The position numbers and the translations under genes are program-made. Of a stretch of DNA of 64,000 bases, positions 1 through 64,000 are shown piece by piece. The notes under the pieces were generated by a model. It saw nothing but the letters and a program-made list of their open reading frames with translations, was not told the DNA's origin and did no database searches. Numbering within the stretch: the stretch's first letter is position 1; the number at the start of each line of letters is the position of its first letter. The DNA comes from Spirochaetota bacterium (lineage in GTDB: Bacteria > Spirochaetota > UBA4802 > UBA5550). The DNA lies in the NCBI GenBank assembly GCA_009787025.1, contig WRGT01000071.1, forward strand, positions 45 through 64,044. The letters are read 5' to 3'.

Positions 1-288
1 AATTCGTATAATTCGATGCTAAAAATCCTTAAGTTTACGATGTTGGCTCTGACCCTATATCTGCGTTAGTCTTGCGTGCCTCATGTTCCCTGACAAATTA
101 TTGTTTATTTTAATAAAAAACAGATATAATACATTAAAAAAAACAAAAAAATTACCACTGAGTTACACGAAGGAAAGAAAGAAATGAGATAATCCCATAG
201 CGAAACCGATACAGCGAACATCATCAGTCCTAAAGCTGACTACTGCTACCGCATATCCTATGGGATTTTGTCCCAGCGGGTTTTGCTG

Positions 289-546
289 TTAAACCGGTTT
301 TTTCTTAGGAGCCGCTTTTTTTGCAGCCGGCTTCTTGACTGATGTTTTTGCAGCCGGTTCCTTTTTTACCGTTTCGTCAACAATCTCGGCAATAGGAGCA
401 TTTCTTTTAATGGAGTTAATCCCGTTAAGACACGAAGCTTTGCTTTCATAAGCTTCTCCTACAGCAATGATTTCACCATTAGGAGCCACCAGTCTGAATC
501 TAAATTTTTTTGCCTTATCATGATACACAACAAATTTTGCAGCCAC
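289..546 (-). CDS. YegP/DUF1508-family small protein with Lys/Ala/Pro-rich basic C-terminal tail
   Basis: 85 aa. The N-terminal part KFVVYHDKAKKFRFRLVAPNGEIIAVGEAYESKASCLNGINSIKRNA fits the YegP repeat pattern. The tail KKPAAKKAAPKKKPV is histone-H1-like. Confidence 0.7.
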   Translation of the reverse strand: MAAKFVVYHDKAKKFRFRLVAPNGEIIAVGEAYESKASCLNGINSIKRNAPIAEIVDETVKKEPAAKTSVKKPAAKKAAPKKKPV

Positions 547-878
547 AAGACCCTCCTGTAATTACTATTATTTTATTAACGGGAAAATATCCAATTTATC
601 AAACATTGAATTTTCAATAATTTATCCCAAAGTAATCTTATTATGAAAATAATAAAATGTAAAGTATTTTATGAAAAATATTTTAAAAATAAGACGTAAA
701 TTTTTTTCATACATGCTGCAAATACTAAGGATGACGAAATGGAATCGACAGTGAAGATGCATCTCATCTAAAGGCAAAGGCAGGATAGGAATTGGAGAGG
801 ATCTCTTTGTGTTTGCCCATACGTCACCCAAAACGAAGTAAACAGCAGGAACGTTATGTGCAATTTACCTTAAACTTG

Positions 879-906
879 TTGACAAAATATAGAAAAATTG
901 TATAAA
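879..906 (+). promoter_or_regulatory. sigma70-like promoter (TTGACA-N16-TATAAA) for the small-ORF pair
   Basis: TTGACA at 879-884 and TATAAA at 901-906, about 60 nt upstream of the 969 ORF. Confidence 0.4.
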
Positions 907-968
907 TACATACGCCCGAACTTGGTATCATTATCCATTTCGTATGACGAGTCCATTGGAGGTATTAA

Positions 969-1142
969 ATGATGAATAATTCATTAGAAAAGGCGTTAAA
1001 AGAAACATGGAAAAACAAGGAAAAATTTTATGAAGATACTAAACATTTGAGCATAATGGAAATAATAGAAAAAATCGAAGGGAAAAAATTCGGAATAAAG
1101 GAAAGCGAAGAAAAAATGTTATCGGGGAAAAGAATAAAATAA
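969..1142 (+). CDS. small hypothetical protein (57 aa)
   Basis: ATG preceded by GGAGG (957-961). Not in the ORF track because it is under 60 aa. Only a 4-nt gap to the next ORF suggests a two-gene module. Confidence 0.4.
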   Translation: MMNNSLEKALKETWKNKEKFYEDTKHLSIMEIIEKIEGKKFGIKESEEKMLSGKRIK

Positions 1143-1146
1143 TTAT

Positions 1147-1365
1147 ATGAAAATAACACCTAATGTAAACAATCTAGTGGAAATAAGAAAAATAGGTTTG
1201 CAGGCATTAAACGAAGCGTTGGGGTCTGTTGGGACGGTAAGATTTATTCAACAGTTTGAAAATGGCTATGGAGATTATACCAAAGAAAAATATCAACAGC
1301 CGGATTTAACGGTTGCAGAAATTGATATTTTATTAAAAACTAACAAAAATCAACAAAGCATATAA
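1147..1365 (+). CDS. small hypothetical protein (72 aa), possibly the partner of the upstream small ORF
   Basis: Tightly coupled to 969-1142. No recognisable catalytic motif. Confidence 0.45.
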   Translation: MKITPNVNNLVEIRKIGLQALNEALGSVGTVRFIQQFENGYGDYTKEKYQQPDLTVAEIDILLKTNKNQQSI

Positions 1366-1382
1366 CAGGACTATTTACGCCT

Positions 1383-1624
1383 GGGGCTGTCTAATAAGTA
1401 ACAGGCTGACAATCAGTTACATTCTTACGTCATTGCGAGCCGTATTTTAAGTTCTCCCGATAGAACAATGTAAACTCGGCGTGGCAATCCAGTGACAGTG
1501 AATAAATTAAGACTCTGGATTGCCACGCGCAGGTTACACAATCTATACTCAAGCATTGTTGAAGCGCTCGCAATGACGCAGGTATGTACTTATCGTTTAC
1601 TCTTGTTACTTATCAGACAGCCCC
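1383..1624. repeat. MITE-like nested inverted-repeat element, a gene-less relative of the GIY-YIG element at 38046-38490
   Basis: Outer IR: GGGGCTGTCTAATAAGTAACAG (1383-1404) against its complement at 1602-1624. Inner arms 1429-1492 and 1515-1577 are about 90 percent identical (left arm) to the arms flanking the GIY-YIG ORF. A 22-nt loop occupies the place of the ORF. Confidence 0.75.
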
Positions 1625-1644
1625 GAAAACAAATCCTTAATTCA

Positions 1645-2421
1645 TTACCTAATATTCTCCCTCAAGCGCGTCAGAAATTTCTCCATCTCTTCGGAATCTC
1701 TTGCCTTAATTATATGTGTTAAATATGAAAGCTGAGAGTTTATGCTTTCTATCTGCTTTAATGTATGGGGGCTAAAAAGAATCTCCGATATTAAAAAATC
1801 ATCTTCCGAGAGCAGACCCTTGGCAATCTCCATATGCTTTTTAAAAGTAGTCCCGGGGGCATCAATCTTTTTCATACATGCGGCAAATACTAATGATGAG
1901 GCAAACGGAGTTGACAGCGAATATGCTATAATCTCATCATGCTCCTTAAATGAATACTCATAAATATTCAACCTCAGCTCTCTAAACAGACTGCAAAAAA
2001 ACTCCTTACCCTCATTATCGGATTCGCTTATTACAATTACATTTTCGCTGCTTAAATCTCTCACATTCCCGAATGTAGGTCCAAACATCGGGTGAGACGA
2101 TACAAATCTCTTCCCAACCTTTTTATAATAGTCGGGAAGTCCGTCTTTAACCGATGTAATATCAGAGATTATACATTTATCCGAAATAAACGGGAAAACC
2201 GTATCAAAAACCTCTTCTGTTTTATTAAGGGTTACACAATTAATTACAAGTTCCGGATCAAAATCTTTAACCTCTTCAATATTAAGAAATCTGTTTACAT
2301 TAATAAAATGTTTAAGCTTTTTAGCATCTATATCAAAAACCGCAACTTCATGGTCGTGGCAGAGCTCCTCTGTAAGCCAACTCCCCATATGACCTGCTCC
2401 GATTATAAATATTCTCATCAT
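1645..2421 (-). CDS. tyrA: prephenate dehydrogenase
   Basis: N-terminal Rossmann motif IIGAGHMGSW. Size and position as the last gene of the aro/phe/tyr operon; 4-nt overlap with pheA. Confidence 0.7.
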   Translation of the reverse strand: MMRIFIIGAGHMGSWLTEELCHDHEVAVFDIDAKKLKHFINVNRFLNIEEVKDFDPELVINCVTLNKTEEVFDTVFPFISDKCIISDITSVKDGLPDYYKKVGKRFVSSHPMFGPTFGNVRDLSSENVIVISESDNEGKEFFCSLFRELRLNIYEYSFKEHDEIIAYSLSTPFASSLVFAACMKKIDAPGTTFKKHMEIAKGLLSEDDFLISEILFSPHTLKQIESINSQLSYLTHIIKARDSEEMEKFLTRLRENIR

Positions 2422-3497
2422 TCCACCTCGCTAAAATTTTGATTTATAATAAATTTTTCTATATAGCAGCCCAGCAGTCTAAAATCAGTTGTAGCTTCGG
2501 CAACATCATTAAGAACCTCTTGAACAGCAGGATCATTATTACTCCCTTCAAAGTCTATAAAAAACGAATAGCTTCCCGGTTCGGTCGGTATAGATTCTAT
2601 CCTTGTAAGATTTATACCTGCATCGGCAAAAATTTTAAGTACGCTAAAGAGCGCGCCCGATTTATGCTGAACAGAGAATGTAACAGAGCATTTTGTTCCC
2701 TGACACTCGCTGTTCTCCTTAGATAAGACTAAAAACCTTGTTCTGTTATTTTTAAAATCCTGTATGTTATCCTTAATGACCTCCAAGTTGTACAATTCTG
2801 CTGCAAGCTTGCCGGAAATACACGCCGCTCCCCTTGGCTTTGCTTCGGCAAGCATCCTTGCAGAACCTGCAGTATCATAAAAAGGTACCGGCGTTAACTT
2901 ATTCCTTGCAAGAAAACTTCTGCATTGAGACAGGGCTTGTGAGTGTGAGTACACCTCTTTTATCTCTCTGTGATCAGTACCCGGAGGAGCTAAGAGATTA
3001 TGACAGATCGGAATATCAATAGCACCCGCAATAAAGACCTCCGTATTAATTAAAAGTTCATAAACAGACTCAACTATTCCGGCGCGAGTGTTTTCAACAG
3101 GCACAATACCAAAATCAAACAGACCTGAGTTTACTCTTTCAAAGACCTCATTGAATGTTGTACAAGGGATTGCCAAAAGGTCATTATCCCATTTACACGC
3201 CGCATCTTCACTATATGCTCCATGCTCGCCCTGAAATCCTATAACTTTATAATCCCTTGCTTGAAGTTTTTTACTCCACGAAATTATAAGCCCATATATG
3301 CTCTCTTTAAATTCAGGTTCGAGGAGCAGATTTGGAGAAGTTTTAATCTTTTCCATTATCGCATTCTCCCTTTCTAAATCCTCAATTGAATTCTTAAATC
3401 TTTTTGCAAGCAGAGCCTGTTCCATTCTGTCATTCAACAGCTTTAATATCTTTGAATCTATCTGATCTATTGTGCTTCTAATTTTGTTAAGATCCAT
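2418..3497 (-). CDS. pheA: bifunctional chorismate mutase / prephenate dehydratase (P-protein) with ACT domain
   Basis: N-terminal type II chorismate mutase helix (MDLNKIRSTIDQIDSKILKLLNDR), a PDT core and a C-terminal ACT-like segment (SGALFSVLKIFADAGINLTRIESIP). Start moved to ATG 3497, which has GGAG 8 nt upstream. Confidence 0.85.
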   Translation of the reverse strand: MDLNKIRSTIDQIDSKILKLLNDRMEQALLAKRFKNSIEDLERENAIMEKIKTSPNLLLEPEFKESIYGLIISWSKKLQARDYKVIGFQGEHGAYSEDAACKWDNDLLAIPCTTFNEVFERVNSGLFDFGIVPVENTRAGIVESVYELLINTEVFIAGAIDIPICHNLLAPPGTDHREIKEVYSHSQALSQCRSFLARNKLTPVPFYDTAGSARMLAEAKPRGAACISGKLAAELYNLEVIKDNIQDFKNNRTRFLVLSKENSECQGTKCSVTFSVQHKSGALFSVLKIFADAGINLTRIESIPTEPGSYSFFIDFEGSNNDPAVQEVLNDVAEATTDFRLLGCYIEKFIINQNFSEVE

Positions 3498-3498
3498 T

Positions 3499-4491
3499 TT
3501 ATATACTCCAACAATTATCAATTATATACTTAAGATATAAATCTGCCATAGCAATTGCTGCGCATGCTTCAAATATTACAGGAGCGCGAAGCGCAATACA
3601 AGCGTCGTGCCTCCCATTTATTGACAGATTCTCAATCTCGCCTGTTTCAATATTTATCGTCTCCTGCGCAAGTCCTATACTCGGCGTAGGCTTTACTGCA
3701 ACCCTGAATACAACATCATTGCCGTTAGTAATGCCGCCGCTTATTCCGCCTGCATTATTAGTTGCAGTCTTTCCATCTGTTGAGATTATCATGTCATTAT
3801 GCCCGCTCCCCTTCATTCTTGCAGATGCAAAACCCGAACCGAACTCTATCCCTTTAACAGCAGGAACCGAAAAAATTATATGACTTATATCGGATTCGCA
3901 TGAATTAAAAAACGGTTCGCCGAGTCCCGCAGGCAGTCCGGCTAATTTAACCTCAATAATACCGCCGACAGAATCGCCCGACAACAGAACTTCATCTATA
4001 ATGCTTTGATAATTCTCTTTGCCTCCTATTTCAACTATCCTTGAACTTATAGTTACTCCTTTTAAAATTTTCTTTGCAAGAACTCCAGCAGCAACAAGGG
4101 GGAGTGTAATCCTTCCTGAGAAATGTCCTCCCCCTCGATTGTCATTAAAGCCCTTATATTTTTTCATTGCTGTAAAATCCGCATGACCCGGTCTTGGAAT
4201 AGTGTTAAATCTTTCATAATCTTTTGATATGGTATTATTATTCTTGAACATTATTGTAACAGGCGCGCCTGTAGTCTTAGCATTAAATATACCGCTGACT
4301 ATATCAGGTCTGTCCGGCTCTCTCCTTGCAGTCGTACCTCTCTCGCGGGGCATTCTTCTTTTTATGTCGTCTTCCATATCAAGTTCGGAAAAATCTATAC
4401 CTGCCGGCGCGCCGTCAATAATTATTCCGATTGATGGTCCGTGCGATTCGCCGAATATTGAAACTCTGAAAATATTTCCAAAACTATTCAT
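3499..4491 (-). CDS. aroC: chorismate synthase
   Basis: N-terminal signature FGESHG (RVSIFGESHGPSIG). Operon context. Confidence 0.9.
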   Translation of the reverse strand: MNSFGNIFRVSIFGESHGPSIGIIIDGAPAGIDFSELDMEDDIKRRMPRERGTTARREPDRPDIVSGIFNAKTTGAPVTIMFKNNNTISKDYERFNTIPRPGHADFTAMKKYKGFNDNRGGGHFSGRITLPLVAAGVLAKKILKGVTISSRIVEIGGKENYQSIIDEVLLSGDSVGGIIEVKLAGLPAGLGEPFFNSCESDISHIIFSVPAVKGIEFGSGFASARMKGSGHNDMIISTDGKTATNNAGGISGGITNGNDVVFRVAVKPTPSIGLAQETINIETGEIENLSINGRHDACIALRAPVIFEACAAIAMADLYLKYIIDNCWSI

Positions 4492-5735
4492 TCTACTTTT
4501 ACTCCAAGTTTTAAGAGATTATTAAAAAAATTATTATATGACTTATTTACACACTCCGCATCTTCAATTGCAACTCTGCCGAATCCGTTTAAAGAAGCTA
4601 TTGCGCAAGCCATAGCTATTCTATGATCTCCATGGGAATTGACCTCTCCTCCTGCAATATCCGACCCTTTGATTATCATGCGATTATTATCTATTCTGAC
4701 AACTCCGCCTAATTTTTCAAATTCCGATTTAATGGCATCTCCCCTGTTGCTCTCTTTATCTTTAAGTCTGTCGGCACCATTAATTACGCTTTCTCCTTTG
4801 CAGTGGATTGCAAGAACCGCAAGAGGAGGTATAAGGTCGGGACAATCGTCGGCATTAAATTCAAATCCGTTCAGATTCTCTTTACTAACCTCAACAAAAT
4901 CTTTGCCGATATTTACATTAGCTCCGCACTGCTTTAAAGCTGTAATAATCTCTCTGTCGCCTTGAGATGAAGACATATTAAGTCCTCTGATTGTTACATT
5001 TCCTGCAATTGCCCCTGCGCATAGAATAAATGCAGCGCCGCTCCAATCTCCCTCTATCTCTATTTTAGCCGGCTTATAACTTTGACCACCCTTTATTATA
5101 AATTCTTCATATTCGCGATTCTCTATATCAACAGCAAAATCTTTTAAAACTTCAATGGTCATATCTATATACTTTCTGCTTGTAAGATTCTTAACCTTAA
5201 TTACACTGTCTTTTTCAGCAGCAGGGAGAGCCATGAGCAGCCCTGTTAAAAACTGTGAGCTTAAACTTCCGTCTATCTCTGCATAGCCGCCTTTTAACAT
5301 CGATGAAATCTCAATCGGCAGAAGACCACCATTTGATTTTACCGACACTCCAAGTGATAATAAACCGTCTTCAATTCTGGATACAGGCCGCTTTGTTAAA
5401 GAACCTCTGCCTGTTAATACTACCCGCTTCCCTGTAAGAGCTGCAATAGGAGTAAACATTCTGATACATAAGCCTGACTCTCCGCAGTTGAGCATATCGG
5501 ATCTAAGGTTTACTCCGCCCTTAATTATTACCACATCAGAATTCCTCATTATCGAAGCGCCAAGACCCTCTGCTACACTCAATGCGGATATGGAGTCTTC
5601 GCAGAAAGTCGGATTTGCAATTAAGCTCTCGCCGTCTGCAAGGAGCGCACCGGCAATTACCCTCTGCATAAAGCTCTTTGATGCGGTTGCCTGTATGGTT
5701 CCATCGATCTTAGAAGGATAAACGTATTTCTTCAT
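4488..5735 (-). CDS. aroA: 3-phosphoshikimate 1-carboxyvinyltransferase (EPSP synthase)
   Basis: 415 aa with a KESNR motif and EPSPS-like fold repeats. Overlaps its neighbours in the aro operon. Confidence 0.85.
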   Translation of the reverse strand: MKKYVYPSKIDGTIQATASKSFMQRVIAGALLADGESLIANPTFCEDSISALSVAEGLGASIMRNSDVVIIKGGVNLRSDMLNCGESGLCIRMFTPIAALTGKRVVLTGRGSLTKRPVSRIEDGLLSLGVSVKSNGGLLPIEISSMLKGGYAEIDGSLSSQFLTGLLMALPAAEKDSVIKVKNLTSRKYIDMTIEVLKDFAVDIENREYEEFIIKGGQSYKPAKIEIEGDWSGAAFILCAGAIAGNVTIRGLNMSSSQGDREIITALKQCGANVNIGKDFVEVSKENLNGFEFNADDCPDLIPPLAVLAIHCKGESVINGADRLKDKESNRGDAIKSEFEKLGGVVRIDNNRMIIKGSDIAGGEVNSHGDHRIAMACAIASLNGFGRVAIEDAECVNKSYNNFFNNLLKLGVKVE

Positions 5736-7011
5736 TTATAAACTCCGCTGTCTCTTTTGGTGAACCTTCCGACAAAACAATAGACCCGCATGTTGATGCA
5801 TAAAATCTTTTCCTTTTATCAAAAAGTTCATAAACTTCTTTTGTATCTTTCATCGAATTGATTATTGGTCTTGTGCCGTCTAAAACTCTCTTGATTGTAG
5901 AATCCATATTACAGTAAAGCCATATACACTCCGTTTCATTTATAAGAAACTCCCTGTTCTCTTCTTTAAGAGGAATCCCTCCGCCGCATGATATAACAAG
6001 ATTTTTGCCGCCTTTAAATGATTTAAGAATATCCGATTCAAGCGCGCGAAACTTATCTTCACCTATAGAGGTAAATATTTCACTTACTGTTTTGGACATC
6101 TTCTTTTCAATAATCTCATCAATATCAATAAAATCCATTCTCTTCATATATGCCAGTTCTCTTCCGACAGAACTCTTACCTGCGCCCATAAATCCAATCA
6201 GGGATATAATATCTCTCTCTTTTCGTAAATTCAAAGCCTCGGAATAGACCATATCAAAGCCCGGGATAAAATCTAAAAATTTTTTGCATGCATATATCGC
6301 TTGATAGACCAGCCATTCTTCACCGGGTATAAATGTTATGCCGGATTTTTCACACATATCTTTGTAGTGAGTCTTTTTATACGATGCATCCAAAAATAGA
6401 CTCCCTCTTTTCATTGATGATATATCAACAGGATCCGCTTCATACGGAAGCGTTGATATGACAATATCCGCTTCTTTAATATACTTTTCTATATTTGATA
6501 GAGAATCATAACTTGTTCCCAACCTGAGGGCTGTGTTGTTTAAGTCTCTCATTGTTCTGTTTAATATTGTAACTTGCGAGCCCAAAGAAGAAAGACCAAA
6601 TGCAGCAGACAATCCTGCTCCTCCTGCTCCCAGAACTATAACCCTCTTAAACTTCAACGAATCTAATCTATGCTCAAACGGCAATGAAGCGCCTGAATAA
6701 TCGGTATTATATCCCCTGAGATTTCCATCAAGATTAACTGCCGTATTAACGCTGTTGACGGCATTGACCTCTTCCGAGACGGAATCTAAATGGGCAATAA
6801 CGCTGTTTTTAAACGGAGCTGTTATATTCAGTCCGTTAAAATCCAATTCTTTACATAATCTAATTCCATCATCAATCCACTTTACGGCAATCCTGATATA
6901 TGATGCGTCAATATTATACTCTCTGAATATTGATCTGAAAATATTCGGACTCTTGCTGTGAAAAACCGGATGTCCCACAATGCCAAAGAGTTTATGCTCG
7001 CTGCATTCCAT
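5710..7011 (-). CDS. aroE/aroK: fused shikimate dehydrogenase (N) / shikimate kinase (C)
   Basis: The N-terminal GHPVFHSKSPNIF is an AroE signature. The C-terminal P-loop GFMGAGKSSVGRELA is typical of AroK. Single 433-aa ORF. Confidence 0.85.
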   Translation of the reverse strand: MECSEHKLFGIVGHPVFHSKSPNIFRSIFREYNIDASYIRIAVKWIDDGIRLCKELDFNGLNITAPFKNSVIAHLDSVSEEVNAVNSVNTAVNLDGNLRGYNTDYSGASLPFEHRLDSLKFKRVIVLGAGGAGLSAAFGLSSLGSQVTILNRTMRDLNNTALRLGTSYDSLSNIEKYIKEADIVISTLPYEADPVDISSMKRGSLFLDASYKKTHYKDMCEKSGITFIPGEEWLVYQAIYACKKFLDFIPGFDMVYSEALNLRKERDIISLIGFMGAGKSSVGRELAYMKRMDFIDIDEIIEKKMSKTVSEIFTSIGEDKFRALESDILKSFKGGKNLVISCGGGIPLKEENREFLINETECIWLYCNMDSTIKRVLDGTRPIINSMKDTKEVYELFDKRKRFYASTCGSIVLSEGSPKETAEFINEEIRLSF

Positions 7012-7012
7012 A

Positions 7013-7660
7013 CTACAAAGCCTTTATCATCTCTAAAATTTCTTTCAATTTCCTTGAATCTATCTGACCCGGAGCGGTTTTTTTTCTATCATCTATTGAT
7101 GCGTATGTAAAGGCAGCTCCAAGCAGCAGAGAGGCAATTCTGGTAATCTTTCCCATGTTTCCCATTCCTATAGATATTATAGAATCTCCATAGCCGTACA
7201 GCGATAACAGCCTTGCGCATTCTTCATAAGAATTTGCATAGCAGCAAATTTTAGCAATGTCGCATTTACTGTCAAAGCACCATTTTATGATCTCTTCAAG
7301 TTCATTGATAAGCGGGGTTTTATTGTAGTCATGGTATGAAACTATTATTTTACAGCCTTTTGATTTAGCTGTCCGGGTAATGTCATTTTTAAAATCATCG
7401 CTGCTCTCAACTTCAATATCAACATATTGAGCGCCTGCATTTATTGCAGCTATCAACCATTTTTTTCTTTCACTCTCCGTAACAACCTCGGTTGGTCTAT
7501 ATGTTACTATTGTACTGTTTTTAGCCGAAAATAATTTTGAAATATCATCTTTGTTAAAAACCAATCTGTCTAATCTTACTTCGGAGAGTTCATTACTCTG
7601 AATAATATTAAGCGCCTCATCTATTGTTACATCTGCAATACTTATACATATCATATTCAA
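7013..7660 (-). CDS. aroD: 3-dehydroquinate dehydratase, type I
   Basis: 215 aa with a type I pattern including SIGMGNMGKITRI. Operon context. Confidence 0.8.
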   Translation of the reverse strand: MNMICISIADVTIDEALNIIQSNELSEVRLDRLVFNKDDISKLFSAKNSTIVTYRPTEVVTESERKKWLIAAINAGAQYVDIEVESSDDFKNDITRTAKSKGCKIIVSYHDYNKTPLINELEEIIKWCFDSKCDIAKICCYANSYEECARLLSLYGYGDSIISIGMGNMGKITRIASLLLGAAFTYASIDDRKKTAPGQIDSRKLKEILEMIKAL

Positions 7661-8712
7661 TTACCTCTCTCAATATAGTCTAATATATATTCGGTAAGCT
7701 CATCATAGTCTATTTTTTTAATTACACTTCTGCCAATCCCGTTAAGGAGAACAAAATCAACGCCGTCCGTATCTCTTTTTTTATCGCTCCGTACTGCATC
7801 TATTATCTCGGATATATTTTTTTTATCTGCAACCTCATTAAGCGCAGCAGGAAGTCCGAAATATTTAAGTATATCAACAATCTCTCTTTCAACAGATAAA
7901 CTTAAAAGTCCCGAATCTCTTGATATATACAGAGCAAAAGAGATACCAATGGCGACTGCAAATCCATGCTTCAAAGATTTAACCTTTTCTATTCCATGCC
8001 CCAGAGTGTGACCAAGGTTTAGAATTTTTCGCACACCCGTCTCCTTTTCATCCTCTTCAACTATCTTAGCCTTAAACTTTACGGATTTATATACAGCCTC
8101 AGAGATAATATCCTCATTACGTTTAAGCAGCTTTTCTCTGTTATCCGAAATAAATTGAAACAGACCGTCATTATCTAAGCAGGAAGTTTTAATCAATTCG
8201 GCTATGCCGTTTATATACTCATCATCGGGAAGGGTCTTTAACATACTGTGATCGCATATTACAAATTCAGGCTGATTTATTGTTCCTATCATATTCTTCA
8301 AGCCGTCGATATTGACTCCGTTCTTACCGCCAACGCTTGCATCGACCTGTGACAGAAGACTTGAAGATATAAACCCAAAATTTAATCCGCGCATATATAT
8401 TGAGGCTGCAAATCCTGCAATATCCGATACAACTCCCCCTCCTATTCCAAGAATAAATGTCTTCCTGTCACACCGGAGCTCAATGAGTTTTTTAATAATA
8501 TATTCTATCGTTGAGATATTTTTTATCTCTTCGCCCGTACCAATAACTATTGTTCGATAGTGCGAAAACAATCCGGAGTATAATCTATTAACATTTTCAT
8601 CGGTAATTATCACCGTGTTTTCTATTGAGGCGTAATTGTTAATGTTCTCTATTGATTCCCCAATCTTTACTATCGAGCTGCTACTGCCGGCAGTTATTAC
8701 GATCTCTTTCAA
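7657..8712 (-). CDS. aroB: 3-dehydroquinate synthase
   Basis: GGGVVSDIAGFAA and NLGHTLGHGIE motifs. Confidence 0.9.
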   Translation of the reverse strand: MKEIVITAGSSSSIVKIGESIENINNYASIENTVIITDENVNRLYSGLFSHYRTIVIGTGEEIKNISTIEYIIKKLIELRCDRKTFILGIGGGVVSDIAGFAASIYMRGLNFGFISSSLLSQVDASVGGKNGVNIDGLKNMIGTINQPEFVICDHSMLKTLPDDEYINGIAELIKTSCLDNDGLFQFISDNREKLLKRNEDIISEAVYKSVKFKAKIVEEDEKETGVRKILNLGHTLGHGIEKVKSLKHGFAVAIGISFALYISRDSGLLSLSVEREIVDILKYFGLPAALNEVADKKNISEIIDAVRSDKKRDTDGVDFVLLNGIGRSVIKKIDYDELTEYILDYIERGN

Positions 8713-8733
8713 TTTATTCCTCTGTATATGTTT

Positions 8734-9552
8734 TCATGAATCTAAAGAATCGATAAACTTTTTTAACTTAAGAACCTTTTCTGTTATACTATAAAACTGT
8801 TCAGGCGTGAGCTGTTGATCTGCATCGCTCTTTGCCTCTTCGGGATTTATATGGACCTCAATTAAAAGTCCGTCTGCGCCTGCGGCAACAGAGGCTAAGC
8901 ACATAGGTTCAATGAGGCTTAGTTTACCTGTCCCATGTGACGGATCTACCATAATGGGAAGATGAGTTAATTCCTTCACCGCCGGTATAATGCTAAGGTC
9001 AAGGGTATTTCTTGTATATGTCTCAAAGGTTCTTATCCCCCTTTCACATAATATTACATCGGGATTTCCTTCGGCTAATATATATTCGGCGCAGTTAAGC
9101 CACTCTCTAAGCGTTGAGTACATTCCTCTTTTTAAAAGTATAGGTTTTTTGGATTTACCCACCTCTTTAAGGAGTGAAAAATTCTGCATATTCCTTGCGC
9201 CTATTTGTAAAATGTCGGCATACTCACACACCCAGGAAACATCTCTTGGGTCTATGACCTCTGTAACTATTGGAAGACCTGTTTGCTCCTTAGCCTTCTC
9301 AAGAATCTTAAGTCCCTTTAAACCCAAGCCTTGAAAATCGTATGGAGACGTGCGCGGCTTAAAAGCTCCGCCTCTTAACATATTGCCATTCCCCTTTTTT
9401 ACAGCCTCTGCAGTCTGCATAGTCTGCTCCTCACTCTCAACAGAACATGGACCTGCAATAATTACAAAATCTTTTCCAATAGTCGAATCGCCTATTTTAA
9501 TTGTACTCCGCTCTTTAAAATCATTTAGTTTTACAAGTTTAAGATTTTTCAT
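8734..9552 (-). CDS. aroF: 3-deoxy-7-phosphoheptulonate (DAHP) synthase, type I-beta, catalytic core only
   Basis: 272 aa, KDO8PS/DAHPS I-beta-like ([16 protein letters not shown]). No N- or C-terminal regulatory domain. GGAG lies 9 nt upstream of the ATG. Confidence 0.85.
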
Positions 9553-9602
9553 CTATATTCTCCGTAACATCTATATTCTCTTTAATTTAACTAAAAGCAT
9601 TA

Positions 9603-9641
9603 TCAAAAAAAAGCCCTTTGAGTTTTTATCAAAGGGCTTTG
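9603..9641 (-). terminator. rho-independent terminator (attenuator) between the leader ORF and the DAHP synthase gene
   Basis: On the minus strand: AAAGCCCUUUGA, a 7-nt loop, UCAAAGGGCUUU, then a U run. Perfect 12-bp stem, about 50 nt before the aroF start. Confidence 0.8.
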
Positions 9642-9669
9642 CATAATATATTCTTATGATAAAACTCGT

Positions 9670-9783
9670 TCAGTTCATTATATTGTTTCCATAGTAGTAA
9701 AAATAGAAATATCCAAAGCCAAAAGACTTCGGTTTCATCATTGAAAAAATACCATTAACTAATTGTTTTGTCATAGATTTCAT
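9670..9783 (-). CDS. putative Phe/Tyr-rich leader peptide of the aro operon
   Basis: M(KSM)TKQLVNGIFSMMKPKSFGFGYFYFYYYGNNIMN. Start at ATG 9783 or 9774. 9 of 11 consecutive codons are Phe/Tyr. The stop lies 30 nt before the terminator. No strong SD. Confidence 0.6.
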   Translation of the reverse strand: MKSMTKQLVNGIFSMMKPKSFGFGYFYFYYYGNNIMN

Positions 9784-9825
9784 AAGTTTTTAAAAAAATT
9801 CTTTCCAATAGTTTTAATATATCGA

Positions 9826-9854
9826 CCAATTATCTTAACCTGAAAATATGTCAA
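9826..9854 (-). promoter_or_regulatory. candidate sigma70-like promoter for the leader and aro operon
   Basis: Minus-strand TTGACA (9854-9849) followed after 14-16 nt by GATAAT/ATAATT/TAATTG. Confidence 0.35.
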
Positions 9855-9915
9855 ATATTTTTTTATTAAAAAAATATTTTTATCTATTTTATGACTTTTA
9901 TTTTTTAAAGGAGAG

Positions 9916-10098
9916 TCAGGCTCCAATCAGTTCTTTATCATTTTCTACGAGGACCTGCATTTCATGAACAATTTCGCTCAGGGCGGCAAGTCTGACAGCC
10001 ATAGACTCCCGCTTTGTTGCAGGCCGTGAAGTTCCCTGTTCTACAGCGTTAACAACATGATTCACTTCTTCTTCAATATTTATTTCATTATAGTTCAT
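9916..10098 (-). CDS. putative antitoxin (BrnA-like position), 60 aa
   Basis: 4-nt overlap with the upstream toxin-like ORF. Small and acidic. Assignment is by context only. Confidence 0.3.
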   Translation of the reverse strand: MNYNEINIEEEVNHVVNAVEQGTSRPATKRESMAVRLAALSEIVHEMQVLVENDKELIGA

Positions 10099-10355
10099 AA
10101 TACATCTCCATCTGATAATAAGTGGTAAAATTGTTTCCGTAGTTTCATAGCATGAATAACAACCAGACGGTTTTGTTCATCATCTTCAATAGCAATTATT
10201 TCCAACGCAATTCCCTTATGATCAAAACCAACCAGCAGACGTTTTGTCGAAGTCTCATCCATTACCAAATCACTCTGGAAATGCAACAAACAAAAAAGAA
10301 TACTCTCTTTTGATATGCCGTGTTTATATGCGCTGTCCAGAATTACAATTTCCAT
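10095..10355 (-). CDS. putative BrnT-like toxin, 86 aa
   Basis: The pattern KHGISKESI ... RLLVGFDHKGIALEIIAI ... VVIHAMKLRK resembles the BrnT family layout. Toxin-first gene order. Confidence 0.35.
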   Translation of the reverse strand: MEIVILDSAYKHGISKESILFCLLHFQSDLVMDETSTKRLLVGFDHKGIALEIIAIEDDEQNRLVVIHAMKLRKQFYHLLSDGDVL

Positions 10356-10443
10356 ATATTAAAATGATAGACCGCCTTTCATTTAGTTTTTTAGCACGCA
10401 TATTGGTTTACGGGCGGCCGCTCTCGGTCGCCCGCAGACACAT

Positions 10444-10878
10444 CTATTTCCTAATAACAAAAATCCATGTGTACTCATTGTAACCTTCGAGTGTTACATC
10501 GCCTTCACAACCGCTTGTCCCTTGCGCTGTAGCGACAAAGTTATATCTACCGGGTTTAACAATTGCGCTGGAGCTCTTACCTGAGTTTACGGTAAAAGAC
10601 TTATTTGTTGGACCTTTAGCTTTTACATTTATAACTCTGTCCGTATCATTCTGAATTACAAGGGTTGCATCCTTATTTGTTGTTTTTTTAACATCAAAGG
10701 GACCATTTGGTCCGCTGCCAAATGACATATTTATTATAGTCTTAGCAATGTCTTTAACATCATTTGCGTTAAAAAACTTTTTCCCAATAGCGTTAGAGCC
10801 CGAAATTGCAGCTACTGCCATTATTGACACTGCACAAATAAATTTTTTCATTAAATCCTCCCTTACTTTATTTAACAC
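10444..10878 (-). CDS. secreted hypothetical protein
   Basis: 144 aa with an N-terminal signal-like segment KKFICAVSIMAVAAISGSNA. Confidence 0.5.
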   Translation of the reverse strand: MLNKVREDLMKKFICAVSIMAVAAISGSNAIGKKFFNANDVKDIAKTIINMSFGSGPNGPFDVKKTTNKDATLVIQNDTDRVINVKAKGPTNKSFTVNSGKSSSAIVKPGRYNFVATAQGTSGCEGDVTLEGYNEYTWIFVIRK

Positions 10879-11128
10879 TAAAATTTGTATAAATATAATA
10901 ATTAACCATACAAAAAAAGTCTATGTAAAGTATTATTAAAATCTTTAAAAACAAAGGAAAACACATACATAAGAAAATGCAAGCTTTTTAAGTTAAAACC
11001 GACTACCAGCATAGAGCAGCAAATAATACTCCAAATTTTATTTATAGTTTGATAAAATAGTTTTATGACCTTTATACTTAATCTGAAATTCAATATAATT
11101 TTAAGATAAAACTTAACAAATTCTTAAA

Positions 11129-11156
11129 TTGACAAAATATATATTAAATCGATAAT
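11129..11156 (+). promoter_or_regulatory. sigma70-like promoter TTGACA-N16-GATAAT
   Basis: TTGACA at 11129-11134 and GATAAT at 11151-11156, 27 nt upstream of the 11183 start. Confidence 0.45.
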
Positions 11157-11182
11157 ATACTAAAGTATATGTTGGAGGAAAT

Positions 11183-11578
11183 ATGCCAAAGAATATTATC
11201 TATTTTCAACAAGGTGAAGATATAATAAAAGCAGGAAAAATTGAACAACGGATGTATATAATCCTTGAAGGGAATGTCTGTGTAATTCTATCAACCAGAA
11301 CAGAAAATATAACCGTTGCAACAATGGGGAAAGGGGATTTTTTTGGAGAAATATCTCTCTTCACCGAACAGCCACGGAGCGCCACAGTCCGGGCTGTGGG
11401 AAATGTAAAACTTGCATTTATTGATAATATTGACCAACTTAAAGCCTTTCTTGTTGTGAATCCCCACTTTGCCGCAAAAATGGTACAAGCCTTAGCGCAG
11501 AGATTAGCAAATACCAATGGAATACTCGTTGGAAAGGTAAGTGAAATAAACAGAATTAAACAAACAAAGGCAATTTAG
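11183..11578 (+). CDS. stand-alone cyclic-nucleotide-binding domain protein
   Basis: CAP_ED signature GDFFGEISLFTEQPRSATVRA. 131 aa with no output domain. 8 nt upstream of polA. Confidence 0.8.
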   Translation: MPKNIIYFQQGEDIIKAGKIEQRMYIILEGNVCVILSTRTENITVATMGKGDFFGEISLFTEQPRSATVRAVGNVKLAFIDNIDQLKAFLVVNPHFAAKMVQALAQRLANTNGILVGKVSEINRIKQTKAI

Positions 11579-11586
11579 ATAGTACT

Positions 11587-14298
11587 ATGAAAAAAAAATT
11601 ATTTATCCTTGACGGTCATGCTCTGTGCTACAGAGCATATTATGCATTCATAAAAAGTCCGCTTACAAATTCACAGGGTCAAAATACATCGGCAATATTC
11701 GGTTTTGCAAAGATGCTCATCAAACTTATAAGCGAACAATCTCCAGATTATTTAGCAGTTGCCTTTGATCCTCCTCAAAAATCATTTAGATTTAAACTCT
11801 ATGAAGAGTATAAAGCTAACAGACAAAAGATGCCCGACGACATGAGAAGTCAAATCGGCGAAATAAAGAACATGGTCAAAACACTCGGTATTGCCATGCT
11901 TGAACATCCCGATTATGAGGCAGATGATATACTCGGTACGATAGCGGAAAAATTCTCATCAAGTGAACTTGAAATATATATTGTAACAGGCGATAAGGAT
12001 GCTTACCAGCTTGTTAATGATAATGTTCTAATCTATGCCAATACTAAAGGTATATCTGAGTATGAGATATATGATAAGAACGGAATTTTTGAAAAAAAAG
12101 GTATAACGCCCGAACAGGTAATTGACTATATGGCGCTGACGGGCGATCAATCGGATAATGTTCCCGGCGTAAAGGGTATCGGCGAAAAGACCGCTTTAAA
12201 GCTCATAACGGAATTTGGATCATTGGAAAAAATTTACGATAATGTCGATTCAATAAAAGGTAAAACCGGCGAGATTCTAAAAACTCATAAAGACATGGCA
12301 TTCCTAAGCAGAGAGCTTGTTACAATTAAGAGAGATGTCCCGCTTGAAATTATTCTAAAGGATATGTCCTTTCACGAAATAAATCCTAAGACGGCAGCAG
12401 AATACTTTAATGATATTGAGATGGCATCTATAGCGAAAGATTTCATAAAAAACGATGAACAAATAATACATGAAAAAGAAATAATACCGGACAATGAAAA
12501 AAATTATAAAATCATTAAAGATGAAAAAGATTTAACAAAAATGATAAATGAAATCAAACAAGCCGGATTAGTTTCACTTGACACTGAAACGGATTCGCTG
12601 CATCCGGTTGAGGCAAATCTTATCGGCATGTCATTTTCCATTGAGGCAAACAGCGGCTGGTTTCTCCCTCTGCAAAACAGAGGACTTTTTAGCGGAGATT
12701 ATTTGGATCCTTCAATTTCATTACCGCTGATAAAACCTGTTATTGAAGATGATAAAATAAAAAAAATAGGTCAAAATCTCAAATTTGATCTGTTAGTGCT
12801 TAAAGGGTCGGGTATTGAACTACGCGGCATATACTTTGACACAATGATTGCCTCATACCTTCTAAATCCGTCTGAAAGAAGGCATAATATGGACGACCTC
12901 GCAGCCCAATATCTTAATTATAAAACAATATCTTTTAAAGAGTTAGTCGGCGCAGGTAAAAACGCAGTACCGATTACCGAGGTTCCTCTTGAAAAATTAG
13001 CAGAGTATGCAATTGAAGATGCGGATATAACATTCAGATTGTATAAACTCTTTAAATCAAAGCTTGATGAGGAAAACCTTACTAATCTCTTTGAAACTAT
13101 TGAGATGCCGCTCCTCCCGGTATTGGCTGATATGGAGTACACAGGCGTAAAAATTAACACTTCAAATTTTGAAAAGATGAAAGAAACTATTACGGAAAAA
13201 ATTCAAGATGTAGAAAAAAAAATATACTCGCAGGCAGGACAAGAATTTAATATTAATTCAACAAAAGAACTGTCTGCAATACTGTTTGATAAGTTAAAGC
13301 TTAAAACCGCAAAAAAAACAAAAACCGGTTTTTCAACTGATATTCAAGTATTAGAGGCCTTAAAAGGGAGCCATGAAATAATAGATTCCCTTATAGCATA
13401 CAGAACACTGAGTAAATTACACAACACATATATTGATTCACTGCCTAAACTTATCAGCAGAAAAACAGGAAGAATCCACACGTCCTATAATCAAACAGTT
13501 ACTGCTACGGGGAGACTCTCATCATCGGATCCCAATTTACAGAATATTCCCATAAGGGATGAATTTGGAGGTCAGATAAGGAAGGGGTTTGTTCCCGAAA
13601 AGGATTACTTATTGATGTCTGCAGATTATTCCCAGATTGAACTCCGGCTTGCAGCTCACTACTCCGATGACAAGAACATGAAATCCGCTTTTAAAGATAA
13701 GATCGATATTCATAACATGACAGCGTCTTCCGCATTCGGCGCTTCAATTGATGCAATAACGCCTGACATGAGACGTCAGGCAAAGATTATTAATTTTGCA
13801 ACAATCTACGGCGTTTCGCCTTACGGTCTTTCTCAACAGGCTGAAATTACAGTCAAGGAGGCGGCAGAGTTTATAAAGAGATATTTTGAAACTTATCCCG
13901 GCTTTAAATCATATATAGAAACAACAATCGATTTTGCAAAAAAACACGGCTACGTACAAACGCTTATGGGAAGAAAGAGACCCGTACCTGAAATAAACTC
14001 AACCACATCTTTTAGAAGAGAGGGAGCGGAGCGTATTGCAATAAATACTCCCATACAGGGAACATCTGCCGACATGATAAAAATTGCAATGATAAAAATT
14101 GCCGATGAAATAAAAAAGAAAAAACTTAAGTCGCGTATGATAATGCAGGTTCACGATGAACTTGTATTTGAAGTGCACGAAGACGAAATTGAGATCATGA
14201 AAGCAACAGTCAAAGATATTATGGAGAATGCGCTGAAACTGAATGTACCCATAGTTGTTGACATTGGTATCGGCAAAAGCTGGAATGAAGCCCATTGA
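11587..14298 (+). CDS. polA: DNA polymerase I
   Basis: 903 aa. Has a 5'-nuclease N-terminus, the exo motif LDTETDSL, and the polymerase motifs ADYSQIELR, RRQAKIINFATIYG and QVHDELVFE. Confidence 0.97.
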   Translation: MKKKLFILDGHALCYRAYYAFIKSPLTNSQGQNTSAIFGFAKMLIKLISEQSPDYLAVAFDPPQKSFRFKLYEEYKANRQKMPDDMRSQIGEIKNMVKTLGIAMLEHPDYEADDILGTIAEKFSSSELEIYIVTGDKDAYQLVNDNVLIYANTKGISEYEIYDKNGIFEKKGITPEQVIDYMALTGDQSDNVPGVKGIGEKTALKLITEFGSLEKIYDNVDSIKGKTGEILKTHKDMAFLSRELVTIKRDVPLEIILKDMSFHEINPKTAAEYFNDIEMASIAKDFIKNDEQIIHEKEIIPDNEKNYKIIKDEKDLTKMINEIKQAGLVSLDTETDSLHPVEANLIGMSFSIEANSGWFLPLQNRGLFSGDYLDPSISLPLIKPVIEDDKIKKIGQNLKFDLLVLKGSGIELRGIYFDTMIASYLLNPSERRHNMDDLAAQYLNYKTISFKELVGAGKNAVPITEVPLEKLAEYAIEDADITFRLYKLFKSKLDEENLTNLFETIEMPLLPVLADMEYTGVKINTSNFEKMKETITEKIQDVEKKIYSQAGQEFNINSTKELSAILFDKLKLKTAKKTKTGFSTDIQVLEALKGSHEIIDSLIAYRTLSKLHNTYIDSLPKLISRKTGRIHTSYNQTVTATGRLSSSDPNLQNIPIRDEFGGQIRKGFVPEKDYLLMSADYSQIELRLAAHYSDDKNMKSAFKDKIDIHNMTASSAFGASIDAITPDMRRQAKIINFATIYGVSPYGLSQQAEITVKEAAEFIKRYFETYPGFKSYIETTIDFAKKHGYVQTLMGRKRPVPEINSTTSFRREGAERIAINTPIQGTSADMIKIAMIKIADEIKKKKLKSRMIMQVHDELVFEVHEDEIEIMKATVKDIMENALKLNVPIVVDIGIGKSWNEAH

Positions 14299-14299
14299 T

Positions 14300-15031
14300 C
14301 TACTTCTTCCACGCATATATAACAACACTCTTTGGGAAAAAATAATTAAAAAAGAGCTCAACCTTTCTCATAAATTTTGAGAAGAGACCAAGAGTAAGAA
14401 ATTCATGATATGCTTTTGTTAACGGATGGTTTGCATTATGCAGTCCGACCACGCTCCTTATAATCCACCAGACAGTATGGAAAGAATGTTTAAATCCCAC
14501 AGCATAGACTTCAAGACCGTTTTTCCTCATCATATGAGCAAGCTCCGATGGAAAATATTTCCTGACATGACCGCCCGGCGATGTAAAATATTCGTGTGTA
14601 AGAATATCGTAAATCATCTCGCTGAAAAAAGTAGGAACAGTTATGGCAATTCTCCCGTTCTTTTTTAAAACTCTTGCAAGCTCCGAGCAAGCCTTAAAAT
14701 CATCATCAACATGCTCCATTACCTCTGCGCATATTATTTTATCAAAGGTCTCATCCTTAAACGGCAGATTGAGCGCGTCGCCCACATGCGTAATGAAACC
14801 TGAATTTGCCGGGGCTCTGCCTTGCAGCTTCATATCCGCTAATGTATATCTTGTTTTTAAGAGAGAATCCAAATCCAGATCCATACAGAAAACAGACGCA
14901 CCCCTGCGCATAAACTCAATGGAATGGCGCCCGAGCCCGCACCCTGCATCAAGAACAATATCCCCTTCTTTAACAGTCAGTCGGTCAAAGTCCACTGTAA
15001 GCATCAATAACCTCTTTGTATGTTTCAACAA
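14300..15031 (-). CDS. class I SAM-dependent methyltransferase
   Basis: Motif I VLDAGCGLGRHS. Last gene of the GT operon. Confidence 0.8.
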   Translation of the reverse strand: MLKHTKRLLMLTVDFDRLTVKEGDIVLDAGCGLGRHSIEFMRRGASVFCMDLDLDSLLKTRYTLADMKLQGRAPANSGFITHVGDALNLPFKDETFDKIICAEVMEHVDDDFKACSELARVLKKNGRIAITVPTFFSEMIYDILTHEYFTSPGGHVRKYFPSELAHMMRKNGLEVYAVGFKHSFHTVWWIIRSVVGLHNANHPLTKAYHEFLTLGLFSKFMRKVELFFNYFFPKSVVIYAWKK

Positions 15032-16229
15032 TACTCAGCGCCGCATTTCTCCATGTAAATACCTCTATAATTCTTTTACGCGCAGCTCTTCCCATTTTTT
15101 CTCTTATATGAGGATTATCTATGAAGAAATCAATCGCCTCTGCAATTGAATAAGAATCCCTTGACTTAACAATATAACCTGTTTCTAAATGTTTGCCGAC
15201 AACCTCAGGGAGAGCTCCCCCATCGGAAGAAATGAGCGGTAATCCGCATGCCATAGCCTCAGCAGCAGGAAATCCGAATCCTTCATAAAGTGACGGCGAC
15301 ACTGCAATCTGATGCTGCGAGTAAAGCTCTATCAGTTTTTCATCGGAGATTTTTCCTGTAAAGTACACCCTGTCGTTAAGATTAAAGTTATCAATCCACT
15401 TAGTAACATATTTCCTGTTGGGCGAACCTCCGTCAACTACCGTTAAGGAAACTCTGTTCTTAGTCAGAGTCAAAGCTTTCAATAGATAAATTACGCCCTT
15501 TTTTCTATCCTCAACATTTCCGACAAAGAGAATACTGTTCTCTTTTTTTCTCATACCGGATATAGGTCTAAATATCCCGCTGTCCAAACCGTTATACACA
15601 ACACTCATCTTCTCAGGCTTAACGCCAAAAGCCTTTACTATCTCATTAGCCGCGTCGTGAGAGACAGTCATTATATGATCCATTCTCCTTGCAATATATC
15701 CCTGCATAATAAGCGGATAATACAAAACGCGTTTAATCTTAAGTGAAAAATCAGACGGATATTCAAACCACGTTGTCCTGTCTATTGACAGAGGGTGATG
15801 TATTGTTGAGATAAACGGAATACCAAAGTTTTTAATAAGCAGAAATCCGTATCCAAGGCTCTGATTGTCATGTATAATATCAAATTTATGAGTTTTAAGA
15901 AGTTCCTTTAACTTGTAAAATGCCCTGAATGAAAAAGTTTCAATCTCAGGGAATACGCCGAATTTTGATGCAACAAATTCATAAAAATTTAAAGGCTTTA
16001 ATGCAGCAAAAGGTTTATGAGGCTTTATATAATTTTTTTTATTATTAAAATAGTTATGATTGCTGACATAGTGAACATGAACTCCATCCATTGGAGGAAA
16101 ATAGGGCGGTCCCTGTATTACATGAACTTCATGTCCTAATTTAGCCAGCTCCCCAGCAATGTGCATTGTGTAGATGCCTTGACCTCCGCAGTAGGGATTG
16201 CCTCTATATGTAAGGAGACAGATTTTCAT
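14985..16229 (-). CDS. GT4-family glycosyltransferase (paralog 2)
   Basis: GT-B/GT4 C-terminal EGFGFPAAEAMACGLP motif. The N-terminus MKICLLTYRGNPYCGGQGIY is paralogous to the upstream gene. Confidence 0.8.
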   Translation of the reverse strand: MKICLLTYRGNPYCGGQGIYTMHIAGELAKLGHEVHVIQGPPYFPPMDGVHVHYVSNHNYFNNKKNYIKPHKPFAALKPLNFYEFVASKFGVFPEIETFSFRAFYKLKELLKTHKFDIIHDNQSLGYGFLLIKNFGIPFISTIHHPLSIDRTTWFEYPSDFSLKIKRVLYYPLIMQGYIARRMDHIMTVSHDAANEIVKAFGVKPEKMSVVYNGLDSGIFRPISGMRKKENSILFVGNVEDRKKGVIYLLKALTLTKNRVSLTVVDGGSPNRKYVTKWIDNFNLNDRVYFTGKISDEKLIELYSQHQIAVSPSLYEGFGFPAAEAMACGLPLISSDGGALPEVVGKHLETGYIVKSRDSYSIAEAIDFFIDNPHIREKMGRAARKRIIEVFTWRNAALSIVETYKEVIDAYSGL

Positions 16230-17467
16230 CTTTTACTCCTGTATTCCTTAATGACTCTTTTATACACTTCCAGTGTATTCTTTGCAGCAACGGACCATGA
16301 AAAATTTTCTACTGCGCGTTTTCTCCCGTTTTTGCCCATCTGCTCCCTTAGCTTTTTGTTCTTTAAAAGCTTCATAATCCCGTCTTTCAGGGCTAAAGGA
16401 TTTTGAGGTTCAACAAGTACGCCGCAGTCTGGAGTTACAACCTCCTTGAGCGAACCTGCAGTAGTAACAACAACCGGAGTCTTGCACGACATTGCCTCAA
16501 CAGCGGGCAGTCCAAATCCTTCAAAGAGAGACGACATAACAAGTATGGTCTTTCTGCTGTAAATACTTACAAGTTCCTTAGCGCTGAGTTTTCCCGTAAA
16601 CTTTACCCTGTGCTCAATATTAAATTTTTTTATAAGTTCCCATGCAGTCATCTTCTTAGGCGGACCGTCATCTACTATTGTAAGTGTTACGTGTTCTGGG
16701 AGGAGAGTCATAGCCTCAAAGAGATATACCAGTCCCTTCTTGGTATCCTCGGTATTGCCGACAAATAGAAGCGCATTATCCTCTCTTGCCTCGCCTGTGT
16801 TCTGAAACAGATCAACATCCATTCCGTTATATACAACAGAGACCTTCTCTTTTTTTACCCTAAAGGCTTTGCCGAGTTCATCAATCCCTTCTTTAAATGA
16901 CGTGATAACCCTGTTGATTCTTCTTATTACAAATCCCTGCATAACAAGCGGATAAAAGAGTATGGTTGTTGTCTTATCCCACAAACCCCAATTGCGTTGA
17001 AGGTCGGCTTCTCTGTCTTTAGTAAGGGGATGATGTACGGTTGTAATAATCGGTATGCCAAAGCCTTTCATAGGTATAGTAGCCCAGCCAAGCGATTGAA
17101 TATCATGAATAAGGTCATATCTTTTATGCTTTAAAATTTTTTCCAAAGCAAAAAATGCCCTAAAACTAAAGGTTTCCATTTCTGGAAATATATGAAGTCT
17201 GGTAAGTATATAGTCGGCAAAGTTCCAAAGAGAAAATATTCTTGTAAGCTTATTATACGGAATATCCTTAGTCTTTATAGACCAGATATTTAAATTTTCA
17301 ATTTTATATACTTCAGCCCATTCTTCAAGAGGATCAGGATATGGAGGTCCTACCATAACGTCAACAGTAACTCCAAGCTTTACAAGCTCTTTGGAGAGAT
17401 TATAAATATATATCCCCTGACCACCGGAATATGGGTTGCCCCTGTAACCAAGAAGTAAAACTCTCAT
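16226..17467 (-). CDS. GT4-family glycosyltransferase (paralog 1)
   Basis: EGFGLPAVEAMSCKTP motif. N-terminus MRVLLLGYRGNPYSGGQGIY. Confidence 0.8.
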   Translation of the reverse strand: MRVLLLGYRGNPYSGGQGIYIYNLSKELVKLGVTVDVMVGPPYPDPLEEWAEVYKIENLNIWSIKTKDIPYNKLTRIFSLWNFADYILTRLHIFPEMETFSFRAFFALEKILKHKRYDLIHDIQSLGWATIPMKGFGIPIITTVHHPLTKDREADLQRNWGLWDKTTTILFYPLVMQGFVIRRINRVITSFKEGIDELGKAFRVKKEKVSVVYNGMDVDLFQNTGEAREDNALLFVGNTEDTKKGLVYLFEAMTLLPEHVTLTIVDDGPPKKMTAWELIKKFNIEHRVKFTGKLSAKELVSIYSRKTILVMSSLFEGFGLPAVEAMSCKTPVVVTTAGSLKEVVTPDCGVLVEPQNPLALKDGIMKLLKNKKLREQMGKNGRKRAVENFSWSVAAKNTLEVYKRVIKEYRSKR

Positions 17468-17478
17468 TATATCTTTAC

Positions 17479-17958
17479 TTACTGCTTTTTATTTGTTATC
17501 AAAGTTGATCTGGTTGTAATAATTGCCATGCCAACCCAAAAAATTGCTCCAAGGATAACAAAAGAAATAACAAGCGCAGGAATAGCAAGAGCCCAAAAAT
17601 TTCTTATATAGACTCCATAGATCATTAAGACCATCAAAGAAACAGTAATAAGGCACAATAATACAGCCTTAATCTTTGAATTATCTTTTTTTTCAACAAT
17701 CTCAGGCATAGGAGGTACCACCTTTATAGTCAATATTACCCATCCTATCCAGAAACCCGTACTTAGCACAAATAATGTTACAATTGTAATTGGTATTGCT
17801 GCCGAATAGAATGTCATAGCATTAAGCTCGCTTAGATTAACACTATTAAAATTTGTAAAATCGTGATAGTTAATAATCAAAATTGAAAATATACACACCC
17901 CAAAAATTGAGGCGGAAATAAGCACTGAGAGAAAACCCCAGATTTTTGCTCTAGGCAT
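17479..17958 (-). CDS. small polytopic membrane protein
   Basis: 159 aa with 4-5 hydrophobic spans. First gene of the GT operon. Confidence 0.55.
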   Translation of the reverse strand: MPRAKIWGFLSVLISASIFGVCIFSILIINYHDFTNFNSVNLSELNAMTFYSAAIPITIVTLFVLSTGFWIGWVILTIKVVPPMPEIVEKKDNSKIKAVLLCLITVSLMVLMIYGVYIRNFWALAIPALVISFVILGAIFWVGMAIITTRSTLITNKKQ

Positions 17959-18141
17959 AATGTTGCACCATAGATAATAATTTTAACGACTTTGACAGGC
18001 TAAATTTAGAAATATGAATGTGTCAACTTTATTATGATTAAACGTCTATTAAAAAAATATTGATTGACAAATAATATAAAAGAATTTAATTTAATCAGTT
18101 TTTGAAATTAATTAAATAGATAATATGATATAGAAAAACTA

Positions 18142-18486
18142 ATGCGATTAAAAATAATAACAACTATAGAAGATGAATATATCTTATTTAAGATTAAAAG
18201 TATAATTTCAGTTGAAAACATAACTTCATTAGAAAATATCATCTATAAATTTATAGATGAAAAAAAATATATACTTTTCGATCTTTCCGAAACAACTTTT
18301 ATAGACAGCTCATCACTTGGCATATTAGTAATATTAAACATGAAATTAGAAGAAAATAAAAAACAACTTTTATTCGTAAATATCAACAATGATATAAGAA
18401 GGATATTCAAATCTACAGGTCTTGATAAACATCTCCATATCTTTGATGATATTACATCTGCAATTAATAGCTTTAGCTTAAATTAA
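18142..18486 (+). CDS. STAS-domain anti-sigma-factor antagonist (SpoIIAA-like)
   Basis: LFDLSETTFIDSSSLGILV motif with the conserved Ser. 114 aa. Confidence 0.8.
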   Translation: MRLKIITTIEDEYILFKIKSIISVENITSLENIIYKFIDEKKYILFDLSETTFIDSSSLGILVILNMKLEENKKQLLFVNINNDIRRIFKSTGLDKHLHIFDDITSAINSFSLN

Positions 18487-18494
18487 TAATGTTC

Positions 18495-18640
18495 AGGATA
18501 GTGTTGATAAACTAATTTGCGCTGTCAGACTGCAAAAAGCTCTAATAAATAATATAAAAGATAGCGTTGATAAACTAATTTGTGCCGTCAGGCGCAAAAA
18601 ATTTAAACAAATAATATAAAAAGGTAGTGTTAATGAAAAT
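18495..18640. repeat. 63-bp tandem repeat, 2.3 copies
   Basis: Copies start at 18495, 18558 and 18621. Each full copy holds a hairpin (for example TTTGTGCC-GTCA-GGCGCAAA). The third, partial copy contains the pth RBS and ATG. Confidence 0.85.
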
Positions 18641-19160
18641 TCTCTCCTTTCTTGGAAATCCCGGTTTAAAGTATAACCGAACAAGACATAATATCGGATT
18701 TTTAGCCGGAAAGAGATTTGCAGAGATAAATAATATTAAAATTAATAAAAAATCTTTCCTCTCGGAAACCGGTCTTGGCAAGGTAGATGATATTGATCTG
18801 CTGCTTCTCTTCCCTCAAACTTATATGAACGAGAGCGGCAAAGCCGTAAAAAAAGCAATGGACTACTATGGAGAGAAACATACAAACCTTATTGTAGTGC
18901 ACGACGAACTTGAGCTTAAATTCGGCGAGGTAAAAGAAAAATTCGGCGGCGGACATAAGGGTCACAATGGACTCCGTTCAATAATTGCAGAAACAGGGAG
19001 CGCCGACTTTTACCGCATACGCTTTGGCATTGGCAGACCTGAAAATGAATCTATGTCTGTTTCAGACCATGTACTCTCTAAATTTACAGACGAGGAGATG
19101 ATTGAAATTGAAAATTTAATGCCGGGAGTGACTGAGATTATTTGCAGCCTGATTAAGTAG
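18633..19160 (+). CDS. pth: peptidyl-tRNA hydrolase
   Basis: LGNPGLKYNRTRHNIGF signature. Start set at ATG 18633 (MKILSFLGNPG). Confidence 0.93.
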   Translation: MKILSFLGNPGLKYNRTRHNIGFLAGKRFAEINNIKINKKSFLSETGLGKVDDIDLLLLFPQTYMNESGKAVKKAMDYYGEKHTNLIVVHDELELKFGEVKEKFGGGHKGHNGLRSIIAETGSADFYRIRFGIGRPENESMSVSDHVLSKFTDEEMIEIENLMPGVTEIICSLIK

Positions 19161-19233
19161 GAGCGGATTTTGTCCGCCCGTAAACTCTTTTCCCTCATTT
19201 GAAAATTCCTTTTATAGAGTAAAAACTCTTTCT

Positions 19234-19379
19234 TAAAGTTTTACCCCTACAAGGCTAAAATTACATTTATTTTAAAGTTTTAGCATTGCAAGGGTAAAAC
19301 TTTTATTTTTTAATTTTTTTCCCTATACATAGCTAAAATTCTTGATTTTTTAAAGTTTTACCCTTATAAGGCATTTAAG
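19234..19379. repeat. four copies of a ~24-nt GTTTTACCC-N-GCTAAAA motif in mixed orientation upstream of the AAA ATPase gene
   Basis: Copies at about 19236-19263 (forward), 19274-19303 (palindromic/reverse), 19318-19342 (partial) and 19352-19379 (forward, ending at the start codon). Confidence 0.6.
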
Positions 19380-19387
19380 TGGGAAAT

Positions 19388-20605
19388 ATGATAGGGCGCG
19401 AACAATATATTAAAAATCTTTTGTCTTACAAAGACAATAAACTCATCAAAGTCATTACTGGACTCAGGCGGTGCGGCAAATCGACTTTGCTCCAATTATT
19501 TAAAGAGTATTTATTGCAAAATAATGTTCCAATAGACCATATAATAGATATAAATTTTGAATTGATGACATTTGATGACATCCGGGAATACAAACTATTT
19601 TATAAGCTGATAAGGGACAAGCTTACCGATAAAAAAAAATATTATTTATTGCTTGATGAAATTCAACAAGTCGAACATTGGGAAAAAGCAGTCAATAGCT
19701 TGAATGTGGAAACCGATATAGATGTTGATATTTATATAACAGGTTCTAACGCTCATTTACTCTCCTCTGATATTTCTACGCTATTGTCAGGCAGATATGT
19801 AGAAATCAAAATGCTTACTCTCTCTTTCAAAGAATTTTTACAATTCAATCATCTGCCGGAATTTAGCTTAGAGGAAAAATTTAATCAATACTTAAAATAC
19901 GGCAGCATGCCCGGCGTCGCAACCTTACCGCAAAACGACAATACAATATATCAGTTTCTCCTCGGCGTGTATAATTCTGTAATCGTAAAGGACATCGTAG
20001 CGCGCACAGGAAGTAAAGACACTGATCTGCTTGAAAAATTAGTCCGCTATGTCATCACCAATACTGGAAATATTATATCAAGCAACAAAATCAGCGGTTT
20101 TTTAACAGCTCAAGGGAGGGATGTGTCTGTAAAGTCCACAACAATCGCTTCATATTTGGACGCTCTCGAAAAAGCCTATATCGTTTATAAGTTAGACCGC
20201 TATGACATTAAAGGGAAAGAACAACTAAAAACGCTTTCCAAGTATTACGTTTCCGATACGGGAATACGCAACGCTCTTATGGGTTATGCCGACAGCGATA
20301 TAGGACGCGTTTTAGAAACGGTTATATACTTCGAACTGCTCAGACGCGGCTATCAGGTTTATATTGGCAAATGGTATAACAGCGAGGTAGATTTTTTTGC
20401 TGTCAGGCAAGACATAAAAAAGTATTATCAGGTTACATTGAGTTTAATGGATGAAAGCGTTAAAGAGCGTGAGCTTGCCTCGCTCAAAGCTATACCCGAC
20501 AATTATGAAAAGACAGTACTCTCTATGGATAAAACTTATGCGAGCGATCACGAAGGTATATGTTTTAAGAATATCATAGACTTTTTGTTAGAGGAGACCC
20601 GATAA
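19388..20605 (+). CDS. AAA-family ATPase with C-terminal DUF4143-like domain
   Basis: Walker A GLRRCGKSTL and Walker B LLLDEIQ. About 400 aa, the typical AAA_14 + DUF4143 layout. A GTG at 19379 is an alternative start. Confidence 0.8.
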   Translation: MIGREQYIKNLLSYKDNKLIKVITGLRRCGKSTLLQLFKEYLLQNNVPIDHIIDINFELMTFDDIREYKLFYKLIRDKLTDKKKYYLLLDEIQQVEHWEKAVNSLNVETDIDVDIYITGSNAHLLSSDISTLLSGRYVEIKMLTLSFKEFLQFNHLPEFSLEEKFNQYLKYGSMPGVATLPQNDNTIYQFLLGVYNSVIVKDIVARTGSKDTDLLEKLVRYVITNTGNIISSNKISGFLTAQGRDVSVKSTTIASYLDALEKAYIVYKLDRYDIKGKEQLKTLSKYYVSDTGIRNALMGYADSDIGRVLETVIYFELLRRGYQVYIGKWYNSEVDFFAVRQDIKKYYQVTLSLMDESVKERELASLKAIPDNYEKTVLSMDKTYASDHEGICFKNIIDFLLEETR

Positions 20606-20837
20606 GAGCGACCGATTCGGTCGCAAAACCAGCTGTCCAAATCGCAGGGACAAACAAAAAATAAAGGCTGGGGCTGTCTGATAAGCAACACGCAGGCAAT
20701 TGTATATGTTAAATAATCCCGTAGGGATGAATTGAGATGTTTATAAACGACCCGCTGGAATGTTTATTGTTCCAATCAGGCGCTGGAAAGATTGAGTGAA
20801 AAAATATTTTATTTTCTCATAAAACAAATCGCAGGTC

Positions 20838-21767
20838 TTAGCGAATAAAATCTTCAGGATTCAGAGCCTGCCCCCCTTTCCTTATCTCAAAGTGAAGGTG
20901 CGGACCTGTAACTTTTCCCGTACTTCCAATCTTACCAATGAGATCGCCTTTTTTTACATCCTTGCCTTTTGGTGTTCCAATCTTTGACAGGTGGCCGTAA
21001 TAGGTTGCCAAATCTGCGCCGTGCTGTATAATGATGAGATTCCCATAACCGCTGTTATTATATCCTGCATTAACGACTTCACCTTTTTCAGCAGCATAAA
21101 CAGGAGTCCCTTCAGGCGCTGCAATATCTACGCCCTTGTGAAATGAATTCATCTTTTTTGTAACAGGATCAACCCTGTAACCGAATTTACTTGATAGTTT
21201 TCCTGATGCAGGGATGATCATGTTCCAGTCGGTCTTGCCTGAGTCGCTGTCTTTCTCCGAAGGAATACTGTGAGAAACATAAGCGCCAAAGACCCATCCC
21301 TCATCGCCATTATCTTTTTTTATAAGGAGCCACGGTGATTGCATGGCGTTTATAACATCAACTTTATCAGCTTGAAATAATATCTCAACCCTGTCCTTAA
21401 ACTTTAACTTGCCTATAATCTCGCTTTTAGAATCTCCTTCGGATCTCATATTCAGCGAATCGGTATTCACATAGCCGTAAATTTTCGGAGGGATAGCTCC
21501 GGTGTAATGATAACCTGCATTCACAATCCCTGTTGCCAGATCTACATCAAGGGGAATGTCAAACGACACCTGTTCGTTAGGTATGCCGTCTCTGAACTCT
21601 TTTAGAAAGGAATTAAACTCCTTTAATATTGCATCACGTTTTTTTAAATCTGAGGTTTTCTGTTTTTCTACATCCTGCTTGTGCTGCTTAGAATATCTAT
21701 TTGCTTTTATGGTATCTGATAGCGGAATTAATATAACAAAAAAAATTAAAATGAATATTTTCTTCAT
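20838..21767 (-). CDS. M23-family peptidoglycan endopeptidase with SH3-like domain
   Basis: HKGVDIAAPEGTPVYA and GPHLHFEI motifs. N-terminal signal peptide. Confidence 0.88.
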   Translation of the reverse strand: MKKIFILIFFVILIPLSDTIKANRYSKQHKQDVEKQKTSDLKKRDAILKEFNSFLKEFRDGIPNEQVSFDIPLDVDLATGIVNAGYHYTGAIPPKIYGYVNTDSLNMRSEGDSKSEIIGKLKFKDRVEILFQADKVDVINAMQSPWLLIKKDNGDEGWVFGAYVSHSIPSEKDSDSGKTDWNMIIPASGKLSSKFGYRVDPVTKKMNSFHKGVDIAAPEGTPVYAAEKGEVVNAGYNNSGYGNLIIIQHGADLATYYGHLSKIGTPKGKDVKKGDLIGKIGSTGKVTGPHLHFEIRKGGQALNPEDFIR

Positions 21768-22010
21768 GACACTGCCCCATAGCTGTTCTTAACTATATTT
21801 TCGGCAAATAATCTGCAAAAAGGATTAATAAGTTATAACAGATTTTTATTATATTATTTTATTTAAAACAATTTGACAAAATAAGTAATCAATAGTTTTT
21901 AGAAAACAAAAAGCTCTTTTATTTACACACAAATTAAAGTAATTGTGTTTAATTATTCATTTGGGTTTATATAACAAAATTCTATTATAATAAATAGAGG
22001 TAAGCCAAAT

Positions 22011-23621
22011 ATGTACAGTGCAATAAAACAGATCCTTTTCTGGGAGAGAGAAAGATTTCAAAATACATATTCCGGAGAATTGAATTACCAGTGTAATCTG
22101 ATTATAGCGCCAGCTGCAATCATCTGCTTATTTGCATGGATCGGATATATAAAAACAGACAGTCTGCTCCACCCTGACAAACCATTGATTATCTATTTTA
22201 GATACGGCTTATCCGTTGTTGGATTTATTGTTCTTATTCTGCAATTTATACCGTTTTTCAAACAAAGAAGTATGCTTCTACTTACAGCTACGGGATTTTA
22301 TTTAGAGATTGCCACAGGAATACTTACAGGGATTACAGGCGGCGATCCTACTTATGTTGCAGGCTTTTTTTTCATTTTGATTCTGATTATAGTTGCCCCA
22401 ATATTTAAATCATTGCTTTGGCTTATGATACTCTCTGCTGTTTCCTCATTTTTAATAACAGGACGTATGCATGGGCTCACTTTTTTAACTACCAGACAGC
22501 AATATACGTTAAATGATTTAATAGCTATCTCGGTTGTCAGTTCCTTCTTTGTCTTTGTATTAGATAGAATGAGATTCTCCAGAATGAGAAAAGCTATGGA
22601 ATTAGAGGAAACAAAAGAAGAGATAGAGATAGAAAAAAACAGAATGACAGAAATAATAATTGAGGCAAAAAATTTGATTGAACATGTTACTGAGACAACA
22701 GATTATCTTAGTAAATTTACAAAAGATATTAATCATTCAATTGATGAACAATCTCCAATATTTGAAAAGACTATGGCGTCATCAACAAATGTAATTGATT
22801 CTTTTGATATGATAACCACCCATACAATTGGTCAGATTGATTTTAACGAAAATGGCAAACTCCTGATAACCAAATTAAAAGATGAATTTAACAATACGCT
22901 CTCATCAAGCGATTCAATTCAAAAAGACGCCTCTGATATAGGCGCTCTTGCCGATAAATGTCAAAATAAGCTTAACAATGCCTCAACGACAATTACTACA
23001 CTAAAGGATGAGTCATCAAGGATAGCTGAAATATCAAAAACCATTAATGAAATTGCAGATATGACAGCTCTCCTCTCCCTTAATGCATCAATAGAATCTG
23101 CAAGAGCAGGCGAACACGGACGCGGCTTTGCTGTTGTTGCCGATGAAATTTCAAAATTAGCAGAAGGGAGTATGAATTCTGCAAAAGAGATCAGCAGTAT
23201 CACCAAATTATCTGTTAATAGAATTATGGAAGCTTCCGACCAGGTCTTTGAAACAGCTGCAATACTAAAAGAGATAATAGCTATTATGAATAATAATAGA
23301 GCCTTCATTGCATCCCTTAATGATATGATCTCCAATTTAGGACTACGCCTGCAGGATCTTTTAAATTATTTTGAACTTTCGGTTAAATATGCTCATATGA
23401 TAGGAGATCTAACCGAAAAAAACAGCGAGGAGATAAGTACCTATCAAACAATGATTGCCAATATAGGGGACTTCTACTCAAATTTAAATAGCACGAGTGA
23501 TAAATTATCAGAGATTTCTTTAAACGTTAATAATGAAATCTTTAAACTTGAAGATATTCTCAAAAATAATGATGAACTTATCAATAGTAATGATTCTGAT
23601 GAGTTTGATGAATATGATTAA
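22011..23621 (+). CDS. methyl-accepting chemotaxis protein with polytopic N-terminal membrane domain
   Basis: The signalling hairpin core LLSLNASIESARAGEHGRGFAVVADEISKLAE. About 6 N-terminal TM helices. Confidence 0.85.
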   Translation: MYSAIKQILFWERERFQNTYSGELNYQCNLIIAPAAIICLFAWIGYIKTDSLLHPDKPLIIYFRYGLSVVGFIVLILQFIPFFKQRSMLLLTATGFYLEIATGILTGITGGDPTYVAGFFFILILIIVAPIFKSLLWLMILSAVSSFLITGRMHGLTFLTTRQQYTLNDLIAISVVSSFFVFVLDRMRFSRMRKAMELEETKEEIEIEKNRMTEIIIEAKNLIEHVTETTDYLSKFTKDINHSIDEQSPIFEKTMASSTNVIDSFDMITTHTIGQIDFNENGKLLITKLKDEFNNTLSSSDSIQKDASDIGALADKCQNKLNNASTTITTLKDESSRIAEISKTINEIADMTALLSLNASIESARAGEHGRGFAVVADEISKLAEGSMNSAKEISSITKLSVNRIMEASDQVFETAAILKEIIAIMNNNRAFIASLNDMISNLGLRLQDLLNYFELSVKYAHMIGDLTEKNSEEISTYQTMIANIGDFYSNLNSTSDKLSEISLNVNNEIFKLEDILKNNDELINSNDSDEFDEYD

Positions 23622-23732
23622 CTCAAGTCTATATTCATAATCTGTTTTTTAATGAGTTTATTAGATTTTTCTGTTGAATAAAGACAGGCATATAACTAAT
23701 TGAACTGATAGTGAGATAATAGTTGATTCATT

Positions 23733-25001
23733 ATGAAAGTTTTAAAATTCGGCGGAGCATCCGTAAAGGATGCAGATTCGGTAAAAAATGTTGCAAATAT
23801 CCTCTCTCTTTACAGAGGAGAAAAGATCGTTGCCGTAATCTCAGCAATGGGTAAAACCACAAATGCTCTGGAAAAACTTCTCAGCGCTTATTATTACAGC
23901 TCCGGAGATATTGACGAAGAGTTTTCAAAAATTAAAGCATACCATATAGATATAGCTAAGGGATTATTTACAGATTCTAACCACGAAATATACTCAGAGC
24001 TTGAGAATATCTTTGCATTTCTAAAAACAAAATTACTTCTTCCGAATTCGGATAACTATGACTATGAGTATGACCAAATTGTATCTATAGGAGAAATAAT
24101 ATCATCTAAAATTCTCAGCGCTTACCTAAATTCGGCTGGTATAAATAACAGCTGGATAGATGCAAGAGCAGTTATAAGAACAGACCATATATACAGAGAA
24201 GCAAGAATTGATTGGACTAAAACCGTTGAATTAGTTAAAGACTCAATGCAGTTTAACCATGAAAAAATTTATGTTACTCAGGGATTTATCGGTTCCACTG
24301 CCGAACATATTACAACCACACTTGGACGGGAAGGCTCCGACTTTTCAGCTGCGATCTTAGCTTACAGCTTAAACGCAGAAGAAGTAATAATATGGAAGGA
24401 TGTGTCCGGCGTGCTAAATGCAGATCCGAAATACTTTGATAATACTATAAAACTTGATCAGCTTTCATATCATGATGCCATAGAGCTTGCATATTATGGA
24501 GCAAGCGTTATACATCCAAAGACAATAAAACCTCTTCAAAATAAAAAAATTCCTCTTTATGTTAAATCATTTACAAATCCAAAGATTGAAGGGACTATAA
24601 TTCGGAGTGATAAAACCGAGCTTGCCATACCGTCATTTATTTTTAAGATGAATCAGGTTCTTATAACCATAGCGTCAAGGGATTTCTCTTTTATTGCGGA
24701 ACAGAATCTTGGAGATATCTTCTATAAGCTGTCTAATCTGGGCGTAAGGATAAATGTAATGCAGAACACAGCTCTGAGCTTTTCCATATCTGTTGACTGG
24801 AATGAAAAAAAAATCCCTGAGCTGATAAAATTATTGGAGAAAGACTATATAATAAAATATAACACGAATCTTGAGCTTGTAACTATAAGAAATTATGATA
24901 ATGAAACAATAGAACGCGTAACAATAAATAAAGAGATACTCCTTGAAGAAAAATCAAGAAACACTATACAGATGGTAATGAGGGATATTGCAATCCTTTA
25001 A
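23733..25001 (+). CDS. aspartate kinase
   Basis: N-terminus MKVLKFGGASV. 422 aa with C-terminal ACT-like region. Confidence 0.85.
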   Translation: MKVLKFGGASVKDADSVKNVANILSLYRGEKIVAVISAMGKTTNALEKLLSAYYYSSGDIDEEFSKIKAYHIDIAKGLFTDSNHEIYSELENIFAFLKTKLLLPNSDNYDYEYDQIVSIGEIISSKILSAYLNSAGINNSWIDARAVIRTDHIYREARIDWTKTVELVKDSMQFNHEKIYVTQGFIGSTAEHITTTLGREGSDFSAAILAYSLNAEEVIIWKDVSGVLNADPKYFDNTIKLDQLSYHDAIELAYYGASVIHPKTIKPLQNKKIPLYVKSFTNPKIEGTIIRSDKTELAIPSFIFKMNQVLITIASRDFSFIAEQNLGDIFYKLSNLGVRINVMQNTALSFSISVDWNEKKIPELIKLLEKDYIIKYNTNLELVTIRNYDNETIERVTINKEILLEEKSRNTIQMVMRDIAIL

Positions 25002-25038
25002 AGTATCCTATAAGGACAGATGTATCTGCAAGTATCAT

Positions 25039-25235
25039 CTATTTCCTCATAGCCTTATAATCGGGATGATCGCTGAATTTAATTTTCCCTCTTAATTCTT
25101 TGATATTTTTTCTTTTTCTGTATTTACATATTCTCTTAAAGCCGTTTCAACTAATTCCTTTTTAGTGGTGATTGTCTGAGAATATTTAAAAGCCTCTTCC
25201 ACCAATTCATCATTTAGTAAAATATTTGTCCTCAT
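25039..25235 (-). pseudogene. frameshifted VapB/DUF2191-type antitoxin, orphan
   Basis: MRTNILLNDELVEEAFKYSQTITTKKELVETALREYV then a stop. A shifted frame continues KNIKELRGKIKFSDHPDYKAMRK. The break lies in an A-rich run. No PIN gene is adjacent. Confidence 0.6.
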
Positions 25236-25384
25236 GATCTACCTCCGATACACATAGTAATACACGGAATAATACAATAATACATAAAAAATTTTAAGTC
25301 TTTTCTAAAAAATTATAGATAAGCAATGCACAATGCGCAATAGGCAAGAAGTAAAAATCATTGTGCATAGATTGAGTAACCTGA

Positions 25385-25478
25385 GCGCGGCAATCCAGAG
25401 TCTTAATTTATTCAGCCGGATTGCCGCGCCGAGTTTACATTATATTACAATGAAAGTTAAAATACGGTTCGCAATGAC
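25385..25478. repeat. truncated, inverted copy of the GIY-YIG-element arm plus central hairpin
   Basis: GCGCGGCAATCCAG-loop-CCGGATTGCCGCGCCGAGTTTACATT...AAAATACGGTTCGCAATGAC. The loop is the reverse complement of the loop at 1493-1514. Confidence 0.7.
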
Positions 25479-25608
25479 GTAATTGTCCAATCCATCATGT
25501 CTTGAGCGGAAACAATTCCGGCTAATACCAGCCCTAAAAGCGGTATTACCAATAATTTTTTGTTTGCCACAGTATTTATCTCCATTGTTCCATGCTGATT
25601 TTCAGCGC

Positions 25609-26295
25609 TTAACGCCCCGAACTCCGCAATTGCTCGTCTAAGACTTTTGCATCCTGATAATTAGGATTAAGCTGTAAAGCCTTGTTCACGTCCGCGCGGG
25701 CTTTTGCGTAATCATCAGTCATGTTATAACAGCGAGCGCGGTACACGTATGAGGAAGGGATATTGGGATTCATCTTAATCGCCTGGCTTAAATCCGCAAT
25801 GGCTTTGTAAACCAATTTAGGATCTCCGAACACTGAGCTATTAAGATAAGCGGCGCCGCGTTTTCGGTACGCAAATTCGGTATCGGGGTTAAGTTTAAGA
25901 GCCTGGTTAAAATCAGCAATGGCTTTGTCAGGATCTCCACTGGCAAGATACGCCTCGCCCCGTTGTTCCAAAACGTTATAACTTTTAGGGTTTATTGTAA
26001 GCGCCTTGGTAAAGTCCTCGATGGCTTTTCCATTTTCCCCGCTCATATAATATGACATACCGCGATTGTAAAGCTGTACCCAGTCTTTTGGATTAAGCTT
26101 GAGCGCCTGGGTATAATCCGCAATGGCTTTGCCATATTCCTGGCTTTTGTAGTATTGGCCGGCACGCGTACTGAATTCCTCCGCCGTTTTGGGCGCTTTC
26201 TGCGCAAATGCCGCCTGCCCAAAAAACATTGGGGCGCAGGACAAAACCGATAGCAGTATTACCGCTATTCCAATCTTTTTTCTAAACATCAACAT
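25609..26295 (-). CDS. TPR-repeat exported protein
   Basis: Signal peptide followed by five or more TPR units (repeated AIADxxQALKLNP pattern). Confidence 0.85.
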   Translation of the reverse strand: MLMFRKKIGIAVILLSVLSCAPMFFGQAAFAQKAPKTAEEFSTRAGQYYKSQEYGKAIADYTQALKLNPKDWVQLYNRGMSYYMSGENGKAIEDFTKALTINPKSYNVLEQRGEAYLASGDPDKAIADFNQALKLNPDTEFAYRKRGAAYLNSSVFGDPKLVYKAIADLSQAIKMNPNIPSSYVYRARCYNMTDDYAKARADVNKALQLNPNYQDAKVLDEQLRSSGR

Positions 26296-26358
26296 AATAA
26301 ACTCCTTCTTAGTGTTTTTTTTCGGGCGCCGGGTACATAGTACCTGACGCCATTTTAT

Positions 26359-26463
26359 TTAGTCCTTAAAGACAACTTCTCCCTCATGGGATACTGTAAC
26401 ATTCGATAAGGTAAATCCTTTCCCGCTTTCGCATACAACCCGAATGTCAAACTTGTTATTGAG
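26359..26463 (-). pseudogene. C-terminal fragment of a paralog of the adjacent secreted protein
   Basis: Translates to LNNKFDIRVVCESGKGFTLSNVTVSHEGEVVFKD*, parallel to KENKFHVRAVTKKGETFTLSNIVIAPNGTVEIRR* of 26485-27021. A stop lies immediately upstream. Confidence 0.55.
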
Positions 26464-26484
26464 TTATAATCAGCGTTGAAAGCC

Positions 26485-27021
26485 TTACCTCCTAATCTCA
26501 ACAGTCCCATTTGGAGCTATCACAATATTTGACAGGGTAAATGTCTCCCCCTTCTTGGTAACAGCACGAACATGAAACTTGTTTTCCTTATTTCGTGCAT
26601 GCAACGGAATCGAAAAACTTTCACCGCCGATTAGTTCTCTACCCGCATATATTAAATTGTCTCCCCACCCTGTGGTGGACGAAGACACAGCAGACATTAT
26701 CCACAGTCCTGTGATGTACTCCCCCGACCCAAGACGGTTATAGACATAAAAGCTCGTTGTCAGATTTGGATCCGCCTTCGGTATCGCTCTTCCTTTTCCC
26801 GGATTTGAGGTCCAACTGCCGTCCGCATTCTGGTTCCAGCCCTCTCCTTTGCTCGCAGAACTATCGGATTTAGTCGTAGAACTATTAGATTTAGTCGTAG
26901 AACTATCTAGAATTGATGAAACCGGAACACTTGATGAATTGGATTTAATCTTATTAAGTGTTTGACATGAGACACTAAAAAAAGCGGCAATAACAATTAA
27001 ACCGATTACTTTAATTTTCAT
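26485..27021 (-). CDS. secreted/lipoprotein with Ser/Thr-rich linker
   Basis: Signal peptide ending FFSVSC. The linker has a 21-bp tandem DNA repeat encoding SSTTKS(N/D). Confidence 0.6.
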   Translation of the reverse strand: MKIKVIGLIVIAAFFSVSCQTLNKIKSNSSSVPVSSILDSSTTKSNSSTTKSDSSASKGEGWNQNADGSWTSNPGKGRAIPKADPNLTTSFYVYNRLGSGEYITGLWIMSAVSSSTTGWGDNLIYAGRELIGGESFSIPLHARNKENKFHVRAVTKKGETFTLSNIVIAPNGTVEIRR

Positions 27022-27339
27022 CTTTTTCTCCTTTTGTTTTTTTAAATTTTTTGTTTTTTACGTATATCCGTTAAACTACGGATAAAATACTATATTGTTC
27101 AACCGTTTTACAGGCAGACAATCACAAGGCTATAATGACGGGCGCAGACGCGGCTGCCCATTTACGATTTTTATTAAATAAAGAAAAGTCTTGACTTTTA
27201 GGAAAAGATTACAAAGTTGTCTGTCTGTCGAGGCATTTTGTCCCTCCTGTAAAAAGTCAACTGTTTTGATTTAAGTCATTCTTTTTTTTATTATTTGTAT
27301 GCAGTTTGTTTTGTATATGCTGCGGTGTCAAGGAAAAAA

Positions 27340-27780
27340 TAACATACAATCGGCAGGCCGTTTACGTTCAGGTTAACCGTTTACGTCCCGGCAAACCAAA
27401 TATATTCGCGGGACGCCGAGGCGGCGTCCCCTGCGCAGGGATTGCTGCCCGCAACACATTGTCTGAACCACGATTTTGACAAAATTTTCAGGATTACCGG
27501 GATTATTATTTGCTGTATGCAATACGCCTGCAAATGTGTCACGATGCCGAACGTTTGAAGGAATGCAACCAATGCGTAGTAGGGGCTGCCGCCCTCGGCA
27601 GACCGGTTACATTTTCGGCAGACCGTGTTTAATCAACCAAACCGTATATTTTACCAACCGAACCGCAAAAACGCATTTATGAAACAAGAAATATCATAAA
27701 CAATTTGAAACGGGTAACAACCACGGCAATGCAAACGGGACGCCGAGGGCGTATAGACAAGGCATGCCTTGTCTATACAA
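27340..27780. repeat. GC-enriched patch of short direct and palindromic repeats (REP/BIME-like)
   Basis: Hairpin GGGACGCC-GAGGC-GGCGTCCC (27410-27430). Perfect 28-nt palindrome at 27751-27778. Direct repeats CCGTTTACGT x2 and CGGCAGACCG x2. No ORF with an RBS. Confidence 0.65.
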
Positions 27781-28276
27781 ATTTATATAAAAAAATTTAT
27801 CCGCACAAATAACAATTAACAATTCTGCAAATTTCCGTGTAAACCTGTAACCGCAAAATCATTATAATATTATAAATCCGGGTTTAAGCAAAAAATATTT
27901 CAATATAAAGCCATAATTGATATATTTGTATATAAAAATATAATATTATATTGAAATTCCATAATACGCTCCTGATATTTTTCGTTAATCCAATTATTTC
28001 TTTAACCGAACTTAAATATTATCACAGAAAAATGAAATATTATATAATGTTTTATTTTTTTTCTTGAAAAAATGATAACAAATTAATAACATCTGCATAG
28101 AATATTTATAATAGAAATATAGTTTAATAAAATTAAATAATAGATGACAAGTGATTTTGCCGGTTTGATTTCCACAAAAATTATGCAATTCGTTACTTAA
28201 TTTTTTTAAAAAAACTGTATTTCTAAATCTTTTTATGTCGGAACAAATAATAAAATTATTTTTAAAAGAGGGCCCC

Positions 28277-30088
28277 ATGGGTAACATATCTGAAATTGTT
28301 AAAAAAAGTGCAAGCAAGTATCAGAAAGACCCGACCAAAATGCTTGATGTCATAAGGGACGTACAAGCGGGATTAGGTCAGGTCTCACAAGAGGCTATTG
28401 TAGAAATAGCAAAAGTGATGAAGGTCTCTACAGTCGATGTTGAAGGCGTTGTCACATTTTACCATTTCTTCTCGGAAGTGCCTGTTGGAAAATATTCCGT
28501 ATATCTAAACAACAGCGCAGTATCAGTAATGAAAGGTTGTTATGATATAGCTAAGGCATTTGAGAAAGAGGTCGGGTGTAAATTCGGCGAGGTTTCCTCC
28601 GATGGAAAAATCGGCTTACACTACACTGCAGACATTGGTATGAATGACCAAGAGCCGGCTGCAATTATCAATGATGTGGTATTTACAAGTCTGACGGCAG
28701 ACAAGGTAAAGGCTATTGTTGCTGATATGAAAGCAGGCAAAAACATGCAGGATACCATTAAAGATTTTGGAGACGGGAATAACCAGGATGCGCTTATAAA
28801 AGCTATGGTTAAGAACAACATCCAAAAGAAAGGCGCAGTTCTGCTTGCTCCTTTTGAGTCAGGTTCTGCATTGAAAAAGGCAGTAGCTATGACACCGGAA
28901 GCCGTAATTGCAGAAATGAAAACTTCTAACCTGAGAGGACGAGGAGGAGCAGGTTTCCCTACAGGTATGAAGTGGGATTTCACACGGCAGTCACCGGGAA
29001 AGAAAAAGTATATCGTATGTAATGGTGACGAAGGCGAACCGGGTACATTCAAAGACAGAATTCTCTTTACAGAGAGAGCCGAAATGCTTTTTGAAGGTAT
29101 GGCAATAGGCGGTTATGCAATCGGAGCGGATGAAGGATTATTATATCTCAGAGCCGAGTATATGTATCTTAATAAATACCTTGAAAGCGTATTAGACAAA
29201 ATGAGGAAAGACGGTCTGCTCGGAAAAAATGCAGCAGGAAAAAAAGGATTTAACTTTGACATAAAAATCCAGATGGGAGCAGGCGCATACGTATGCGGTG
29301 AGGAATCGGCTCTAATTGAATCGGCAGAAGGAAAAAGAGGCGAGCCGAGAAACAGACCTCCATTCCCGGCACAAAGAGGTTTCATGGGTAAACCGACCTC
29401 TGTTAATAACGTAGAGAGCTTCTGTTCCGCTGCAAAAATCATCCTTGAAGGCGGCGCATGGTTTGCCAAGATGGGTACTGATAAATCTAAAGGAACAAAG
29501 CTGCTGAGTATTTCCGGCGACTGCAAAAAACCCGGTATATATGAAGTTGAATTCGGAACAACAATTCAGGCGTTATTGGATGAATGTGACGGAAAAGATG
29601 CAAAGGCAGTACAAGTCGGAGGACCTTCAGGCGTATGTATAAATAAATCTAAATTCGGAAACAAAATATGTTTTGATGACCTTGCAACAGGAGGATCAAT
29701 AATAGTAATAGGACCAAACAGAGATATTCTTGAAATAGTACGCAACTTCATGGAATTCTTTGAAGAGGAATCATGCGGATGGTGTACGCCATGCCGTGCA
29801 GGAAACAAGATTCTTCTCCATAAACTCGAAAAAATTATGGATGGTCACGGCACCGAGTCGGATCTAAAAGATTTGGAAAAATGGTGCGTAACAGTAAAGA
29901 GCATGAGCCGCTGCGGACTTGGTCAAACTTCTCCAAATCCGATACAATCCACTCTGGCGAATTTTAGAGAAATATACGAAGCTAAGATTCAGAAAGGGCA
30001 AGAATTTGTTTCGGAATTTGATATGGCTGCTGCCGTAAAAGATTCATGCGCTTTTGCAGGAAGAAAACCAATTGTAGAGGGACATTAA
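28277..30088 (+). CDS. hoxF: NAD(P)-linked hydrogenase diaphorase subunit HoxF (NuoE-like + NuoF-like fusion)
   Basis: FMN/NADH motifs GRGGAGFPTGMKW and the [4Fe-4S] motif ESCGWCTPCRAG. Start set at ATG 28277 after AGAGGG; the track starts at 28235. Confidence 0.88.
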   Translation: MGNISEIVKKSASKYQKDPTKMLDVIRDVQAGLGQVSQEAIVEIAKVMKVSTVDVEGVVTFYHFFSEVPVGKYSVYLNNSAVSVMKGCYDIAKAFEKEVGCKFGEVSSDGKIGLHYTADIGMNDQEPAAIINDVVFTSLTADKVKAIVADMKAGKNMQDTIKDFGDGNNQDALIKAMVKNNIQKKGAVLLAPFESGSALKKAVAMTPEAVIAEMKTSNLRGRGGAGFPTGMKWDFTRQSPGKKKYIVCNGDEGEPGTFKDRILFTERAEMLFEGMAIGGYAIGADEGLLYLRAEYMYLNKYLESVLDKMRKDGLLGKNAAGKKGFNFDIKIQMGAGAYVCGEESALIESAEGKRGEPRNRPPFPAQRGFMGKPTSVNNVESFCSAAKIILEGGAWFAKMGTDKSKGTKLLSISGDCKKPGIYEVEFGTTIQALLDECDGKDAKAVQVGGPSGVCINKSKFGNKICFDDLATGGSIIVIGPNRDILEIVRNFMEFFEEESCGWCTPCRAGNKILLHKLEKIMDGHGTESDLKDLEKWCVTVKSMSRCGLGQTSPNPIQSTLANFREIYEAKIQKGQEFVSEFDMAAAVKDSCAFAGRKPIVEGH

Positions 30089-30089
30089 G

Positions 30090-30785
30090 ATGAGTGATAT
30101 AAAATTTACAATAGATGGAAAAGCATGTACTGCAAAAAACGGCCAGACCATTGTAGAGGCTGCAAAGAAAAGCCGTATTTACATTCCGGTTCTCTGTCAT
30201 TTTGATGGATTAAAGCCTGCCGGCACATGCCGTATATGCACAGTTAAGGTTGGGGGCAGATTCATGGCCGCTTGTACAACACCCGTAACGGAAGGAATGG
30301 TTGTAGAAAACGACACCCCCGAACTTCAAGAGATGAGAAAACAGATCATAGAGATGCTCTTTGTTGAAGGAAATCACATGTGCCCAATGTGCGAAAAGAG
30401 CGGAAATTGTGAACTTCAGGCTCTCGGATACAGGTATAAGATGATGGTTCCAAGATTTCCATATCTATGGCCAAAGAGATCGGTTATCGCTGATACTCCA
30501 AAGATATACCTAGACAGGAATAGATGTGTGCAATGTTTAAGATGCGTTAGAGATGTTAAAACTTCTGATGGAAAGAATGTCTTCGGAGTTACCATGAGAG
30601 GCGGAAAAGCAATAATCAGCATAGATAAAAAACTTGCCGCAGCATTAAGCGAAGAAGCAGCTTTAAAGGCTATGAACCAATGTCCGGTTGGATGTATCTT
30701 AAGAAAAGAAATTGGATACAAAATACCTATTGGTCAGAGAAAATTTGATACTAAACCTATCGGAAGCGAACTCGAAGGTAAATAA
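30090..30785 (+). CDS. hoxU: hydrogenase diaphorase Fe-S subunit HoxU (NuoG N-terminal-like)
   Basis: 2Fe-2S ferredoxin-like N-terminus (CTAKNGQT...CHFDGLKPAGTCRIC) and the 4Fe-4S motifs CPMCEKSGNCELQ and CVQCLRCVR. Confidence 0.85.
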   Translation: MSDIKFTIDGKACTAKNGQTIVEAAKKSRIYIPVLCHFDGLKPAGTCRICTVKVGGRFMAACTTPVTEGMVVENDTPELQEMRKQIIEMLFVEGNHMCPMCEKSGNCELQALGYRYKMMVPRFPYLWPKRSVIADTPKIYLDRNRCVQCLRCVRDVKTSDGKNVFGVTMRGGKAIISIDKKLAAALSEEAALKAMNQCPVGCILRKEIGYKIPIGQRKFDTKPIGSELEGK

Positions 30786-30812
30786 AGTTGAAAGAGAATT
30801 TGGAGGCTAATT

Positions 30813-31361
30813 ATGAGTAAACCGGTTGTGGCCACAGCGTCACTTGCAGGATGTTTTGGGTGTCATATGTCAATTCTTGACATAGACGATAGAATACTAA
30901 AGCTTATCGAACTGGTGGAATTTAATAAATCACCTATTGATGATATAAAAACTTTTACAAAGCAGTGCGATATTGGAATTCTTGAAGGCGGTTGCTGCAA
31001 TAGTGAAAACGTACATGTTTTAAAGGATTTCCGCAAAAACTGTAAAATTCTAATATCTCTCGGAGAATGCGCAATTATGGGCGGAGTTCCGGCAATGAGG
31101 AATGGCATTCCTATTAAGGATTGTTTACAAGAGGCATATTTGGACGGACCGACAGTAGATACAAATACTGATAAGATAATTCCAAATGATGAAGAATTGC
31201 CGATGATTCTTGACAAGGTTTATCCCTGCCATGAAATTGTTAAAGTCGATTATTTTATCCCGGGATGTGCTCCAAGAGCAGATCTAATATGGGAAGCGCT
31301 TGTTGCGTTAGTAACCGGCAGTGAGTTAAAACTTCCTTATGAAGTTTTTAAGTTTGATTAA
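30813..31361 (+). CDS. hoxY: [NiFe]-hydrogenase small subunit (group 3, HoxY)
   Basis: N-terminus ATASLAGCFGCHMS; 182 aa. Directly precedes the large subunit. Confidence 0.85.
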   Translation: MSKPVVATASLAGCFGCHMSILDIDDRILKLIELVEFNKSPIDDIKTFTKQCDIGILEGGCCNSENVHVLKDFRKNCKILISLGECAIMGGVPAMRNGIPIKDCLQEAYLDGPTVDTNTDKIIPNDEELPMILDKVYPCHEIVKVDYFIPGCAPRADLIWEALVALVTGSELKLPYEVFKFD

Positions 31362-31373
31362 TTGGAGCCAATT

Positions 31374-32825
31374 ATGGGAAGAAAAATAACAATAGAACCG
31401 GTAACAAGGATTGAAGGTCACGGAAAAGTAACCATTCAACTTGATGATTCGAACAATGTAACTCAATCTCGTTTACACGTAGTAGAGTTTAGAGGATTCG
31501 AAAAATTTGTACAAGGGAGACCTTACTGGGAAGTTCCTGCATTAGTACAGCGTCTCTGCGGAATATGCCCTGTAAGCCATCACTTGGCTGCAGCAAAAGC
31601 TCTTGATGTAATAGTAGGAGCAGGCACAGGTCACGGACTAACTCCAACAGGAGAGAAGATGAGAAGACTTATGCATTACGGACAGTTTTTTCAGTCACAT
31701 GCATTACACTTCTTCCATTTAGCTTCTCCTGACCTTCTTTTTGGAGCAGACGGCGACCCTGCAATAAGAAACGTAATAGGAGTTGCTCTGGAGCATAAGG
31801 ACCTTGCAGTACAGGGCGTTATGATGAGGAAATACGGGCAGGAGATAATTCAGGCAACAGCAGGAAAAAAAGTACACGGCACCGGAGCAATACCGGGCGG
31901 TATAAATAAAAATCTTTCTGCTGCCGAAAGAGACACTTTCCTTAAAGGTGCTGATCCTCTAAACATAGACAAAATGATTGCATGGTCGCAAGGTGCATTA
32001 GAATTTTTTAAAGGCTACTATGCCAAAAATAAAGACTTCATTGACAACTTTGCAGTTTTCCCGTCTTCACACTTAAGTTTAGTAAGAAAAGACGGAGCGC
32101 TTGATCTTTATCACGGCGTACTCCGCGCAGTTGACTCCGAAGGCAAAAAAATACTAAATGATGTTGATTGCCAGGATTATGCTAAGGTTATTGCAGAAGA
32201 GGTTAAGAGCTGGAGTTACATGAAGTTCCCATACTTAAGATCAATAGGTAAAGAAAAGGGATGGTACACAGTAGGACCTTTAGCTCGTTTAAATGTCTGC
32301 GATTTTATTCCTACTCCTCTTGCACAGAAAGAATTTGAAGCTTATAAGGCGCTTACAAACGGCAAGCCAAATCACATGTCTATGCACATGCACTATGCGC
32401 GGTTAATTGAGCTTCTGCACTCTGCTGAGGTAATAAAGGACCTCCTTAAAGATTCAGATTTACAGAAAAAAGACCTTGTTAAAAAAGGTAAAAAGCAGAA
32501 AGAAGGTGTTGGTATTGTTGAAGCTCCTCGCGGAACACTCTTCCATCACTATAGAGTTAATGCAGATGATCAGGTTACGATGGGGAACCTCATTGTTTCT
32601 ACAACAAGTAATAATGAGCCTATGAACAGGGCTGTTAATTTTGTTGCAAAGAGCGCCTTTAATGGGAAGAAAGAAGTTACTGAAGGTATGATGAACAGAG
32701 TTGAAATGGCAATAAGAGCTTATGACCCTTGTTTAAGCTGCGCCACACATGCTCTCGGACAGATGCCTCTTGAAGTTACGCTTGTTGACTCAAAAGGAGC
32801 CGTTATTGATACAAGAAGGAAATAG
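31374..32825 (+). CDS. hoxH: [NiFe]-hydrogenase large subunit (HoxH)
   Basis: N-terminal RLCGICPVSH and C-terminal DPCLSCATH Ni-Fe ligand motifs. ATG 31374 has GGAG 8 nt upstream. Confidence 0.92.
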   Translation: MGRKITIEPVTRIEGHGKVTIQLDDSNNVTQSRLHVVEFRGFEKFVQGRPYWEVPALVQRLCGICPVSHHLAAAKALDVIVGAGTGHGLTPTGEKMRRLMHYGQFFQSHALHFFHLASPDLLFGADGDPAIRNVIGVALEHKDLAVQGVMMRKYGQEIIQATAGKKVHGTGAIPGGINKNLSAAERDTFLKGADPLNIDKMIAWSQGALEFFKGYYAKNKDFIDNFAVFPSSHLSLVRKDGALDLYHGVLRAVDSEGKKILNDVDCQDYAKVIAEEVKSWSYMKFPYLRSIGKEKGWYTVGPLARLNVCDFIPTPLAQKEFEAYKALTNGKPNHMSMHMHYARLIELLHSAEVIKDLLKDSDLQKKDLVKKGKKQKEGVGIVEAPRGTLFHHYRVNADDQVTMGNLIVSTTSNNEPMNRAVNFVAKSAFNGKKEVTEGMMNRVEMAIRAYDPCLSCATHALGQMPLEVTLVDSKGAVIDTRRK

Positions 32826-32830
32826 ACTTC

Positions 32831-33280
32831 TTGAAAGATAATAGGATTTATATTTATGGTTTTGGAAATCCGGGCCGTCAGGACGACGGCCTGGGACCAG
32901 CCATTATAGACAGACTTGAGCAGGATAATATTGCCGGAATTATTACAGACAGTAATTATCAGCTTAATATTGAAGACGCCCACAATATCTCTCAAAGCGA
33001 TGTGGTTATATTTGTTGATGCATCAATTGATGCCGAAGAACCGTTTACATTTAAAAGAATTGAACCCTCAAATGAAATAACCTTTACAACACACAGTATG
33101 GCTCCCGAATCTGTTATTGCTCTTTCCAAAGAAATATATGACAAAGACATTGAAGCATATGTTATGGCAATCAGAGGCTATGAATGGGAGTTTAACGAAA
33201 AATTCTCTCAAAAAGCAGCCCATAACTTTAATGAAGCATATATTTTTTTAACAGGGAAGATAAAAGAATTGTTAGTGTGA
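32831..33280 (+). CDS. hoxW: hydrogenase maturation endopeptidase (HoxW/HycI family)
   Basis: GFGNPGRQDDGLG motif; 149 aa. Immediately downstream of hoxH. TTG start. Confidence 0.8.
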   Translation: MKDNRIYIYGFGNPGRQDDGLGPAIIDRLEQDNIAGIITDSNYQLNIEDAHNISQSDVVIFVDASIDAEEPFTFKRIEPSNEITFTTHSMAPESVIALSKEIYDKDIEAYVMAIRGYEWEFNEKFSQKAAHNFNEAYIFLTGKIKELLV

Positions 33281-33431
33281 AGAGTGAAGTTGTTGGCGAG
33301 AATTGACTAAGCAGGGAATACCGGTAAATCAGACAGCAATGGACTTATTCAGAAAGGAGATACAATTCCAAGCGACAGAGTAAAGTTTAAATTGAAAAAA
33401 TAAAAACATTAGATATAGGCAGGGGGGATAA

Positions 33432-34118
33432 ATGACAATAGAAGAGAGCCAATATTACTATACAGTAGTAGATGGAGACAGCTTAACAAGGATAGCAGAT
33501 AAGCATGGATTAAAACCAACAATAGATTGGGCAAGAAAGATATGGGAAGACAGTAAGAATTCATGGATGCATACAGAATCAAATAAATATGGTTCAAAGT
33601 CCAAGAGACAATTACATATTGGAAATAATAGGTATGAACTTTATGATCATTTAAGATACGAACCCGGTTATGGAGGATATGAAGATCTTCATCAGATAAT
33701 CTTATATAGCGGTGAGAAGATTTGGATACCCGAAAGAGTAGAAGGGGAACGTATCCGCCATGAGATAACAGATGATGAGTTGATAAACGGTTTTAGACCT
33801 GAGTTTGGCAGGAGGTATCTGTTAGTATTTCCGGCAATCAAGTTACAGTTAGACATGGAAGACGGAACATATTCAGAAGATGATAAATATACTCTATACG
33901 GATATGATGATAAGGACGAATTGATATATAAAAGGACTTTAACTGTAAAAGAAGATAGTGAAGATAATAACGGGATTAAGGAATTAGTATTCAATGCAAC
34001 ACCAACATGTTTAAAGTATACGCTTGAGATAACATCAAGAACTGGTGATAAGAAAAAGGTTGAAACAGCGGAGCTAATAGCAAATAAAATATTTAACATG
34101 AAAAACAGGTTAAAATAG
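33432..34118 (+). CDS. hypothetical protein with a split LysM-like motif
   Basis: YYTVVDGDSLTRIADKHGL ... (about 60 aa insert) ... ILYSGEKIWIP resembles a LysM interrupted by an insertion. No signal peptide. SD GGGGGG. Confidence 0.55.
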   Translation: MTIEESQYYYTVVDGDSLTRIADKHGLKPTIDWARKIWEDSKNSWMHTESNKYGSKSKRQLHIGNNRYELYDHLRYEPGYGGYEDLHQIILYSGEKIWIPERVEGERIRHEITDDELINGFRPEFGRRYLLVFPAIKLQLDMEDGTYSEDDKYTLYGYDDKDELIYKRTLTVKEDSEDNNGIKELVFNATPTCLKYTLEITSRTGDKKKVETAELIANKIFNMKNRLK

Positions 34119-34173
34119 AAAATATTTCTATCAATTAATTTTAAATAAATATACAAAACAAATCGGAGGAAGG

Positions 34174-35163
34174 ATGACTGATACCAGAATACAAGACTTG
34201 GTTGCGAAAAAAAGTAAAGATGGCTTTGTTGTTAGATACGATGATGAAAAATATGATAAAATAATTAAAGGACAAAACGGAAATAAGGTGTATGATTGGA
34301 AACAAAAAGATTTTGATATCAAAATGAATGATGAAGAACCGATACTTGGTACTAAAACAAAAATTGTTGGGAAAGGGCATAAACATTATTTTAAAGACAT
34401 TTTTGAAGCAGAAAAATATCATAAAAGATTATATAGTAGAATATATAAAATGAAAAAATGGAATGATGGTATTGAATTATATGATTCACTTGCAAGTGAG
34501 ACATATAAGAAGAAACTTAAAGATTTGGAAAGTTTATTTAGTGAAGAAAATTTATATTGCTATGATAGACTTTATTTAGGTAAAGCCGGTGATATCCCTT
34601 ATATGCAAAGAGAGTATTTTAAAAGAGCGACTGTAAATACAATTCCGTCAGTAGGCTGCTTGATTACTTGTATTGCTGAAATAGTTTCTTACTATTTTGA
34701 TATTTGGAAAACACCAAAAGCTGTTGATGAAGAACTGGATGAAATGGATTTTAACGCTCGGTTTGATTGGGAGAGAGGCTATATTAAAAATTCGGCTAAT
34801 TTGAATACAAAATATGTAGTTGAAAATAAGTATGGTCTTGTATATAACGAGCCTAAAGATAATACAGCTAAAGATAATACGGCTGGAGATTATAAAGATA
34901 TATTTAGGAAAGAGCTTGATAAAAGAGTTAAGGCAAATGAGCCAACAATTATACTATTAAAAAAAGGCAAGATGCATTTTGTTGTAGTTGTAGGCATTAG
35001 ATATAAGGGGAAGGATGAATCAGGCAAACCGACACACTATATTATTAATGACCCCGGAGCAAGCTCTTCAAAGGAAGAGGTAAGATATATAAGTAGAGAT
35101 ACCCTGAAGAGTGAATATTGGGATAGAGATATTACAAAAATATACCCAATTGATAAAAGGTAA
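34174..35163 (+). CDS. papain-fold cysteine peptidase, C39-like (Peptidase_C39_2-type) with unknown N-terminal domain
   Basis: Ordered Gln-Cys-His-Asp candidates: IPYMQ...SVGCLITCIAEIVSYY...KMHFVVVVGI...IINDPG. No signal peptide. SD GGAGGA. Confidence 0.55.
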   Translation: MTDTRIQDLVAKKSKDGFVVRYDDEKYDKIIKGQNGNKVYDWKQKDFDIKMNDEEPILGTKTKIVGKGHKHYFKDIFEAEKYHKRLYSRIYKMKKWNDGIELYDSLASETYKKKLKDLESLFSEENLYCYDRLYLGKAGDIPYMQREYFKRATVNTIPSVGCLITCIAEIVSYYFDIWKTPKAVDEELDEMDFNARFDWERGYIKNSANLNTKYVVENKYGLVYNEPKDNTAKDNTAGDYKDIFRKELDKRVKANEPTIILLKKGKMHFVVVVGIRYKGKDESGKPTHYIINDPGASSSKEEVRYISRDTLKSEYWDRDITKIYPIDKR

Positions 35164-35200
35164 AATTCTTTGAGAGGATTAACATAAAAAGAGGTTAATA

Positions 35201-36316
35201 ATGAAACAGACTAATTCGTATAAACAAAAGATATTTTTTTATTTGTCGGCAGTAATATTTTTATCATTAATTATTTCTTGCGGAGGTTTCTCTAAATTAA
35301 GTAACAGTAATATACCAGTAGATATTTATGTTGGCGGAAACAGCGGAGGAAAATACTCTGATGATAGAGTTGCGGTATATTGGAAGAATGGCGAAATGAT
35401 ACCGCTTGAAACAAAGCGTTCAAATGTTTTATCTATTGCTGTTGCAGGCAACGATGTATATATGGGCGGATATTATATAGATGGATATACCATTCAAGCA
35501 GATGGTTATAATGGTATCCCAAGAGCGTGCTATTGGAAGAACGGCAAGCGTGTAAGTTTAAGCAATGCAAAATACGGTTCGTCGGTTTATGATATATTTG
35601 TGTCAGGTAATGATGTATATGTATGCGGGTGGATTAGCAATAGAGAAGATGAAATATCCAGCGGCTATTGGAAGAATGGTAAATGGGTTGGTTTGGTTAA
35701 AGCCAAAGATGGTTCGTGGCTTGTGTCGATATTTGTGTCCGGTGATAATGTATATGCCTGTGGGCGTAGTAAAAATAGTGATGTAAAATGGAGGCCGGCT
35801 TATTGGAAGAATGGTGAATGGATTGAGCTTCCATCTCTTAATGAAAAAAAGGATGCATTTGCTAATTCAATATTTATAGCCGGAAATGATGTATATTTGG
35901 GCGGACATAGTTATAATAATTCAGGAATTAATATAGCCTGCTATTGGAAGAATGGTAAATTAATTGCGCTTCCGTCTCTTAGCGAAAATAAGGATGCATC
36001 TGTTTGTTCAATATTTATGTTAGGCAATGATGTATATTTTGGCGGATATAGTTATGATAATTCAGGAATTAGTATAGCTTGTTATTGGAAAAACGATAAA
36101 ATAATCCCATTATTGTTATCTGAGTCTAAATGGTCAAGCGTGAATTCAATATTTGTATTTGGAAGAGATATATATGCAGTCGGGCTCATTCAAGGCAGTG
36201 ACGGTTTTGATATTCCCGGTTATTGGAAGAATGGCGACTGGGTGAAGTTAGATGCAAAAGGGTACTACCCTTCAGCTAGTTCAATAGTTGTTGTTCCAAG
36301 ACCAACGGTTCAATAG
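35201..36316 (+). CDS. lipoprotein with seven YWKNG repeats (predicted beta-propeller)
   Basis: Lipobox LIISCGG. Seven ~45-aa repeats ending (A/C)YWKNG(K/E)x(I/V)xL. Two adjacent repeats are about 80 percent identical at DNA level. Confidence 0.7.
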   Translation: MKQTNSYKQKIFFYLSAVIFLSLIISCGGFSKLSNSNIPVDIYVGGNSGGKYSDDRVAVYWKNGEMIPLETKRSNVLSIAVAGNDVYMGGYYIDGYTIQADGYNGIPRACYWKNGKRVSLSNAKYGSSVYDIFVSGNDVYVCGWISNREDEISSGYWKNGKWVGLVKAKDGSWLVSIFVSGDNVYACGRSKNSDVKWRPAYWKNGEWIELPSLNEKKDAFANSIFIAGNDVYLGGHSYNNSGINIACYWKNGKLIALPSLSENKDASVCSIFMLGNDVYFGGYSYDNSGISIACYWKNDKIIPLLLSESKWSSVNSIFVFGRDIYAVGLIQGSDGFDIPGYWKNGDWVKLDAKGYYPSASSIVVVPRPTVQ

Positions 36317-36478
36317 GAAGAACAACACAGCCACTACCCAGTCAGTTCTAAACTAAACAATTCCTAAAACGGAACTGTTCTTTAATACAAAAGCCAAGCA
36401 CAATTACCAAAATTATACTTTTTTTTATCCGACATAATACCGAAATTATTAATAAATCTATTAACACCGGGGATATAT

Positions 36479-37117
36479 ATGAAACTAAAAGTTATACTTC
36501 TTGGATTATTACTGATATTTCTTAACAATGCAATCTACGCACAAGACAGCGGCGAACTATATACAGTCTCAGTCGGTAAATCTATCGGACTTGAAGATCC
36601 GAAAAAATTCTTTCCGCTGCTTGGATATTCCGTTCAATTTCCGGAGAATATATCCTCAAGCCACATGTTAATTGATATATCATTAGGAGTAGGCTTAACC
36701 AAAGAGGTCACTAAGGCAGAAGGAAAGACTTTAGAAGAAAAGATGACTGCCGCCATTGAAGATAACGATGCCCTTGCTATATTGAATAAGTATAATCCAT
36801 TTAGACAAATGGCAGGATTCTACTCTAATAAAAACAGAAAATCCATAATTGTTGCTGCAACAATGCCGACTAAAGCATTTGAAGAAATTGAACGAAAAGA
36901 AAAGAATAAGACCAATTTTGACGATAAGCAGTCTAAAAACTTTATGATTGAGAATATTAAATGCTTTTGGTCTCAGCTTCATGAAGATAACAAATACCAT
37001 TCATTGGTCTGGCACAAAGACGGAGTATCATATATGATTTTCCCAATTGAAGGTAAAGACTTTACAGTTGATGAAGCTGCAAATATTGCAAAAAAAATTA
37101 TTGATGCCAATAAATAG
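36479..37117 (+). CDS. secreted hypothetical protein
   Basis: Signal peptide MKLKVILLGLLLIFLNNAIYAQD. 212 aa with no recognisable motif. Confidence 0.55.
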   Translation: MKLKVILLGLLLIFLNNAIYAQDSGELYTVSVGKSIGLEDPKKFFPLLGYSVQFPENISSSHMLIDISLGVGLTKEVTKAEGKTLEEKMTAAIEDNDALAILNKYNPFRQMAGFYSNKNRKSIIVAATMPTKAFEEIERKEKNKTNFDDKQSKNFMIENIKCFWSQLHEDNKYHSLVWHKDGVSYMIFPIEGKDFTVDEAANIAKKIIDANK

Positions 37118-37261
37118 ACTAAATTGTATCTTGCATTATAAGGTTCATACCATCCTAATAATTTTTACTTGATTTAAAATCGGTCTATAGTAAAATCTAT
37201 CAATTGCTATTTTTAAATACTCTGCTTTAATGAAATTAAGCAGTCAACTTGGAGGCATAGG

Positions 37262-37894
37262 GTGAAAAAAATTAAAATCTTCGCAGTAATTATAACTCTT
37301 TTTACAGCAGTTTCAGCATACGCTGAATATGAGGCAAGATATAATAAAAAGCAATCACCTAATGTACTATTTGATATTAATTTTGATGATCTTTCGCCAT
37401 ATTGGGGATTAAACTCAAGATATTCATTCTCCGATTCAAAGACATGGCTTGGCGGAGCAAGAGCAGGTCTTCTGATAGATCATAATTTTGCAATCGGACT
37501 TGGAGCAATGGGAGTTATACATTTCAAAGATACTGAGAAGCTTTTAAATGCCCCATACGATAGTTATTACAATAAAACAAGATTATATTATGGAGGAATG
37601 ACGCTTGCATACTATTTCAATCCAAAAGATCTTATTATTTTCTCTGTAGGCAGCCTTATAGGCGGCGGACTTCTTCACTTTGACAAAAATAAAAGCGTAA
37701 TCATTTTAAATGATGTAAATGACAAATTTTTTGTTGTTGAGCCTGAGATTAATGTCTTCTTGAATATAATACCATACTGCCGTATAGGGGTCGGTTCTTC
37801 ATACAGATTTACAAAGGGACTCAATACTAATGGTTTAAATAAAGATTTCAGAGATTTTACAGTTTCAGCCTCAATAGAGATTGGTGTATTTTAA
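37262..37894 (+). CDS. small outer-membrane beta-barrel-like protein
   Basis: Signal peptide ending AVSAYA. Alternating hydrophobic pattern and a C-terminal ...IEIGVF (terminal Phe typical of OMPs). GTG start after GGAGG. Confidence 0.6.
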   Translation: MKKIKIFAVIITLFTAVSAYAEYEARYNKKQSPNVLFDINFDDLSPYWGLNSRYSFSDSKTWLGGARAGLLIDHNFAIGLGAMGVIHFKDTEKLLNAPYDSYYNKTRLYYGGMTLAYYFNPKDLIIFSVGSLIGGGLLHFDKNKSVIILNDVNDKFFVVEPEINVFLNIIPYCRIGVGSSYRFTKGLNTNGLNKDFRDFTVSASIEIGVF

Positions 37895-37968
37895 CATATT
37901 TTTTCTCTATACATCTCCATTTTAATAATGTCTCAATAGAGATTGGTGTATTTTAACATATTTTTTCT
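37870..37968. repeat. 37-bp direct repeat duplicating the 3' end of the OMP gene
   Basis: CTCAATAGAGATTGGTGTATTTTAACATATTTTTTCT occurs at 37870-37906 and again at 37932-37968. The copies are separated by 25 nt. Confidence 0.9.
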
Positions 37969-38045
37969 ATCAAGCTTTCGGAACTGTAACAGAAATTCCA
38001 TTTTATGCCATTGCTGTACAGGTTAAACAATTAGTTACATAATAC

Positions 38046-38490
38046 GTCATCGCGAGCCGTATTTAAGTTCACAGGTGAGAACAATGTAAACTCGGCGTGG
38101 CGATCCAGAAAGAAAGAATAAGAGAATAAAATGAACAATTCAAAACATGGATATGTATATATTCTCTTTAACAAAAGAAACGGGACATTATATACAGGCG
38201 TTACCTCAAATTTGATAAAGCGTGTATATGAGCATAAAACTAAAGTAAGTGGCAGCTTTACAAGTAAATATGAAATTGATAAGTTAGGCTATTATGAAAC
38301 ACACAGCACCATACTTACAGCGATAGAGCGTGAAAAACAGATAAAAAAAAGTCCAAGAAAAATGAAATTAGCCTTGATAGAAAGTATTAATCCTGAATGG
38401 ATAGACTTGTATAATAAAATCATCTAACTGGATCGCCACGCCGAGTTTACATTGTAGTATTGACAAACTTAAAATCCGGCTCGCGATGAC
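38046..38490. mobile_element. GIY-YIG gene embedded between 63-bp imperfect inverted repeats (putative autonomous member of a repeat family)
   Basis: Arms 38046-38108 and 38428-38490: the terminal 14 nt and inner 28 nt are perfectly complementary. The ORF fills the loop, and the right arm starts at the nucleotide after the stop codon. Confidence 0.7.
38131..38427 (+). CDS. small GIY-YIG (URI-domain) nuclease family protein
   Basis: 98 aa with GYVYILFN ... LYTGVTSNLIKRVYEHK ... EREKQIK, the GIY-YIG motif order. Confidence 0.85.
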   Translation: MNNSKHGYVYILFNKRNGTLYTGVTSNLIKRVYEHKTKVSGSFTSKYEIDKLGYYETHSTILTAIEREKQIKKSPRKMKLALIESINPEWIDLYNKII

Positions 38491-38499
38491 ATCCAAAAC

Positions 38500-40248
38500 A
38501 TGAACAGATATAAACTAACAGATTGGCTTCCTACAACAAAAAAAGAAGCATTGCTTAGAGGATGGGACGATTTAGACGTCGTCTTATTTACAGGCGATGC
38601 ATACATAGACCATCCCTCATTCGGAAGCGCAGTAATAGGACGAATTATTGAGAGCATGGGATTTAAGGTTGCAATGGTGCCTCAACCCAACTGGCAGGAT
38701 GATCTCCGCGACTTTAAAAAGTTTGGCGTACCCAACCTGTTCTTTGCTGTTACATCGGGCTGCATGGATTCCATGATAAATCACTATACTGCAAATAAAC
38801 GATTAAGAAAAGACGACTCATATACTCCCGGCGGTAAAGCAGGATTTAGACCTGACTATGCCGTATCGGTATATTCATCCATTCTAAAAAAACTGTTCCC
38901 CGATGTACCGATTATTGCAGGCGGCGTAGAAGCGTCACTGAGAAGATTTACACACTATGATTATTGGAGCGACTCACTTAAGCCTTCCATAATATCCGAC
39001 GGTTCTATAGACCTTTTAGTATATGGTATGGGAGAAAAACCGATTATTGAACTTCTTGAATTAATGAAAAAGGGCGTGCCGTTTACATCTCTTAAAACAG
39101 TACATCAAACAGCTATAAAAGTACAGAGCCGGGATATGATTCCAATAAATAAAAATTGGGAAGATATGGAATTACACTCTCACGAGGAATGTCTTTTGGA
39201 GAAAAAGAAGTTTGGAGAAAATCACATTATCATTGAGAGATATTCTTTAAATGATAATACAAGGCTTATTCAAAGATACGGAGATTCATATATTATAATA
39301 AATCCAAAACAGAAAGAGTCTCACAGCGACAATATAGATACAGCCTTTGACCTTCCATATACGCGTCTTCCTCACCCTAAATATAAAGATAAGGGCGTTC
39401 CTGCATATGATATGATACGCCATTCAATTACGCTTCACAGGGGATGTTTCGGAGGATGCAGTTTCTGTTCAATAACAATGCACCAAGGTAAAAGAATACT
39501 AAACAGAACAGAAAAATCGATATTGCAAGAATTGAAAAAAATAACGGAACTGGAAGATTTTAAAGGATATATATCAGACATGGGCGGACCAACTGCAAAC
39601 ATGTACATGATGAAAGGCGAAGACCAGTCTAAGTGTAATAAGTGCCTCAAGCCTTCATGTTTGTTCCCGAATATTTGCGGCAATCTTGTTTATGATCATA
39701 AACCGTTAATAGATATATATTCAAAGAGTGAAAAAACTAACGGGGTAAAAAAAATATTCGTATCAAGCGGAATAAGATACGACCTGATACTCAGCTCCGA
39801 CCATAAAAAAAGCGAAAGATATTCATGTATGGAGTACATTGACAGAGTTGTCAGAAACCATACCTCAGGGAGATTAAAAGCCGCTCCAGAGCATACATCC
39901 GACCATGTACTTAAACTTATGAGAAAACCGTCATATACTCTGTTTGAAAAATTCAAATCAATATTTGATAAAATCTCAAAAGAAGCAGGACTAAAGCAGC
40001 AGATCATTCCATACTTCATATCGTCTCATCCCGGATCAAAAATTGAGGATATGGCGGAACTTGTCGCTGTTACAAAAAAGTCAAGGTATAAGTTGGAACA
40101 GGTACAGGACTTTACGCCAACGCCAATGACTCTGTCGTCAACGATTTATTACACAGGGATTGATCCATATACCGGATATGAAGTTTATTCTGCAAAGAGC
40201 AAGAAGGAGAGAGATGCTCAGCGGAGGTTGATTTTTTGGTGGAAATAG
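38500..40248 (+). CDS. ygiQ: YgiQ-family radical SAM protein (UPF0313)
   Basis: N-terminal LPTTKKEALLRGWDDLDVVLFTGDAYIDHPSFG and the CxxxCxxC motif CFGGCSFC. 582 aa. Confidence 0.85.
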   Translation: MNRYKLTDWLPTTKKEALLRGWDDLDVVLFTGDAYIDHPSFGSAVIGRIIESMGFKVAMVPQPNWQDDLRDFKKFGVPNLFFAVTSGCMDSMINHYTANKRLRKDDSYTPGGKAGFRPDYAVSVYSSILKKLFPDVPIIAGGVEASLRRFTHYDYWSDSLKPSIISDGSIDLLVYGMGEKPIIELLELMKKGVPFTSLKTVHQTAIKVQSRDMIPINKNWEDMELHSHEECLLEKKKFGENHIIIERYSLNDNTRLIQRYGDSYIIINPKQKESHSDNIDTAFDLPYTRLPHPKYKDKGVPAYDMIRHSITLHRGCFGGCSFCSITMHQGKRILNRTEKSILQELKKITELEDFKGYISDMGGPTANMYMMKGEDQSKCNKCLKPSCLFPNICGNLVYDHKPLIDIYSKSEKTNGVKKIFVSSGIRYDLILSSDHKKSERYSCMEYIDRVVRNHTSGRLKAAPEHTSDHVLKLMRKPSYTLFEKFKSIFDKISKEAGLKQQIIPYFISSHPGSKIEDMAELVAVTKKSRYKLEQVQDFTPTPMTLSSTIYYTGIDPYTGYEVYSAKSKKERDAQRRLIFWWK

Positions 40249-40308
40249 AATTTTCTCTTGACTTTTGTATATATTCATGTATATACTATTCATAGGAGAA
40301 TTGAAGAG

Positions 40309-40539
40309 ATGCTTACAACAAAAGTTTTCAAAAGTGGGAATAGTCAGGCAATATTTATTCCAAAGGAATACCAAATTGACGCCGACGAGCTATTTATCAA
40401 TAAAATCGGCAATACTATAGTTATTTTCCCAAAAAACGATCCATGGGAAATATTTAAGGAAAGCCTCACTGGTTTTTCGGATGATTATTTTGTTGATGGT
40501 AGAAATCAACCTAAAATACAAGAACGGGAAATAGAATAA
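40309..40539 (+). CDS. vapB: AbrB/SpoVT-type VapB antitoxin
   Basis: MLTTKVFKSGNSQAIFIPKEY, the looped-hinge-helix signature. ATG 40309 follows AGGAG. Overlaps the vapC start. Confidence 0.8.
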   Translation: MLTTKVFKSGNSQAIFIPKEYQIDADELFINKIGNTIVIFPKNDPWEIFKESLTGFSDDYFVDGRNQPKIQEREIE

Positions 40540-40934
40540 TGTATCTATTGGATACAAATATTTGTATTTACATCATAAATAAACGTCCCTCTAAAATAAT
40601 AGATAAAATAAGCAGCTTGAATCCATCAGAAATAAAAATATCATCAATAACCATGGCAGAAATGGAATATGGAGCATCAAAAAGTGACAATCGGGAAATG
40701 AATAGAAACGCATTAACAAGATTTCTGTCATCATTTGAAATTATCAATTTCGATCCAAAAGATGCAGAAATTTATGGAATAATTAGAGCCGAATTAGAAC
40801 GGAGTGGAAATATTATTGGACCATATGATATGCAACTTGCAGCTCAAGCATTAAGATGGGACTATATTTTTGTAACCAATAATACAAAAGAATTTCAAAG
40901 AATCAATAAGTTGAAATTAGAAAATTGGATATAA
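40539..40934 (+). CDS. vapC: PIN-domain VapC toxin
   Basis: MYLLDTNICIYIIN with the first acidic PIN residue, plus later D/E residues. 131 aa. Confidence 0.85.
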   Translation: MYLLDTNICIYIINKRPSKIIDKISSLNPSEIKISSITMAEMEYGASKSDNREMNRNALTRFLSSFEIINFDPKDAEIYGIIRAELERSGNIIGPYDMQLAAQALRWDYIFVTNNTKEFQRINKLKLENWI

Positions 40935-40954
40935 CTCTTGCCCTCTGTTAATTG

Positions 40955-41001
40955 CCTTCATATACTCTGTTTGAAAAATTCAAATCAATATTTGACAAAA
41001 G
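40955..41001. repeat. duplicate of an internal ygiQ segment (39928-39974)
   Basis: 38-nt perfect core TCATATACTCTGTTTGAAAAATTCAAATCAATATTTGA plus flanks (45 of 47 identical). The pair brackets the ygiQ 3' end and vapBC. Confidence 0.9.
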
Positions 41002-41035
41002 TTAATGGAGCAAGCATGGTCGCACCGCTTGGTGT

Positions 41036-41254
41036 TTATTTAGTAAGCTTTTTGATATACTCAGCCAAGAGAAATTCCAAAAAATTTCTTGTATCTTCAT
41101 CGATATTCAGTACAGGCAGGTATTTTTTTAGCAATGTGTAATCTATTCTTTCTTCTTCCTGCAGCCCATAGTTTAATTGCTGTTCTAATTTCCAAATTGC
41201 ATATTGATCGGAATTTTTTTGCAAGCGAGTTGTATCAGTTGACCAGTTGCGCAT
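41036..41254 (-). CDS. small conserved-looking hypothetical protein
   Basis: 72 aa. No motif could be assigned confidently. Confidence 0.35.
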   Translation of the reverse strand: MRNWSTDTTRLQKNSDQYAIWKLEQQLNYGLQEEERIDYTLLKKYLPVLNIDEDTRNFLEFLLAEYIKKLTK

Positions 41255-41439
41255 AATACTTAAATTTACTCCACACTTCGCATACTATTAGCGACAGGTG
41301 CGAAACCTCCTGATTTTAGTATATTATCGTTGTCCGGATAATAAAAAATGTCAATAAAAATTTTTCTCTTAATATTATTATAATGGTTAAAGACACATAG
41401 ATCTAAGCCTATGGTCATCTAATCATTAACCATTAACCG

Positions 41440-42492
41440 CTAACAACCCCCATATCTAAATTCAAACACCATATTCCAGAACCATTTTTTCTCTGTCGGA
41501 TTTTCATTGTATTGTATAAAACAGTTGTCTCCATTGATCTTATCAAGCTCTATCTCGCATTCCCCATATTTTACAAGCTCGTCTCTTACTCTATTTAATA
41601 ACGGCAATGGCGAGACTATGGGTATATCTGAAATTATCTTTAATCCGTCAAATCTTTGCTCTGGTAAAATTTTCTTTATCCCATCTTTCTTTTTTATTGA
41701 TGCAATCTTTTTAAAGATATCATCATTTGAAGCGCCGCAGTATATAAAAAATTCATCTTTAGACTTATTGTCTGATGAATAAGAGAGTAATAATAAAAAT
41801 ATCCCTTTAGGCTCAACTTTCGGGAATAGAACGGGAATATCCTTTAATGACTCAATCTCCAAATCTTCATTATACCGAACGGCAAATGCTCTTATATCAA
41901 TCTTATCCTTATAAAAATTCAGCGTTTCATAAAATTTAAAATCAGTGTGGTAGTTTGGAATAAATTTTTCAATAGAGCTCTTTAAGACAAAAAAAATTAA
42001 TTTACCCTTTCCCGAATCTGCAAGCGCTCTTATATGCTTAGCCGCCCTTGAACTTACGGCATCAGGGAATGAACCTATGCTTTTATAAAACAGTGTACAT
42101 GACTTAATCTCAATAAAGAAATCTTTATCATTAAATCCCACATGAAAATCGAATCTATGATTCTCATACGCCGGTTCTTTTTTTATTATATCATATTGAA
42201 TAAGCTCCGGGACTTTTCTCTCTTCAAAGAGCTTATACATAAGTTTATTGCTATATGCCGAATCTATCATCACAGGGAACGAATCATCTATTATATAAAG
42301 TATTTTGTATTTAAACTTCGTGTTAATCTCAGAGAGAAGGACCTCGGTTCTCGGAAGGGCAAGTTCTGACAAGCGTCCAGTATTTGGCACATATACTCTG
42401 ATCCTCTCGCCGTTTAAAGAAACCTCTGCAACAAATCTATTGACCCTCTTTATCAGAACAGCTTTGATTAGATGTTTAGGATATGTTATCAT
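41440..42492 (-). CDS. sfsA: SfsA-family nuclease-like protein with a ~120-aa C-terminal extension
   Basis: N-terminal KRVNRFVAEVSLNGERIRVYVPNTGRLSEL matches SfsA. It is 350 aa, against about 230 aa as I recall for typical SfsA proteins. Confidence 0.8.
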   Translation of the reverse strand: MITYPKHLIKAVLIKRVNRFVAEVSLNGERIRVYVPNTGRLSELALPRTEVLLSEINTKFKYKILYIIDDSFPVMIDSAYSNKLMYKLFEERKVPELIQYDIIKKEPAYENHRFDFHVGFNDKDFFIEIKSCTLFYKSIGSFPDAVSSRAAKHIRALADSGKGKLIFFVLKSSIEKFIPNYHTDFKFYETLNFYKDKIDIRAFAVRYNEDLEIESLKDIPVLFPKVEPKGIFLLLLSYSSDNKSKDEFFIYCGASNDDIFKKIASIKKKDGIKKILPEQRFDGLKIISDIPIVSPLPLLNRVRDELVKYGECEIELDKINGDNCFIQYNENPTEKKWFWNMVFEFRYGGC

Positions 42493-42581
42493 TGTCGGAA
42501 CAGATTGCAGTTGTTAGGGCACAAAATTTTGCGCCCTTACTGATGTCTGCACTGTGTATTATGAAACAATGTGAACCGCCC

Positions 42582-43361
42582 TTATCTATCGTAAAAAACC
42601 GGTTTTCTCTTTTCAATGAATGCGTTTACAGCCTCATTCTTGTCTTCGGTGCTGAAACAGTAAATGGACTGCGCCTGTTCAAACATAAGCGCTGCATAAG
42701 TATTCCCTTCGGCAGCAACATTGACTCCTATCTTGCCGAATCTTATTGCAGACGGAGGGAGGTTTGATATTCTTTTTGCTAATTGAAGCGCTTTTCCGTC
42801 AAGTTCTTCAGGTTTAACAAGATACTCAACAAGTCCTATCCTGTATGATTCGGCAGCATCTATCATCTCCGTACAGAGTATAAGTTTTTTTGCCTGACCA
42901 ATTCCAACAAGCTTTGTTAATCTTGTAGTACCCGTTTGATCTGCAGTTAATCCGAATTTTACCTCAGGCAGCGCCAATGTAGCTCCCTCTGCTGCAATCC
43001 TTATATCACAGCTTAGAGCTAATTCAAGTCCGCCGCCAAGGCAGAATCCCTTAATTGCAGCAATAACAGGTATGTTTATCTCTTGAAATCTGCTGAATGT
43101 TCTTTGTAAAAAGTTAAGCTTATCCTTTACAAATCTTGCATCAACTGTTTTTAAAAGCGCCAGGTCCACACCGGCAGAGAAATGCGCGCCTGACGAACAG
43201 ACAATAACTGCTCTGAGCTGGTTATCTTTGGATATCTCCTCTTGAAGATCGGCAAGGGTCGTAACAAAATCTGAGCTCATGAGATTAAGACCGGCAGGAT
43301 CGCAAAAAGTTATTGTGGCTATATGGCCGTCTTTAGTAAGCTTCATTACAGGTTCGCTCAT
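42582..43361 (-). CDS. enoyl-CoA hydratase/isomerase (crotonase) family protein
   Basis: FSAGVDL and GFCLGGGLELALSCD motifs. Confidence 0.88.
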   Translation of the reverse strand: MSEPVMKLTKDGHIATITFCDPAGLNLMSSDFVTTLADLQEEISKDNQLRAVIVCSSGAHFSAGVDLALLKTVDARFVKDKLNFLQRTFSRFQEINIPVIAAIKGFCLGGGLELALSCDIRIAAEGATLALPEVKFGLTADQTGTTRLTKLVGIGQAKKLILCTEMIDAAESYRIGLVEYLVKPEELDGKALQLAKRISNLPPSAIRFGKIGVNVAAEGNTYAALMFEQAQSIYCFSTEDKNEAVNAFIEKRKPVFYDR

Positions 43362-43514
43362 AAAATTACCTCTTTATTTTATAATTCAACACGAATCTTG
43401 TAGATCGTTTTGGATAGATTACATGTTAAATGATTTTAATCAATATACAAGAAATAAAAATTATTATTTCAATTTTTTTATCTATAATTTTTTTATATTT
43501 AATGCGACATAATA

Positions 43515-44024
43515 TTAATTTTTGCCCTTCTTAAACAATCTCTGCCAGTAAGATATTTCCTCTTCGCTGACCAATGGATTTTCTTTTTCAACGCTTACCC
43601 GTTTAAGTTCCTGTTCCTCTAAAAATTCAAGCTTTGCCGAGTTCATCAAATCTGCAAATCTTTCACTGGTAATATTTTTTGCGCCGAATCTGTTTATGTA
43701 AAATATAATATCCTTATCAGATGTAACAACAGTTGTCATTTTCGGATTTATATCCTTCTTTATAAACTGCTTAATTAAATAATCGGCAGAATAATCCAAA
43801 GAGTAGTAAACATCAATCTTCCCGACTTTTTCACTGACTGTTTCAACACTCTTATCTTTTTTCCCGTCAAAAACTACACGTATTGCAGTTTTCTTAATAT
43901 TTTGATATTCTCTGAGCTTATCTAATAATCCTGCCCGCGCAGAGTTGAGTTGGCTGTAATACATCTTTGCTTCCAAGTCGGGAAACTTATATATAAGGTT
44001 AAAACCATCAATTAAAAGCGACAC
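43515..44024 (-). CDS. NYN-domain (YacP/Rae1-like) ribonuclease
   Basis: N-terminus LLIDGFNLIY. 169 aa. Follows tatD and the GNAT gene. Confidence 0.65.
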   Translation of the reverse strand: MSLLIDGFNLIYKFPDLEAKMYYSQLNSARAGLLDKLREYQNIKKTAIRVVFDGKKDKSVETVSEKVGKIDVYYSLDYSADYLIKQFIKKDINPKMTTVVTSDKDIIFYINRFGAKNITSERFADLMNSAKLEFLEEQELKRVSVEKENPLVSEEEISYWQRLFKKGKN

Positions 44025-44074
44025 AGCAATCCCTCATAGTTATTCTTCGCATATAAAATTCTATCTATCAAGTT

Positions 44075-44094
44075 CTATCTATCTATCTATCTAT
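44075..44094. repeat. tetranucleotide microsatellite (CTAT)5
   Basis: Read directly. It overlaps the GNAT stop codon, and two more units lie at 44061-44068. Confidence 0.9.
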
Positions 44095-44518
44095 GAAATT
44101 CAACATAAGTTTCTTTTACGGAAAACCCGTTATTAGAAAAAAAATTTACAATTTTATAACTATTCTTTAACGGAGACGTTAAAAATTTTTCAACGCCTTT
44201 CTCTTTTGAAGCTGCAACAGATAATCGCAGCAGCTCGCTCCCAATTCCGTTTTTTCTAAAACTCTCATTAACCATAATCCAATAAAGATGCGATTTTTCA
44301 TTTTCTATTGAACTAAAAATAAATCCGATAACCTTTTTTTTTCTCAGAACAGCAAAGCATATTGCCCCTTCCGACACAAATACATCAGCAATATTCTCAC
44401 TATTCCATGCAAAGGGCAGACCGGTAAACTCCGGTTCGTTTAAACCTTCCAAATATATTGAATGAAGATCTTCCTCTGTAACTTTTCTAAAAATAATATC
44501 CTTTTGCGGCTTTATCAC
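44087..44518 (-). CDS. GNAT-family N-acetyltransferase
   Basis: Acetyl-CoA motif FRKNGIGSELL. 143 aa. Confidence 0.8.
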   Translation of the reverse strand: MIKPQKDIIFRKVTEEDLHSIYLEGLNEPEFTGLPFAWNSENIADVFVSEGAICFAVLRKKKVIGFIFSSIENEKSHLYWIMVNESFRKNGIGSELLRLSVAASKEKGVEKFLTSPLKNSYKIVNFFSNNGFSVKETYVEFHR

Positions 44519-45300
44519 TGACCTATCAACCTTACGAAATTTTCTGTTATAGATTCTTCAAGTTTAGGAAGAGATACCTTCTTAGAATTTGCAACGAATT
44601 TATAAGTATGCTTTACCATTTCGGGCAGATTTGACTTCCCTCTTTCGGGCTCAGGCGTTAAAAACGGAGAATCCGTCTCTAATAAAAGTCTATCAAGCGG
44701 AACATATTTTACAGCATCATGTAATTCAACGGCTTTCTTATAAGTTACGTTCCCTGCAAAGGATAATACAAAGCCCATGTCTAATACGAGTTTAGCAGCT
44801 TTAGAATCTCCTGCAAAACAATGCATTATTCCGTAATAATATTTTTTATCCTTTAAAATCCGAATTGTCTCATCCATAGCGTCACGGCAATGTATAATTA
44901 ATGGAAGTTTATGCTTCTTTGCAATATCTATCTGCGCTTCAAATGAAGCCTTTTGCATCTCCTCAGGCTGATGCATTCTATAATAATCCAGCCCGCATTC
45001 TCCAATCCCAAGCAGCAGTTTACTAAACTTACCCTTCATTTCACTATCCGCAAAATCTGACAGAGTCTTTAATTCATTCTCCGTTGCTTTTGATGAAGGA
45101 TGTATCCCCAGAGTATAAAAAATTCCGGCTTCGGAATTTCTCTTTGCAAAGTCCCTTGACCATATAAAATCCCTTTCTTCAACAGAGACCTGTACGGCAT
45201 ACTCCATATTATTATATTTAAGAGACCTTAAAATATCCTCTTCGGATTTTGTTTTATCTTTTAATATCATATTAAAATGTACGTGTGAATCTATAATCAT
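44515..45300 (-). CDS. tatD: TatD-family metal-dependent hydrolase/DNase
   Basis: N-terminus IIDSHVHF. 261 aa. Confidence 0.88.
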   Translation of the reverse strand: MIIDSHVHFNMILKDKTKSEEDILRSLKYNNMEYAVQVSVEERDFIWSRDFAKRNSEAGIFYTLGIHPSSKATENELKTLSDFADSEMKGKFSKLLLGIGECGLDYYRMHQPEEMQKASFEAQIDIAKKHKLPLIIHCRDAMDETIRILKDKKYYYGIMHCFAGDSKAAKLVLDMGFVLSFAGNVTYKKAVELHDAVKYVPLDRLLLETDSPFLTPEPERGKSNLPEMVKHTYKFVANSKKVSLPKLEESITENFVRLIGQ

Positions 45301-45324
45301 TATTAATCCTTTTGATCCGTCCTA

Positions 45325-45699
45325 TTATGCGAAGTCGCGCTTTCTATTTATATAGTCTTTTAGTTCTTCAATGTTTTCCAATTCTTTTAATAATTCCTGT
45401 ATGGAATTTTTGGATATTGCCCATATCCTTTCTGCCAATATTTCTCCATAGTCATGTGCCAATTTATTCCTTAATCCTATTATATTCCCCCACGGTATAT
45501 TTACCATATTATCTTGAGTCTCTTTACTTATTTTATTAGCGGCTTGTCCTATAATTTCCAATTCTCTTTCTACCGCCAATTTTCGCATTTTGTCTTTTTC
45601 AAATTCATAAAATCCTATTCCTTTTGTGAATTCTTCAATATCCATAATGCAATCAACAATATCTATAAAAAATGATAAATCATTTTCACTAAGCAACAT
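45325..45699 (-). CDS. hepT: HepT (DUF86, HEPN-type) toxin
   Basis: Rx4-6H motif RNKLAHDY. Overlaps the upstream MNT gene. Confidence 0.8.
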   Translation of the reverse strand: MLLSENDLSFFIDIVDCIMDIEEFTKGIGFYEFEKDKMRKLAVERELEIIGQAANKISKETQDNMVNIPWGNIIGLRNKLAHDYGEILAERIWAISKNSIQELLKELENIEELKDYINRKRDFA

Positions 45700-46012
45700 A
45701 TATTATTTCCCGTGTTGACAGTATTCTTTTTTTCCGTATAGGATTTTTCAAAGATTCTTTTTCTACAATATCAACTTCCCGATTTAGTAATAGGGAAAAT
45801 TCTTTTTCCAATTCCATTATATCAAACAAAGTTATTTTTGAATTATGCTCAAATGATACAAGAATATCTACATCACTGTTTTGTGTAAAATCATCCCGAA
45901 TTGATGAACCAAATATTGACAATTCGATTATATAATATTTTTTACATAAATTTACTATATCATTATAATTAAAAAGAATACCTTTTTTCTGTAACTTTTT
46001 TATTGTTTCCAT
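45689..46012 (-). CDS. mntA: MNT nucleotidyltransferase antitoxin
   Basis: IFGSSIRDDFTQNSDVDILV (the GSxxR...DxD motif). Confidence 0.8.
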   Translation of the reverse strand: METIKKLQKKGILFNYNDIVNLCKKYYIIELSIFGSSIRDDFTQNSDVDILVSFEHNSKITLFDIMELEKEFSLLLNREVDIVEKESLKNPIRKKRILSTREIIYVA

Positions 46013-46198
46013 AATAATCCTATTGAAAAAATTTTCATCGGTCTCATCCTGTTTTTCTCATGCAATCATCCTCCAGTCATTGGGAAACAATAATACAGTT
46101 CATTATTAAAAACTCCTCCCTCATCAGACCGGAACGGATTATAGTAAACTATACAATGTGTCTCTCACAAAATGAGCATCTTATCTCTCAAGCCTAAC

Positions 46199-46678
46199 CT
46201 ACGCTTTTGCTTTCGCCTTTGATAATTCCATGCGCATTCTCTTTCTCTCTTGCGCTTCGTTATTTCTTCTTTTTTCTTCATCAGTCTCTATAATAATCTG
46301 ATTTATTGTTTTAGGCTTATGATTTTCATCAAGGGCAACAAATGTTAAATATGCAGAACCTGTATGCCTCACATTTCCAGTAACGACATCCTCAGCTTCC
46401 ACTCTTACGCCGATCTCCATAGACGTTTTCCCTACATAATTGATGCTTGCGCTTACTCTTAAAAGATTGCCAATATATACGGGAGAATGAAAATCCACTC
46501 TGTCAATAGATGCCGTAACAACATTCGCACCTGTATGCCTCATTCCTACTACGCCTGCAGTATTGTCAATGAGCTTTAAGATAACGCCTCCATGAACATT
46601 ACCTGCCAAGTTGGCATCCTGCTGAGTCATCTGCTGAACTACAGTAACGCTGGTTGCTTTCACTTTTTTGCTTTCCAT
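46199..46678 (-). CDS. hotdog-fold acyl-CoA thioesterase
   Basis: NLAGNVHGGVILKLID motif. Start set at ATG 46678 after GAGG. Confidence 0.8.
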   Translation of the reverse strand: MESKKVKATSVTVVQQMTQQDANLAGNVHGGVILKLIDNTAGVVGMRHTGANVVTASIDRVDFHSPVYIGNLLRVSASINYVGKTSMEIGVRVEAEDVVTGNVRHTGSAYLTFVALDENHKPKTINQIIIETDEEKRRNNEAQERKRMRMELSKAKAKA

Positions 46679-46790
46679 AATAAACCTCAAAAAAATTATT
46701 TAAATTTTGAATATATTATCTCATTATAAATATAATAAGTATGAGAATATTTGTCAATAAATATTGAGAGAGAAAAAGCGGATTAATTCA

Positions 46791-48722
46791 CTATAAGTTT
46801 ATCAGTATCTTTTTCGATTCCTTAGCAGCATTTGCTCCTGTACTTTTTTTAAAAATTGAAACTATCCCGGCAGAGTCCGAACCGCCGATAAAAATCCCAT
46901 ATCCATAGTGATTATTTGTCCCTGCAATAACAGTTCCGGTTTTGCCCCATAAACTCTTTTGAGATTCGCTGTCTTTATCTTTTGCAGTACCGTCTATAAA
47001 TGTTTTATGCAGAGCGTTAAAAATCATAACAAATTTTTCCGAAGAATGTTCCGTATTTTTTGCATAAATAAATCTGTTCAATTTCATTAAACCGGTTACG
47101 CTTATTGTTACATTAAAATTTAATCCGGCTAATATATATGGAAAATCGGATTTGTTATTAATCTCAGGTATATGCAATTTAATGCCATACTCTGCAATAA
47201 ATTTAGAAAGCCATCTATTAAAGTCGTCCCTGTCTATGTATCTATAGAGCGATGCAAAATATTTATTACACGAATGAGACAGAGCATTAACCAAGTTCAT
47301 TCTGCCGTGACCTTTTTTATACCAGCAATACTCAGGCATAGCTTTATCATCGTGCTTATCCGTGCATGTATATATATGATTATAAAACAGATCTGTTCGT
47401 TCATACGCCAAGTATATTGCCGCAAATAATTTGAAAATAGAACCGCACGGTATAATCCTGTTTCTGAAAGAATCTTTTAAATTACTTCTAATTGTTTCTT
47501 CGGTAGTATAATCAAAGACAATATAGTGAAATCTATAATCAACGGTATCATTATCTGCTTTGTATTGAATATCCGGATAGTAATGTTCAAGTATCTCATA
47601 ACGCGAATAGCCTCTCTCTGCAAGTTGAACCGCTCCTTCAAGACTCATGCCTGCGCCATGCCCAAGCCCGGAGCCGTTGAATATATAATCACCGTTTTTA
47701 TTTGCTAAAACATAATTGTTGCTTTTAATAAAATTCCAGCCCTTTACTCTATTGATTTTAAGACGAAAACTTTCAGGAGATACCTCTTCATCGCCTGCGC
47801 TTGTTGAAATAAATATTAACTCCCTCTCTCTGTCATACTTAATATCTTTTAATGAGACCGGTCTCTCCTTATACAATATATCCATGAGTTCAATCTCAGC
47901 GATAGACGCTTCCCAGCGCTTAAAATTATTTCTGCTCAGTACAAAATTCTCCGAAAAGATTACATCCTTTGGCGGCGGATAGACTCTCTCCTTATTATTG
48001 AATATATATTCGGTAAAGAGTCTGCCGCCGCTTGACGAATGAAAAAAGAGTCCGTCCTTTATATTATCTGTTTTAACGGATATGTCATCGCGAAAAGTCT
48101 TTCCGCTTAATCCTCTATATGTCTGGCAGCACGTAAGATCGCAAAAGTCATATCCATTGTGTTTGTTCTTCAAATATGGGAATTCTGATCTTGCTTTAAT
48201 AATATACGCAAGAGAGTAAAGCGCTTCTAAATTCTGCTCGGGAATATAACCAAGTTCGCTCCATGCCGAATCTAAGGCATATTGATCAACATCCTCTTCA
48301 ATTGAAAATTCAACCAAGTCTTTATTTGCATTGATAAAAAGCGGGAGCGGATATGTTCGCTTCTCTTCATTTAATTCAAATATAAAGAGAGACCTTATTT
48401 TTTTTGGATAGATTATTAAATTACTGTTTTTAATAATTCTATCATCGCCTTTTATTATAAAAGAATTGTTTACAAAAGAGAGAGATAATTTTTTACAATA
48501 AACTCTTCTGCCGTCTATATCAATATCGCTTCCGCCGGGGAACGACAATTCTATAGAACCTATATCTCCGCTCTTTAGTAATTTTACATATTTTAAAAAA
48601 ATAAGTATTTTTACTTTACTGCTCTTCTCTGACTTTTCGCCGTTTAGTCCCGTAAGAAGAGCAGTAAAAATGATAACACAAAACAGACAAAGGCTAAGAT
48701 TCCCTTTATTTCTGTTTCTCAT
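46791..48722 (-). CDS. membrane-anchored SpoIID/LytB-like domain fused to a penicillin-binding transpeptidase-like domain
   Basis: N-half motifs: WSELGY, DFCDLTCCQTYRG, FHSSSGG (SpoIID pattern). C-half motifs: SIFK (SxxK), SCN (SxN), KTGT (KTG). 17-nt overlap with the A2M gene. Confidence 0.65.
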   Translation of the reverse strand: MRNRNKGNLSLCLFCVIIFTALLTGLNGEKSEKSSKVKILIFLKYVKLLKSGDIGSIELSFPGGSDIDIDGRRVYCKKLSLSFVNNSFIIKGDDRIIKNSNLIIYPKKIRSLFIFELNEEKRTYPLPLFINANKDLVEFSIEEDVDQYALDSAWSELGYIPEQNLEALYSLAYIIKARSEFPYLKNKHNGYDFCDLTCCQTYRGLSGKTFRDDISVKTDNIKDGLFFHSSSGGRLFTEYIFNNKERVYPPPKDVIFSENFVLSRNNFKRWEASIAEIELMDILYKERPVSLKDIKYDRERELIFISTSAGDEEVSPESFRLKINRVKGWNFIKSNNYVLANKNGDYIFNGSGLGHGAGMSLEGAVQLAERGYSRYEILEHYYPDIQYKADNDTVDYRFHYIVFDYTTEETIRSNLKDSFRNRIIPCGSIFKLFAAIYLAYERTDLFYNHIYTCTDKHDDKAMPEYCWYKKGHGRMNLVNALSHSCNKYFASLYRYIDRDDFNRWLSKFIAEYGIKLHIPEINNKSDFPYILAGLNFNVTISVTGLMKLNRFIYAKNTEHSSEKFVMIFNALHKTFIDGTAKDKDSESQKSLWGKTGTVIAGTNNHYGYGIFIGGSDSAGIVSIFKKSTGANAAKESKKILINL

Positions 48723-51700
48723 CTTGAACGTCTAATGCCGCAGGCAGAGACCACCCTTGAATACTCTCTTCATACATACATTCAATCCTCGAAGGTCTCA
48801 TCATAAAAGACCCGGGAAGCTCAGCGCGCATTATATATGCTACTTCATATTCTCTATTTTTTTCGATATTAGTAAAAAAGAATACCATCCTGTTATCTCT
48901 TCTCTCAATATGTGAGTATGATTGATATTCGTTATAGGCGCTCTCTTTCACTACCTCAAAACCTGCCGGGAGGAAATCCTGCAAAATCATATATCCGAAC
49001 TTATCCACCGCTTTAAATTTAATCCTTACTAATAATTCATCTCCCACATTTATCTTACTCTTATCATCAATATTCTGAGGCACAAGGTACTCCTGCATCT
49101 TCATATCCTTAACCCTGTTTAGATATGATATTTCTCTCCTTGCAGTAACTCCATTAGAAAGAGCCTCTATGCCGCTCTTCTCGGATTTAAATAATGAGAA
49201 TACACCCTTAGGTTTAAAGTATAGAATACCTCTTAATGCTGCGGAATATGTTGTATGCGAAGAATCTGTTCCTGTCGCAGTGAGTTTATAGCTGTCTGAT
49301 TTTTTATTTTTATCTAATTTAATCTCCTTCTTAAGAGAACCCGGCGCGGAGTTAACGTTGTATGATATTTTCTCTAACCTCTCTCCATTCAATGAAAATT
49401 CAACTTCACCGGACTCTTTATAGCTCATACTATTTGCCGTAAGGTAATCGCAGAGTGCAAGGATTACTGTCCCCGATTCCTTCGTTGAACCCCAGTAGCC
49501 GTCTTTAAATCTCTTAGAGATCGATGCAACAGCCTGAGAGACTAAGGAAGATTTATCGCCGGAGCTTACTAAAGCGGACAGTACATGGGCTGTAATCTCT
49601 GTGTTGCTTCCGGGCCAATCCCATGACTGACCCTGTGCCGCGCTCCAGTATATGCCGTAAGAATCACGCTGTGAAGTTTCCTGTATCTTTTTATTAAGCA
49701 GCTTTAAAGCATCATTAACTTCAGCTTCTACATCCCTCTGTAAAACGCCCTTCCCTTTAATATTGTTTACAGCTTTAATCAAATTAGCCGCTTGATACGG
49801 ACCTAAATCCTTAGAATTTGCTACCCTTTTAAATACTGTGTAATTAAACTTTTTATATAATGAGTTTATGTAGGTTAAATAAGCTAACTCGTTGCTGCTC
49901 ATCTTACTCGGAGATTCAAATATACGATTCAAAGCGGTCTGCCCATTATTTAATACGCTATCGCTTACTTTATATCCGAATCCCTTTGCTTTAAAAAGTG
50001 AAAATATTGCAAAGCCTGTAGTATAGACATTACCTCTATCGCCTTCCCACCAGCCCCATGTGCCGTCGTAGTTTTGAGCCTTTTCCAAGCGGCTGATACC
50101 CTCCGGTATCATTGTATTAAGGTTCTTTTTAAGTTCATCGGGAATCACTTGAGAATAGTTCCCGGAAGAGAGAAGGTTTTGCATTGCAAGTATAGGTATT
50201 ATTTTATTGATTGTTTGTTCAACACATCCGTATGGATACCTGCTCAAGTATTCTACCGCTTTAATCATCTGCATAACAGGCGACGGATTAACATAAAGTA
50301 TTATCTCCTCAGGGACAAATTCAAAATCGTCGCTCCCTTTAACAGGTTTCAGCACAATCTCCCTGTTATTCTGCATATCTCCTGCGCCTGATATTACATA
50401 GCTTAAACCGCGTTTTTCAACAGGAATTGTATGTTTAACCGCGTCGCCCTTATTCCCGGATGTTGATTTAAATTCAAGAGCAACTGCGCTTTTATCTTCG
50501 GGAACCGTAAATGTATAACTTTTACTTGCAGAACCAAACTCAGGGAGACTCATCTTAAAGTCTTTATCAGCCTTAACAACCTTGCCGTCAATCTTCATCT
50601 CTGTTGTTATTTCACTCATGCCAGAATCTGTGTTATTATTAACAATCCCTATAATTCCTATTTTATCTCCTTCAACAAAAAATCTGGGCTTACCTATCCG
50701 TGCAATAAGATCCATAGTAGATAGAAATTTTTCCCTCACCTCGCCCATTCGTCCTTTAAGATCATGACCGCGCGCAGTAAGCCTCCATGTTGTAAGGTTA
50801 TCCGGAAGAGTAAATGAGATAGCAGCTTTTCCATCCTGGTCTGTCTTGATATTTGCAGTCCAGAAGGCAGTATCTTTAAAATTTTCTCTGACCTTAACCT
50901 CTCCGTCTTTTCCGCTTCCTGCTAAAAGCGTTATGGGATATGAATATGTAGTAATGACCCAGTTTGAAATCTTTGAATAGAAGAAACCTGAAATTTCAGG
51001 CGTTGCATCATATCTGATATAATAGATAGATTCATCTACCGCTGATAATGAAAGGTCTGCAGATACGGGTTTACCCGCAGAATCGACTACAGTAATACCT
51101 ATATTAGCTTTATCGCCCGGAAGATATTTTGCTTTATCAGGCTTAAGCGCAATGTCAAGCTTAACGTCTTCTACAGGTATTGTAACTTCGCTTCTTGTAG
51201 TATATAGTGCTCTCCCTCTCTGCATAACGCCGTTTATAAAAAGATTCGGAGCAAGTTTTGTATCTATATCAAATGTTACGGACACAGCATGTTTATCCAT
51301 TTTAATGACCTTTGTTTGATAAACATCTCGTCCTTCAAGTGACAGCATAACGTAAGAATCCGTAAATTTACTTTTAACCAAACATGTAATCTTGCCGCTC
51401 TTCTCCAGAGACGTTTTATTGAGGGTAACCTCAAGTTCTCTATATTTTGCGTCTTCGCTGCCGCCATAGTCGCTGTATATCCATATAACCTTCGAGCCTG
51501 TTATATTATTATTCCTTGAGTCAACACCTTGCGCTACAAGATTATACTCGCCATAGCCGTTAAAGTCGCGGGGAAGAGAAATCACGCCGTTACCATCCTT
51601 ATCGGTAGTTATCTTCTTTGAAAAGAATGGTCTGCTGTCCTGCACATAGACCCTTTGAACAGGTTTCCAAATATACTTAAACAGTTTTATTTCAAGGCTA

Positions 51701-54075
51701 GCGCTGACCGGCTTACCTGCATGCGTTGCAGTAAATACTTTAATATTCTTATCGCCCTTAGCATCAAAATAGTTTTCCTCAGGATTGAGTTTTATAAAGT
51801 ATTCTCCGCGTCCCACTCTGACAGTCTTACTTGTTGTTATTGTTATATTCGATTTATCCGTAACAGACGCCTCAAGCGTAATCTCCCTGTCGTATGGATA
51901 ATTTCCGGATGCAACTTTTATCAGAGCAGCGCCCCCTGCATCCGCATACTTCTCACCTTCAAGCTTAATCCTTGAATATGAACTGCTGCGGTTATATGTC
52001 TCGTCATAGCTGTTGTCCATATCTTCAATCTTTTTTTCAAAAATCGTATATTTAACAAGAGCGCCGTTAAGCGGAGCGCCGAAAAAATATTTAGCCTCAA
52101 CTTTAAACTCTGCCATATCGCCATTGATGAAAAAGTCCTTTGACGGAATTATATCAATTTTAAATTCCGGTTTTCTATACTGCTCAACATAAAATGACCC
52201 GCTCCCATAAAGGTTATCCTCCGAAAAACCGGCTTTGATAGTAAAATATCCAAGGCTAAAATTCTGCGGTATCTGTACTGATCCGTTTGCAGTTCCCCAC
52301 TCATCAAGGTTCAAACGACCTTCGGCGAGCTTCCCATCGGAACTATATGTCTGTATTGAGTAGTATAGAGTCTTGTTTTTAATCGGTTTAAATTTACCGT
52401 CGAGCGTCTTGGCGATTATCTTAAAGAAGAGTTTGTCTCCGGCTCTGTAAACCGGTCTATCGGTGTATATATACAGTTTATCCTTTTCCGAAGCATAATA
52501 GTTTGACGAACCGCTTGCGCAGATAGAGTAACTCCCCTCATCCGATACTGCAAGCATATACATCTCTTTTTGCGACGAAAGTTTTCCTGTGTATATGCCG
52601 TTCTCATCTGTTTTCCCTTTGGCTAAAACCGTTACAGGCAGATTTTCCAAAAGGAATAATTCGCGGGCTCCATCATAATCATATTCATTATTATTATCAT
52701 CTCTATCCTTGAGCTTTTCATTGTAAAATATAACGGAAATGTTTTTCAAAGGCTTATTCAGCACAAGGTCGGTAACATACGCAGTAACAGACTCAGGCGA
52801 TCTTTTAAGAACTACGCCGACATTTGTAACTGTAAAAAACTGGCGCGCCGAAGTATTCCCGCTGCCCTTTACTTCAATACAGTAACCGCCGGCAGGGAGA
52901 GGTTTATTTACCTTAACCGTATAATACATCCACTCATACGGATCAAAATTTTTGACAGATTCATCCCACTCCGTAACAGTCTTTAAACCCGAAGCGCCGG
53001 GATTTAAGGATTCCGGATCTCTTGCTCCTCCTATGAGTATGCTCGCAGGTACCTGATATATTTTAACATGAACAGTATCAAGCCTGAGACTTCTAAGATT
53101 AAACTCAATCTCATTTCCCGGAGTAAATGTATATCTGTAAGAATAGACCCTGATCTCGGGAGATTTTGCCTCAATATCAAAGTTAAGTCCGCTTACATTC
53201 TTACCTTCGGTTACGGTTATATTGGTCTTTTCGATTTTATTAAATCCCTGATGGGATAGTATTAAAGTATATGTCCCGGGTTTAATATCTTCCAGTTGAA
53301 ATGATCCGTCCTGAAAACTTTCATTAGAGTAGTTATATCTTCCCGATGCCGTAACATTTATATTTACAGCAGGTGAATTAATATCCTTGATATTAATCTT
53401 CCCTGATATTACTGCAGGCTTATACATGACCATAGCCAGATTAAATGATTCACCCTCTTTTATATTATTCAGACTTGCGCTCTCTGCAATATACCCGGAT
53501 TTACTGAATGTAACCATATAGTGTCCGGAAACGAGCTTATCTATTTTATAATTTCCATTGTTGTCGGATTTAACAAATCTTGGATTGAACGTAGATGAGT
53601 TGTAATAATAATCTCTGTTTACCTTAATCTCAACATCGGATAATGGCTTTCCGCTGCTGTCTTTAATAGTTCCGGTTATAATAGATTCGGGCTTAAGCCT
53701 TATATCATTCTTCACACGCGATAGACTGGCAGTTTCGGTATATGAAACATATCCGGGAGCCGTAATCTCAATATCATATTTTATATAGGCTATAAAATCA
53801 TTTATCTTATAATAACCGTTTCTATCCGTTTCTGTTTTATAATAGCCCACACCCCTGCTTGCATTCTTGAACTCAACCGTTGCGCCTTTAACAGGCTTGC
53901 GTGTACTGTAATCGGTTATAGTTCCTTCAATGTACGATTTTTCAAGCTTAGGTAAATTGTCCGTATAAACAGTATTGCCATCTTCGTTTACTACTCCGTC
54001 AGAAAACGCGCTGTCTATAAATATACTCCCGATAAAAAGTAAACAAGAAACAAATAATAATTTCAATCGTTTCAT
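48706..54075 (-). CDS. bacterial alpha-2-macroglobulin, thioester-containing (YfhM/ECAM-like)
   Basis: About 1790 aa with the thioester motif GCVEQ in RYPYGCVEQT. Three N-terminal CarboxypepD_reg-like domains. Signal/lipobox-like LLFVSC. Start set at ATG 54075 after GGAGGAG. Confidence 0.85.
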   Translation of the reverse strand: MKRLKLLFVSCLLFIGSIFIDSAFSDGVVNEDGNTVYTDNLPKLEKSYIEGTITDYSTRKPVKGATVEFKNASRGVGYYKTETDRNGYYKINDFIAYIKYDIEITAPGYVSYTETASLSRVKNDIRLKPESIITGTIKDSSGKPLSDVEIKVNRDYYYNSSTFNPRFVKSDNNGNYKIDKLVSGHYMVTFSKSGYIAESASLNNIKEGESFNLAMVMYKPAVISGKINIKDINSPAVNINVTASGRYNYSNESFQDGSFQLEDIKPGTYTLILSHQGFNKIEKTNITVTEGKNVSGLNFDIEAKSPEIRVYSYRYTFTPGNEIEFNLRSLRLDTVHVKIYQVPASILIGGARDPESLNPGASGLKTVTEWDESVKNFDPYEWMYYTVKVNKPLPAGGYCIEVKGSGNTSARQFFTVTNVGVVLKRSPESVTAYVTDLVLNKPLKNISVIFYNEKLKDRDDNNNEYDYDGARELFLLENLPVTVLAKGKTDENGIYTGKLSSQKEMYMLAVSDEGSYSICASGSSNYYASEKDKLYIYTDRPVYRAGDKLFFKIIAKTLDGKFKPIKNKTLYYSIQTYSSDGKLAEGRLNLDEWGTANGSVQIPQNFSLGYFTIKAGFSEDNLYGSGSFYVEQYRKPEFKIDIIPSKDFFINGDMAEFKVEAKYFFGAPLNGALVKYTIFEKKIEDMDNSYDETYNRSSSYSRIKLEGEKYADAGGAALIKVASGNYPYDREITLEASVTDKSNITITTSKTVRVGRGEYFIKLNPEENYFDAKGDKNIKVFTATHAGKPVSASLEIKLFKYIWKPVQRVYVQDSRPFFSKKITTDKDGNGVISLPRDFNGYGEYNLVAQGVDSRNNNITGSKVIWIYSDYGGSEDAKYRELEVTLNKTSLEKSGKITCLVKSKFTDSYVMLSLEGRDVYQTKVIKMDKHAVSVTFDIDTKLAPNLFINGVMQRGRALYTTRSEVTIPVEDVKLDIALKPDKAKYLPGDKANIGITVVDSAGKPVSADLSLSAVDESIYYIRYDATPEISGFFYSKISNWVITTYSYPITLLAGSGKDGEVKVRENFKDTAFWTANIKTDQDGKAAISFTLPDNLTTWRLTARGHDLKGRMGEVREKFLSTMDLIARIGKPRFFVEGDKIGIIGIVNNNTDSGMSEITTEMKIDGKVVKADKDFKMSLPEFGSASKSYTFTVPEDKSAVALEFKSTSGNKGDAVKHTIPVEKRGLSYVISGAGDMQNNREIVLKPVKGSDDFEFVPEEIILYVNPSPVMQMIKAVEYLSRYPYGCVEQTINKIIPILAMQNLLSSGNYSQVIPDELKKNLNTMIPEGISRLEKAQNYDGTWGWWEGDRGNVYTTGFAIFSLFKAKGFGYKVSDSVLNNGQTALNRIFESPSKMSSNELAYLTYINSLYKKFNYTVFKRVANSKDLGPYQAANLIKAVNNIKGKGVLQRDVEAEVNDALKLLNKKIQETSQRDSYGIYWSAAQGQSWDWPGSNTEITAHVLSALVSSGDKSSLVSQAVASISKRFKDGYWGSTKESGTVILALCDYLTANSMSYKESGEVEFSLNGERLEKISYNVNSAPGSLKKEIKLDKNKKSDSYKLTATGTDSSHTTYSAALRGILYFKPKGVFSLFKSEKSGIEALSNGVTARREISYLNRVKDMKMQEYLVPQNIDDKSKINVGDELLVRIKFKAVDKFGYMILQDFLPAGFEVVKESAYNEYQSYSHIERRDNRMVFFFTNIEKNREYEVAYIMRAELPGSFMMRPSRIECMYEESIQGWSLPAALDVQDEKQK

Positions 54076-54102
54076 TCTATTCTCCTCCATAAAAAACTGT
54101 CT

Positions 54103-54696
54103 TTATTTAATTGTAACTCCTTTGAATTTATAAAATCTACACTGGGAATTACCTGTAAGTTTCATTACTCTGGAAATTGTCCTGTACTCTGCAGGAACTA
54201 TTACCAGCTTTGATAAATCTTCACACTCAATAAAAAGACCATAGTTTGATATGTCAACACTATTAATATCATTGACAGGCTCAATATTAGACGCTATTGT
54301 TAAAATTATCTCCGTATCTTTAAATTCATGTTTTTCAAGGGGTTCATATCTCGGATCATACGACAAAGCTCCCTTAATATAATCCCTTAGTATGGCGTAG
54401 AAAGAACTTTTATTGTGATTAAAAGCGCCAAAACATCCGCGGACTTTTCTATTTTTTATAAGAGTAATAAACAAGCCTGTACAGTCAGGCTGCGCAGGCA
54501 AGGATATGTTAAGGTCAGGGGGAGTTTTGTCTTTGCTGAGAATGTTCCGGGCTGTATCTCTCATCCACTCTGCGAGTTGAGCTTTTTCTGCCGAATGAGA
54601 AAACTCTTCCCATCTGTCAATACATGAATCTGAGGCTGATATATTAAAGACTGCGAGAATACAAATTAAAGCGGCTGTTAAATTCTTGGCTTTCAT
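54103..54696 (-). CDS. exported AMMECR1-domain protein
   Basis: LFITLIKNRKVRGCFGAF and DPRYEPLEKHEF match AMMECR1 core motifs. N-terminal signal peptide AALICILAVFNISA. Confidence 0.65.
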   Translation of the reverse strand: MKAKNLTAALICILAVFNISASDSCIDRWEEFSHSAEKAQLAEWMRDTARNILSKDKTPPDLNISLPAQPDCTGLFITLIKNRKVRGCFGAFNHNKSSFYAILRDYIKGALSYDPRYEPLEKHEFKDTEIILTIASNIEPVNDINSVDISNYGLFIECEDLSKLVIVPAEYRTISRVMKLTGNSQCRFYKFKGVTIK

Positions 54697-54710
54697 TTTT
54701 CAATTGTTTT

Positions 54711-54872
54711 CTATGAATAATTCAAAAAATGTAACACTTGAGCCGCTGCTGTCATTTCTATAATGTCAGGTTCCTTTATTTTGCATAAATTCAACAACGG
54801 CATTACATCTCTAAATAATTTATCTATCCGTGATATCTCATGTTCTACTTTTATTCTTGCGGCTTCATCCAA
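54711..54872 (-). pseudogene. truncated HEPN-type partner of the upstream MNT gene
   Basis: 53-codon ORF (TTG start, 8-nt overlap with the MNT stop): LDEAARIKVEHEISRIDKLFRDV...AAAQVLHFLNYS*. It ends before any Rx4-6H motif. Confidence 0.45.
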
Positions 54873-55158
54873 TTTGAATAACCTCACCTATTCTATCCAA
54901 CATTGAATAAAAATCAGAATTTGCATCAAAATTTACCAAATCAATGTTATTTTCCAAGTCAAAATATAATTTAGAATATACTTCAAAAAATTTACCTTTG
55001 GGAAGCCCTTTAATACCAATATCAATATCCGACCCATCATGGTTTTTTCCGGTTACCAGCGAACCAAATAAATAAATTGATTGGCATCCTTCATTTTTGA
55101 GTATGCTTATGGCTATTTCTATATCTTTTTGATATTTTTGAGGAATATTGAGTTTCAT
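54865..55158 (-). CDS. MNT-type nucleotidyltransferase
   Basis: LFGSLVTGKNHDGSDIDIGI motif. 97 aa. Confidence 0.75.
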   Translation of the reverse strand: MKLNIPQKYQKDIEIAISILKNEGCQSIYLFGSLVTGKNHDGSDIDIGIKGLPKGKFFEVYSKLYFDLENNIDLVNFDANSDFYSMLDRIGEVIQIG

Positions 55159-55303
55159 ATTTAGACATTATATCTTTTTTTTATTCTGTCAACTATGTTT
55201 TTTGTATAATCTTTTCCTCAATGCTTCATAATGTTTTAGATGCCGAATGAGAAAACTCTTCAAATAAAATTTGTACATTGTAATTTGTAATCTGTAATTT
55301 GCC

Positions 55304-56530
55304 CTATATCTCCCATATTGGAACAGATATTACATTTTTGTCTATGGATGCAGTTTTTCCATACAGACAGATTACAGTTCCTGTTCCAATAGGCTTCTTG
55401 AAAACCGATATGTTATTAAAAGACTTATAGTCATCTGACCCGGGATTGGCGGTTTTCTTCACTTCTATTGGGTAGAGTGTCATATTCCTTTCAATTACAA
55501 AATCAACTTCTTTCTGGTCCGTATCACGATAGAAGTATATGTTAGGCTTGTCGCCGTTATGCCAGTAGGATTTCAAGATTTCCGCGAAAGCGTAAGTTTC
55601 GAGCATAGCCCCGCTCTGCGCTCCATTTCTAAGGGCATCTGCGCTATCCCACGAACAGAGATACGATGCCAGCCCTGTATCAAGAAAATAAAGCTTTGGA
55701 GTCTTTATGGTACGTTTTGCAATGTTAGAGCTATATGGATAAAGCAGTTGGACAATACCCGAGCGTTCCAGAATTTCAAGCCACAGCTTAGCAGTCCGCA
55801 AGTCTATATGAACATCGCGTGCGAGGTCGGAGTAATTGACAAGCTGTCCGGTCCTTGCAGACACAGCGACTAAAAAATTGTAAAAGTTCAACGCATTATC
55901 TATATTATAGAAGTCCTTTACATCCCTTTCAATGTAGGTTTGAATATATGAATCATAGAAAATTTTTCTTGCTTCCATCGCGTTTTTGTTAGTTATAATA
56001 CGCGGGAAAGAACCCTGCCAGACTTTTTGGAACAGTTCAGGCGAAGTCAAAGGTTTGCTTGAAGGATTTTTTTTCGCCAAATCAAGCGAAGGTAAAAACG
56101 GCACAGACTCCTTAGGCTTCTTTATGATTTCTTTGTATGAAAAACCGAGCATATTGAGTATGGCAACCCGTCCTGCCAAGCTTTCCCGTATCCCTTTCAT
56201 AAGGTGGTATTTCTGTGAGCCTGTCAGCCAAAACAATCCCTCCTTCCTGTTTTTATCCGCATAGATTTTGATGTATGTAAAAAGTTCAGGTGCATACTGC
56301 ACTTCATCTATTATCACAGGCGGCGGATTTTCTTCTATAAATCTCTGAGGATCGGATTTTGCCAATGCCCTTGCTTTAAGGTCATCAAGCGACACATATT
56401 TACGGCTCTTGCCTCCAAGATGTTCCATAATCCAGCTTTTGCCGATTTGCCTCATTCCGGTCAGCAGAAGCACAGGGAATCCCTTGCTTATTCTCTCTAT
56501 AACAGGCTCAATAGTTCTTTCAAATTCCAT
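55304..56530 (-). CDS. AAA-family ATPase with DUF4143-like C-terminal domain (second copy)
   Basis: Walker A GMRQIGKSW and Walker B VIIDEVQ. 408 aa, the same architecture as 19388-20605 but divergent in sequence. Confidence 0.8.
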   Translation of the reverse strand: MEFERTIEPVIERISKGFPVLLLTGMRQIGKSWIMEHLGGKSRKYVSLDDLKARALAKSDPQRFIEENPPPVIIDEVQYAPELFTYIKIYADKNRKEGLFWLTGSQKYHLMKGIRESLAGRVAILNMLGFSYKEIIKKPKESVPFLPSLDLAKKNPSSKPLTSPELFQKVWQGSFPRIITNKNAMEARKIFYDSYIQTYIERDVKDFYNIDNALNFYNFLVAVSARTGQLVNYSDLARDVHIDLRTAKLWLEILERSGIVQLLYPYSSNIAKRTIKTPKLYFLDTGLASYLCSWDSADALRNGAQSGAMLETYAFAEILKSYWHNGDKPNIYFYRDTDQKEVDFVIERNMTLYPIEVKKTANPGSDDYKSFNNISVFKKPIGTGTVICLYGKTASIDKNVISVPIWEI

Positions 56531-56542
56531 TAATTGCTCTTT

Positions 56543-56600
56543 CGTTTAATTTTACATAGATATGCTAAAATAAACGAGCGTTTAATTTTACATATCTATG
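56543..56600. promoter_or_regulatory. two 22-nt direct repeats in the promoter/5'-UTR of the second AAA ATPase
   Basis: CGTTTAATTTTACATAGATATG (56543-56564) and CGTTTAATTTTACATATCTATG (56579-56600). They differ by an inverted 4-nt core. Confidence 0.5.
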
Positions 56601-56722
56601 TCAATATACACGAATGTAGGGAAGATTGTCAAGCAGTAAATTCAATGTTATTTCCCGGATTTTATTTCACAGCCGCGCAGATAATTCTATATAATACTAG
56701 TAGGAATATTTTTCTTTCGCCT

Positions 56723-58534
56723 TCAAAGCCTTCCATAAACCTCAATAAATCTATCTACTAATCCTCCAAAGTGTGTGATAGCTTTCTCAACAGGTTCGGC
56801 TGAACTCATGTCAACGCCTGCAATCAACAATTCGTCAAGGGGATATTTACTCCCGCCAAGCTTAAGAAAGTCCAAGTATGCATCCCGCGCAGATTCCCCC
56901 TCATTGATAACCTTTTCTGTCAGAGCTATAGCGGCAGATAGACCTGTTGCATATTTATAAACATAAAACGACGAATAAAAATGCGGTATGCGCAAACATT
57001 CTAAGGTCAACACATCGTCAATGAAAAGTTTATCGCCAAAATATGTTTTTAGCAGCTCCCCATATTCAGCCCTGATGACCTCAAGAGTCAACGGATTGTT
57101 ATCCTCAACGATTTTATGCGACCTCATTTCAAACTCTGCAAACATAGTCTGCCGAAACAAAGTAGCCCTGATATTATCAATCTCCCTGTTAAGAATGTAT
57201 GCCTGCATCTTAGTATCGTCTTTGTACAGATCTAACAGGTATCTGCTGAGAAGCGTTTCATTAAATGTTGAAGCTACCTCTGCAACAAATATTGTATAGT
57301 CGCTGTTTATATACGGCTGCTCATGTTTGGAATAGTAAGAGTGCATGGAATGTCCTGCCTCATGTATCAATGTATAGAGGCTGTTAATATTTTGATCTTC
57401 ATAGTTTAACAGAATATAGGGAGGCGAGTCATAGCACCCCGATGAATATGCCCCGCTCCTCTTCCCTTTATTTTCATAGCGGTCAACCCATCCGCCTAAC
57501 AGACCGTTTTTCATTATACCCGTATATTCATCTCCAAGCGGGCTAAGAGCTTTTGCGCACGTCGCAACAGCATCTTCATAGTTCATTGTAAAGTCCACAT
57601 TACCGACAATCGGAACATACGTATCATAGAAATGCAGTCTATCTACGCCTAAGGCGTCTTTTCTAAACTCAAGATATTTAAAGATAGGATTGATGTTCTC
57701 TCTGACTGTCTTTACAAGATTATCATATATCTTCTCTGGAACATTATCAGAAAAGAGCGCAGCCTCTCTGCTGTTATTAAACCTCCTTACCTTTGCATAA
57801 AAAGCATCCTTCTTATTTGAATGGTCAAGCGTAGAAGCGACAGTATGTTTTAGATTTTCGTAGGATTGATAGTATTGAAAAAAAGCCTTTCTCCTTATAT
57901 CTCTGTCGGGATTCTGTAAAAAGGTGCTGAAATTACCATGACTCAACTCAATCTCATCCCCATTAATGTCTCTGATTGAGCCGAATGTTATATCGGCATT
58001 ATCAAGCTGACTGAATATCTGTGAAGGCGCGCCTGCAATCTCTCCCATCATTGCTATTACATGTTCAATCTCTTTTGAAAGCGTATGAGGCTTAAACCTT
58101 AAAATCTTTTCAAGATAAAATTTAAAATCTTTCATAGATTCATGTTCCATGTAAGACCTGATAAGATTATCATCAATCTCCTGTATTTCAGGCGTCATAA
58201 AACTCGACAGCTCTGTTATTCTTGTATAGAGGTTTACAGAACGCTGATACATGGCGAGCGTAAACTGATCCGCCTTATTCTCATCGCTTCGCAGATGAGC
58301 GTATGTATATATCTTTTCAATCTCTCGTGAAATATCAATATCAAATTCAAGCGCAGTTCTAAAAGTTTCTAAAGACTCGCCCATTCTGCCTTTAAAATTG
58401 TTATAACCGTTTATCTTTGAATCAAGTTCTTTATAGGATTTCTCCCACTCATCGTCATTTTTCATCAACGGAGTAAGATCCCATTTAAACTGATCTTTAA
58501 TATCTCTTCTGTCGGGAATGTTTTTTACTGTCAT
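56723..58534 (-). CDS. pepF: oligoendopeptidase F (M3B)
   Basis: 603 aa. HEAGHSMH zinc motif with a downstream E. Confidence 0.9.
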   Translation of the reverse strand: MTVKNIPDRRDIKDQFKWDLTPLMKNDDEWEKSYKELDSKINGYNNFKGRMGESLETFRTALEFDIDISREIEKIYTYAHLRSDENKADQFTLAMYQRSVNLYTRITELSSFMTPEIQEIDDNLIRSYMEHESMKDFKFYLEKILRFKPHTLSKEIEHVIAMMGEIAGAPSQIFSQLDNADITFGSIRDINGDEIELSHGNFSTFLQNPDRDIRRKAFFQYYQSYENLKHTVASTLDHSNKKDAFYAKVRRFNNSREAALFSDNVPEKIYDNLVKTVRENINPIFKYLEFRKDALGVDRLHFYDTYVPIVGNVDFTMNYEDAVATCAKALSPLGDEYTGIMKNGLLGGWVDRYENKGKRSGAYSSGCYDSPPYILLNYEDQNINSLYTLIHEAGHSMHSYYSKHEQPYINSDYTIFVAEVASTFNETLLSRYLLDLYKDDTKMQAYILNREIDNIRATLFRQTMFAEFEMRSHKIVEDNNPLTLEVIRAEYGELLKTYFGDKLFIDDVLTLECLRIPHFYSSFYVYKYATGLSAAIALTEKVINEGESARDAYLDFLKLGGSKYPLDELLIAGVDMSSAEPVEKAITHFGGLVDRFIEVYGRL

Positions 58535-58692
58535 AAATCCTTTTCAATGTTCAATGCACAATGGTAAACGCACAACGCACAATGATTGTTACTCCTTTAT
58601 TGTATTTTTTGAAATTGCTATTAAAATTTTGTTTATTTCGCTATTACACAATAATCCGATAAAACTCCGTGCAACTCCCTTCAAAATAAATT

Positions 58693-59388
58693 TTACTTAT
58701 TTTGTTCCGGTTTATATTTATCAATAGCAGACAAAAATCCTTTTATATAAAATTGCGGGATATGAAATGTTCTGCTGAGATTTTCAGCTTCCGAAAAAAA
58801 AGCCGCGCCTAAATTATTTGTATGTCCGGTTGAATTACTTATTAGATCTATAACTATCCCTTTGTCTTTATTAGCTTTCACATATTCAAACGGCAAATAA
58901 ATCGTATATAATTCCTTATATAGGGCAGTACCGCCAAACAAATTATCTTTAGGCCAGGAACTCTTCAATTCAAACTTTACTCCTGTTTGATCTACGGCAG
59001 ACTCAAAATAAAAATTAGAATCAACATCTATAAACACTAATATTACCTCAGGAGTTAAATAGTCATAATAAAATCTATACCTGAAAAGACCATATTTCTT
59101 GTCTGTTTTGTCAGAGTATTTCAATCTCTCTTCTTTGCTTATTGAATCATAACCTATTTCCGGAGCATATATGACATTTTGCACTATTTTAACATTATTT
59201 ATTTTTATATTTTTTCTTTTGGATTTTATTCCAGACTCAGTTTCCTGTTCTGTTTTAACATTACTTACACCGACCGTTGTTTGTTTTATATACGTCACAT
59301 CTCTAACTATTCCGCAACCGCTAAAAGACGCGACAATAAACGCAAAAACGAATATTACGACAATTGTAAAAAAATAATTTTTCTTCAT
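58693..59388 (-). CDS. lipoprotein of unknown function
   Basis: Lipobox VASFSGCG. Confidence 0.6.
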   Translation of the reverse strand: MKKNYFFTIVVIFVFAFIVASFSGCGIVRDVTYIKQTTVGVSNVKTEQETESGIKSKRKNIKINNVKIVQNVIYAPEIGYDSISKEERLKYSDKTDKKYGLFRYRFYYDYLTPEVILVFIDVDSNFYFESAVDQTGVKFELKSSWPKDNLFGGTALYKELYTIYLPFEYVKANKDKGIVIDLISNSTGHTNNLGAAFFSEAENLSRTFHIPQFYIKGFLSAIDKYKPEQNK

Positions 59389-59662
59389 AATTTAATCCTC
59401 TATATAAAAAATTTATATTAATATCTCTTATTCTTGCCTCATCGCTGTACTGTTAAACAAACTCAGCGTAGCAATTCAGTAGAATAATTTTATATTATTG
59501 CTGTGCATAGTTAAAAATTTAAATACGGCTACCAATGGCGAAATAAAAAACCGTTTCTTCTTAAAATGACCATAAAAAAATCTGCGTTAATCTCTCCTAA
59601 ATCTGCGTCATCTGCGTGCCCCGTTTTTATGATAGATCCCATTGCACACTGAACATTGCGTT

Positions 59663-60286
59663 CTATATCCACTTAAGAATTCCGGCAAAAACTACAAGCA
59701 TCAATACATTAATACAAAACAGCGATCCGATAAAAACCTTTTGTTTCTTCGGCTGCCAATCAAATGCAAAATTAGCTGCAAGAAAAAACGGAATATATAC
59801 TGTGATAAAAACAGTAAATGAACCCCACCATGGGTAAACCCAATGAAACGCCGGAGTCTTTGCTAAAAATATTTCAAATATTGAAAAAAATGCGGCATTT
59901 ACCACTGCAAAAAATATGCGGTTATTGATCCCCAGTATCTTCTCTTTGGGATTGCTTGGAAGTATCTTTGAAAAAATAAGACCCGAAACAGAAAACATAA
60001 TACTCAATTCAACTCCTACGCCAATAAGAAGAAGGAACGAAGTACCGGCAGGAACAGTCCAAAGGGCATGACCTGAAAAATGTTGTATAAGGGCATTTAA
60101 TATTTCATAAAACCAATGCACCATATAGAGAGATAAACCTGCAGCTATACCTTTCCAATTTTTGTTAGAGATTTCATTAAAATAGATATAGACGGCAAAT
60201 GCAAACAACGGAATAAAATACCACTGAAATGTAGCAGGATTTCTCAATATACCCAAAGCTTGCGCAGTTAATTCCGGCTGATTCAT
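59663..60286 (-). CDS. polytopic membrane protein of unknown function
   Basis: About 6 TM helices. Start moved to ATG 60286, which follows GGAGG. Confidence 0.6.
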   Translation of the reverse strand: MNQPELTAQALGILRNPATFQWYFIPLFAFAVYIYFNEISNKNWKGIAAGLSLYMVHWFYEILNALIQHFSGHALWTVPAGTSFLLLIGVGVELSIMFSVSGLIFSKILPSNPKEKILGINNRIFFAVVNAAFFSIFEIFLAKTPAFHWVYPWWGSFTVFITVYIPFFLAANFAFDWQPKKQKVFIGSLFCINVLMLVVFAGILKWI

Positions 60287-60519
60287 AAAACACCTCCTAT
60301 TTTCAATGCACAACGCACAATGATTGTTATAATGAACATTGTAAACTTATTTTTGTCTTATATAACCTGTGTGCAGACATTGGTCAATTAAATTAACTAT
60401 TGCGTTTAAATTAATTGCGGGAAAGAACATTTTTACATTTTTATGACATCTTTTGACAATTTTAAACATTTAGATGACTTTTAGCAAAAAATCAAAACAT
60501 AGACGAGCAAAATGAGTTT

Positions 60520-61227
60520 GTGAGCGCCACTCACAGACTGAAATTTACTGCCGCCGACGGCAAAAGGTATCTAACCGACGCTTTAGACAGCGGCGGCGTT
60601 GTGAACCTTGCAAAGCAATTTCCAAACAACAAATCGACGCCGTTTTTGGATTGGTTTTTATACAGCGACAATACAATCGACGGTCAAAGCAAAAAAAAGG
60701 CTTATACTCTTTTCGAAAGCAATTTAATAAACGAAATCGAGGTCGGTACGGTTAAGGGCTTGCAACAAATTCACGCCTATTTATTCGGCGGGCTTTACGA
60801 TTTTGCGGGACAAATTAGAAAACTCAATATCAGCAAAGGCAAATTTATGTTCGCTTCCGCTGATTTTTTACCCGGAACTCTTAGGCTTATAGAGCGAATG
60901 CCCGAAAATACCCTTGATGAAATATTGGATAAATATATTGAAATGAACGTCGCACACCCTTTTATGGAGGGAAACGGCAGAAGCGCGCGGATATGGCTTG
61001 ATTTGATATTGAAAAAGAATCTAAAAAAATGCGTGGATTGGAGCGCAATCGGCAAAAAAGCATATCTTGCCGCTATGCAAACAAGTGTGACGGACAGCGC
61101 GGATATAAAAGCCTTGATAAAAACTGCTTTAACGGATAGAATAAACGATCGCGAAATGCTCATGAAAGGAATAGATTATTCTTATTACTACGAGGAGGAA
61201 ACGGACAGTTGTGGGGATGCAGAATGA
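60520..61227 (+). CDS. fic: Fic-domain protein with an N-terminal Bro/DinD-like fragment
   Basis: Fic motif [12 protein letters not shown]. The N-terminal [16 protein letters not shown]...KSTPFLDWF resembles an internal part of Bro-N/DinD proteins. Only a GTG start is available. Confidence 0.7.
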
Positions 61228-61479
61228 TTGTTACTCATTCACTTTACCTCTGTTATACCCCATGGTGAAATAAACAAATTGTACAGGTTTTAATATTAAA
61301 AATAAAACTATCAATACCATCAAATCGTTTTTAGTACAACCTGTAAATTTCAAGTATATAAAAATAGACTATAATTCTTGACTATTTAAGCATATTATAT
61401 ATCTTAACCATATTGAAAATGCTTGAGATAAAAATATCTTCACAAAGCATAAATAAGAATTTATTAAAAGAGGAATAAC

Positions 61480-62361
61480 ATGTTAAAAAGAATAGGTCTA
61501 TTTTTATTAACAAACTTTCTTGTAATAATGACCGTTAGTATAATACTCTCAGTCGTTTTACCTATGCTTGGAATTGACCCGTCGGGAGTCGCCGGGCTTG
61601 CAATTATGTGCGGAGTTTTTGGCATGGCAGGCGCCTTTATATCCCTTGCTATCAGCAGGTGGATGGCAAAGAGAGCTTATAATATTCAGATAATAAAAGC
61701 AAACGAACAAAACTATCAGTTAAGAGAGATATATGATATGGTAGCGCGCCTTTCAAAAAAAGCGGGCTTACCTTCCGTTCCCGAAGTTGGGATATACAAT
61801 TCTCCGGAACCGAATGCATTTGCTACCGGACCTACAAAGAAAAAATCGTTAATAGCTTTTTCAACTGCATTGCTGGACTCAATGGATAAAAGAGAGGTAG
61901 AAGCAGTAACGGGTCACGAAATAGCTCATATATCAAACGGCGACATGGTTACCATGACTCTCCTGACAGGTATTGTCAACGCGCTTGTAATGTTCCTTTC
62001 ACGTATAATTGCCGCAGCAATCAACAACTTCTTAAAAGACGATAATGGAGGGGGGCTTGGTTTCTTTGCCTATTTCTTAGTTGTAAATCTTCTTCAGACA
62101 TTTTTTATGATACTTGCTACTATACCGCTTGCTGCATTTTCAAGGTACAGAGAGTATCGGGCTGATGCCGGTTCTGCAAAGACTACATCTCCGCAGGCAA
62201 TGGCAGATGCTCTTAAAGCGCTTGCAAACGGTGCGCAGGTTCAGGCAAAGAAAGATTCCTTTGCAATTGCAAAGATCAGCTCAAACAGAAAGGTATCGCT
62301 CTGGGCTACTCATCCGTCAATTGAAGACAGGGTTGAGAGGCTTGAAAAAATGCGATTCTAA
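61480..62361 (+). CDS. htpX: M48-family membrane protease HtpX
   Basis: HEIAHISNGD zinc motif, 4 TM segments, 293 aa. Confidence 0.9.
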   Translation: MLKRIGLFLLTNFLVIMTVSIILSVVLPMLGIDPSGVAGLAIMCGVFGMAGAFISLAISRWMAKRAYNIQIIKANEQNYQLREIYDMVARLSKKAGLPSVPEVGIYNSPEPNAFATGPTKKKSLIAFSTALLDSMDKREVEAVTGHEIAHISNGDMVTMTLLTGIVNALVMFLSRIIAAAINNFLKDDNGGGLGFFAYFLVVNLLQTFFMILATIPLAAFSRYREYRADAGSAKTTSPQAMADALKALANGAQVQAKKDSFAIAKISSNRKVSLWATHPSIEDRVERLEKMRF

Positions 62362-62509
62362 TCTGCAAAAAATACAGTATAAACTACCTGTTAGGCTAAA
62401 TGTTCAATTTTATAAATTTGCAGATTTCAAATAACAATTAGAATTATTTTTATTGATTGATCTAACATATTAAATATAATAAAATATAAACGCTCTTGAG
62501 GTAATAAAA

Positions 62510-63394
62510 ATGGATTATGTAGGACATGTAATAAGACCGCCGTCCGAAGCATATAGTATGATTATACAGGTTACAGTAGGATGCTCGCATAACATGTGTA
62601 CTTTTTGCGGTGCATATAAAGACCTGCAGCCAAAGTTTTGGATAAAGGATTGGGAAACAGTAAAAAAAGATATAGATGAGGCGTCAAGTTACAGGTATGG
62701 TTTCACAAAGGCATTCTTGGCTGACGGCGATGTGCTGATACTCCCGACAGATGACATTTTAAAAATAATGAACTATATCAAACAAAAAAATAAATCCATT
62801 GAAGCTATAAATGTATACGGCAATTCTAAGGCGATTTTACGAAAGACTTTGGAAGAACTTAAAGAATTAAAAAATGCAGGACTATCTATTGTATATCAAG
62901 GCATAGAAAGCGGAAACAAAGATGTGCTTAGAAAAATAAGAAAAGGCGCATTCCCTGATAATATGAGAGAAGCTGCCGCAAAGGTAATAGAATCCGGGAT
63001 TAAACTTTCTCAGACAGTGCTCTTAGGCATTGCCGGAAAAGAGATGTCCCATGAACATGCACGGGATACGGGAAAACTCCTTGGTGAAATGTCTCCGGAC
63101 TTTGCCTCTGCGCTGACTGTAATGATTCTCCCGAATACACCGCTTTATAAAGAGTACAAAGAGGGTAAATTTATTCTTCCTGATAAATTTGGTCTTCTTG
63201 AAGAATTGAAGATAATTATAAAGAACATGAATGTAAAAAGAAATTGTTACTTTACATCTAATCATGCATCAAATTATCTTCCAATAAGGGCTAATCTGCC
63301 AAAAGACCAGAGCTCTGTATTAAAATTGATTGATAAGGTTATTGATTCTAAAGATGAAAAAATTCTAAAGCCGGAACACATGAGAGCGTTATAG
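62510..63394 (+). CDS. radical SAM protein (Cx4Cx2C variant)
   Basis: VGCSHNMCTFCGAY near the N-terminus. 294 aa. Confidence 0.7.
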   Translation: MDYVGHVIRPPSEAYSMIIQVTVGCSHNMCTFCGAYKDLQPKFWIKDWETVKKDIDEASSYRYGFTKAFLADGDVLILPTDDILKIMNYIKQKNKSIEAINVYGNSKAILRKTLEELKELKNAGLSIVYQGIESGNKDVLRKIRKGAFPDNMREAAAKVIESGIKLSQTVLLGIAGKEMSHEHARDTGKLLGEMSPDFASALTVMILPNTPLYKEYKEGKFILPDKFGLLEELKIIIKNMNVKRNCYFTSNHASNYLPIRANLPKDQSSVLKLIDKVIDSKDEKILKPEHMRAL

Positions 63395-63414
63395 TTTATA
63401 TAAGGAGAATTGCG

Positions 63415-63576
63415 ATGGACGATACTATGGAAAAAACTATAAGATATATCAGCGAAATTTTAAAAGAGAATCCCAATGCTGATAAGGTAAAATTAGTAGA
63501 AGAGGCTAGTACAAAATTTAATTTAAACCCTTTGCAGGCAGAATTTTTATCAAACAAAATCGCTAATAATAATTAA
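63415..63576 (+). CDS. small hypothetical protein (53 aa)
   Basis: Strong SD AAGGAG 7 nt upstream of the ATG. Below the ORF-track size cutoff. Confidence 0.4.
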   Translation: MDDTMEKTIRYISEILKENPNADKVKLVEEASTKFNLNPLQAEFLSNKIANNN

Positions 63577-63715
63577 TCTATACTTTGTTTACAAAAGGGC
63601 TATATACATTAAGCAGGTTTTAAATAAATTTTATAATAAATATATGAATAGCTTTTATAGTTATTGCTTCTAAATTTATTAAAATTTTTTTTATGGATTA
63701 TATGGATTAATATAG

Positions 63716-64000
63716 ATGAAAATCAAAAGCCTAAAAAAAATTAATGATCTGGAATATGAAATAACTGCAGATTCTTATCAAGATATGAAGATACCTATAA
63801 GAATCTATGGCTCTGAAAGTATTATACAAAATATAAATTCCGTAGTTTTTAGTCAAATTAATAATATAGCTTCTCTTCCGGGGATTGTAGATGCAGCCAT
63901 ATACATGCCTGATGAAAACGCAGGATATGGAGCCCCAAATGGAACAGTTGTTGCCGTTGATCCTAAAATTGGTATAATATCGCCCGGCATAGTGGGTTTT
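63716..64000 (+). CDS. rtcB: RNA ligase RtcB, 5' partial (runs off the window)
   Basis: N-terminal pattern QINNIASLPGIVDAAIYMPDENAGYG resembles the RtcB N-terminus. The frame is open to the window end. Confidence 0.7.
   Translation, partial: MKIKSLKKINDLEYEITADSYQDMKIPIRIYGSESIIQNINSVVFSQINNIASLPGIVDAAIYMPDENAGYGAPNGTVVAVDPKIGIISPGIVGF

Follow-up and report, generated by a model that had tools for sequence, protein, structure and literature searches.

A probable phenylalanine/tyrosine attenuator upstream of the aromatic amino-acid operon of an uncultured spirochaete

The leader region of an eight-gene operon for aromatic amino-acid synthesis in an uncultured spirochaete appears to be a ribosome-mediated transcription attenuator, which would set read-through into the operon by the availability of charged tRNA-Phe and tRNA-Tyr. 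We put the probability of this reading, which is drawn from sequence comparison and folding, at about 0.8. It would be the probable means by which this organism controls aromatic amino-acid synthesis, a pathway whose first enzyme has no feedback domain, and one RNA switch for two amino acids would govern the whole common pathway and both branch enzymes. The DNA analysed, called the window here, is a stretch of 64,000 nucleotides. It was compared with a family of 27 loci lying upstream of DAHP synthase genes in Spirochaetota MAGs and metagenomes, which comprises 23 distinct members, all from uncultured organisms, and from which a covariance model (R1) was built. All 27 of these closest loci carry the leader, the box that follows its stop codon and the terminator, with covariance model scores of 69–90 bits. 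The features of the window are as follows.

9848–9864, minus strand: A-tract followed by TTGACA (9853–9848), a putative −35-like element
9670–9783, minus strand: predicted leader ORF, 37 codons plus stop, encoding MKSMTKQLVNGIFSMMKPKSFGFGYFYFYYYGNNIMN; intact in 27 of 27 family loci
9729–9742, minus strand: candidate "segment 1", AAUGAUGAAACCGA, a possible partner of the post-stop box when the leader is untranslated
9713–9732, minus strand: P1, a hairpin within the leader ORF (CCGAAGUC UUUU GGCUUUGG), found in the centroid fold and in the RNAalifold consensus
9691–9723, minus strand: putative regulatory codon run FGFGYFYFYYY (4 Phe and 5 Tyr), with its core, Y25–Y31, at 9711–9691
9653–9667, minus strand: predicted 5' strand of the antiterminator ("segment 2"), GAGUUUUAUCA extended by U-AAG, which is the conserved box GAGTTTTATCATAAG
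9620–9634, minus strand: predicted antiterminator 3' strand ("segment 3"), CUU-UGAUAAAAACUC, spanning the upper part of the terminator 5' arm, the entire loop and 2 nt at the start of the 3' arm
9605–9640, minus strand: predicted intrinsic terminator, from folding and the family alignment, with a 12-bp stem (9640–9610), a 7-nt loop and a U8 run (9612–9605)
8734–9563, minus strand: Shine-Dalgarno sequence GGAG (9563–9560) and DAHP synthase gene (ATG at 9552; 272 aa), a bare type Ibeta core
1645–8712, minus strand: remaining operon genes, assigned with Pfam and NCBIfam, namely
8712–7657, minus strand: aroB
7660–7013, minus strand: aroD
7011–5710, minus strand: aroE-aroK fusion
5735–4488, minus strand: aroA
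4491–3499, minus strand: aroC
3521–2418, minus strand: pheA, with chorismate mutase, prephenate dehydratase and ACT domains (CM-PDT-ACT)
2421–1645, minus strand: tyrA

In the proposed mechanism, transcription would start downstream of the A-tract and TTGACA, and the leader would be translated while it emerges. When Phe and Tyr are ample, the ribosome would reach the stop codon, its footprint would lie over the box, and the terminator would fold and cause the polymerase to be released at the U8 run. When charged tRNA for either amino acid runs low, the ribosome would stall on codons 21–31 and the box would stay free, since the last codon of the run is 23 nt upstream of it. The free box would then pair with the terminator apex once the apex has been transcribed. 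This helix should exclude the terminator stem, because a pseudoknot holding both would need a linker of 0–3 nt to span 11 bp, and terminator folding would therefore be delayed while the polymerase clears the U run. As the Phe and Tyr codons are interleaved, the switch would follow an "OR" logic, which would suit an operon whose products are Phe, Tyr and the precursor common to both and whose DAHP synthase has no allosteric domain. By analogy, P1 followed by the U-rich F/Y codons may be a polymerase pause signal that is freed by the translating ribosome, synchronising the two machines.

The predicted leader ORF is a short ORF on the same strand as the operon, located between the putative promoter and the first structural gene. 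The A-tract and TTGACA occur once in the window and in 22 of the 23 distinct members, the exception (L003) having too little upstream sequence; the putative −10 element (TAATTG, after a 16-nt spacer) is weak. The ORF starts at an ATG at 9783, with a second ATG at 9774, and stops at 9672–9670. The original prediction described an ORF rich in Phe and Tyr and devoid of Trp, and its coordinates and count agree with the window sequence, in which F/Y make up 9 of the 11 residues of the run and Trp is absent. Six-frame translation of the whole 64 kb found a stretch with 7/7 or 9/11 F/Y at one site only, which is the leader run. No Shine-Dalgarno sequence is present at normal spacing, GGAAAG being ~20 nt upstream of the start. 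Conservation of the ORF and its run in relatives, proposed earlier as a check, was found in 27 of 27 related loci with the frame kept: the start motif MKS(L/M)xKQ is retained across the family, indels in the ORF are multiples of 3, and the run itself varies almost solely by F-to-Y and Y-to-F exchanges or synonymous changes. The codon cluster fits the amino acids that would be made by an operon ending in pheA and tyrA.

A predicted Rho-independent terminator separates the leader ORF from the DAHP synthase gene, the first structural gene, and ends 57 nt short of its ATG. Its arms and loop, AAAGCCCUUUGA / UAAAAAC / UCAAAGGGCUUU, form 12 perfect pairs with an energy of −16.1 to −16.7 kcal/mol, so that the hairpin, loop length and U run match those first described. 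Only three hairpins in the window, counting both strands, are terminator-like by strict criteria, and the leader terminator is the strongest. In the family, 98.5% of the alignment cells of the stem are paired, double changes occur at 3 pairs, and no shuffle was equally good.

The strand proposed to compete with this stem begins at the third nt past the leader stop, which places it 23 nt beyond the last Tyr codon. Here, GAGUUUUAUCA (9667–9657) pairs with UGAUAAAAACUC (9631–9620) through 11 pairs with one bulged A, a complementarity that had been pointed out for the window and that is retained in every family member. In all members the helix starts between −3 and +4 nt relative to the stop, and 93–94.5% of the positions in the family alignment pair in register, as opposed to 26–60% when slid. 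In every member the box–apex duplex has an energy of −8.7 to −17 kcal/mol, with z-scores of −3.7 to −7.4 against shuffles, and in transcripts without the terminator 3' arm the helix is the MFE structure of 23 of the 23 distinct members, at −4.3 to −12.1 kcal/mol. Folding with and without masking of the leader, the other check that had been suggested, gave the expected switch: a footprint mask for a ribosome at the stop abolishes the box–apex helix, and one on the F/Y codons leaves it intact. As modelled, a ribosome at the stop hides the box, and one on the regulatory codons leaves it exposed. The worry that the alternative helix might be energetically negligible beside the terminator was answered in part, as the helix is the MFE of every truncated transcript but the antiterminated state of the window reaches only about −7.3 kcal/mol, compared to −16.7 for the terminator. 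Because this state is far weaker than the terminator, the switch could be kinetic only. A second AU-rich helix had been suggested as a weaker possibility, joining AUAAGAAUAU to the Tyr/Phe codons; it is absent from the RNAalifold family consensus and was dropped.

Compensatory changes between box and apex are found in three lineages and at three different base pairs. They are GCG/CGC in loci L005, L007, L009 and L087, AUCG/CGAU in L015 and GAGUUC/GAACUC in L014; the apex change from CUC to CGC weakens the terminator and yet is matched in the box. Column-based covariation was scored on a MAFFT alignment and on an alignment fitted to the covariance model. In this shallow family the score was reached by 70–95 of 500 shuffles, with double changes at only two pairs. 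The column statistic undercounts the GCG/CGC compensation because a 1-nt shift of the bulge is needed, and in L005, L007 and L009 the compensation is visible only with this one-nt shift in register. Per-sequence duplex and MFE calculations were used instead.

The leader also contains the conserved intra-ORF hairpin P1, which was overlooked in the original prediction. It lies directly 5' of the Tyr codons, and its loop and 3' strand contain Phe codons 21 and 23. When 22 sequences were folded together with RNAalifold, the consensus pairs of P1 were CG (22 of 22), UG/CG/UA, GU/GC/AU, AU (22 of 22) and GC (21), and the stem is kept where peptide and loop differ, as CUGAAG/CUUCAG in L014 and CCAAAGG/CCUUUGG in L015. 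P1 does not include segment 2. Other sequences of the leader can pair with the box. The duplex of AAUGAUGAAACCGA with the box has an energy of −12.4 kcal/mol in the window and also appears in the MFE fold of the whole leader, and a copy of UGAUAAAAC, also a partner of the box, is present at leader codons 4–7 in 13 of the 23 members. These partners sit at differing positions, and the search of the family found no segment 1 conserved throughout.

These structures, the conserved P1 among them, lend weight to the idea that attenuation is real and that its decisive structure is something other than the box–apex helix. The box and apex might, for example, bind a protein, or termination might be modulated through P1, through an upstream partner of the box or through ribosome–polymerase coupling. 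The helix is weak and AU-rich, and its formal covariation is thin. Nevertheless, we regard this idea, with its variants taken together, as improbable. The helix is the MFE of every truncated transcript, its position is fixed relative to the stop, and its compensatory changes include the matched CUC-to-CGC change. Moreover, the same order of F/Y run, stop, box complementary to the terminator 5' arm and terminator recurs in an unrelated Spirochaetia family. Sitting 29 nt upstream, a ribosome at the stop would be unable to occlude the terminator directly.

Still less probable, to the point of being a slim chance, is that the mini-ORF encodes a functional aromatic-rich peptide or acts as a translational enhancer, with the hairpin as a constitutive partial terminator or stability element and without any sensing. 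Leader genes have been proposed to raise downstream translation (PMC4833913), and the N-terminal MKS(L)xKQ is fairly conserved, but this conservation coincides with the RNA motif UGAUAAAAC and is not a property of the peptide. The distance from the leader stop to the DAHP synthase start is 117 nt, well past reinitiation distances. The peptide has zero Pfam and zero NCBIfam matches, and substitutions in the run exchange Phe and Tyr almost exclusively. Across families the F/Y run alone is shared and the remaining peptide is unrelated; of the 147 homologous DAHP synthase loci, 65 (44%) are preceded by a mini-ORF with ≥5 F/Y in 7 residues, versus 1.3% of shuffles. A chance ORF in an AT-rich spacer, joined to the terminator of an upstream transcription unit, might be imagined since T-rich codons are common in a window of 36% G+C and two small genes on the same strand end 276 nt upstream, but it is effectively refuted by the uniqueness of the F/Y run in six frames, by the excess of F/Y mini-ORFs over shuffles, by the conserved promoter-like element between the upstream genes and the leader, and by the conservation of ORF, box and terminator in 27 loci with differing upstream genes. 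Because the immediate upstream genes of the window are absent from every relative, the leader element travels with the operon.

The operon that the attenuator would control is tightly packed, its junctions being overlaps or gaps of ≤21 nt. Its predicted content of shikimate genes, with pheA and tyrA last, was confirmed with Pfam and NCBIfam. The DAHP synthase gene is preceded by its GGAG at −12 to −9. The Pfam match of the enzyme spans residues 18–265 of 272, its alignment to the 338-position NF006421 model begins at position 68, and the PDB entries that match it best are enzymes of A. pernix and P. furiosus (262–276 aa), all of which bears out its description as a bare catalytic core. It had been argued from this that transcriptional control would be the main route of feedback. 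As a small correction, pheA carries an ACT domain, and enzyme-level feedback is thus not wholly absent from the operon.

One close parallel is E. coli pheL-pheA (Rfam Phe_leader, RF01859), in which a leader ORF with codons for the end product is likewise followed by a terminator. The E. coli gene controlled, pheA, encodes chorismate mutase/prephenate dehydratase, which would be controlled in the same way in the window operon. When analysed identically, the E. coli antiterminator strand starts 2 nt past the stop, as against the third nt in the window, and because the strand starts 2–3 nt past the stop a ribosome at the stop is expected to mask the antiterminator 5' strand in both systems. There are differences. 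In pheL the codons are for Phe only and one gene is controlled, whereas in the window Phe and Tyr codons are interleaved and there are eight genes. In addition, the E. coli antiterminator engages the whole 5' arm and matches the terminator in stability (about −23 kcal/mol antiterminated versus about −16 for the terminator in the same calculation), whereas that of the window pairs mainly with the apex and reaches only some −7 kcal/mol. Homology to Phe_leader was not detected, the match at 9605–9696 scoring 18.5 bits (E = 7.9) against a gathering threshold of 55. This sub-threshold hit was all that an Rfam search at a permissive cut-off gave around the site, and the whole window, searched at gathering level, gave no match. 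No T-box was matched in 8500–11000 even at E ≤ 10, nor across the window.

In E. coli trpL, too, the choice between terminator and antiterminator is set by the position of the ribosome on the leader, as is proposed for the window. The trpL leader hairpin may act as a pause signal, to which P1 can be compared. However, the trpL regulatory codons are part of segment 1, the partner of segment 2, whereas no conserved segment 1 lies over the F/Y codons of the window, and P1, unlike the trp 1:2 pairing, does not involve the antiterminator strand. A mixed codon run is described for C. glutamicum aroR-aroF (F-Y-F), where read-through rises on Phe limitation (PMC11802643); Tyr supply was reported to be without effect (Neshat et al. 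2014, as summarised in PMC11802643). Judged from this description alone, aroR-aroF resembles the window in that the operon begins with DAHP synthase; it differs in belonging to another phylum and in having a run of 3 codons, compared to 9 of 11 in the window. In Acholeplasma, uORFC-13-1 is a predicted uORF with "at least one" Phe codon, immediately 5' of an intrinsic terminator and before aroF; reports of it are limited to Acholeplasma and environmental sequences, and it has one extra conserved base-paired substructure that is reminiscent of P1 (PMC8632094). The comparison with uORFC-13-1 covers gene context and general layout. A search of the literature for leader peptides with tyrosine codons found no match.

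Very probably, then, the window holds a classical-type attenuator of a known kind in a new lineage, as judged from its sequence; existing concepts stand and none is overturned. What it adds is a well-defined RNA family of 27 loci. The frequency of upstream F/Y mini-ORFs suggests that F/Y leader peptides before Ibeta DAHP synthase genes are far commoner and more diverse than the few published cases. This would be useful for annotation, which now overlooks F/Y mini-ORFs, and for understanding how attenuators come to originate again and again.

A broader reading, held tentatively and at slightly under even odds, is that the element represents a large undescribed set of dual Phe/Tyr attenuators, repeatedly invented or remodelled before bare Ibeta DAHP synthase operons and systematically taking the place of the missing allosteric domain. 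As part of this reading, F/Y elements would extend over MAGs labelled Spirochaetota, Bacillota, Desulfobacterota and Aminicenantes and may include MAGs labelled Micrarchaeota. The spirochaete variant would be a distinct design, in which the antiterminator attacks the terminator loop and not the whole 5' arm, and in which there is a pause hairpin within the ORF. In several non-spirochaete loci, imperfect terminator stems are overlooked by a simple terminator finder. In 20 homologous loci without an F/Y leader, Rfam searches found no replacement regulator upstream of DAHP synthase. PYLIS elements are present elsewhere in these 20 loci.

The region upstream of the shikimate–Phe–Tyr operon is probably (about 0.8) a Phe/Tyr-responsive leader-peptide transcription attenuator, which by analogy would function as a classical attenuator of the pheL/trpL type. 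Its central elements are an ORF with a Phe/Tyr run, a conserved segment directly after the stop codon (the box) and a terminator whose apex (the top of the 5' arm, the loop and the first 2 nt of the 3' arm) can pair with the box. This reading, which was that of the original prediction, is supported by family conservation, box–apex pairing, masked folding and recurrence in an unrelated Spirochaetia family. The features are as follows, with the operon genes assigned using Pfam and NCBIfam.

9783–9670, minus strand: leader ORF, ATG 9783 (second ATG 9774) to TGA 9672–9670, encoding MKSMTKQLVNGIFSMMKPKSFGFGYFYFYYYGNNIMN
9732–9713, minus strand: hairpin P1, CCGAAGUC-UUUU-GGCUUUGG, inside the leader ORF and directly 5' of the Tyr codons
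9723–9691, minus strand: regulatory run F G F G Y F Y F Y Y Y, codons 21–31
9667–9657 with 9631–9620, minus strand: candidate antiterminator helix, GAGUUUUAUCA with UGAUAAAAACUC
9640–9610, minus strand: terminator, AAAGCCCUUUGA-UAAAAAC-UCAAAGGGCUUU, perfect 12-bp stem
9552–8734, minus strand: DAHP synthase, bare type Ibeta core
8712–7657, minus strand: aroB
7660–7013, minus strand: aroD, type I
7011–5710, minus strand: aroE-aroK fusion
5735–4488, minus strand: aroA
4491–3499, minus strand: aroC
3521–2418, minus strand: pheA, CM-PDT-ACT
2421–1645, minus strand: tyrA, short

Rereading of the minus strand of 9400–10100 reproduced all of the coordinates originally assigned to the leader region. 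The ORF is Trp-free and F/Y-rich as claimed, with Phe or Tyr at 9 of 11 residues of the run, and no other site in the 64 kb, translated in all six frames, has 7/7 or 9/11 F/Y. The ORF has no Shine-Dalgarno sequence at normal spacing. An A-tract and TTGACA lie at 9848–9864 (minus strand), followed by a weak -10 hexamer; both are invariant at the equivalent sites of related loci (L001–L015 and L081–L091), again with a poor -10 after them. In many relatives, TTGACA is immediately followed by a small inverted repeat (e.g., GACCGATCGGTC, GACTTTGAAGTC or GTTTCT..AGAAAC), which varies in sequence but retains its symmetry and may act as an operator or as a hairpin at the 5' end of the RNA.

The eight aro-pheA-tyrA genes are one transcription unit, as adjacent genes overlap or are separated by at most 21 nt. 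The DAHP synthase ATG (9552) is preceded by GGAG at 9563–9560. Its Pfam domain spans residues 18–265 of 272, and the alignment to NF006421 begins at position 68 of the 338 in that model. The closest solved structures are the A. pernix and P. furiosus enzymes (262–276 aa), while for those of T. maritima and Listeria the alignment begins past the N-terminal regulatory domains. It had been argued that such an enzyme leaves transcriptional control as the main feedback route: this argument holds, with the correction that pheA carries an ACT domain, so that some enzyme-level feedback remains in the operon.

With the DAHP synthase protein as query, scans of collections of genomes and metagenomes yielded 160 loci. 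The 27 closest (83–97% DAHP synthase protein identity), from Spirochaetota or 'Leptospirales' MAGs and metagenome contigs, all have the same leader architecture ~90–230 nt upstream of DAHP synthase, with the ORF and its F/Y run kept in every one. From the 5' end, it comprises the A-tract and TTGACA, then an ORF of 32–40 codons that starts MKS(L/M)xKQ or similar and proceeds through an (E/Q)(L/P)K.F.FG stretch to the run (e.g., FFYFYFY, YYYFYFYFY or YFYFYYY). After 4–7 further codons and the stop come the box GAGTTTTATCATAAG, an ATATA-ended spacer and the terminator, AAAG(C/AC)CCTTTGAT...TCAAAGGG(C/TC)TTTTTTT. A covariance model of the stop-to-terminator segment scored 69–90 bits in 27/27 loci and found no second match within the window. 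Differences in ORF length are multiples of three, and substitutions in the run are almost only F to Y, Y to F or synonymous. As the two small upstream genes (9916–10355) are absent from all relatives, the leader element belongs to the aro operon and not to the upstream unit; the gene at 10444–10878 is present only in the two closest relatives. The two small genes are overlapping ORFs of 60 and 86 aa (9916–10098 and 10095–10355, minus strand), between the aro leader and gene 10444–10878. They match no Pfam family, are missing from 160/160 related loci, even the closest with the 10444–10878 gene, and look like a recently inserted two-gene cassette of toxin-antitoxin-like organisation.

The terminator was found as described, its stem ending within a run of eight U (9612–9605), 29 nt past the leader stop. 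With an energy of -16.1 to -16.7 kcal/mol, it ranks first among the three terminator-like hairpins identified by strict criteria on both strands of the whole window. In a 23-sequence alignment, 98.5% of its cells are paired and three pairs show double changes (A-U/G-C, G-C/A-U and U-A/C-G), a result that none of the shuffled controls equalled; thus, the hairpin is conserved with compensatory changes.

The complementarity of the post-stop segment to the terminator apex is retained in 23/23 distinct members, where the duplex has -8.7 to -17 kcal/mol (z = -3.7 to -7.4 versus shuffled boxes) and begins in each case within -3 to +4 nt of the stop codon's end. By alignment, 93–94.5% of cells are paired versus 26–60% in slid controls. 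The helix is mostly invariant, with double changes at only two pairs when counted by column, and here the per-sequence duplex analysis tells more. In four relatives (L005, L007, L009 and L087), CUC becomes CGC and disrupts the top terminator pair, yet the matching box changes with it, giving GCG(G)UUUUAUCA with UGAUAAA(A)CGC. Other variants are AUCG with CGAU in L015, where the terminator 3' arm has also changed to match, GAGUUC with GAACUC in L014, and U-A to U-G in L006, L008 and L089. In a model of a stalled ribosome whose A site holds the last F/Y codon and which protects a further 12 nt, on a transcript ending before the 3' arm, the box–apex helix was the MFE structure in 23/23 members (-4.3 to -12.1 kcal/mol, median -8.0), often lengthened by AAG:CUU into the terminator 5' arm. 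The proposed masking logic held when the window was folded: a footprint at the stop codon removes the helix, whereas one on any F/Y codon spares it. Judged from geometry, helix and terminator are mutually exclusive, because the apex would pair upstream while its flanking arms pair together, and the 0–3 nt linker of such a pseudoknot is too short for the 11-bp helix. That this specific helix is the antiterminator is likely, although less so than attenuation itself.

The E. coli pheL-pheA leader was analysed identically as a proven case. The geometry is common to both, the E. coli antiterminator strand starting 2 nt past UGA, but the energies are reversed: the antiterminated state has ~-23 versus ~-16 kcal/mol for the terminator in E. 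coli, and -7.3 versus -16.7 in the window. The expected alternative helix is the MFE in the truncated transcript, but is far weaker than the terminator, which is the chief weakness of the mechanistic reading. Consequently, the spirochaete switch could work only kinetically, where the box–apex helix would form first and slow terminator folding.

P1 and the upstream partners of the box are features beyond the original prediction. P1 is part of the RNAalifold consensus of the family, with its five core pairs all retained via one-sided changes. The stem survives differing peptides and loops (CUGAAG/CUUCAG in L014, CUGAAG/CUUCGG in L010 and CCAAAGG/CCUUUGG in L015), which points to selection at the RNA level. 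Polymerase pause signals classically consist of a hairpin and a U-rich tract after it, and by analogy P1 may synchronise transcription with leader translation. Upstream, leader codons 4–7 (L-I/V-K-Q) spell UGAUAAAAC (e.g., L002, L005, L007, L081, L082 and L087), which mimics the terminator apex and pairs with the box in 13/23 relatives. The window has a degraded form of this copy (AUGACAAAAC, 9765–9774), and there AAUGAUGAAACCGA (9742–9729) pairs with the box instead (-12.4 kcal/mol). The position of these partners is not conserved in the family; they could represent a 'segment 1' that enforces termination in the untranslated leader.

No Rfam family gave a gathering-level match anywhere in the 64-kb window, where the Phe_leader model reaches 18.5 bits, short of its threshold of 55. 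By gene context, the closest published systems are aroR of C. glutamicum, a Phe-Tyr-Phe leader that precedes the aroF operon and is responsive to Phe limitation (PMC11802643), and the Acholeplasma uORFC-13-1 motif, a Phe uORF and terminator upstream of aroF (PMC8632094). Putative attenuators ahead of aromatic 'supraoperons' were noted in 2005 (PMC1173090), and a description of such an attenuator for Spirochaetes was not found in the literature. The element is distinguished from the known cases by its long interleaved Phe/Tyr run and intra-ORF hairpin, and by predicted control of the entire common pathway and both branches and a putative antiterminator directed at the terminator apex.

F/Y leaders extend beyond this family. 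A mini-ORF with 5 or more F/Y in 7 residues precedes DAHP synthase in 65 of the 147 loci that have 200 nt or more of upstream sequence (56 distinct peptides); 37/2940 shuffled controls match this criterion. A second family, unrelated in sequence, lies upstream of DAHP synthase in Spirochaetia MAGs (L019, L027, L030, L033, L035, L040, L053, L068, L099 and L143; e.g., MIVKKCVNFYYFYTPLYNKT). Here, the F/Y run is followed by a few codons, a stop, a box and a separate terminator, GCCGUGAUCACAGGAUCACGGC, with a U run; the box (ACCUG..CACAGGU) is complementary to the 5' arm and loop of that terminator. To our mind, this recurrence is the strongest support for the attenuation mechanism. The apparent breadth of F/Y leaders before unregulated Ibeta DAHP synthases is somewhat more notable than the single element.

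Further types occur in MAGs labelled Desulfobacterales, Clostridiales, Aminicenantes and even Micrarchaeota. In Desulfobacterales-type leaders, the C-terminus is ...GPP or RAGPP, directly after a short F/Y/W run, and recalls ribosome arrest motifs that depend on proline; another group in this set ends in R(S/R)VHP (together L074, L127, L130, L145 and L160, also L067, L142, L144 and L159). Micrarchaeota- or archaeon-labelled MAGs (L047, L048, L055, L065, L075, L076 and L078) and two unlabelled metagenome contigs (L106 and L108) have an F/Y uORF (..FFSFSYRYQENH*) ahead of the same DAHP synthase. Its last codons pair with a downstream GUGGUUUUCCUGAUG as the 5' side of a 13-bp hairpin, and a U-run terminator was not observed at these loci. 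If the archaeal label of these MAGs is true, they would represent a case of leader-peptide control in Archaea.

Follow-up and report, generated by a model that had tools for sequence, protein, structure and literature searches.

A GIY-YIG nuclease gene between inverted hairpin units in a spirochaete genome: a probable Ssn-type cassette and a lineage-specific family of gene-less relatives

The window, by which we mean the whole 64,000-nucleotide stretch of spirochaete DNA that was analysed (contig C71 of its genome), contains a gene for a small GIY-YIG nuclease placed between two inverted hairpin units, or SRMs. Upstream of the left unit is a short conserved module, and the right unit is followed within a few nucleotides by the start codon of a radical-SAM gene. 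The features of the locus, in the order of the forward strand, are these:

38030..38044, plus strand: conserved module ATTAGTTACATAATA that adjoins the CGTC head on its 5' side; a cut site of the published Ssn type would fall inside it (judging from PMC11893778).
38045..38108, plus strand: left hairpin unit (SRM, L-type), with CGTC head, basal stem ATCGC/GCGAT, inner stem GCCG/CGGC, an apical insertion of ~33 nt and a CCAG tail.
38109..38130, plus strand: purine-rich spacer AAAGAAAGAATAAGAGAATAAA, running from the left unit to the start codon; probably the leader/RBS region.
38131..38427, plus strand: ssn gene, encoding a 98-aa single-domain GIY-YIG nuclease, apparently intact (Y10, Y21, R31, H35, E68).
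38428..38491, minus strand: right hairpin unit (SRM, L-type, inverted, head TGTC), abutting the stop codon and ending 8–9 nt before the radical-SAM ATG.

The assignment of the plus-strand open reading frame at 38131-38427 to the GIY-YIG nucleases, first made from the letters alone, is borne out by a match to Pfam PF01541 (E 2.5e-14, 53.8 bits). The match spans residues 7–79 of the 98-aa protein, which belongs to the single-domain class of ~90–100 aa. Tyr10, Tyr21, Arg31, His35, and Glu68 occupy invariant or near-invariant columns of the homologue alignment, and the spacing of Y10-Y21-E68 is the one published for Y6-Y17-E64 of the Neisseria enzyme. Homologues number in the thousands, share 55–81% identity with the protein at a length of ~98 aa, and come from almost every bacterial phylum. 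Three of them (L040, L079, and L082), at 58–64% identity, are encoded by genes with flanks that carry the exact published NTS consensus, which around the gene of the 64%-identical L040 protein reads CGTCATTCCCGCGAAAGCGGGAATCCAG. An NCBIfam search returned no specific model, only a sub-threshold match to the intron-endonuclease model TIGR01453, and a PDB sequence search matched no solved structure. Together, these properties fit an Ssn-family nuclease, with the placement in the cd10448 clade being indirect.

The family has a characterised member in Neisseria meningitidis. SsnA, a 94-aa GIY-YIG protein of cd10448, binds an oriented hairpin, the NTS (CGTCATTCCCGCGMAVGCGGGAATCYRG), only as single-stranded DNA, and cuts a few nucleotides 5' of it while being inactive on double-stranded DNA and on RNA (PMC11893778). 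Critical for this activity are a GTC 5' of the palindrome and a C 3' of it, and a YRG tail is also part of the motif; in the cell, SsnA lowers transformation by NTS-bearing DNA (PMC11893778). The NTS-ssnA-NTS architecture has been likened to an insertion sequence, with mobility left as a hypothesis (PMC11893778). The sequence-only reading of the window knew of no mechanistic description of such an arrangement. That statement has to be withdrawn, since the family, its hairpin-specific cleavage of single-stranded DNA, and the NTS-ssnA-NTS architecture are all described by Chenal et al., Nat Commun 2025 (PMC11893778). Judged by its sequence, the present locus is an instance of the already published Ssn/SRM (NTS) system and not a new arrangement.

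The inverted arms that the sequence-only reading had drawn around the gene (38046-38108 and 38428-38490) are confirmed by their complementarity, as is the perfect pairing that it reported for their terminal 14 nt and inner 28 nt. Specifically, the outer parts (38046-38064 / 38472-38490) are 95% complementary over 19 nt, the perfect 14 nt included, and the inner parts (38081-38113 / 38423-38455) are 94% complementary over 33 nt, the perfect 28 nt included. The 14-mer and the 19-mer of the arms each have four matches in the window, where 0.04 and 0.00, respectively, are expected. The right arm does begin at the first base past the stop codon, with TAA at 38425-38427 and the arm starting at 38428. 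Such abutment is a trait of the family, the distance between the ssn stop codon and the downstream unit being 0 in 7 of 50 loci and at most 4 nt in 13 of the 50. Both arms of the gene are of one type, L, of the two types (L and R) found in this genome, so the locus has the form of an L-gene-L cassette in which the CGTC and TGTC heads point outward, one on each strand.

The genome that was searched (1.66 Mb in 72 contigs, 73.6% complete, 35% G+C) contains 82 hairpin units, 41 of L-type and 41 of R-type, with lengths of 60–69 nt, mostly 63, and the form GTCAT[C/T]GCGAG...GCG[T/C]GGC[G/A]ATCC[A/G]G. This answers the call for a genome-wide copy count that accompanied the original observation: the hairpin family is not confined to the window. 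An exact long-unit pattern has 72 matches in the genome and none in a reversed control; in 40 related genomes, including 34 with a completeness of 90% or more, it has no match. The hairpin family is, hence, a lineage-specific expansion in this genome. The base preceding GTC is C in 63 of the 82 units and T in the other 19. GTC itself is kept in 80 units, and CC[A/G]G likewise in 80 (CCAG in 71, CCGG in 9), both counts being biased upward because the units were collected with a pattern that already requires most of these bases.

Most of the units are arranged in pairs. We found 44 tail-to-tail dimers, mostly L-R pairs, in which the CCAG tails face inward and the CGTC heads outward. The loop between the two units measures 17 nt in 29 dimers, 32 nt in 4, and 83–99 nt in another 4, and the ssn copy has 319 nt at this position. 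Around many dimers there are further modules, namely a conserved TTAGTTACAT flank, tandem ATGTCGGGCTCAGCGCGA units, and an outer 21-nt inverted repeat, which together form a BIME-like mosaic. Units lie within 400 nt of 13 of the 144 contig ends, which indicates that they break the assembly. All 32 complete dimers are intergenic; among the 26 that have two neighbouring genes, 18 lie between tandem, 7 between divergent, and 1 between convergent genes. Three candidate interpretations of individual copies were discarded. Although the right arm at the ssn locus ends 8–9 nt before the radical-SAM start codon, the 32 complete dimers keep no constant distance to start codons, and targeting of such codons by the repeats was rejected. 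The long-loop variants (83–99 nt; for example on C21, C70, and C72) share 'TTAGATGAT' with the 3' end of the gene, but local alignment to the gene is no better than for shuffled sequences (p 0.08–0.77), and these longer-loop gene-less copies carry no detectable gene remnant. Finally, a single outer-repeat pair without SRM on C48 holds another mosaic module inside, so it does not serve as a clean empty site.

Each arm of the gene consists of a CGTC head, a 5-bp basal stem (AT[C/T]GC paired with GC[G/A]AT), a small internal loop, a 4-bp inner stem, an apical insertion of ~33 nt, and a terminal C-CAG. Across the 82 units the basal stem covaries, occurring as ATTGC/GCAAT in 57, ATCGC/GCGAT in 21, and ATCGT/ACGAT in 2; its main covarying position is T-A in 58 units, C-G in 23, and mispaired in 1. 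A fourth variant, ATCAC/GTGAT, is present in a contig of a related organism (L153). The inner stem covaries between the unit types, being GCCG/CGGC in L and GCGC/GCGC in R. Folding of one unit as single-stranded DNA yields both the basal and the inner stem, with a modest stability of −9.4 kcal/mol (z −1.5), and pairing between the arms of a dimer is much stronger, at −17 kcal/mol. In the dimers, however, L units with GCGAT stand opposite R units with ATTGC and this difference is uncompensated, so selection appears to act on the hairpin within each unit. The covariation thus supports intra-unit stems rather than a long helix between the arms.

The same data bear on whether the arms could instead act as RNA, in the form of a terminator, an attenuator, or an mRNA-stabilising hairpin, and belong to a REP-like regulatory family unrelated to the nuclease. 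Transcription is common among REP-type repeats (Di Nocera et al. 2013, PMC3733652), and the juxtaposition of GCGAT in L with ATTGC in R would put G-U-compatible positions into the inter-arm helix on this strand. Against a role of this kind stand the intra-unit covariation just described, the lack of any Rfam match at the gathering threshold, and the lack of a terminator-like site in a promoter/terminator scan that gave nothing above chance. Furthermore, convergent genes enclose only 1 of the 26 dimers that have a gene on either side, and RNA is not bound by the characterised Ssn enzymes. We consider an RNA-level function of the arms highly improbable.

At 63 nt, the units are longer than the 27–35 nt usual for SRMs because of the ~33-nt insertion in the apical loop. 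Their basal part matches that of ordinary SRMs, such as those of a 73%-identical Oscillospiraceae homologue (CGTCATTGCGAG-GAGCCATTTATGGCGAC-GTGGCAATCCAG), and one homologue of 76% identity carries units of 32 nt. The degenerate SRM pattern that has been published, HGTCWYN(0-2)YYVSBRHN(0-5)WNVSBRGN(0-2)RNCYNB for units of 20–50 nt, is a search heuristic and not a definition of the family. It does not match at the arms, and it gave one match genome-wide compared with 1–6 in shuffled sequences, which is chance level. Long units therefore escape the published pattern, and the published survey would have scored this genome as SRM-free.

To place the association between gene and hairpins in a wider setting, we collected 80 homologous loci from many phyla, scanned them for inverted repeats around the gene, and then applied a strict structural definition of the unit. 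In most of these loci the arms read CGTCATTGCGAG...GAAGCAATCCAG or GTCATTCCCGCGAAAGCGGGAATCCAG, with the downstream copy 0–15 nt past the stop codon and a unit length of typically 27–35 nt. Inverted units flank the gene on both sides in 34 of the 80 loci and on one side in 26, the background in the distal flanks being 0.2 units per kb. These frequencies match those of the survey by Chenal et al. 2025, in which an SRM lies near 71% of homologues and on both sides in 42% (PMC11893778). The comparison supports a link between nuclease gene and hairpin family that reaches well beyond one window.

The window itself holds gene-less relatives of the cassette and a further module of the mosaic at four places:

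1429..1577, plus strand: gene-less tail-to-tail dimer, with L unit 1429-1492 (plus), a 22-nt loop and R unit 1515-1577 (minus), inside the outer inverted repeat 1383-1403 / 1604-1624.
20670..20690, plus strand: solitary outer repeat module GGGGCTGTCTGATAAGCAACA, not an SRM; part of the mosaic that often encloses SRM dimers.
25366..25478, minus strand: gene-less dimer; its L unit, 25416-25478 (minus), is complete, and its R unit, ~25366-25398 (plus), is 5'-truncated.
59439..59540, plus strand: decayed repeat copy, a degenerate L-like unit of the long-loop type, not recovered by the unit searches.

These assignments amend what had been read from the letters. The copy at 1429-1577, taken for the same arms without the gene, is indeed gene-less and has an L-type left arm, but its right arm is the diverged sister unit R (GTCATTGCGAGCGC...CCTGCGCGTGGCAATCCAG). 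Similarly, the copy at 25385-25478 was described as truncated or degenerate, which applies to its R unit but not to its complete L unit, whereas the description fully suits the strongly decayed copy at 59439-59540. The segment 20655-20700 had been mistaken for the outer end of an arm and instead contains a different repeat module, GGGGCTGTCTGATAAGCAACA. Around many copies this module makes up the outermost inverted repeat, as at 1383-1403 / 1604-1624 of the window; its form is GGGGCTGTCTGATAAG[T/C]AACA.

Elsewhere in the genome, a second Ssn-like copy on contig C60 is a pseudogene truncated at both ends, and a third GIY-YIG match on C49, encoding 111 aa, lies between fhs and folD and belongs to a different subfamily; this other small paralogue, which has no repeats, is only 38% identical to the 98-aa Ssn protein. 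Other GIY-YIG paralogues in the same hairpin loop, proposed as a check on the original observation, were ruled out, since the C60 pseudogene and the C49 gene are both armless.

The sequence-only reading also offered the alternative that the gene homed into an older palindromic repeat and came to lie in its loop. It would then have behaved as free-standing homing endonuclease genes do, and its association with the arms would be secondary. Homing endonucleases do occur among GIY-YIG enzymes, and the gene sits where gene-less dimers have their 17-nt loop. These dimers are L-R pairs, however, and the arms of the gene are L-L. Moreover, the L-gene-L cassette recurs elsewhere with diverged alleles, and flanking by inverted units is conserved across phyla despite quite different hairpin sequences. 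The protein has no DNA-binding extension of the I-TevI type and scores 24.7 bits on the intron-endonuclease model, for which the cut-off is 56. Insertion into a pre-existing palindrome is thus contradicted both by the make-up of the arms and by the conservation of the architecture, and we regard it as a very improbable origin of the locus.

Evidence on the behaviour of the cassette comes from its relatives. Two homologues, 81% and 76% identical (L186 and L187), lie in the same L-gene-L cassette but in other genomic contexts, which makes one cassette in three contexts in all. In both, the order is TAGTTA[C/A]AT-N-CGTC, L unit, purine-rich spacer equivalent to AAAGAAAGAATAAGAGAATAAA, gene, and inverted L unit, and in L187 both arms carry the compensated stem ATCGT/ACGAT. 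A (T)TAGTTACAT-N4-6 module precedes CGTC in these two cassettes as well as in most gene-less copies. The gene is present in 17 of the 40 related genomes, with identities of at most 59% there, while the best identities elsewhere are 73% in assemblies from other phyla and 81% among metagenome proteins. Its patchy occurrence in relatives, together with closest homologues in other phyla, points to horizontal transfer. Several of the top genome matches carry isolate names that we take to be those of a termite-gut MAG series. From these sequence comparisons, the L-ssn-L cassette is most likely a discrete, horizontally moving unit. The ssn locus itself is identical in two independent assemblies, and the gene is intact in both.

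A scan of metagenomes for the L tail yielded 71 stretches, some identical to this genome and others from organisms that are 80–92% identical to it in flanking DNA. One stretch from a related organism (L153) has the structure L-(last ~70 nt of ssn)-L, a deletion derivative of the cassette, and this genome has unrelated sequence at that site. Another related stretch (L125) carries a 5'-truncated ssn pseudogene with an in-frame stop, adjoining an inverted L arm. At all 13 compared sites where a related organism has a unit and the orthologous position is covered by a contig of this genome, there is none within 700 nt here. Clean filled/empty alignments between conserved genes were obtained for two pairs (L166 with C55, and L135 with C28), which differ by ~180–215 nt including mosaic flanks, and no target-site duplication is visible in either pair. 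In six genomes of the same genus, neither ssn nor an SRM lies upstream of the radical-SAM orthologue; these orthologues are only ~72% identical in amino acids and their upstream synteny is lost, and they were set aside as a source of an exact empty site. The cassette and the gene-less dimers both show gain, loss, and decay.

How far these data bear out the proposed pairing of an autonomous element with MITE-like derivatives can now be stated. The shared cassette, the deletion derivative in L153, the 13 of 13 unshared sites, and the absence of the long units from all 40 relatives speak for it. The composition of the common gene-less copies speaks against it, as they are L-R rather than L-L and carry an R arm that is absent from gene-bearing cassettes, which leaves their descent from the cassette conjectural. 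On balance, the evidence favours an IS/MITE-like relationship, with mobilisation by the nuclease being unproven.

Taken as a whole, the observations make it likely that the gene encodes an Ssn nuclease, that the arms are its cognate hairpins, and that the gene-less units are their non-autonomous relatives. By analogy with the Neisseria enzyme, the Ssn protein would bind the folded unit only in single-stranded DNA, such as that exposed at replication forks or brought in by transformation or conjugation, and would then place a nick in the ATTAGTTACATAATA flank, a few nucleotides 5' of CGTC. It would recognise L units, and perhaps R units too, by their basal stem and flanks. Because the characterised hairpins are 28-nt units with loops of 3–5 nt in which the hairpin sequence matters, binding of an enzyme to the expanded hairpin is an extrapolation. 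As the two units lie on opposite strands with their heads outward, each strand would be cut in the conserved TTAGTTACAT-N flank, immediately beyond the end of the cassette. The gene-less L-R dimers would represent non-autonomous relatives of the cassette that expanded in this lineage and turn over fast.

A hydrolytic GIY-YIG enzyme forms no covalent intermediate and carries out no strand transfer alone, so copying must rely on host repair or recombination. We put forward tentatively, as an unproven and somewhat doubtful possibility, that spread of the repeats depends on breaks made by Ssn in single-stranded DNA followed by such host processes. The predicted cut does not define the mobile unit, since the repeat extends past it (conserved TTAGTTACAT and mosaic modules) and the filled/empty pairs differ by the whole mosaic. 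Furthermore, gains and losses involve a stretch of mosaic longer than the distance from one predicted cut to the other, which argues against simple cut-defined transposition. A stronger version, that L-ssn-L is a self-sufficient mobile element whose nuclease is the sole element-encoded driver of the spread of gene-less dimers, through nicked hairpins and copying by host repair, seems to us rather unlikely. If true, movement akin to transposition would be driven by a hydrolytic GIY-YIG enzyme, and the CGTC-tagged REPs would have their 'missing transposase'.

Alternatively, the nuclease may have been domesticated by its host, where it would restrict incoming single-stranded DNA that bears hairpins and so control transformation or recombination, with the repeats maintained by the host and spread by other means. 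Transformation control is the only in vivo role known for a member of the family, in Neisseria, and the gene studied here is intact and identical in independent assemblies. The strictly intergenic location of the complete dimers (32 of 32) is in keeping with such a role. Yet the second copy in the genome is a truncated pseudogene, related organisms hold only ssn remnants at the captured loci, and the gene is patchy among relatives and has its closest homologues in other phyla. A pseudogene, remnants, and a patchy distribution are signatures of a selfish, frequently lost gene, and domestication strikes us as a rather unlikely account.

Several implications follow for the Ssn system. Among hairpins with a conserved basal stem and conserved flanks, the apical part ranges in length from 4 to ~33 nt. 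With so variable an apical part, the published pattern misses whole repeat families, so that estimates are too low both for how common SRMs are and for the share of ssn genes that they flank. The present data set, with its burst of units, a cassette in three contexts, a deletion derivative, and unshared sites, bears on the question of whether NTS-ssn-NTS is mobile. In addition, the L and R units provide two diverged candidate recognition sites for one enzyme, a point of practical interest given that work is under way to turn Ssn enzymes into site-specific cutters of single-stranded DNA.

The locus can be compared with five known kinds of system. It differs from homing endonucleases of the I-TevI type in that the protein has 98 aa and no DNA-binding extension and in that there is no intron context at the locus. 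With IS/MITE pairs it shares a single gene-bearing copy with inverted ends, many short gene-less copies, a deletion derivative, lineage expansion, and differences in presence and absence, whereas it has no recognised transposase, no detected target-site duplication, L-R as opposed to L-L ends, and extra mosaic modules in the variable unit. REP/BIME elements with their RAYT enzymes (IS200/IS605-type Y1) likewise combine a small enzyme gene between inverted copies of the hairpin repeat on which the enzyme probably acts, hairpin recognition in single-stranded DNA, which is predicted for the present enzyme, and mosaic clusters. In those systems, however, the enzyme is an HUH tyrosine transposase that acts through a covalent intermediate, and not a GIY-YIG hydrolase, and the tag is GTAG where the present units have CGTC.

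CGTC-tagged REPs, as defined by Di Nocera et al., BMC Genomics 2013, include dRS3 of Neisseria and RPE-4/RPE-6 of Rickettsia, are reported from Spirochaetes as well, and are stated to be without a dedicated transposase (PMC3733652). Our units resemble them in the CGTC/TGTC tag, the stem starting with AT, the unpaired CCA-type tail, and the arrangement in inverted dimers that are often heterodimers (PMC3733652). They depart from the 8–9-bp stems, 4–5-nt loops, and 20–40-nt length of these REPs in being 63 nt long and in having a linked enzyme gene.

The Ssn/NTS system is the fifth. Here the differences lie in the unit, which has 63 nt compared with 20–50 nt (28 nt in Neisseria) and fails the published SRM pattern, in the gene-less copies, which are L-R heterodimers within a multi-module mosaic, and in the spirochaete host. 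The likenesses are a single-domain GIY-YIG protein of ~95 aa, inverted, oriented hairpins on both sides of its gene, a CGTC head, a stem that starts with AT, and a C-CAG tail, along with a motif dispersed in many gene-less copies and a wide, patchy distribution across phyla.

The right arm of the ssn cassette (38428-38491, minus strand), which flanks the 98-aa GIY-YIG nuclease gene, ends 8–9 nt before the ATG of the downstream radical-SAM gene at 38500. Within this arm lie promoter-like hexamers (TTTACA and TAAAAT, 18-nt spacer, 10/12 match; 38446-38475, plus strand) oriented toward the radical-SAM gene. No Shine-Dalgarno-like sequence is present in the 8–9 nt between the arm and the ATG; purine-rich leaders instead precede the radical-SAM orthologues of the same-genus genomes. 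Because promoter-like sites are no more numerous than expected by chance, we regard the idea that the arm supplies expression signals for the radical-SAM gene as only a hint.

Upstream of the cassette, a perfect 37-nt direct repeat occurs with a spacing of 62 nt, and its first copy overlaps the final codons and stop of an OMP-like gene, indicating that the 3′ end of this gene has been duplicated immediately 5′ of the cassette. The repeat may have been left behind when DNA was inserted or rearranged here in the past.
37262-37894: 210-aa OMP-like gene
37870-37906: first copy of the 37-nt repeat
37932-37968: second copy of the 37-nt repeat

A second Ssn-like copy is found on another contig of the same genome.
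C60:7226-7435 (L003 1471-1752), minus strand: Ssn-like copy, 77% identity over residues 13-82
The first Tyr motif and ~15 residues at the C-terminus are missing from this copy, and no hairpins flank it, which together identify it as a decayed paralogue.

In a related organism (locus L153), a stretch of DNA at about 2270-2330, immediately adjoining the ssn-remnant element, is nearly identical to one in the window's own genome (C67, about 24990-25060), whereas the neighboring intergenic DNA is unalignable between the two organisms. The stretch reads GGAAGAGGATGG[G/A]ATC[T/C]GGTGGTTC[C/T]CGCGGTCTTCAAAACCGTTGGCTGTAATTTATTGCAGCGGCAG and may represent a small RNA gene.

The assembly containing the window is 1.66 Mb with an estimated completeness of 73.6%, whereas the seven genomes assigned to the same genus span 3.7–5.2 Mb, and the radical-SAM protein that it has in common with them is only ~72% identical. 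Either the bin is far less complete than estimated, or the lineage has undergone strong genome reduction and stands far from the genus in which it has been placed.

At locus L108, short 32-nt units of the CGTC-headed Ssn-related motif (SRM) form arrays of alternating orientation (1150-1500 and 1797-2300) that enclose a 76%-identical Ssn homologue from another sample. Gene callers report these arrays as "ORFs" of 79 and 139 aa, illustrating that SRM-type repeat arrays give rise to spurious hypothetical proteins. Across the window's own genome, further repeat modules (in the window at 1383-1403/1604-1624 and 20670-20690) occur around SRM dimers.
Module 1: outer inverted repeat GGGGCTGTCTGATAAGTAACA, 53 matches genome-wide with ≤3 mismatches
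Module 2: tandem units of ATGTCGGGCTCAGCGCGA(CT)
Module 3: hairpin of the GTAACAAAAGT type
One pair of outer repeats (C48:22267-22367) encloses no SRM. Together, the modules compose a BIME-like mosaic that surrounds the dimers.

Follow-up and report, generated by a model that had tools for sequence, protein, structure and literature searches.

A conserved gene cassette linking a predicted exported AMMECR1-like protein, a thioester alpha-2-macroglobulin and a SpoIID-transpeptidase fusion: a candidate periplasmic trap-and-repair module

Bacterial alpha-2-macroglobulins (A2Ms) are thought to constitute a rudimentary periplasmic immune system, an idea that rests largely on the pairing of A2M with PBP1C; the repair hypothesis built on this pair is, to our knowledge, unproven. 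In the window (the whole 64,000-nt stretch of DNA that was analysed) a thioester A2M gene is placed between the genes of an AMMECR1-like protein and of a protein combining SpoIID and transpeptidase features. The locus raises the question of whether these genes form one module and what this module might do in the cell envelope. The following features define it:

54697–54864, minus strand: probable operon promoter region (168-nt intergenic region upstream of the AMMECR1-like gene)
54103–54696, minus strand: AMMECR1-like gene (ORF of 197 aa)
48706–54090, minus strand: A2M gene (1794 aa from the first ATG)
46791–48722, minus strand: fused SpoIID-transpeptidase gene (ORF of 643 aa)

The stop codon of the AMMECR1-like gene is separated from the A2M start by 12 nt if the first ATG is used, or by 27 nt with M6 (MKRLKLL, nt 54075); the latter, with GGAGGA located 7 nt upstream, is the likelier start and yields a product of 1789 aa. 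The A2M gene shares 17 nt (48706–48722) with the 643-aa gene. The layout given in a sequence-only reading of this DNA (three co-directional minus-strand genes, a 12–27 nt gap and a 17-nt overlap) agrees exactly with these ORFs. One weak sigma-70-like match (54755–54728), a match to the consensus only, was found in the upstream region, where the total of promoter matches (54697–54864) was near the expectation from shuffling; terminator-like sites in the operon showed no excess, the scan giving a background level. The AMMECR1-like gene is flanked by the A2M gene and a gene for an MNT-type nucleotidyltransferase. No tRNAs were found within the window, and none of the three proteins matched the PADLOC anti-phage models.

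The domain organization of the A2M, encoded on the minus strand, is as follows:

53191–53931, minus strand: three N-terminal CarboxypepD_reg domains (Pfam)
52189–52479, minus strand: MG2 (Pfam)
51019–51435, minus strand: bait-region domain (Pfam)
50617–50871, minus strand: A2M domain (Pfam)
about 49411–50313, minus strand: thioester domain, TED (Pfam)
50215–50229, minus strand: thioester motif GCVEQ, residues 1288–1292 (in RYPYGCVEQT), aligning with YPYGCLEQT of ECAM
48769–49068, minus strand: bMG10 (Pfam)

The complete Pfam series consists of three CarboxypepD_reg stretches (1e-34), bMG3, MG2, A2M_BRD, A2M, TED_complement and bMG10, the last six all above their gathering scores. It agrees with the earlier description of a ~1790-aa A2M with an intact thioester motif and three extra N-terminal CarboxypepD_reg domains. 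In the PDB, the closest sequence was that of E. coli YfhM/ECAM (5a42; 7.6e-20), whose CLEQ aligns with CVEQ, so that the motif lies within the thioester domain, as had been supposed; the thioester bond would join C1289 to Q1292. CxEQ is kept in all A2M genes linked to SpoIID/TPase genes (60/60). The protein bears a predicted signal peptide. Lipoprotein attachment through the motif LFVSC appears doubtful for the window's clade, since its Cys is not conserved there; the A2Ms of clades containing a VanW gene (see below) possess a clear lipobox.

Strict conservation of the thioester might also be expected if this A2M-like protein were not a protease inhibitor, and the thioester instead bound it covalently to the cell's own wall, to prey or to host surfaces, much as Gram-positive thioester-domain adhesins do, with its partners processing the attachment. 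The three extra Ig-like CarboxypepD_reg domains, which resemble surface-protein stalks, and the low similarity to ECAM (E 7.6e-20) would fit such a role, but the architecture is that of a complete A2M, including the bait-region domain and MG10, as in the protease-trapping ECAM and Sa-A2M, and no outer-membrane or secretion signal was seen beyond the Sec-type signal peptide or lipobox. We regard this explanation as very improbable.

The gene downstream of the A2M encodes the following elements:

48639–48722, minus strand: signal peptide or signal anchor, residues about 8–26 (AF2 helix 8–26)
47538–48617, minus strand: SpoIID/LytB-type lytic transglycosylase half, residues about 36–395 (family profile, fold)
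48246–48263, minus strand: WSELGY (residues 154–159) with the candidate catalytic, invariant E156
48123–48149, minus strand: DFCDLTCCQ (residues 192–200), part of the Zn-site motif H188...C194-x3-C198-C199 (alignment)
48024–48044, minus strand: FHSSSGG (residues 227–233) of the SpoIID half
46794–47525, minus strand: compact penicillin-binding transpeptidase domain, residues about 400–643 (Pfam, fold)
47430–47441, minus strand: transpeptidase motif S428-x-x-K431 (SIFK)
47265–47273, minus strand: transpeptidase motif S484-C485-N486 (SCN)
46932–46943, minus strand: transpeptidase motif K594-T-G-T (KTGT, residues 594–597)
within the transpeptidase domain: putative Cys2-His-Cys Zn tetrad, C453, C466, H472 and C485 (invariance, PBP3 alignment)

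About 100 full-length homologue clusters of this protein were identified, and all its catalytic motifs are invariant among 45 homologues. The AlphaFold (AF2) model is of high confidence (pLDDT 90.7, pTM 0.88), and the best Foldseek match was SpoIID (5i1t; E 1.1e-9, TM 0.63), followed by class-B PBPs; 4rwr was also matched. As judged from the pTM of 0.88, the model shows a SpoIID-type lytic transglycosylase predicted to be rigidly joined to a compact serine transpeptidase, consistent with the two-domain fold proposed previously.

Curated HMMs were not passed by the SpoIID half: Pfam PF08486 gave no match to the window's 643-aa protein (it matched 1 of about 100 homologues, P0072), and NCBIfam TIGR02669 gave 60.5 bits (2.3e-16), below the cutoff of 83.3. 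The identification of this half therefore relies on the family profile and on a predicted structure with its fold matches. The profile matched SpoIID 5txu/5i1t at about 1e-13 (8e-14) and 4rwr at 1.7e-10; the profile and fold matches to SpoIID lie far beyond chance and confirm the assignment. When a single sequence was used to search the PDB, only the C-terminal GHG...HYY block of this half was aligned, and it took the profile search to bring the catalytic Glu into register. The residue of B. anthracis SpoIID aligned with E156 is the Glu in VVASEM. In the C. difficile protein, the catalytic glutamate of which is E101 (PMC6221140), H134/C140/H145/C146 are the counterparts of H188, C194, C198 (a position held by Cys or His in the family) and C199.

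The C-terminal half matched Pfam Transpeptidase (PF00905) with 30.5 bits (2.7e-7), above the gathering score of 22.1. Residues S428, K431, S484, C485, N486, K594, T595, C453, C466 and H472 are invariant in the 45 homologues; a second SIFK (residues 622–625) is non-catalytic. In the profile alignment with C. difficile PBP3 (7rd0; 3e-13), the segment YxCtg...rCwkkkGHG...SCN falls on the published Zn tetrad, which in Zn-binding serine PBPs is composed of two Cys/Asp, one His and the SXN Cys (Sacco et al. 2022; PMC9334274). The domain's Foldseek matches, 7rd0, 7rcz and PBP2s among them, place its fold with PBP3, SpoVD and PBP2; BlaR1/MecR1, whose sensor domain is of the same size (about 240 aa), also match structurally. 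Pfam revealed no N-terminal pedestal domain (PBP dimerisation, SEDS pairing), the SpoIID half preceding the transpeptidase instead. Thus, the sequence-only reading was right about both halves, the SpoIID-like one by profile and fold with the curated thresholds missed, and the one carrying the PBP triad SIFK/SCN/KTGT by Pfam score, fold and invariance.

Its further proposal, that a GT51 module had been replaced by SpoIID, stands in a functional sense only, because the transpeptidase is not derived from PBP1C. Neither Transgly (GT51) nor BiPBP_C was found by Pfam in the gene downstream of the A2M, while the transpeptidase domain did not match the PBP1C ORFs of related loci (E<1e-5) and is closest to Zn-binding class-B PBPs, its nearest relatives being C. 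difficile PBP3/SpoVD and PBP2. A literal domain replacement within PBP1C was rejected on these grounds and by the existence of split genes in other phyla.

The first gene of the cassette has three features of note:

54634–54696, minus strand: signal-like N-terminus, residues 1–21, MKAKNLTAALICILAVFNISA, followed by SD
54427–54441, minus strand: invariant motif RGCFG (residues 86–90, in VRGCFGAF)
54337–54357, minus strand: DPRYEPL (residues 114–120) of the AMMECR1 protein

The AMMECR1 family is conserved from archaea to humans, and we know of no function established for it; literature searches on this point yielded nothing informative. The window's protein matched Pfam PF01871 (1.7e-17, 63.9 bits; cutoff 25), and its AF2 model (pLDDT 84.4) found the AMMECR1 structures 1zq7, 1wsc and 1vaj as best Foldseek PDB matches. 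R86-G87-C88-x-G90, D114, R116 and E170 are invariant among 31 homologues, and nearly all AMMECR1 neighbours in related loci keep a hydrophobic, signal-like N-terminus. The earlier identification of a signal-peptide-bearing protein with a genuine AMMECR1 fold is well founded in these respects. Membership as protein A of the AmmeMemoRadiSam system was rejected, because TIGR04335 scored below its cutoff (49.1 bits; cutoff 99) and no Memo-like or radical SAM gene is a neighbour; the two radical SAM genes of the window (38500–40248, YgiQ-type, and 62510–63394) belong to other families and lie on the opposite strand, at a distance of over 6 kb.

The gene neighbourhood was compared across relatives, all of them uncultured organisms represented by MAGs (many Spirochaetota and some Smithellaceae genomes). 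Among the 39 species-level genomes that carry the fused gene with enough upstream flank, 33 have AMMECR1-A2M directly upstream, and 25 of those 33 loci also contain a VanW-type L,D-transpeptidase gene. In metagenome loci seeded with AMMECR1, the A2M gene lies immediately downstream of it in 66/70 cases, VanW upstream in 48/56 and the fusion gene after the A2M in 18/27; the fusion is absent downstream in 8 of 26 AMMECR1-A2M cassettes. The tightest pair is thus AMMECR1-A2M and not A2M-fusion. Genuine PBP1C occurs in only a few relatives, paired there with another A2M, and one genome carries A2M-PBP1C and the AMMECR1-A2M-fusion cassette side by side.

In most related cassettes, the VanW gene is located upstream of AMMECR1; it is absent from the window and its closest clade and could not be seen in the sequence-only reading. 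The VanW neighbours keep the invariant Cys/His/Asp triad that characterises the VanW L,D-transpeptidases, a family defined only recently (PMC11348318). All four proteins, AMMECR1, VanW, A2M and the fusion, have conserved predicted export signals.

Orphan copies of the fused gene (6/39 loci, one of which adjoins flagellar export genes; L005/L046, in that position, L027, L034, L050 and L053), as well as AMMECR1-A2M cassettes devoid of the fusion, could indicate that the fusion is a general peptidoglycan remodeller acting in growth, shape or flagellar insertion, and that its adjacency to the A2M is inherited synteny and not a functional tie. This seems quite improbable to us: the linkage, in its fused form, spans two phyla and persists at 30–35% protein identity with entirely different flanks. 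Furthermore, the orphans are scattered on the tree, which points to secondary separations. In further phyla the same pairing recurs in other forms, namely, in WOR-3, Myxococcota and others, as separate Transpeptidase and SpoIID genes after a thioester A2M (WOR-3 and other phyla) or as a reverse-order fusion after such an A2M; the reverse order TPase::SpoIID was seen in 10/10 of the fusions tested, one of which lies just after an A2M C-terminus. The split and reverse-fused forms beside A2M are evidence that the two domains are probably functionally coupled. Contrary to what would have told against the sequence-only reading, the three-gene arrangement is conserved in dozens of related genomes with differing flanks.

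Taken together, we assign a probability of roughly 0.55 to the reading in which the three genes constitute a single operon whose products, all of them exported, belong to a conserved module of the periplasm that combines a covalent A2M protease trap with peptidoglycan remodelling. Judged from the domain content, its most likely function, with odds only slightly better than even, would be that of a periplasmic trap-and-repair module, and from this we infer a role of the operon in envelope defence. For Type I A2M, the prevailing hypothesis is that it acts together with a peptidoglycan enzyme in defence and repair (PMC5764988). By analogy with that hypothesis, (i) the A2M would trap peptidases breaching the outer membrane once its bait is cut, (ii) the SpoIID half would clear damaged glycan strands free of stem peptides, and (iii) the D,D-transpeptidase domain and, where present, the VanW L,D-transpeptidase would re-cross-link the sacculus. 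The AMMECR1-like protein would most likely work directly on or with the A2M through the invariant RGC cysteine, possibly in folding, thioester protection or regulation.

Several points speak against trap-and-repair. The SpoIID of sporulation requires amidase-denuded glycan (PMC6221140) and no amidase is present in the cassette. Nor is it obvious where a transpeptidase that lacks both a glycosyltransferase and a SEDS partner would obtain its pentapeptide donors; the domain might rather act as a carboxy- or endopeptidase. The non-obligatory linkage of the fused gene, the curated SpoIID HMMs that were not passed and the fact that every organism concerned is an uncultured MAG were also counted on this side.

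The same enzymes might serve the A2M itself and not repair: the SpoIID half could open the sacculus and the transpeptidases reseal it, or tether the A2M or its complex covalently to peptidoglycan, local opening letting the ~200-kDa A2M cross the peptidoglycan layer or sit within it. Both actions have precedents, since dedicated lytic transglycosylases open the wall to secretion systems and flagella, and Lpp is tethered by L,D-transpeptidases. In favour of this reading, the A2M is a very large protein, and many relatives have it as a lipoprotein with an unambiguous lipobox, so that it would start on the inner-membrane side. In addition, the cassette contains one glycan cutter and one or two cross-linkers but no glycan polymerase, the rigid domain coupling (pTM 0.88) fits a cut-and-reseal action, and A2M-binding accessory proteins are known from the Mag system (PMC5764988). 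However, A2M of the E. coli type works with PBP1C and without a lytic enzyme, the fusion is missing beside the A2M in 8/26 cassettes, and linkage of A2M to peptidoglycan is without direct evidence in any bacterium. This alternative appears unlikely, though less so than the two considered above.

A more specific form of the trap-and-repair reading, which we advance only tentatively, is that the exported AMMECR1 protein is a dedicated periplasmic A2M partner whose invariant RGC cysteine would, for instance, protect, form or reset the thioester or gate activation. Together with the SpoIID::PBP fusion and VanW it would make up an envelope-repair machine that is complete in itself and works by "trap, excise and re-cross-link". 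If true, this would offer the first biochemical handle on the AMMECR1 family and add a third class to the bacterial A2M systems. More generally, thioester A2Ms are here paired with peptidoglycan enzymes in a second, independent way and in several phyla, which reinforces the general connection of protease trapping with upkeep of the wall and shifts the implied wall chemistry to remodelling or excision rather than polymerisation. The cassette also sets AMMECR1 in a defined extracytoplasmic context with a near-obligatory partner, which makes its role directly testable, and the fusion, with putative Zn sites in both halves, would extend the Zn-binding PBP class beyond Firmicutes sporulation.

The literature search found no description of the cassette, in line with the earlier statement that no system of this composition was known: macroglobulin and AMMECR1 occur together in no paper of the library searched, macroglobulin and SpoIID in none of relevance, and searches of macroglobulin with VanW or with lytic transglycosylase/genomic context found no account of it. 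Its components do have counterparts in known systems. With the AMMECR1 family the window's protein shares the fold and the RGC(I/F)G motif, but it is predicted to be exported, has a conserved signal peptide and is tightly coupled to an A2M. The cassette VanW proteins share the VanW match and the Cys, His and Asp with C. difficile Ldt4/Ldt5, and differ in being small, single-domain exported proteins without PG4 or G5. For the two halves of the fusion, the closest solved relatives are SpoIID (acting with SpoIIP and SpoIIM) and SpoVD/PBP3 of Clostridioides difficile and Bacillus; the SpoIID catalytic Glu, the His/Cys Zn site and the PBP Cys2-His-Cys(SXN) tetrad are kept, whereas the context is not one of sporulation, both domains reside in one polypeptide, the PBP lacks a pedestal and the cassette has neither a SpoIIP amidase nor a SpoIIM partner.

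The type II A2M operon magABCDEF of Pseudomonas aeruginosa likewise joins an A2M to several periplasmic accessory proteins, possibly in a complex, one of which, MagC, is a peptidoglycan-binding NlpC/P60-like protein. MagD lacks the thioester CxEQ that the window's A2M possesses, and none of the Mag accessory-protein families (magA, B, C, E, F) was identified among the cassette genes. Type I A2M-PBP1C (E. coli yfhM-pbpC; Salmonella Sa-A2M) shares with the window the thioester CxEQ, MG domains, bait region, TED, MG10 and export signal, and also the co-directional arrangement of A2M with a penicillin-binding peptidoglycan enzyme (PMC5764988). In contrast to Type I, the window's partner enzyme has no GT51 or BiPBP_C, but SpoIID with a compact, class-B-like, putative Zn-binding transpeptidase; there is in addition an exported AMMECR1 protein, usually joined in relatives by a VanW L,D-transpeptidase; and the A2M, distant from ECAM, carries three extra CarboxypepD_reg domains and no conserved lipobox in its own clade. 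Since the linkage is conserved in relatives and recurs in split or reverse-fused form in other phyla, comparative analysis indicates that, after the pairing with PBP1C and the mag operon, the cassette is the third conserved genomic setting of an A2M.

Three co-directional ORFs on the minus strand make up the operon; they lie exactly at the coordinates proposed in the sequence-only reading, and all of the motifs reported there were found in the three predicted proteins.

54103-54696, minus strand: AMMECR1-like protein gene (197 aa)
48706-54090, minus strand: thioester alpha-2-macroglobulin (A2M) gene (1794 aa from the first ATG)
46791-48722, minus strand: gene of a fusion protein with a SpoIID-type N-terminal half and a penicillin-binding transpeptidase C-terminal half (643 aa)

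The AMMECR1-like and A2M genes are separated by 12 nt if the first ATG of the latter is taken. A GGAGGA site is located 7 nt 5′ of the second ATG (M6, MKRLKLL) and, judging from the sequence, M6 is the more likely start, giving a 27-nt gap and a protein of 1789 aa. The 1794-aa form was not found in the protein collection, in which the other two operon proteins are present as NCBI entries. The A2M and fusion genes overlap by 17 nt. Identical proteins, encoded on a 94-kb contig of a Spirochaetota MAG, are labelled only "AMMECR1 domain-containing protein" and "penicillin-binding transpeptidase domain-containing protein".

The GC content is approximately 35-40%, and the genes flanking the operon are unrelated. 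The following genes were identified beside it or further away in the window, several of them (the MNT/HepT pair, the solitary MNT-like gene and the MazE/AbrB-like antitoxin with its PIN toxin) being of toxin-antitoxin type:

46199-46690, minus strand: 4HBT-type acyl-CoA thioesterase, the next gene after the fusion gene
45325-46012, minus strand: overlapping MNT/HepT toxin-antitoxin pair, downstream flank
54865-55158, minus strand: solitary MNT-like nucleotidyltransferase, next to the AMMECR1 gene on its upstream side, in a flank that also includes a DUF4143 ATPase and oligoendopeptidase F
40258-40934, plus strand: MazE/AbrB-like antitoxin with a PIN toxin
35201-36316, plus strand: predicted 371-aa lipoprotein in which a degenerate repeat with YWKNG(K/E) occurs about eight times

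The thioesterase gene is syntenic in two relatives (loci L001 and L006), which probably reflects an inherited neighbourhood rather than membership of the system. The repeat lipoprotein has no Pfam match and looks like a beta-propeller-type repeat protein.

Pfam analysis of the A2M revealed the domain order three CarboxypepD_reg, bMG3, MG2, bait-region domain, A2M, TED and bMG10. Among solved structures E. coli YfhM/ECAM is the nearest to it (7.6e-20); in the thioester domain of YfhM/ECAM, AYPYGCLEQT aligns with RYPYGCVEQT of the window protein, and the CxEQ motif is kept in 60/60 linked A2Ms. That this conserved thioester has an adhesin-like, non-inhibitor use seems very improbable.

The AMMECR1-like protein matches Pfam AMMECR1 well over the cutoff (1.7e-17), and the only significant structural matches of its model (31 homologues, pLDDT 84) were three AMMECR1 crystal structures. 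Residues R86-G-C88-x-G90, D114, R116 and E170 are invariant in the 31 homologues. At the N-terminus is a signal peptide of the usual type, in which MKAK is followed by a hydrophobic core and ISA|SD, and a signal-like segment is kept in nearly all of approximately 40 homologous neighbours. Membership of AmmeMemoRadiSam-A was rejected by the curated model (49 bits versus 99). Two radical SAM genes are present in the window, a YgiQ-type gene with Radical_SAM_N (38500-40248, plus strand) and a small one (62510-63394, plus strand); as evidence of the canonical AMMECR1 context they were discarded, since both lie more than 6 kb from the AMMECR1 gene on the opposite strand and belong to types other than AmmeMemoRadiSam.

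In the fusion protein Pfam finds Transpeptidase alone (residues 420-608), and the thresholds of the curated SpoIID models were not reached. A profile of 45 homologues compared with known structures nevertheless matched SpoIID (~1e-13) as well as C. difficile PBP3 (3e-13). The AlphaFold model is confident as one two-domain body (pLDDT 90.7, pTM 0.88); among known structures it resembles SpoIID (5i1t) most, next C. difficile PBP3 and SpoVD and then PBP2s, and it is also matched by MecR1/BlaR1 sensor domains of similar size. Invariant residues of the SpoIID half are E156, the counterpart of SpoIID's catalytic Glu in the alignment, and C194 and C199, which together with H188 and C/H198 form a cluster aligning with the C. 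difficile SpoIID Zn site. In the transpeptidase half S428, K431, S484-C485-N486, K594-T595, C453, C466 and H472 are invariant; in the alignment, C453, C466, H472 and C485 match the Zn tetrad, Cys2-His-Cys(SXN), reported for PBP3 and SpoVD of C. difficile (PMC9334274). The active-site residues of both halves are intact, and Zn-binding PBPs and SpoIID would be extended beyond sporulation. Lacking both a pedestal domain and GT51, the transpeptidase falls outside class A/C and is not a true class B PBP either. A second SIFK near the C-terminus (residues 622-625; window 46848-46859, minus strand), distinct from the catalytic SxxK at 428-431, could mislead motif-based annotation.

Grouped at 90% identity the fusion family forms about 100 clusters, and at 50% identity it is reduced to about 47 representatives; nearly all members are 640-730 aa long. 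A fusion-seeded survey, with one genome per species, yielded 50 full-length loci. Upstream sequence of 6.5 kb or more was available for 39 of them; 33 of these 39 have A2M directly upstream of the fusion gene and AMMECR1 before A2M, and in 25 of these 33 a VanW gene comes first; VanW has been lost in the window's own clade. Carriers are uncultured Spirochaetota and several Smithellaceae/Syntrophaceae-labelled MAGs, including a closed 5.2-Mb chromosome, and the flanking genes vary among loci. In one sub-clade a 71-aa LapA_dom (PF06305) membrane protein is encoded between A2M and the fusion gene (L002, 9729-9944), and equivalent gaps of ~280-350 nt occur in L024, L026, L029, L031, L033 and L037. 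The composition noted from one window is real, and the cassette is larger and more widespread than that window could show.

An AMMECR1-seeded survey of metagenomes revealed that A2M begins right after AMMECR1 in 66/70 loci, VanW just precedes AMMECR1 in 48/56, and the fusion follows A2M in 18/27; eight cassettes stop at A2M. The tightest linkage is therefore that of AMMECR1 with A2M; the fusion often joins them as a third member but is separable. The near-obligatory adjacency, together with the invariant Cys, suggests that the AMMECR1-like protein acts directly on A2M. In the VanW neighbours a Cys, a His and an Asp are invariant; this triad is that of the family of VanW L,D-transpeptidases which was delineated in 2024 (PMC11348318).

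Orphan fusion genes are scattered over the tree. One of them (L005, JGI Ga0116143_10000001, 10001-21375) immediately precedes an MptE-like gene and a set of flagellar export genes (flbD, fliL, fliM/N, fliO-R, flhB, flhA), hinting that in some spirochaetes the enzyme may have a part in the biogenesis of flagella or the wall. That the fusion stands beside A2M merely through inherited synteny, without function, is a doubtful explanation.

In distant lineages (WOR-3, Myxococcota, other Deltaproteobacteria-labelled MAGs and unclassified ones) shorter thioester A2Ms precede two separate genes, first one for a ~300-aa Transpeptidase protein and then one for SpoIID, whose products both pass Pfam thresholds (L063, L066, L067, L076, L077 and L082, from WOR-3, Myxococcales and unclassified MAGs); one such locus also has VanW and AMMECR1. 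Reverse-order TPase::SpoIID fusions occur in many proteins (P0236-P0307; 10/10 tested), one of them after an A2M C-terminus (L084). Because the order in both arrangements is transpeptidase then SpoIID, the Spirochaetota fusion is not a simple read-through of split genes.

On the closed 5.2-Mb chromosome, which is that of a Smithellaceae-labelled MAG (OY821638.1; L004 / L043, 1-12088), a classical A2M-PBP1C pair, its PBP1C comprising Transgly, Transpeptidase and BiPBP_C, directly precedes VanW-AMMECR1-A2M(TED)-SpoIID::TPase, so that two different A2M systems adjoin on one strand. A2M, PBP1C and a stand-alone SpoIID occur in a row in Spirochaetia UBA12135 (L075, 596-7641), and in a Myxococcota locus (L080) the SpoIID gene is divergent from the A2M-PBP1C pair.

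The feature is real and conserved: the operon encodes a set of proteins, predicted to be exported, that comprises a complete thioester A2M, an AMMECR1-fold protein and a glycan-cleaving domain joined to a serine transpeptidase. All roles proposed for the cassette are ones that we infer. Its best reading, to which we assign a probability of roughly 55%, is a periplasmic trap coupled to restoration of the sacculus. A2M would covalently trap peptidases arriving in the periplasm, after which the partner enzymes would rebuild the sacculus: the SpoIID half would clear glycan without stem peptides, the substrate of SpoIID (PMC6221140), and D,D- and L,D-transpeptidation would re-cross-link it. This reading is weakened by the lack of an amidase and of a source of pentapeptide donors, and by the separability of the fusion gene. 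The main rival, that cutter and cross-linkers serve A2M itself, either opening and resealing the wall to position this 200-kDa protein or tethering it there, is unlikely. The earlier interpretation gains support; its proposed replacement of GT51 by a SpoIID module holds functionally, but not evolutionarily.

No description of the cassette was found in the literature searched, and no PADLOC model covers it; it is apparently undescribed. Two contexts have been published for bacterial A2M: Type I, with CxEQ and pbpC, and Type II, without CxEQ and within magABCDEF (PMC5764988). The cassette has nothing specific in common with the mag operon. Common to it and Type I are the thioester A2M and the concept of a partner enzyme that acts on peptidoglycan, but it differs in the absence of pbpC and the addition of AMMECR1 and VanW. 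The trap-and-restoration reading would extend the standing Type I hypothesis (PMC5764988); the cassette widens the connection of A2M with peptidoglycan and provides the AMMECR1 family with a testable extracytoplasmic partner.
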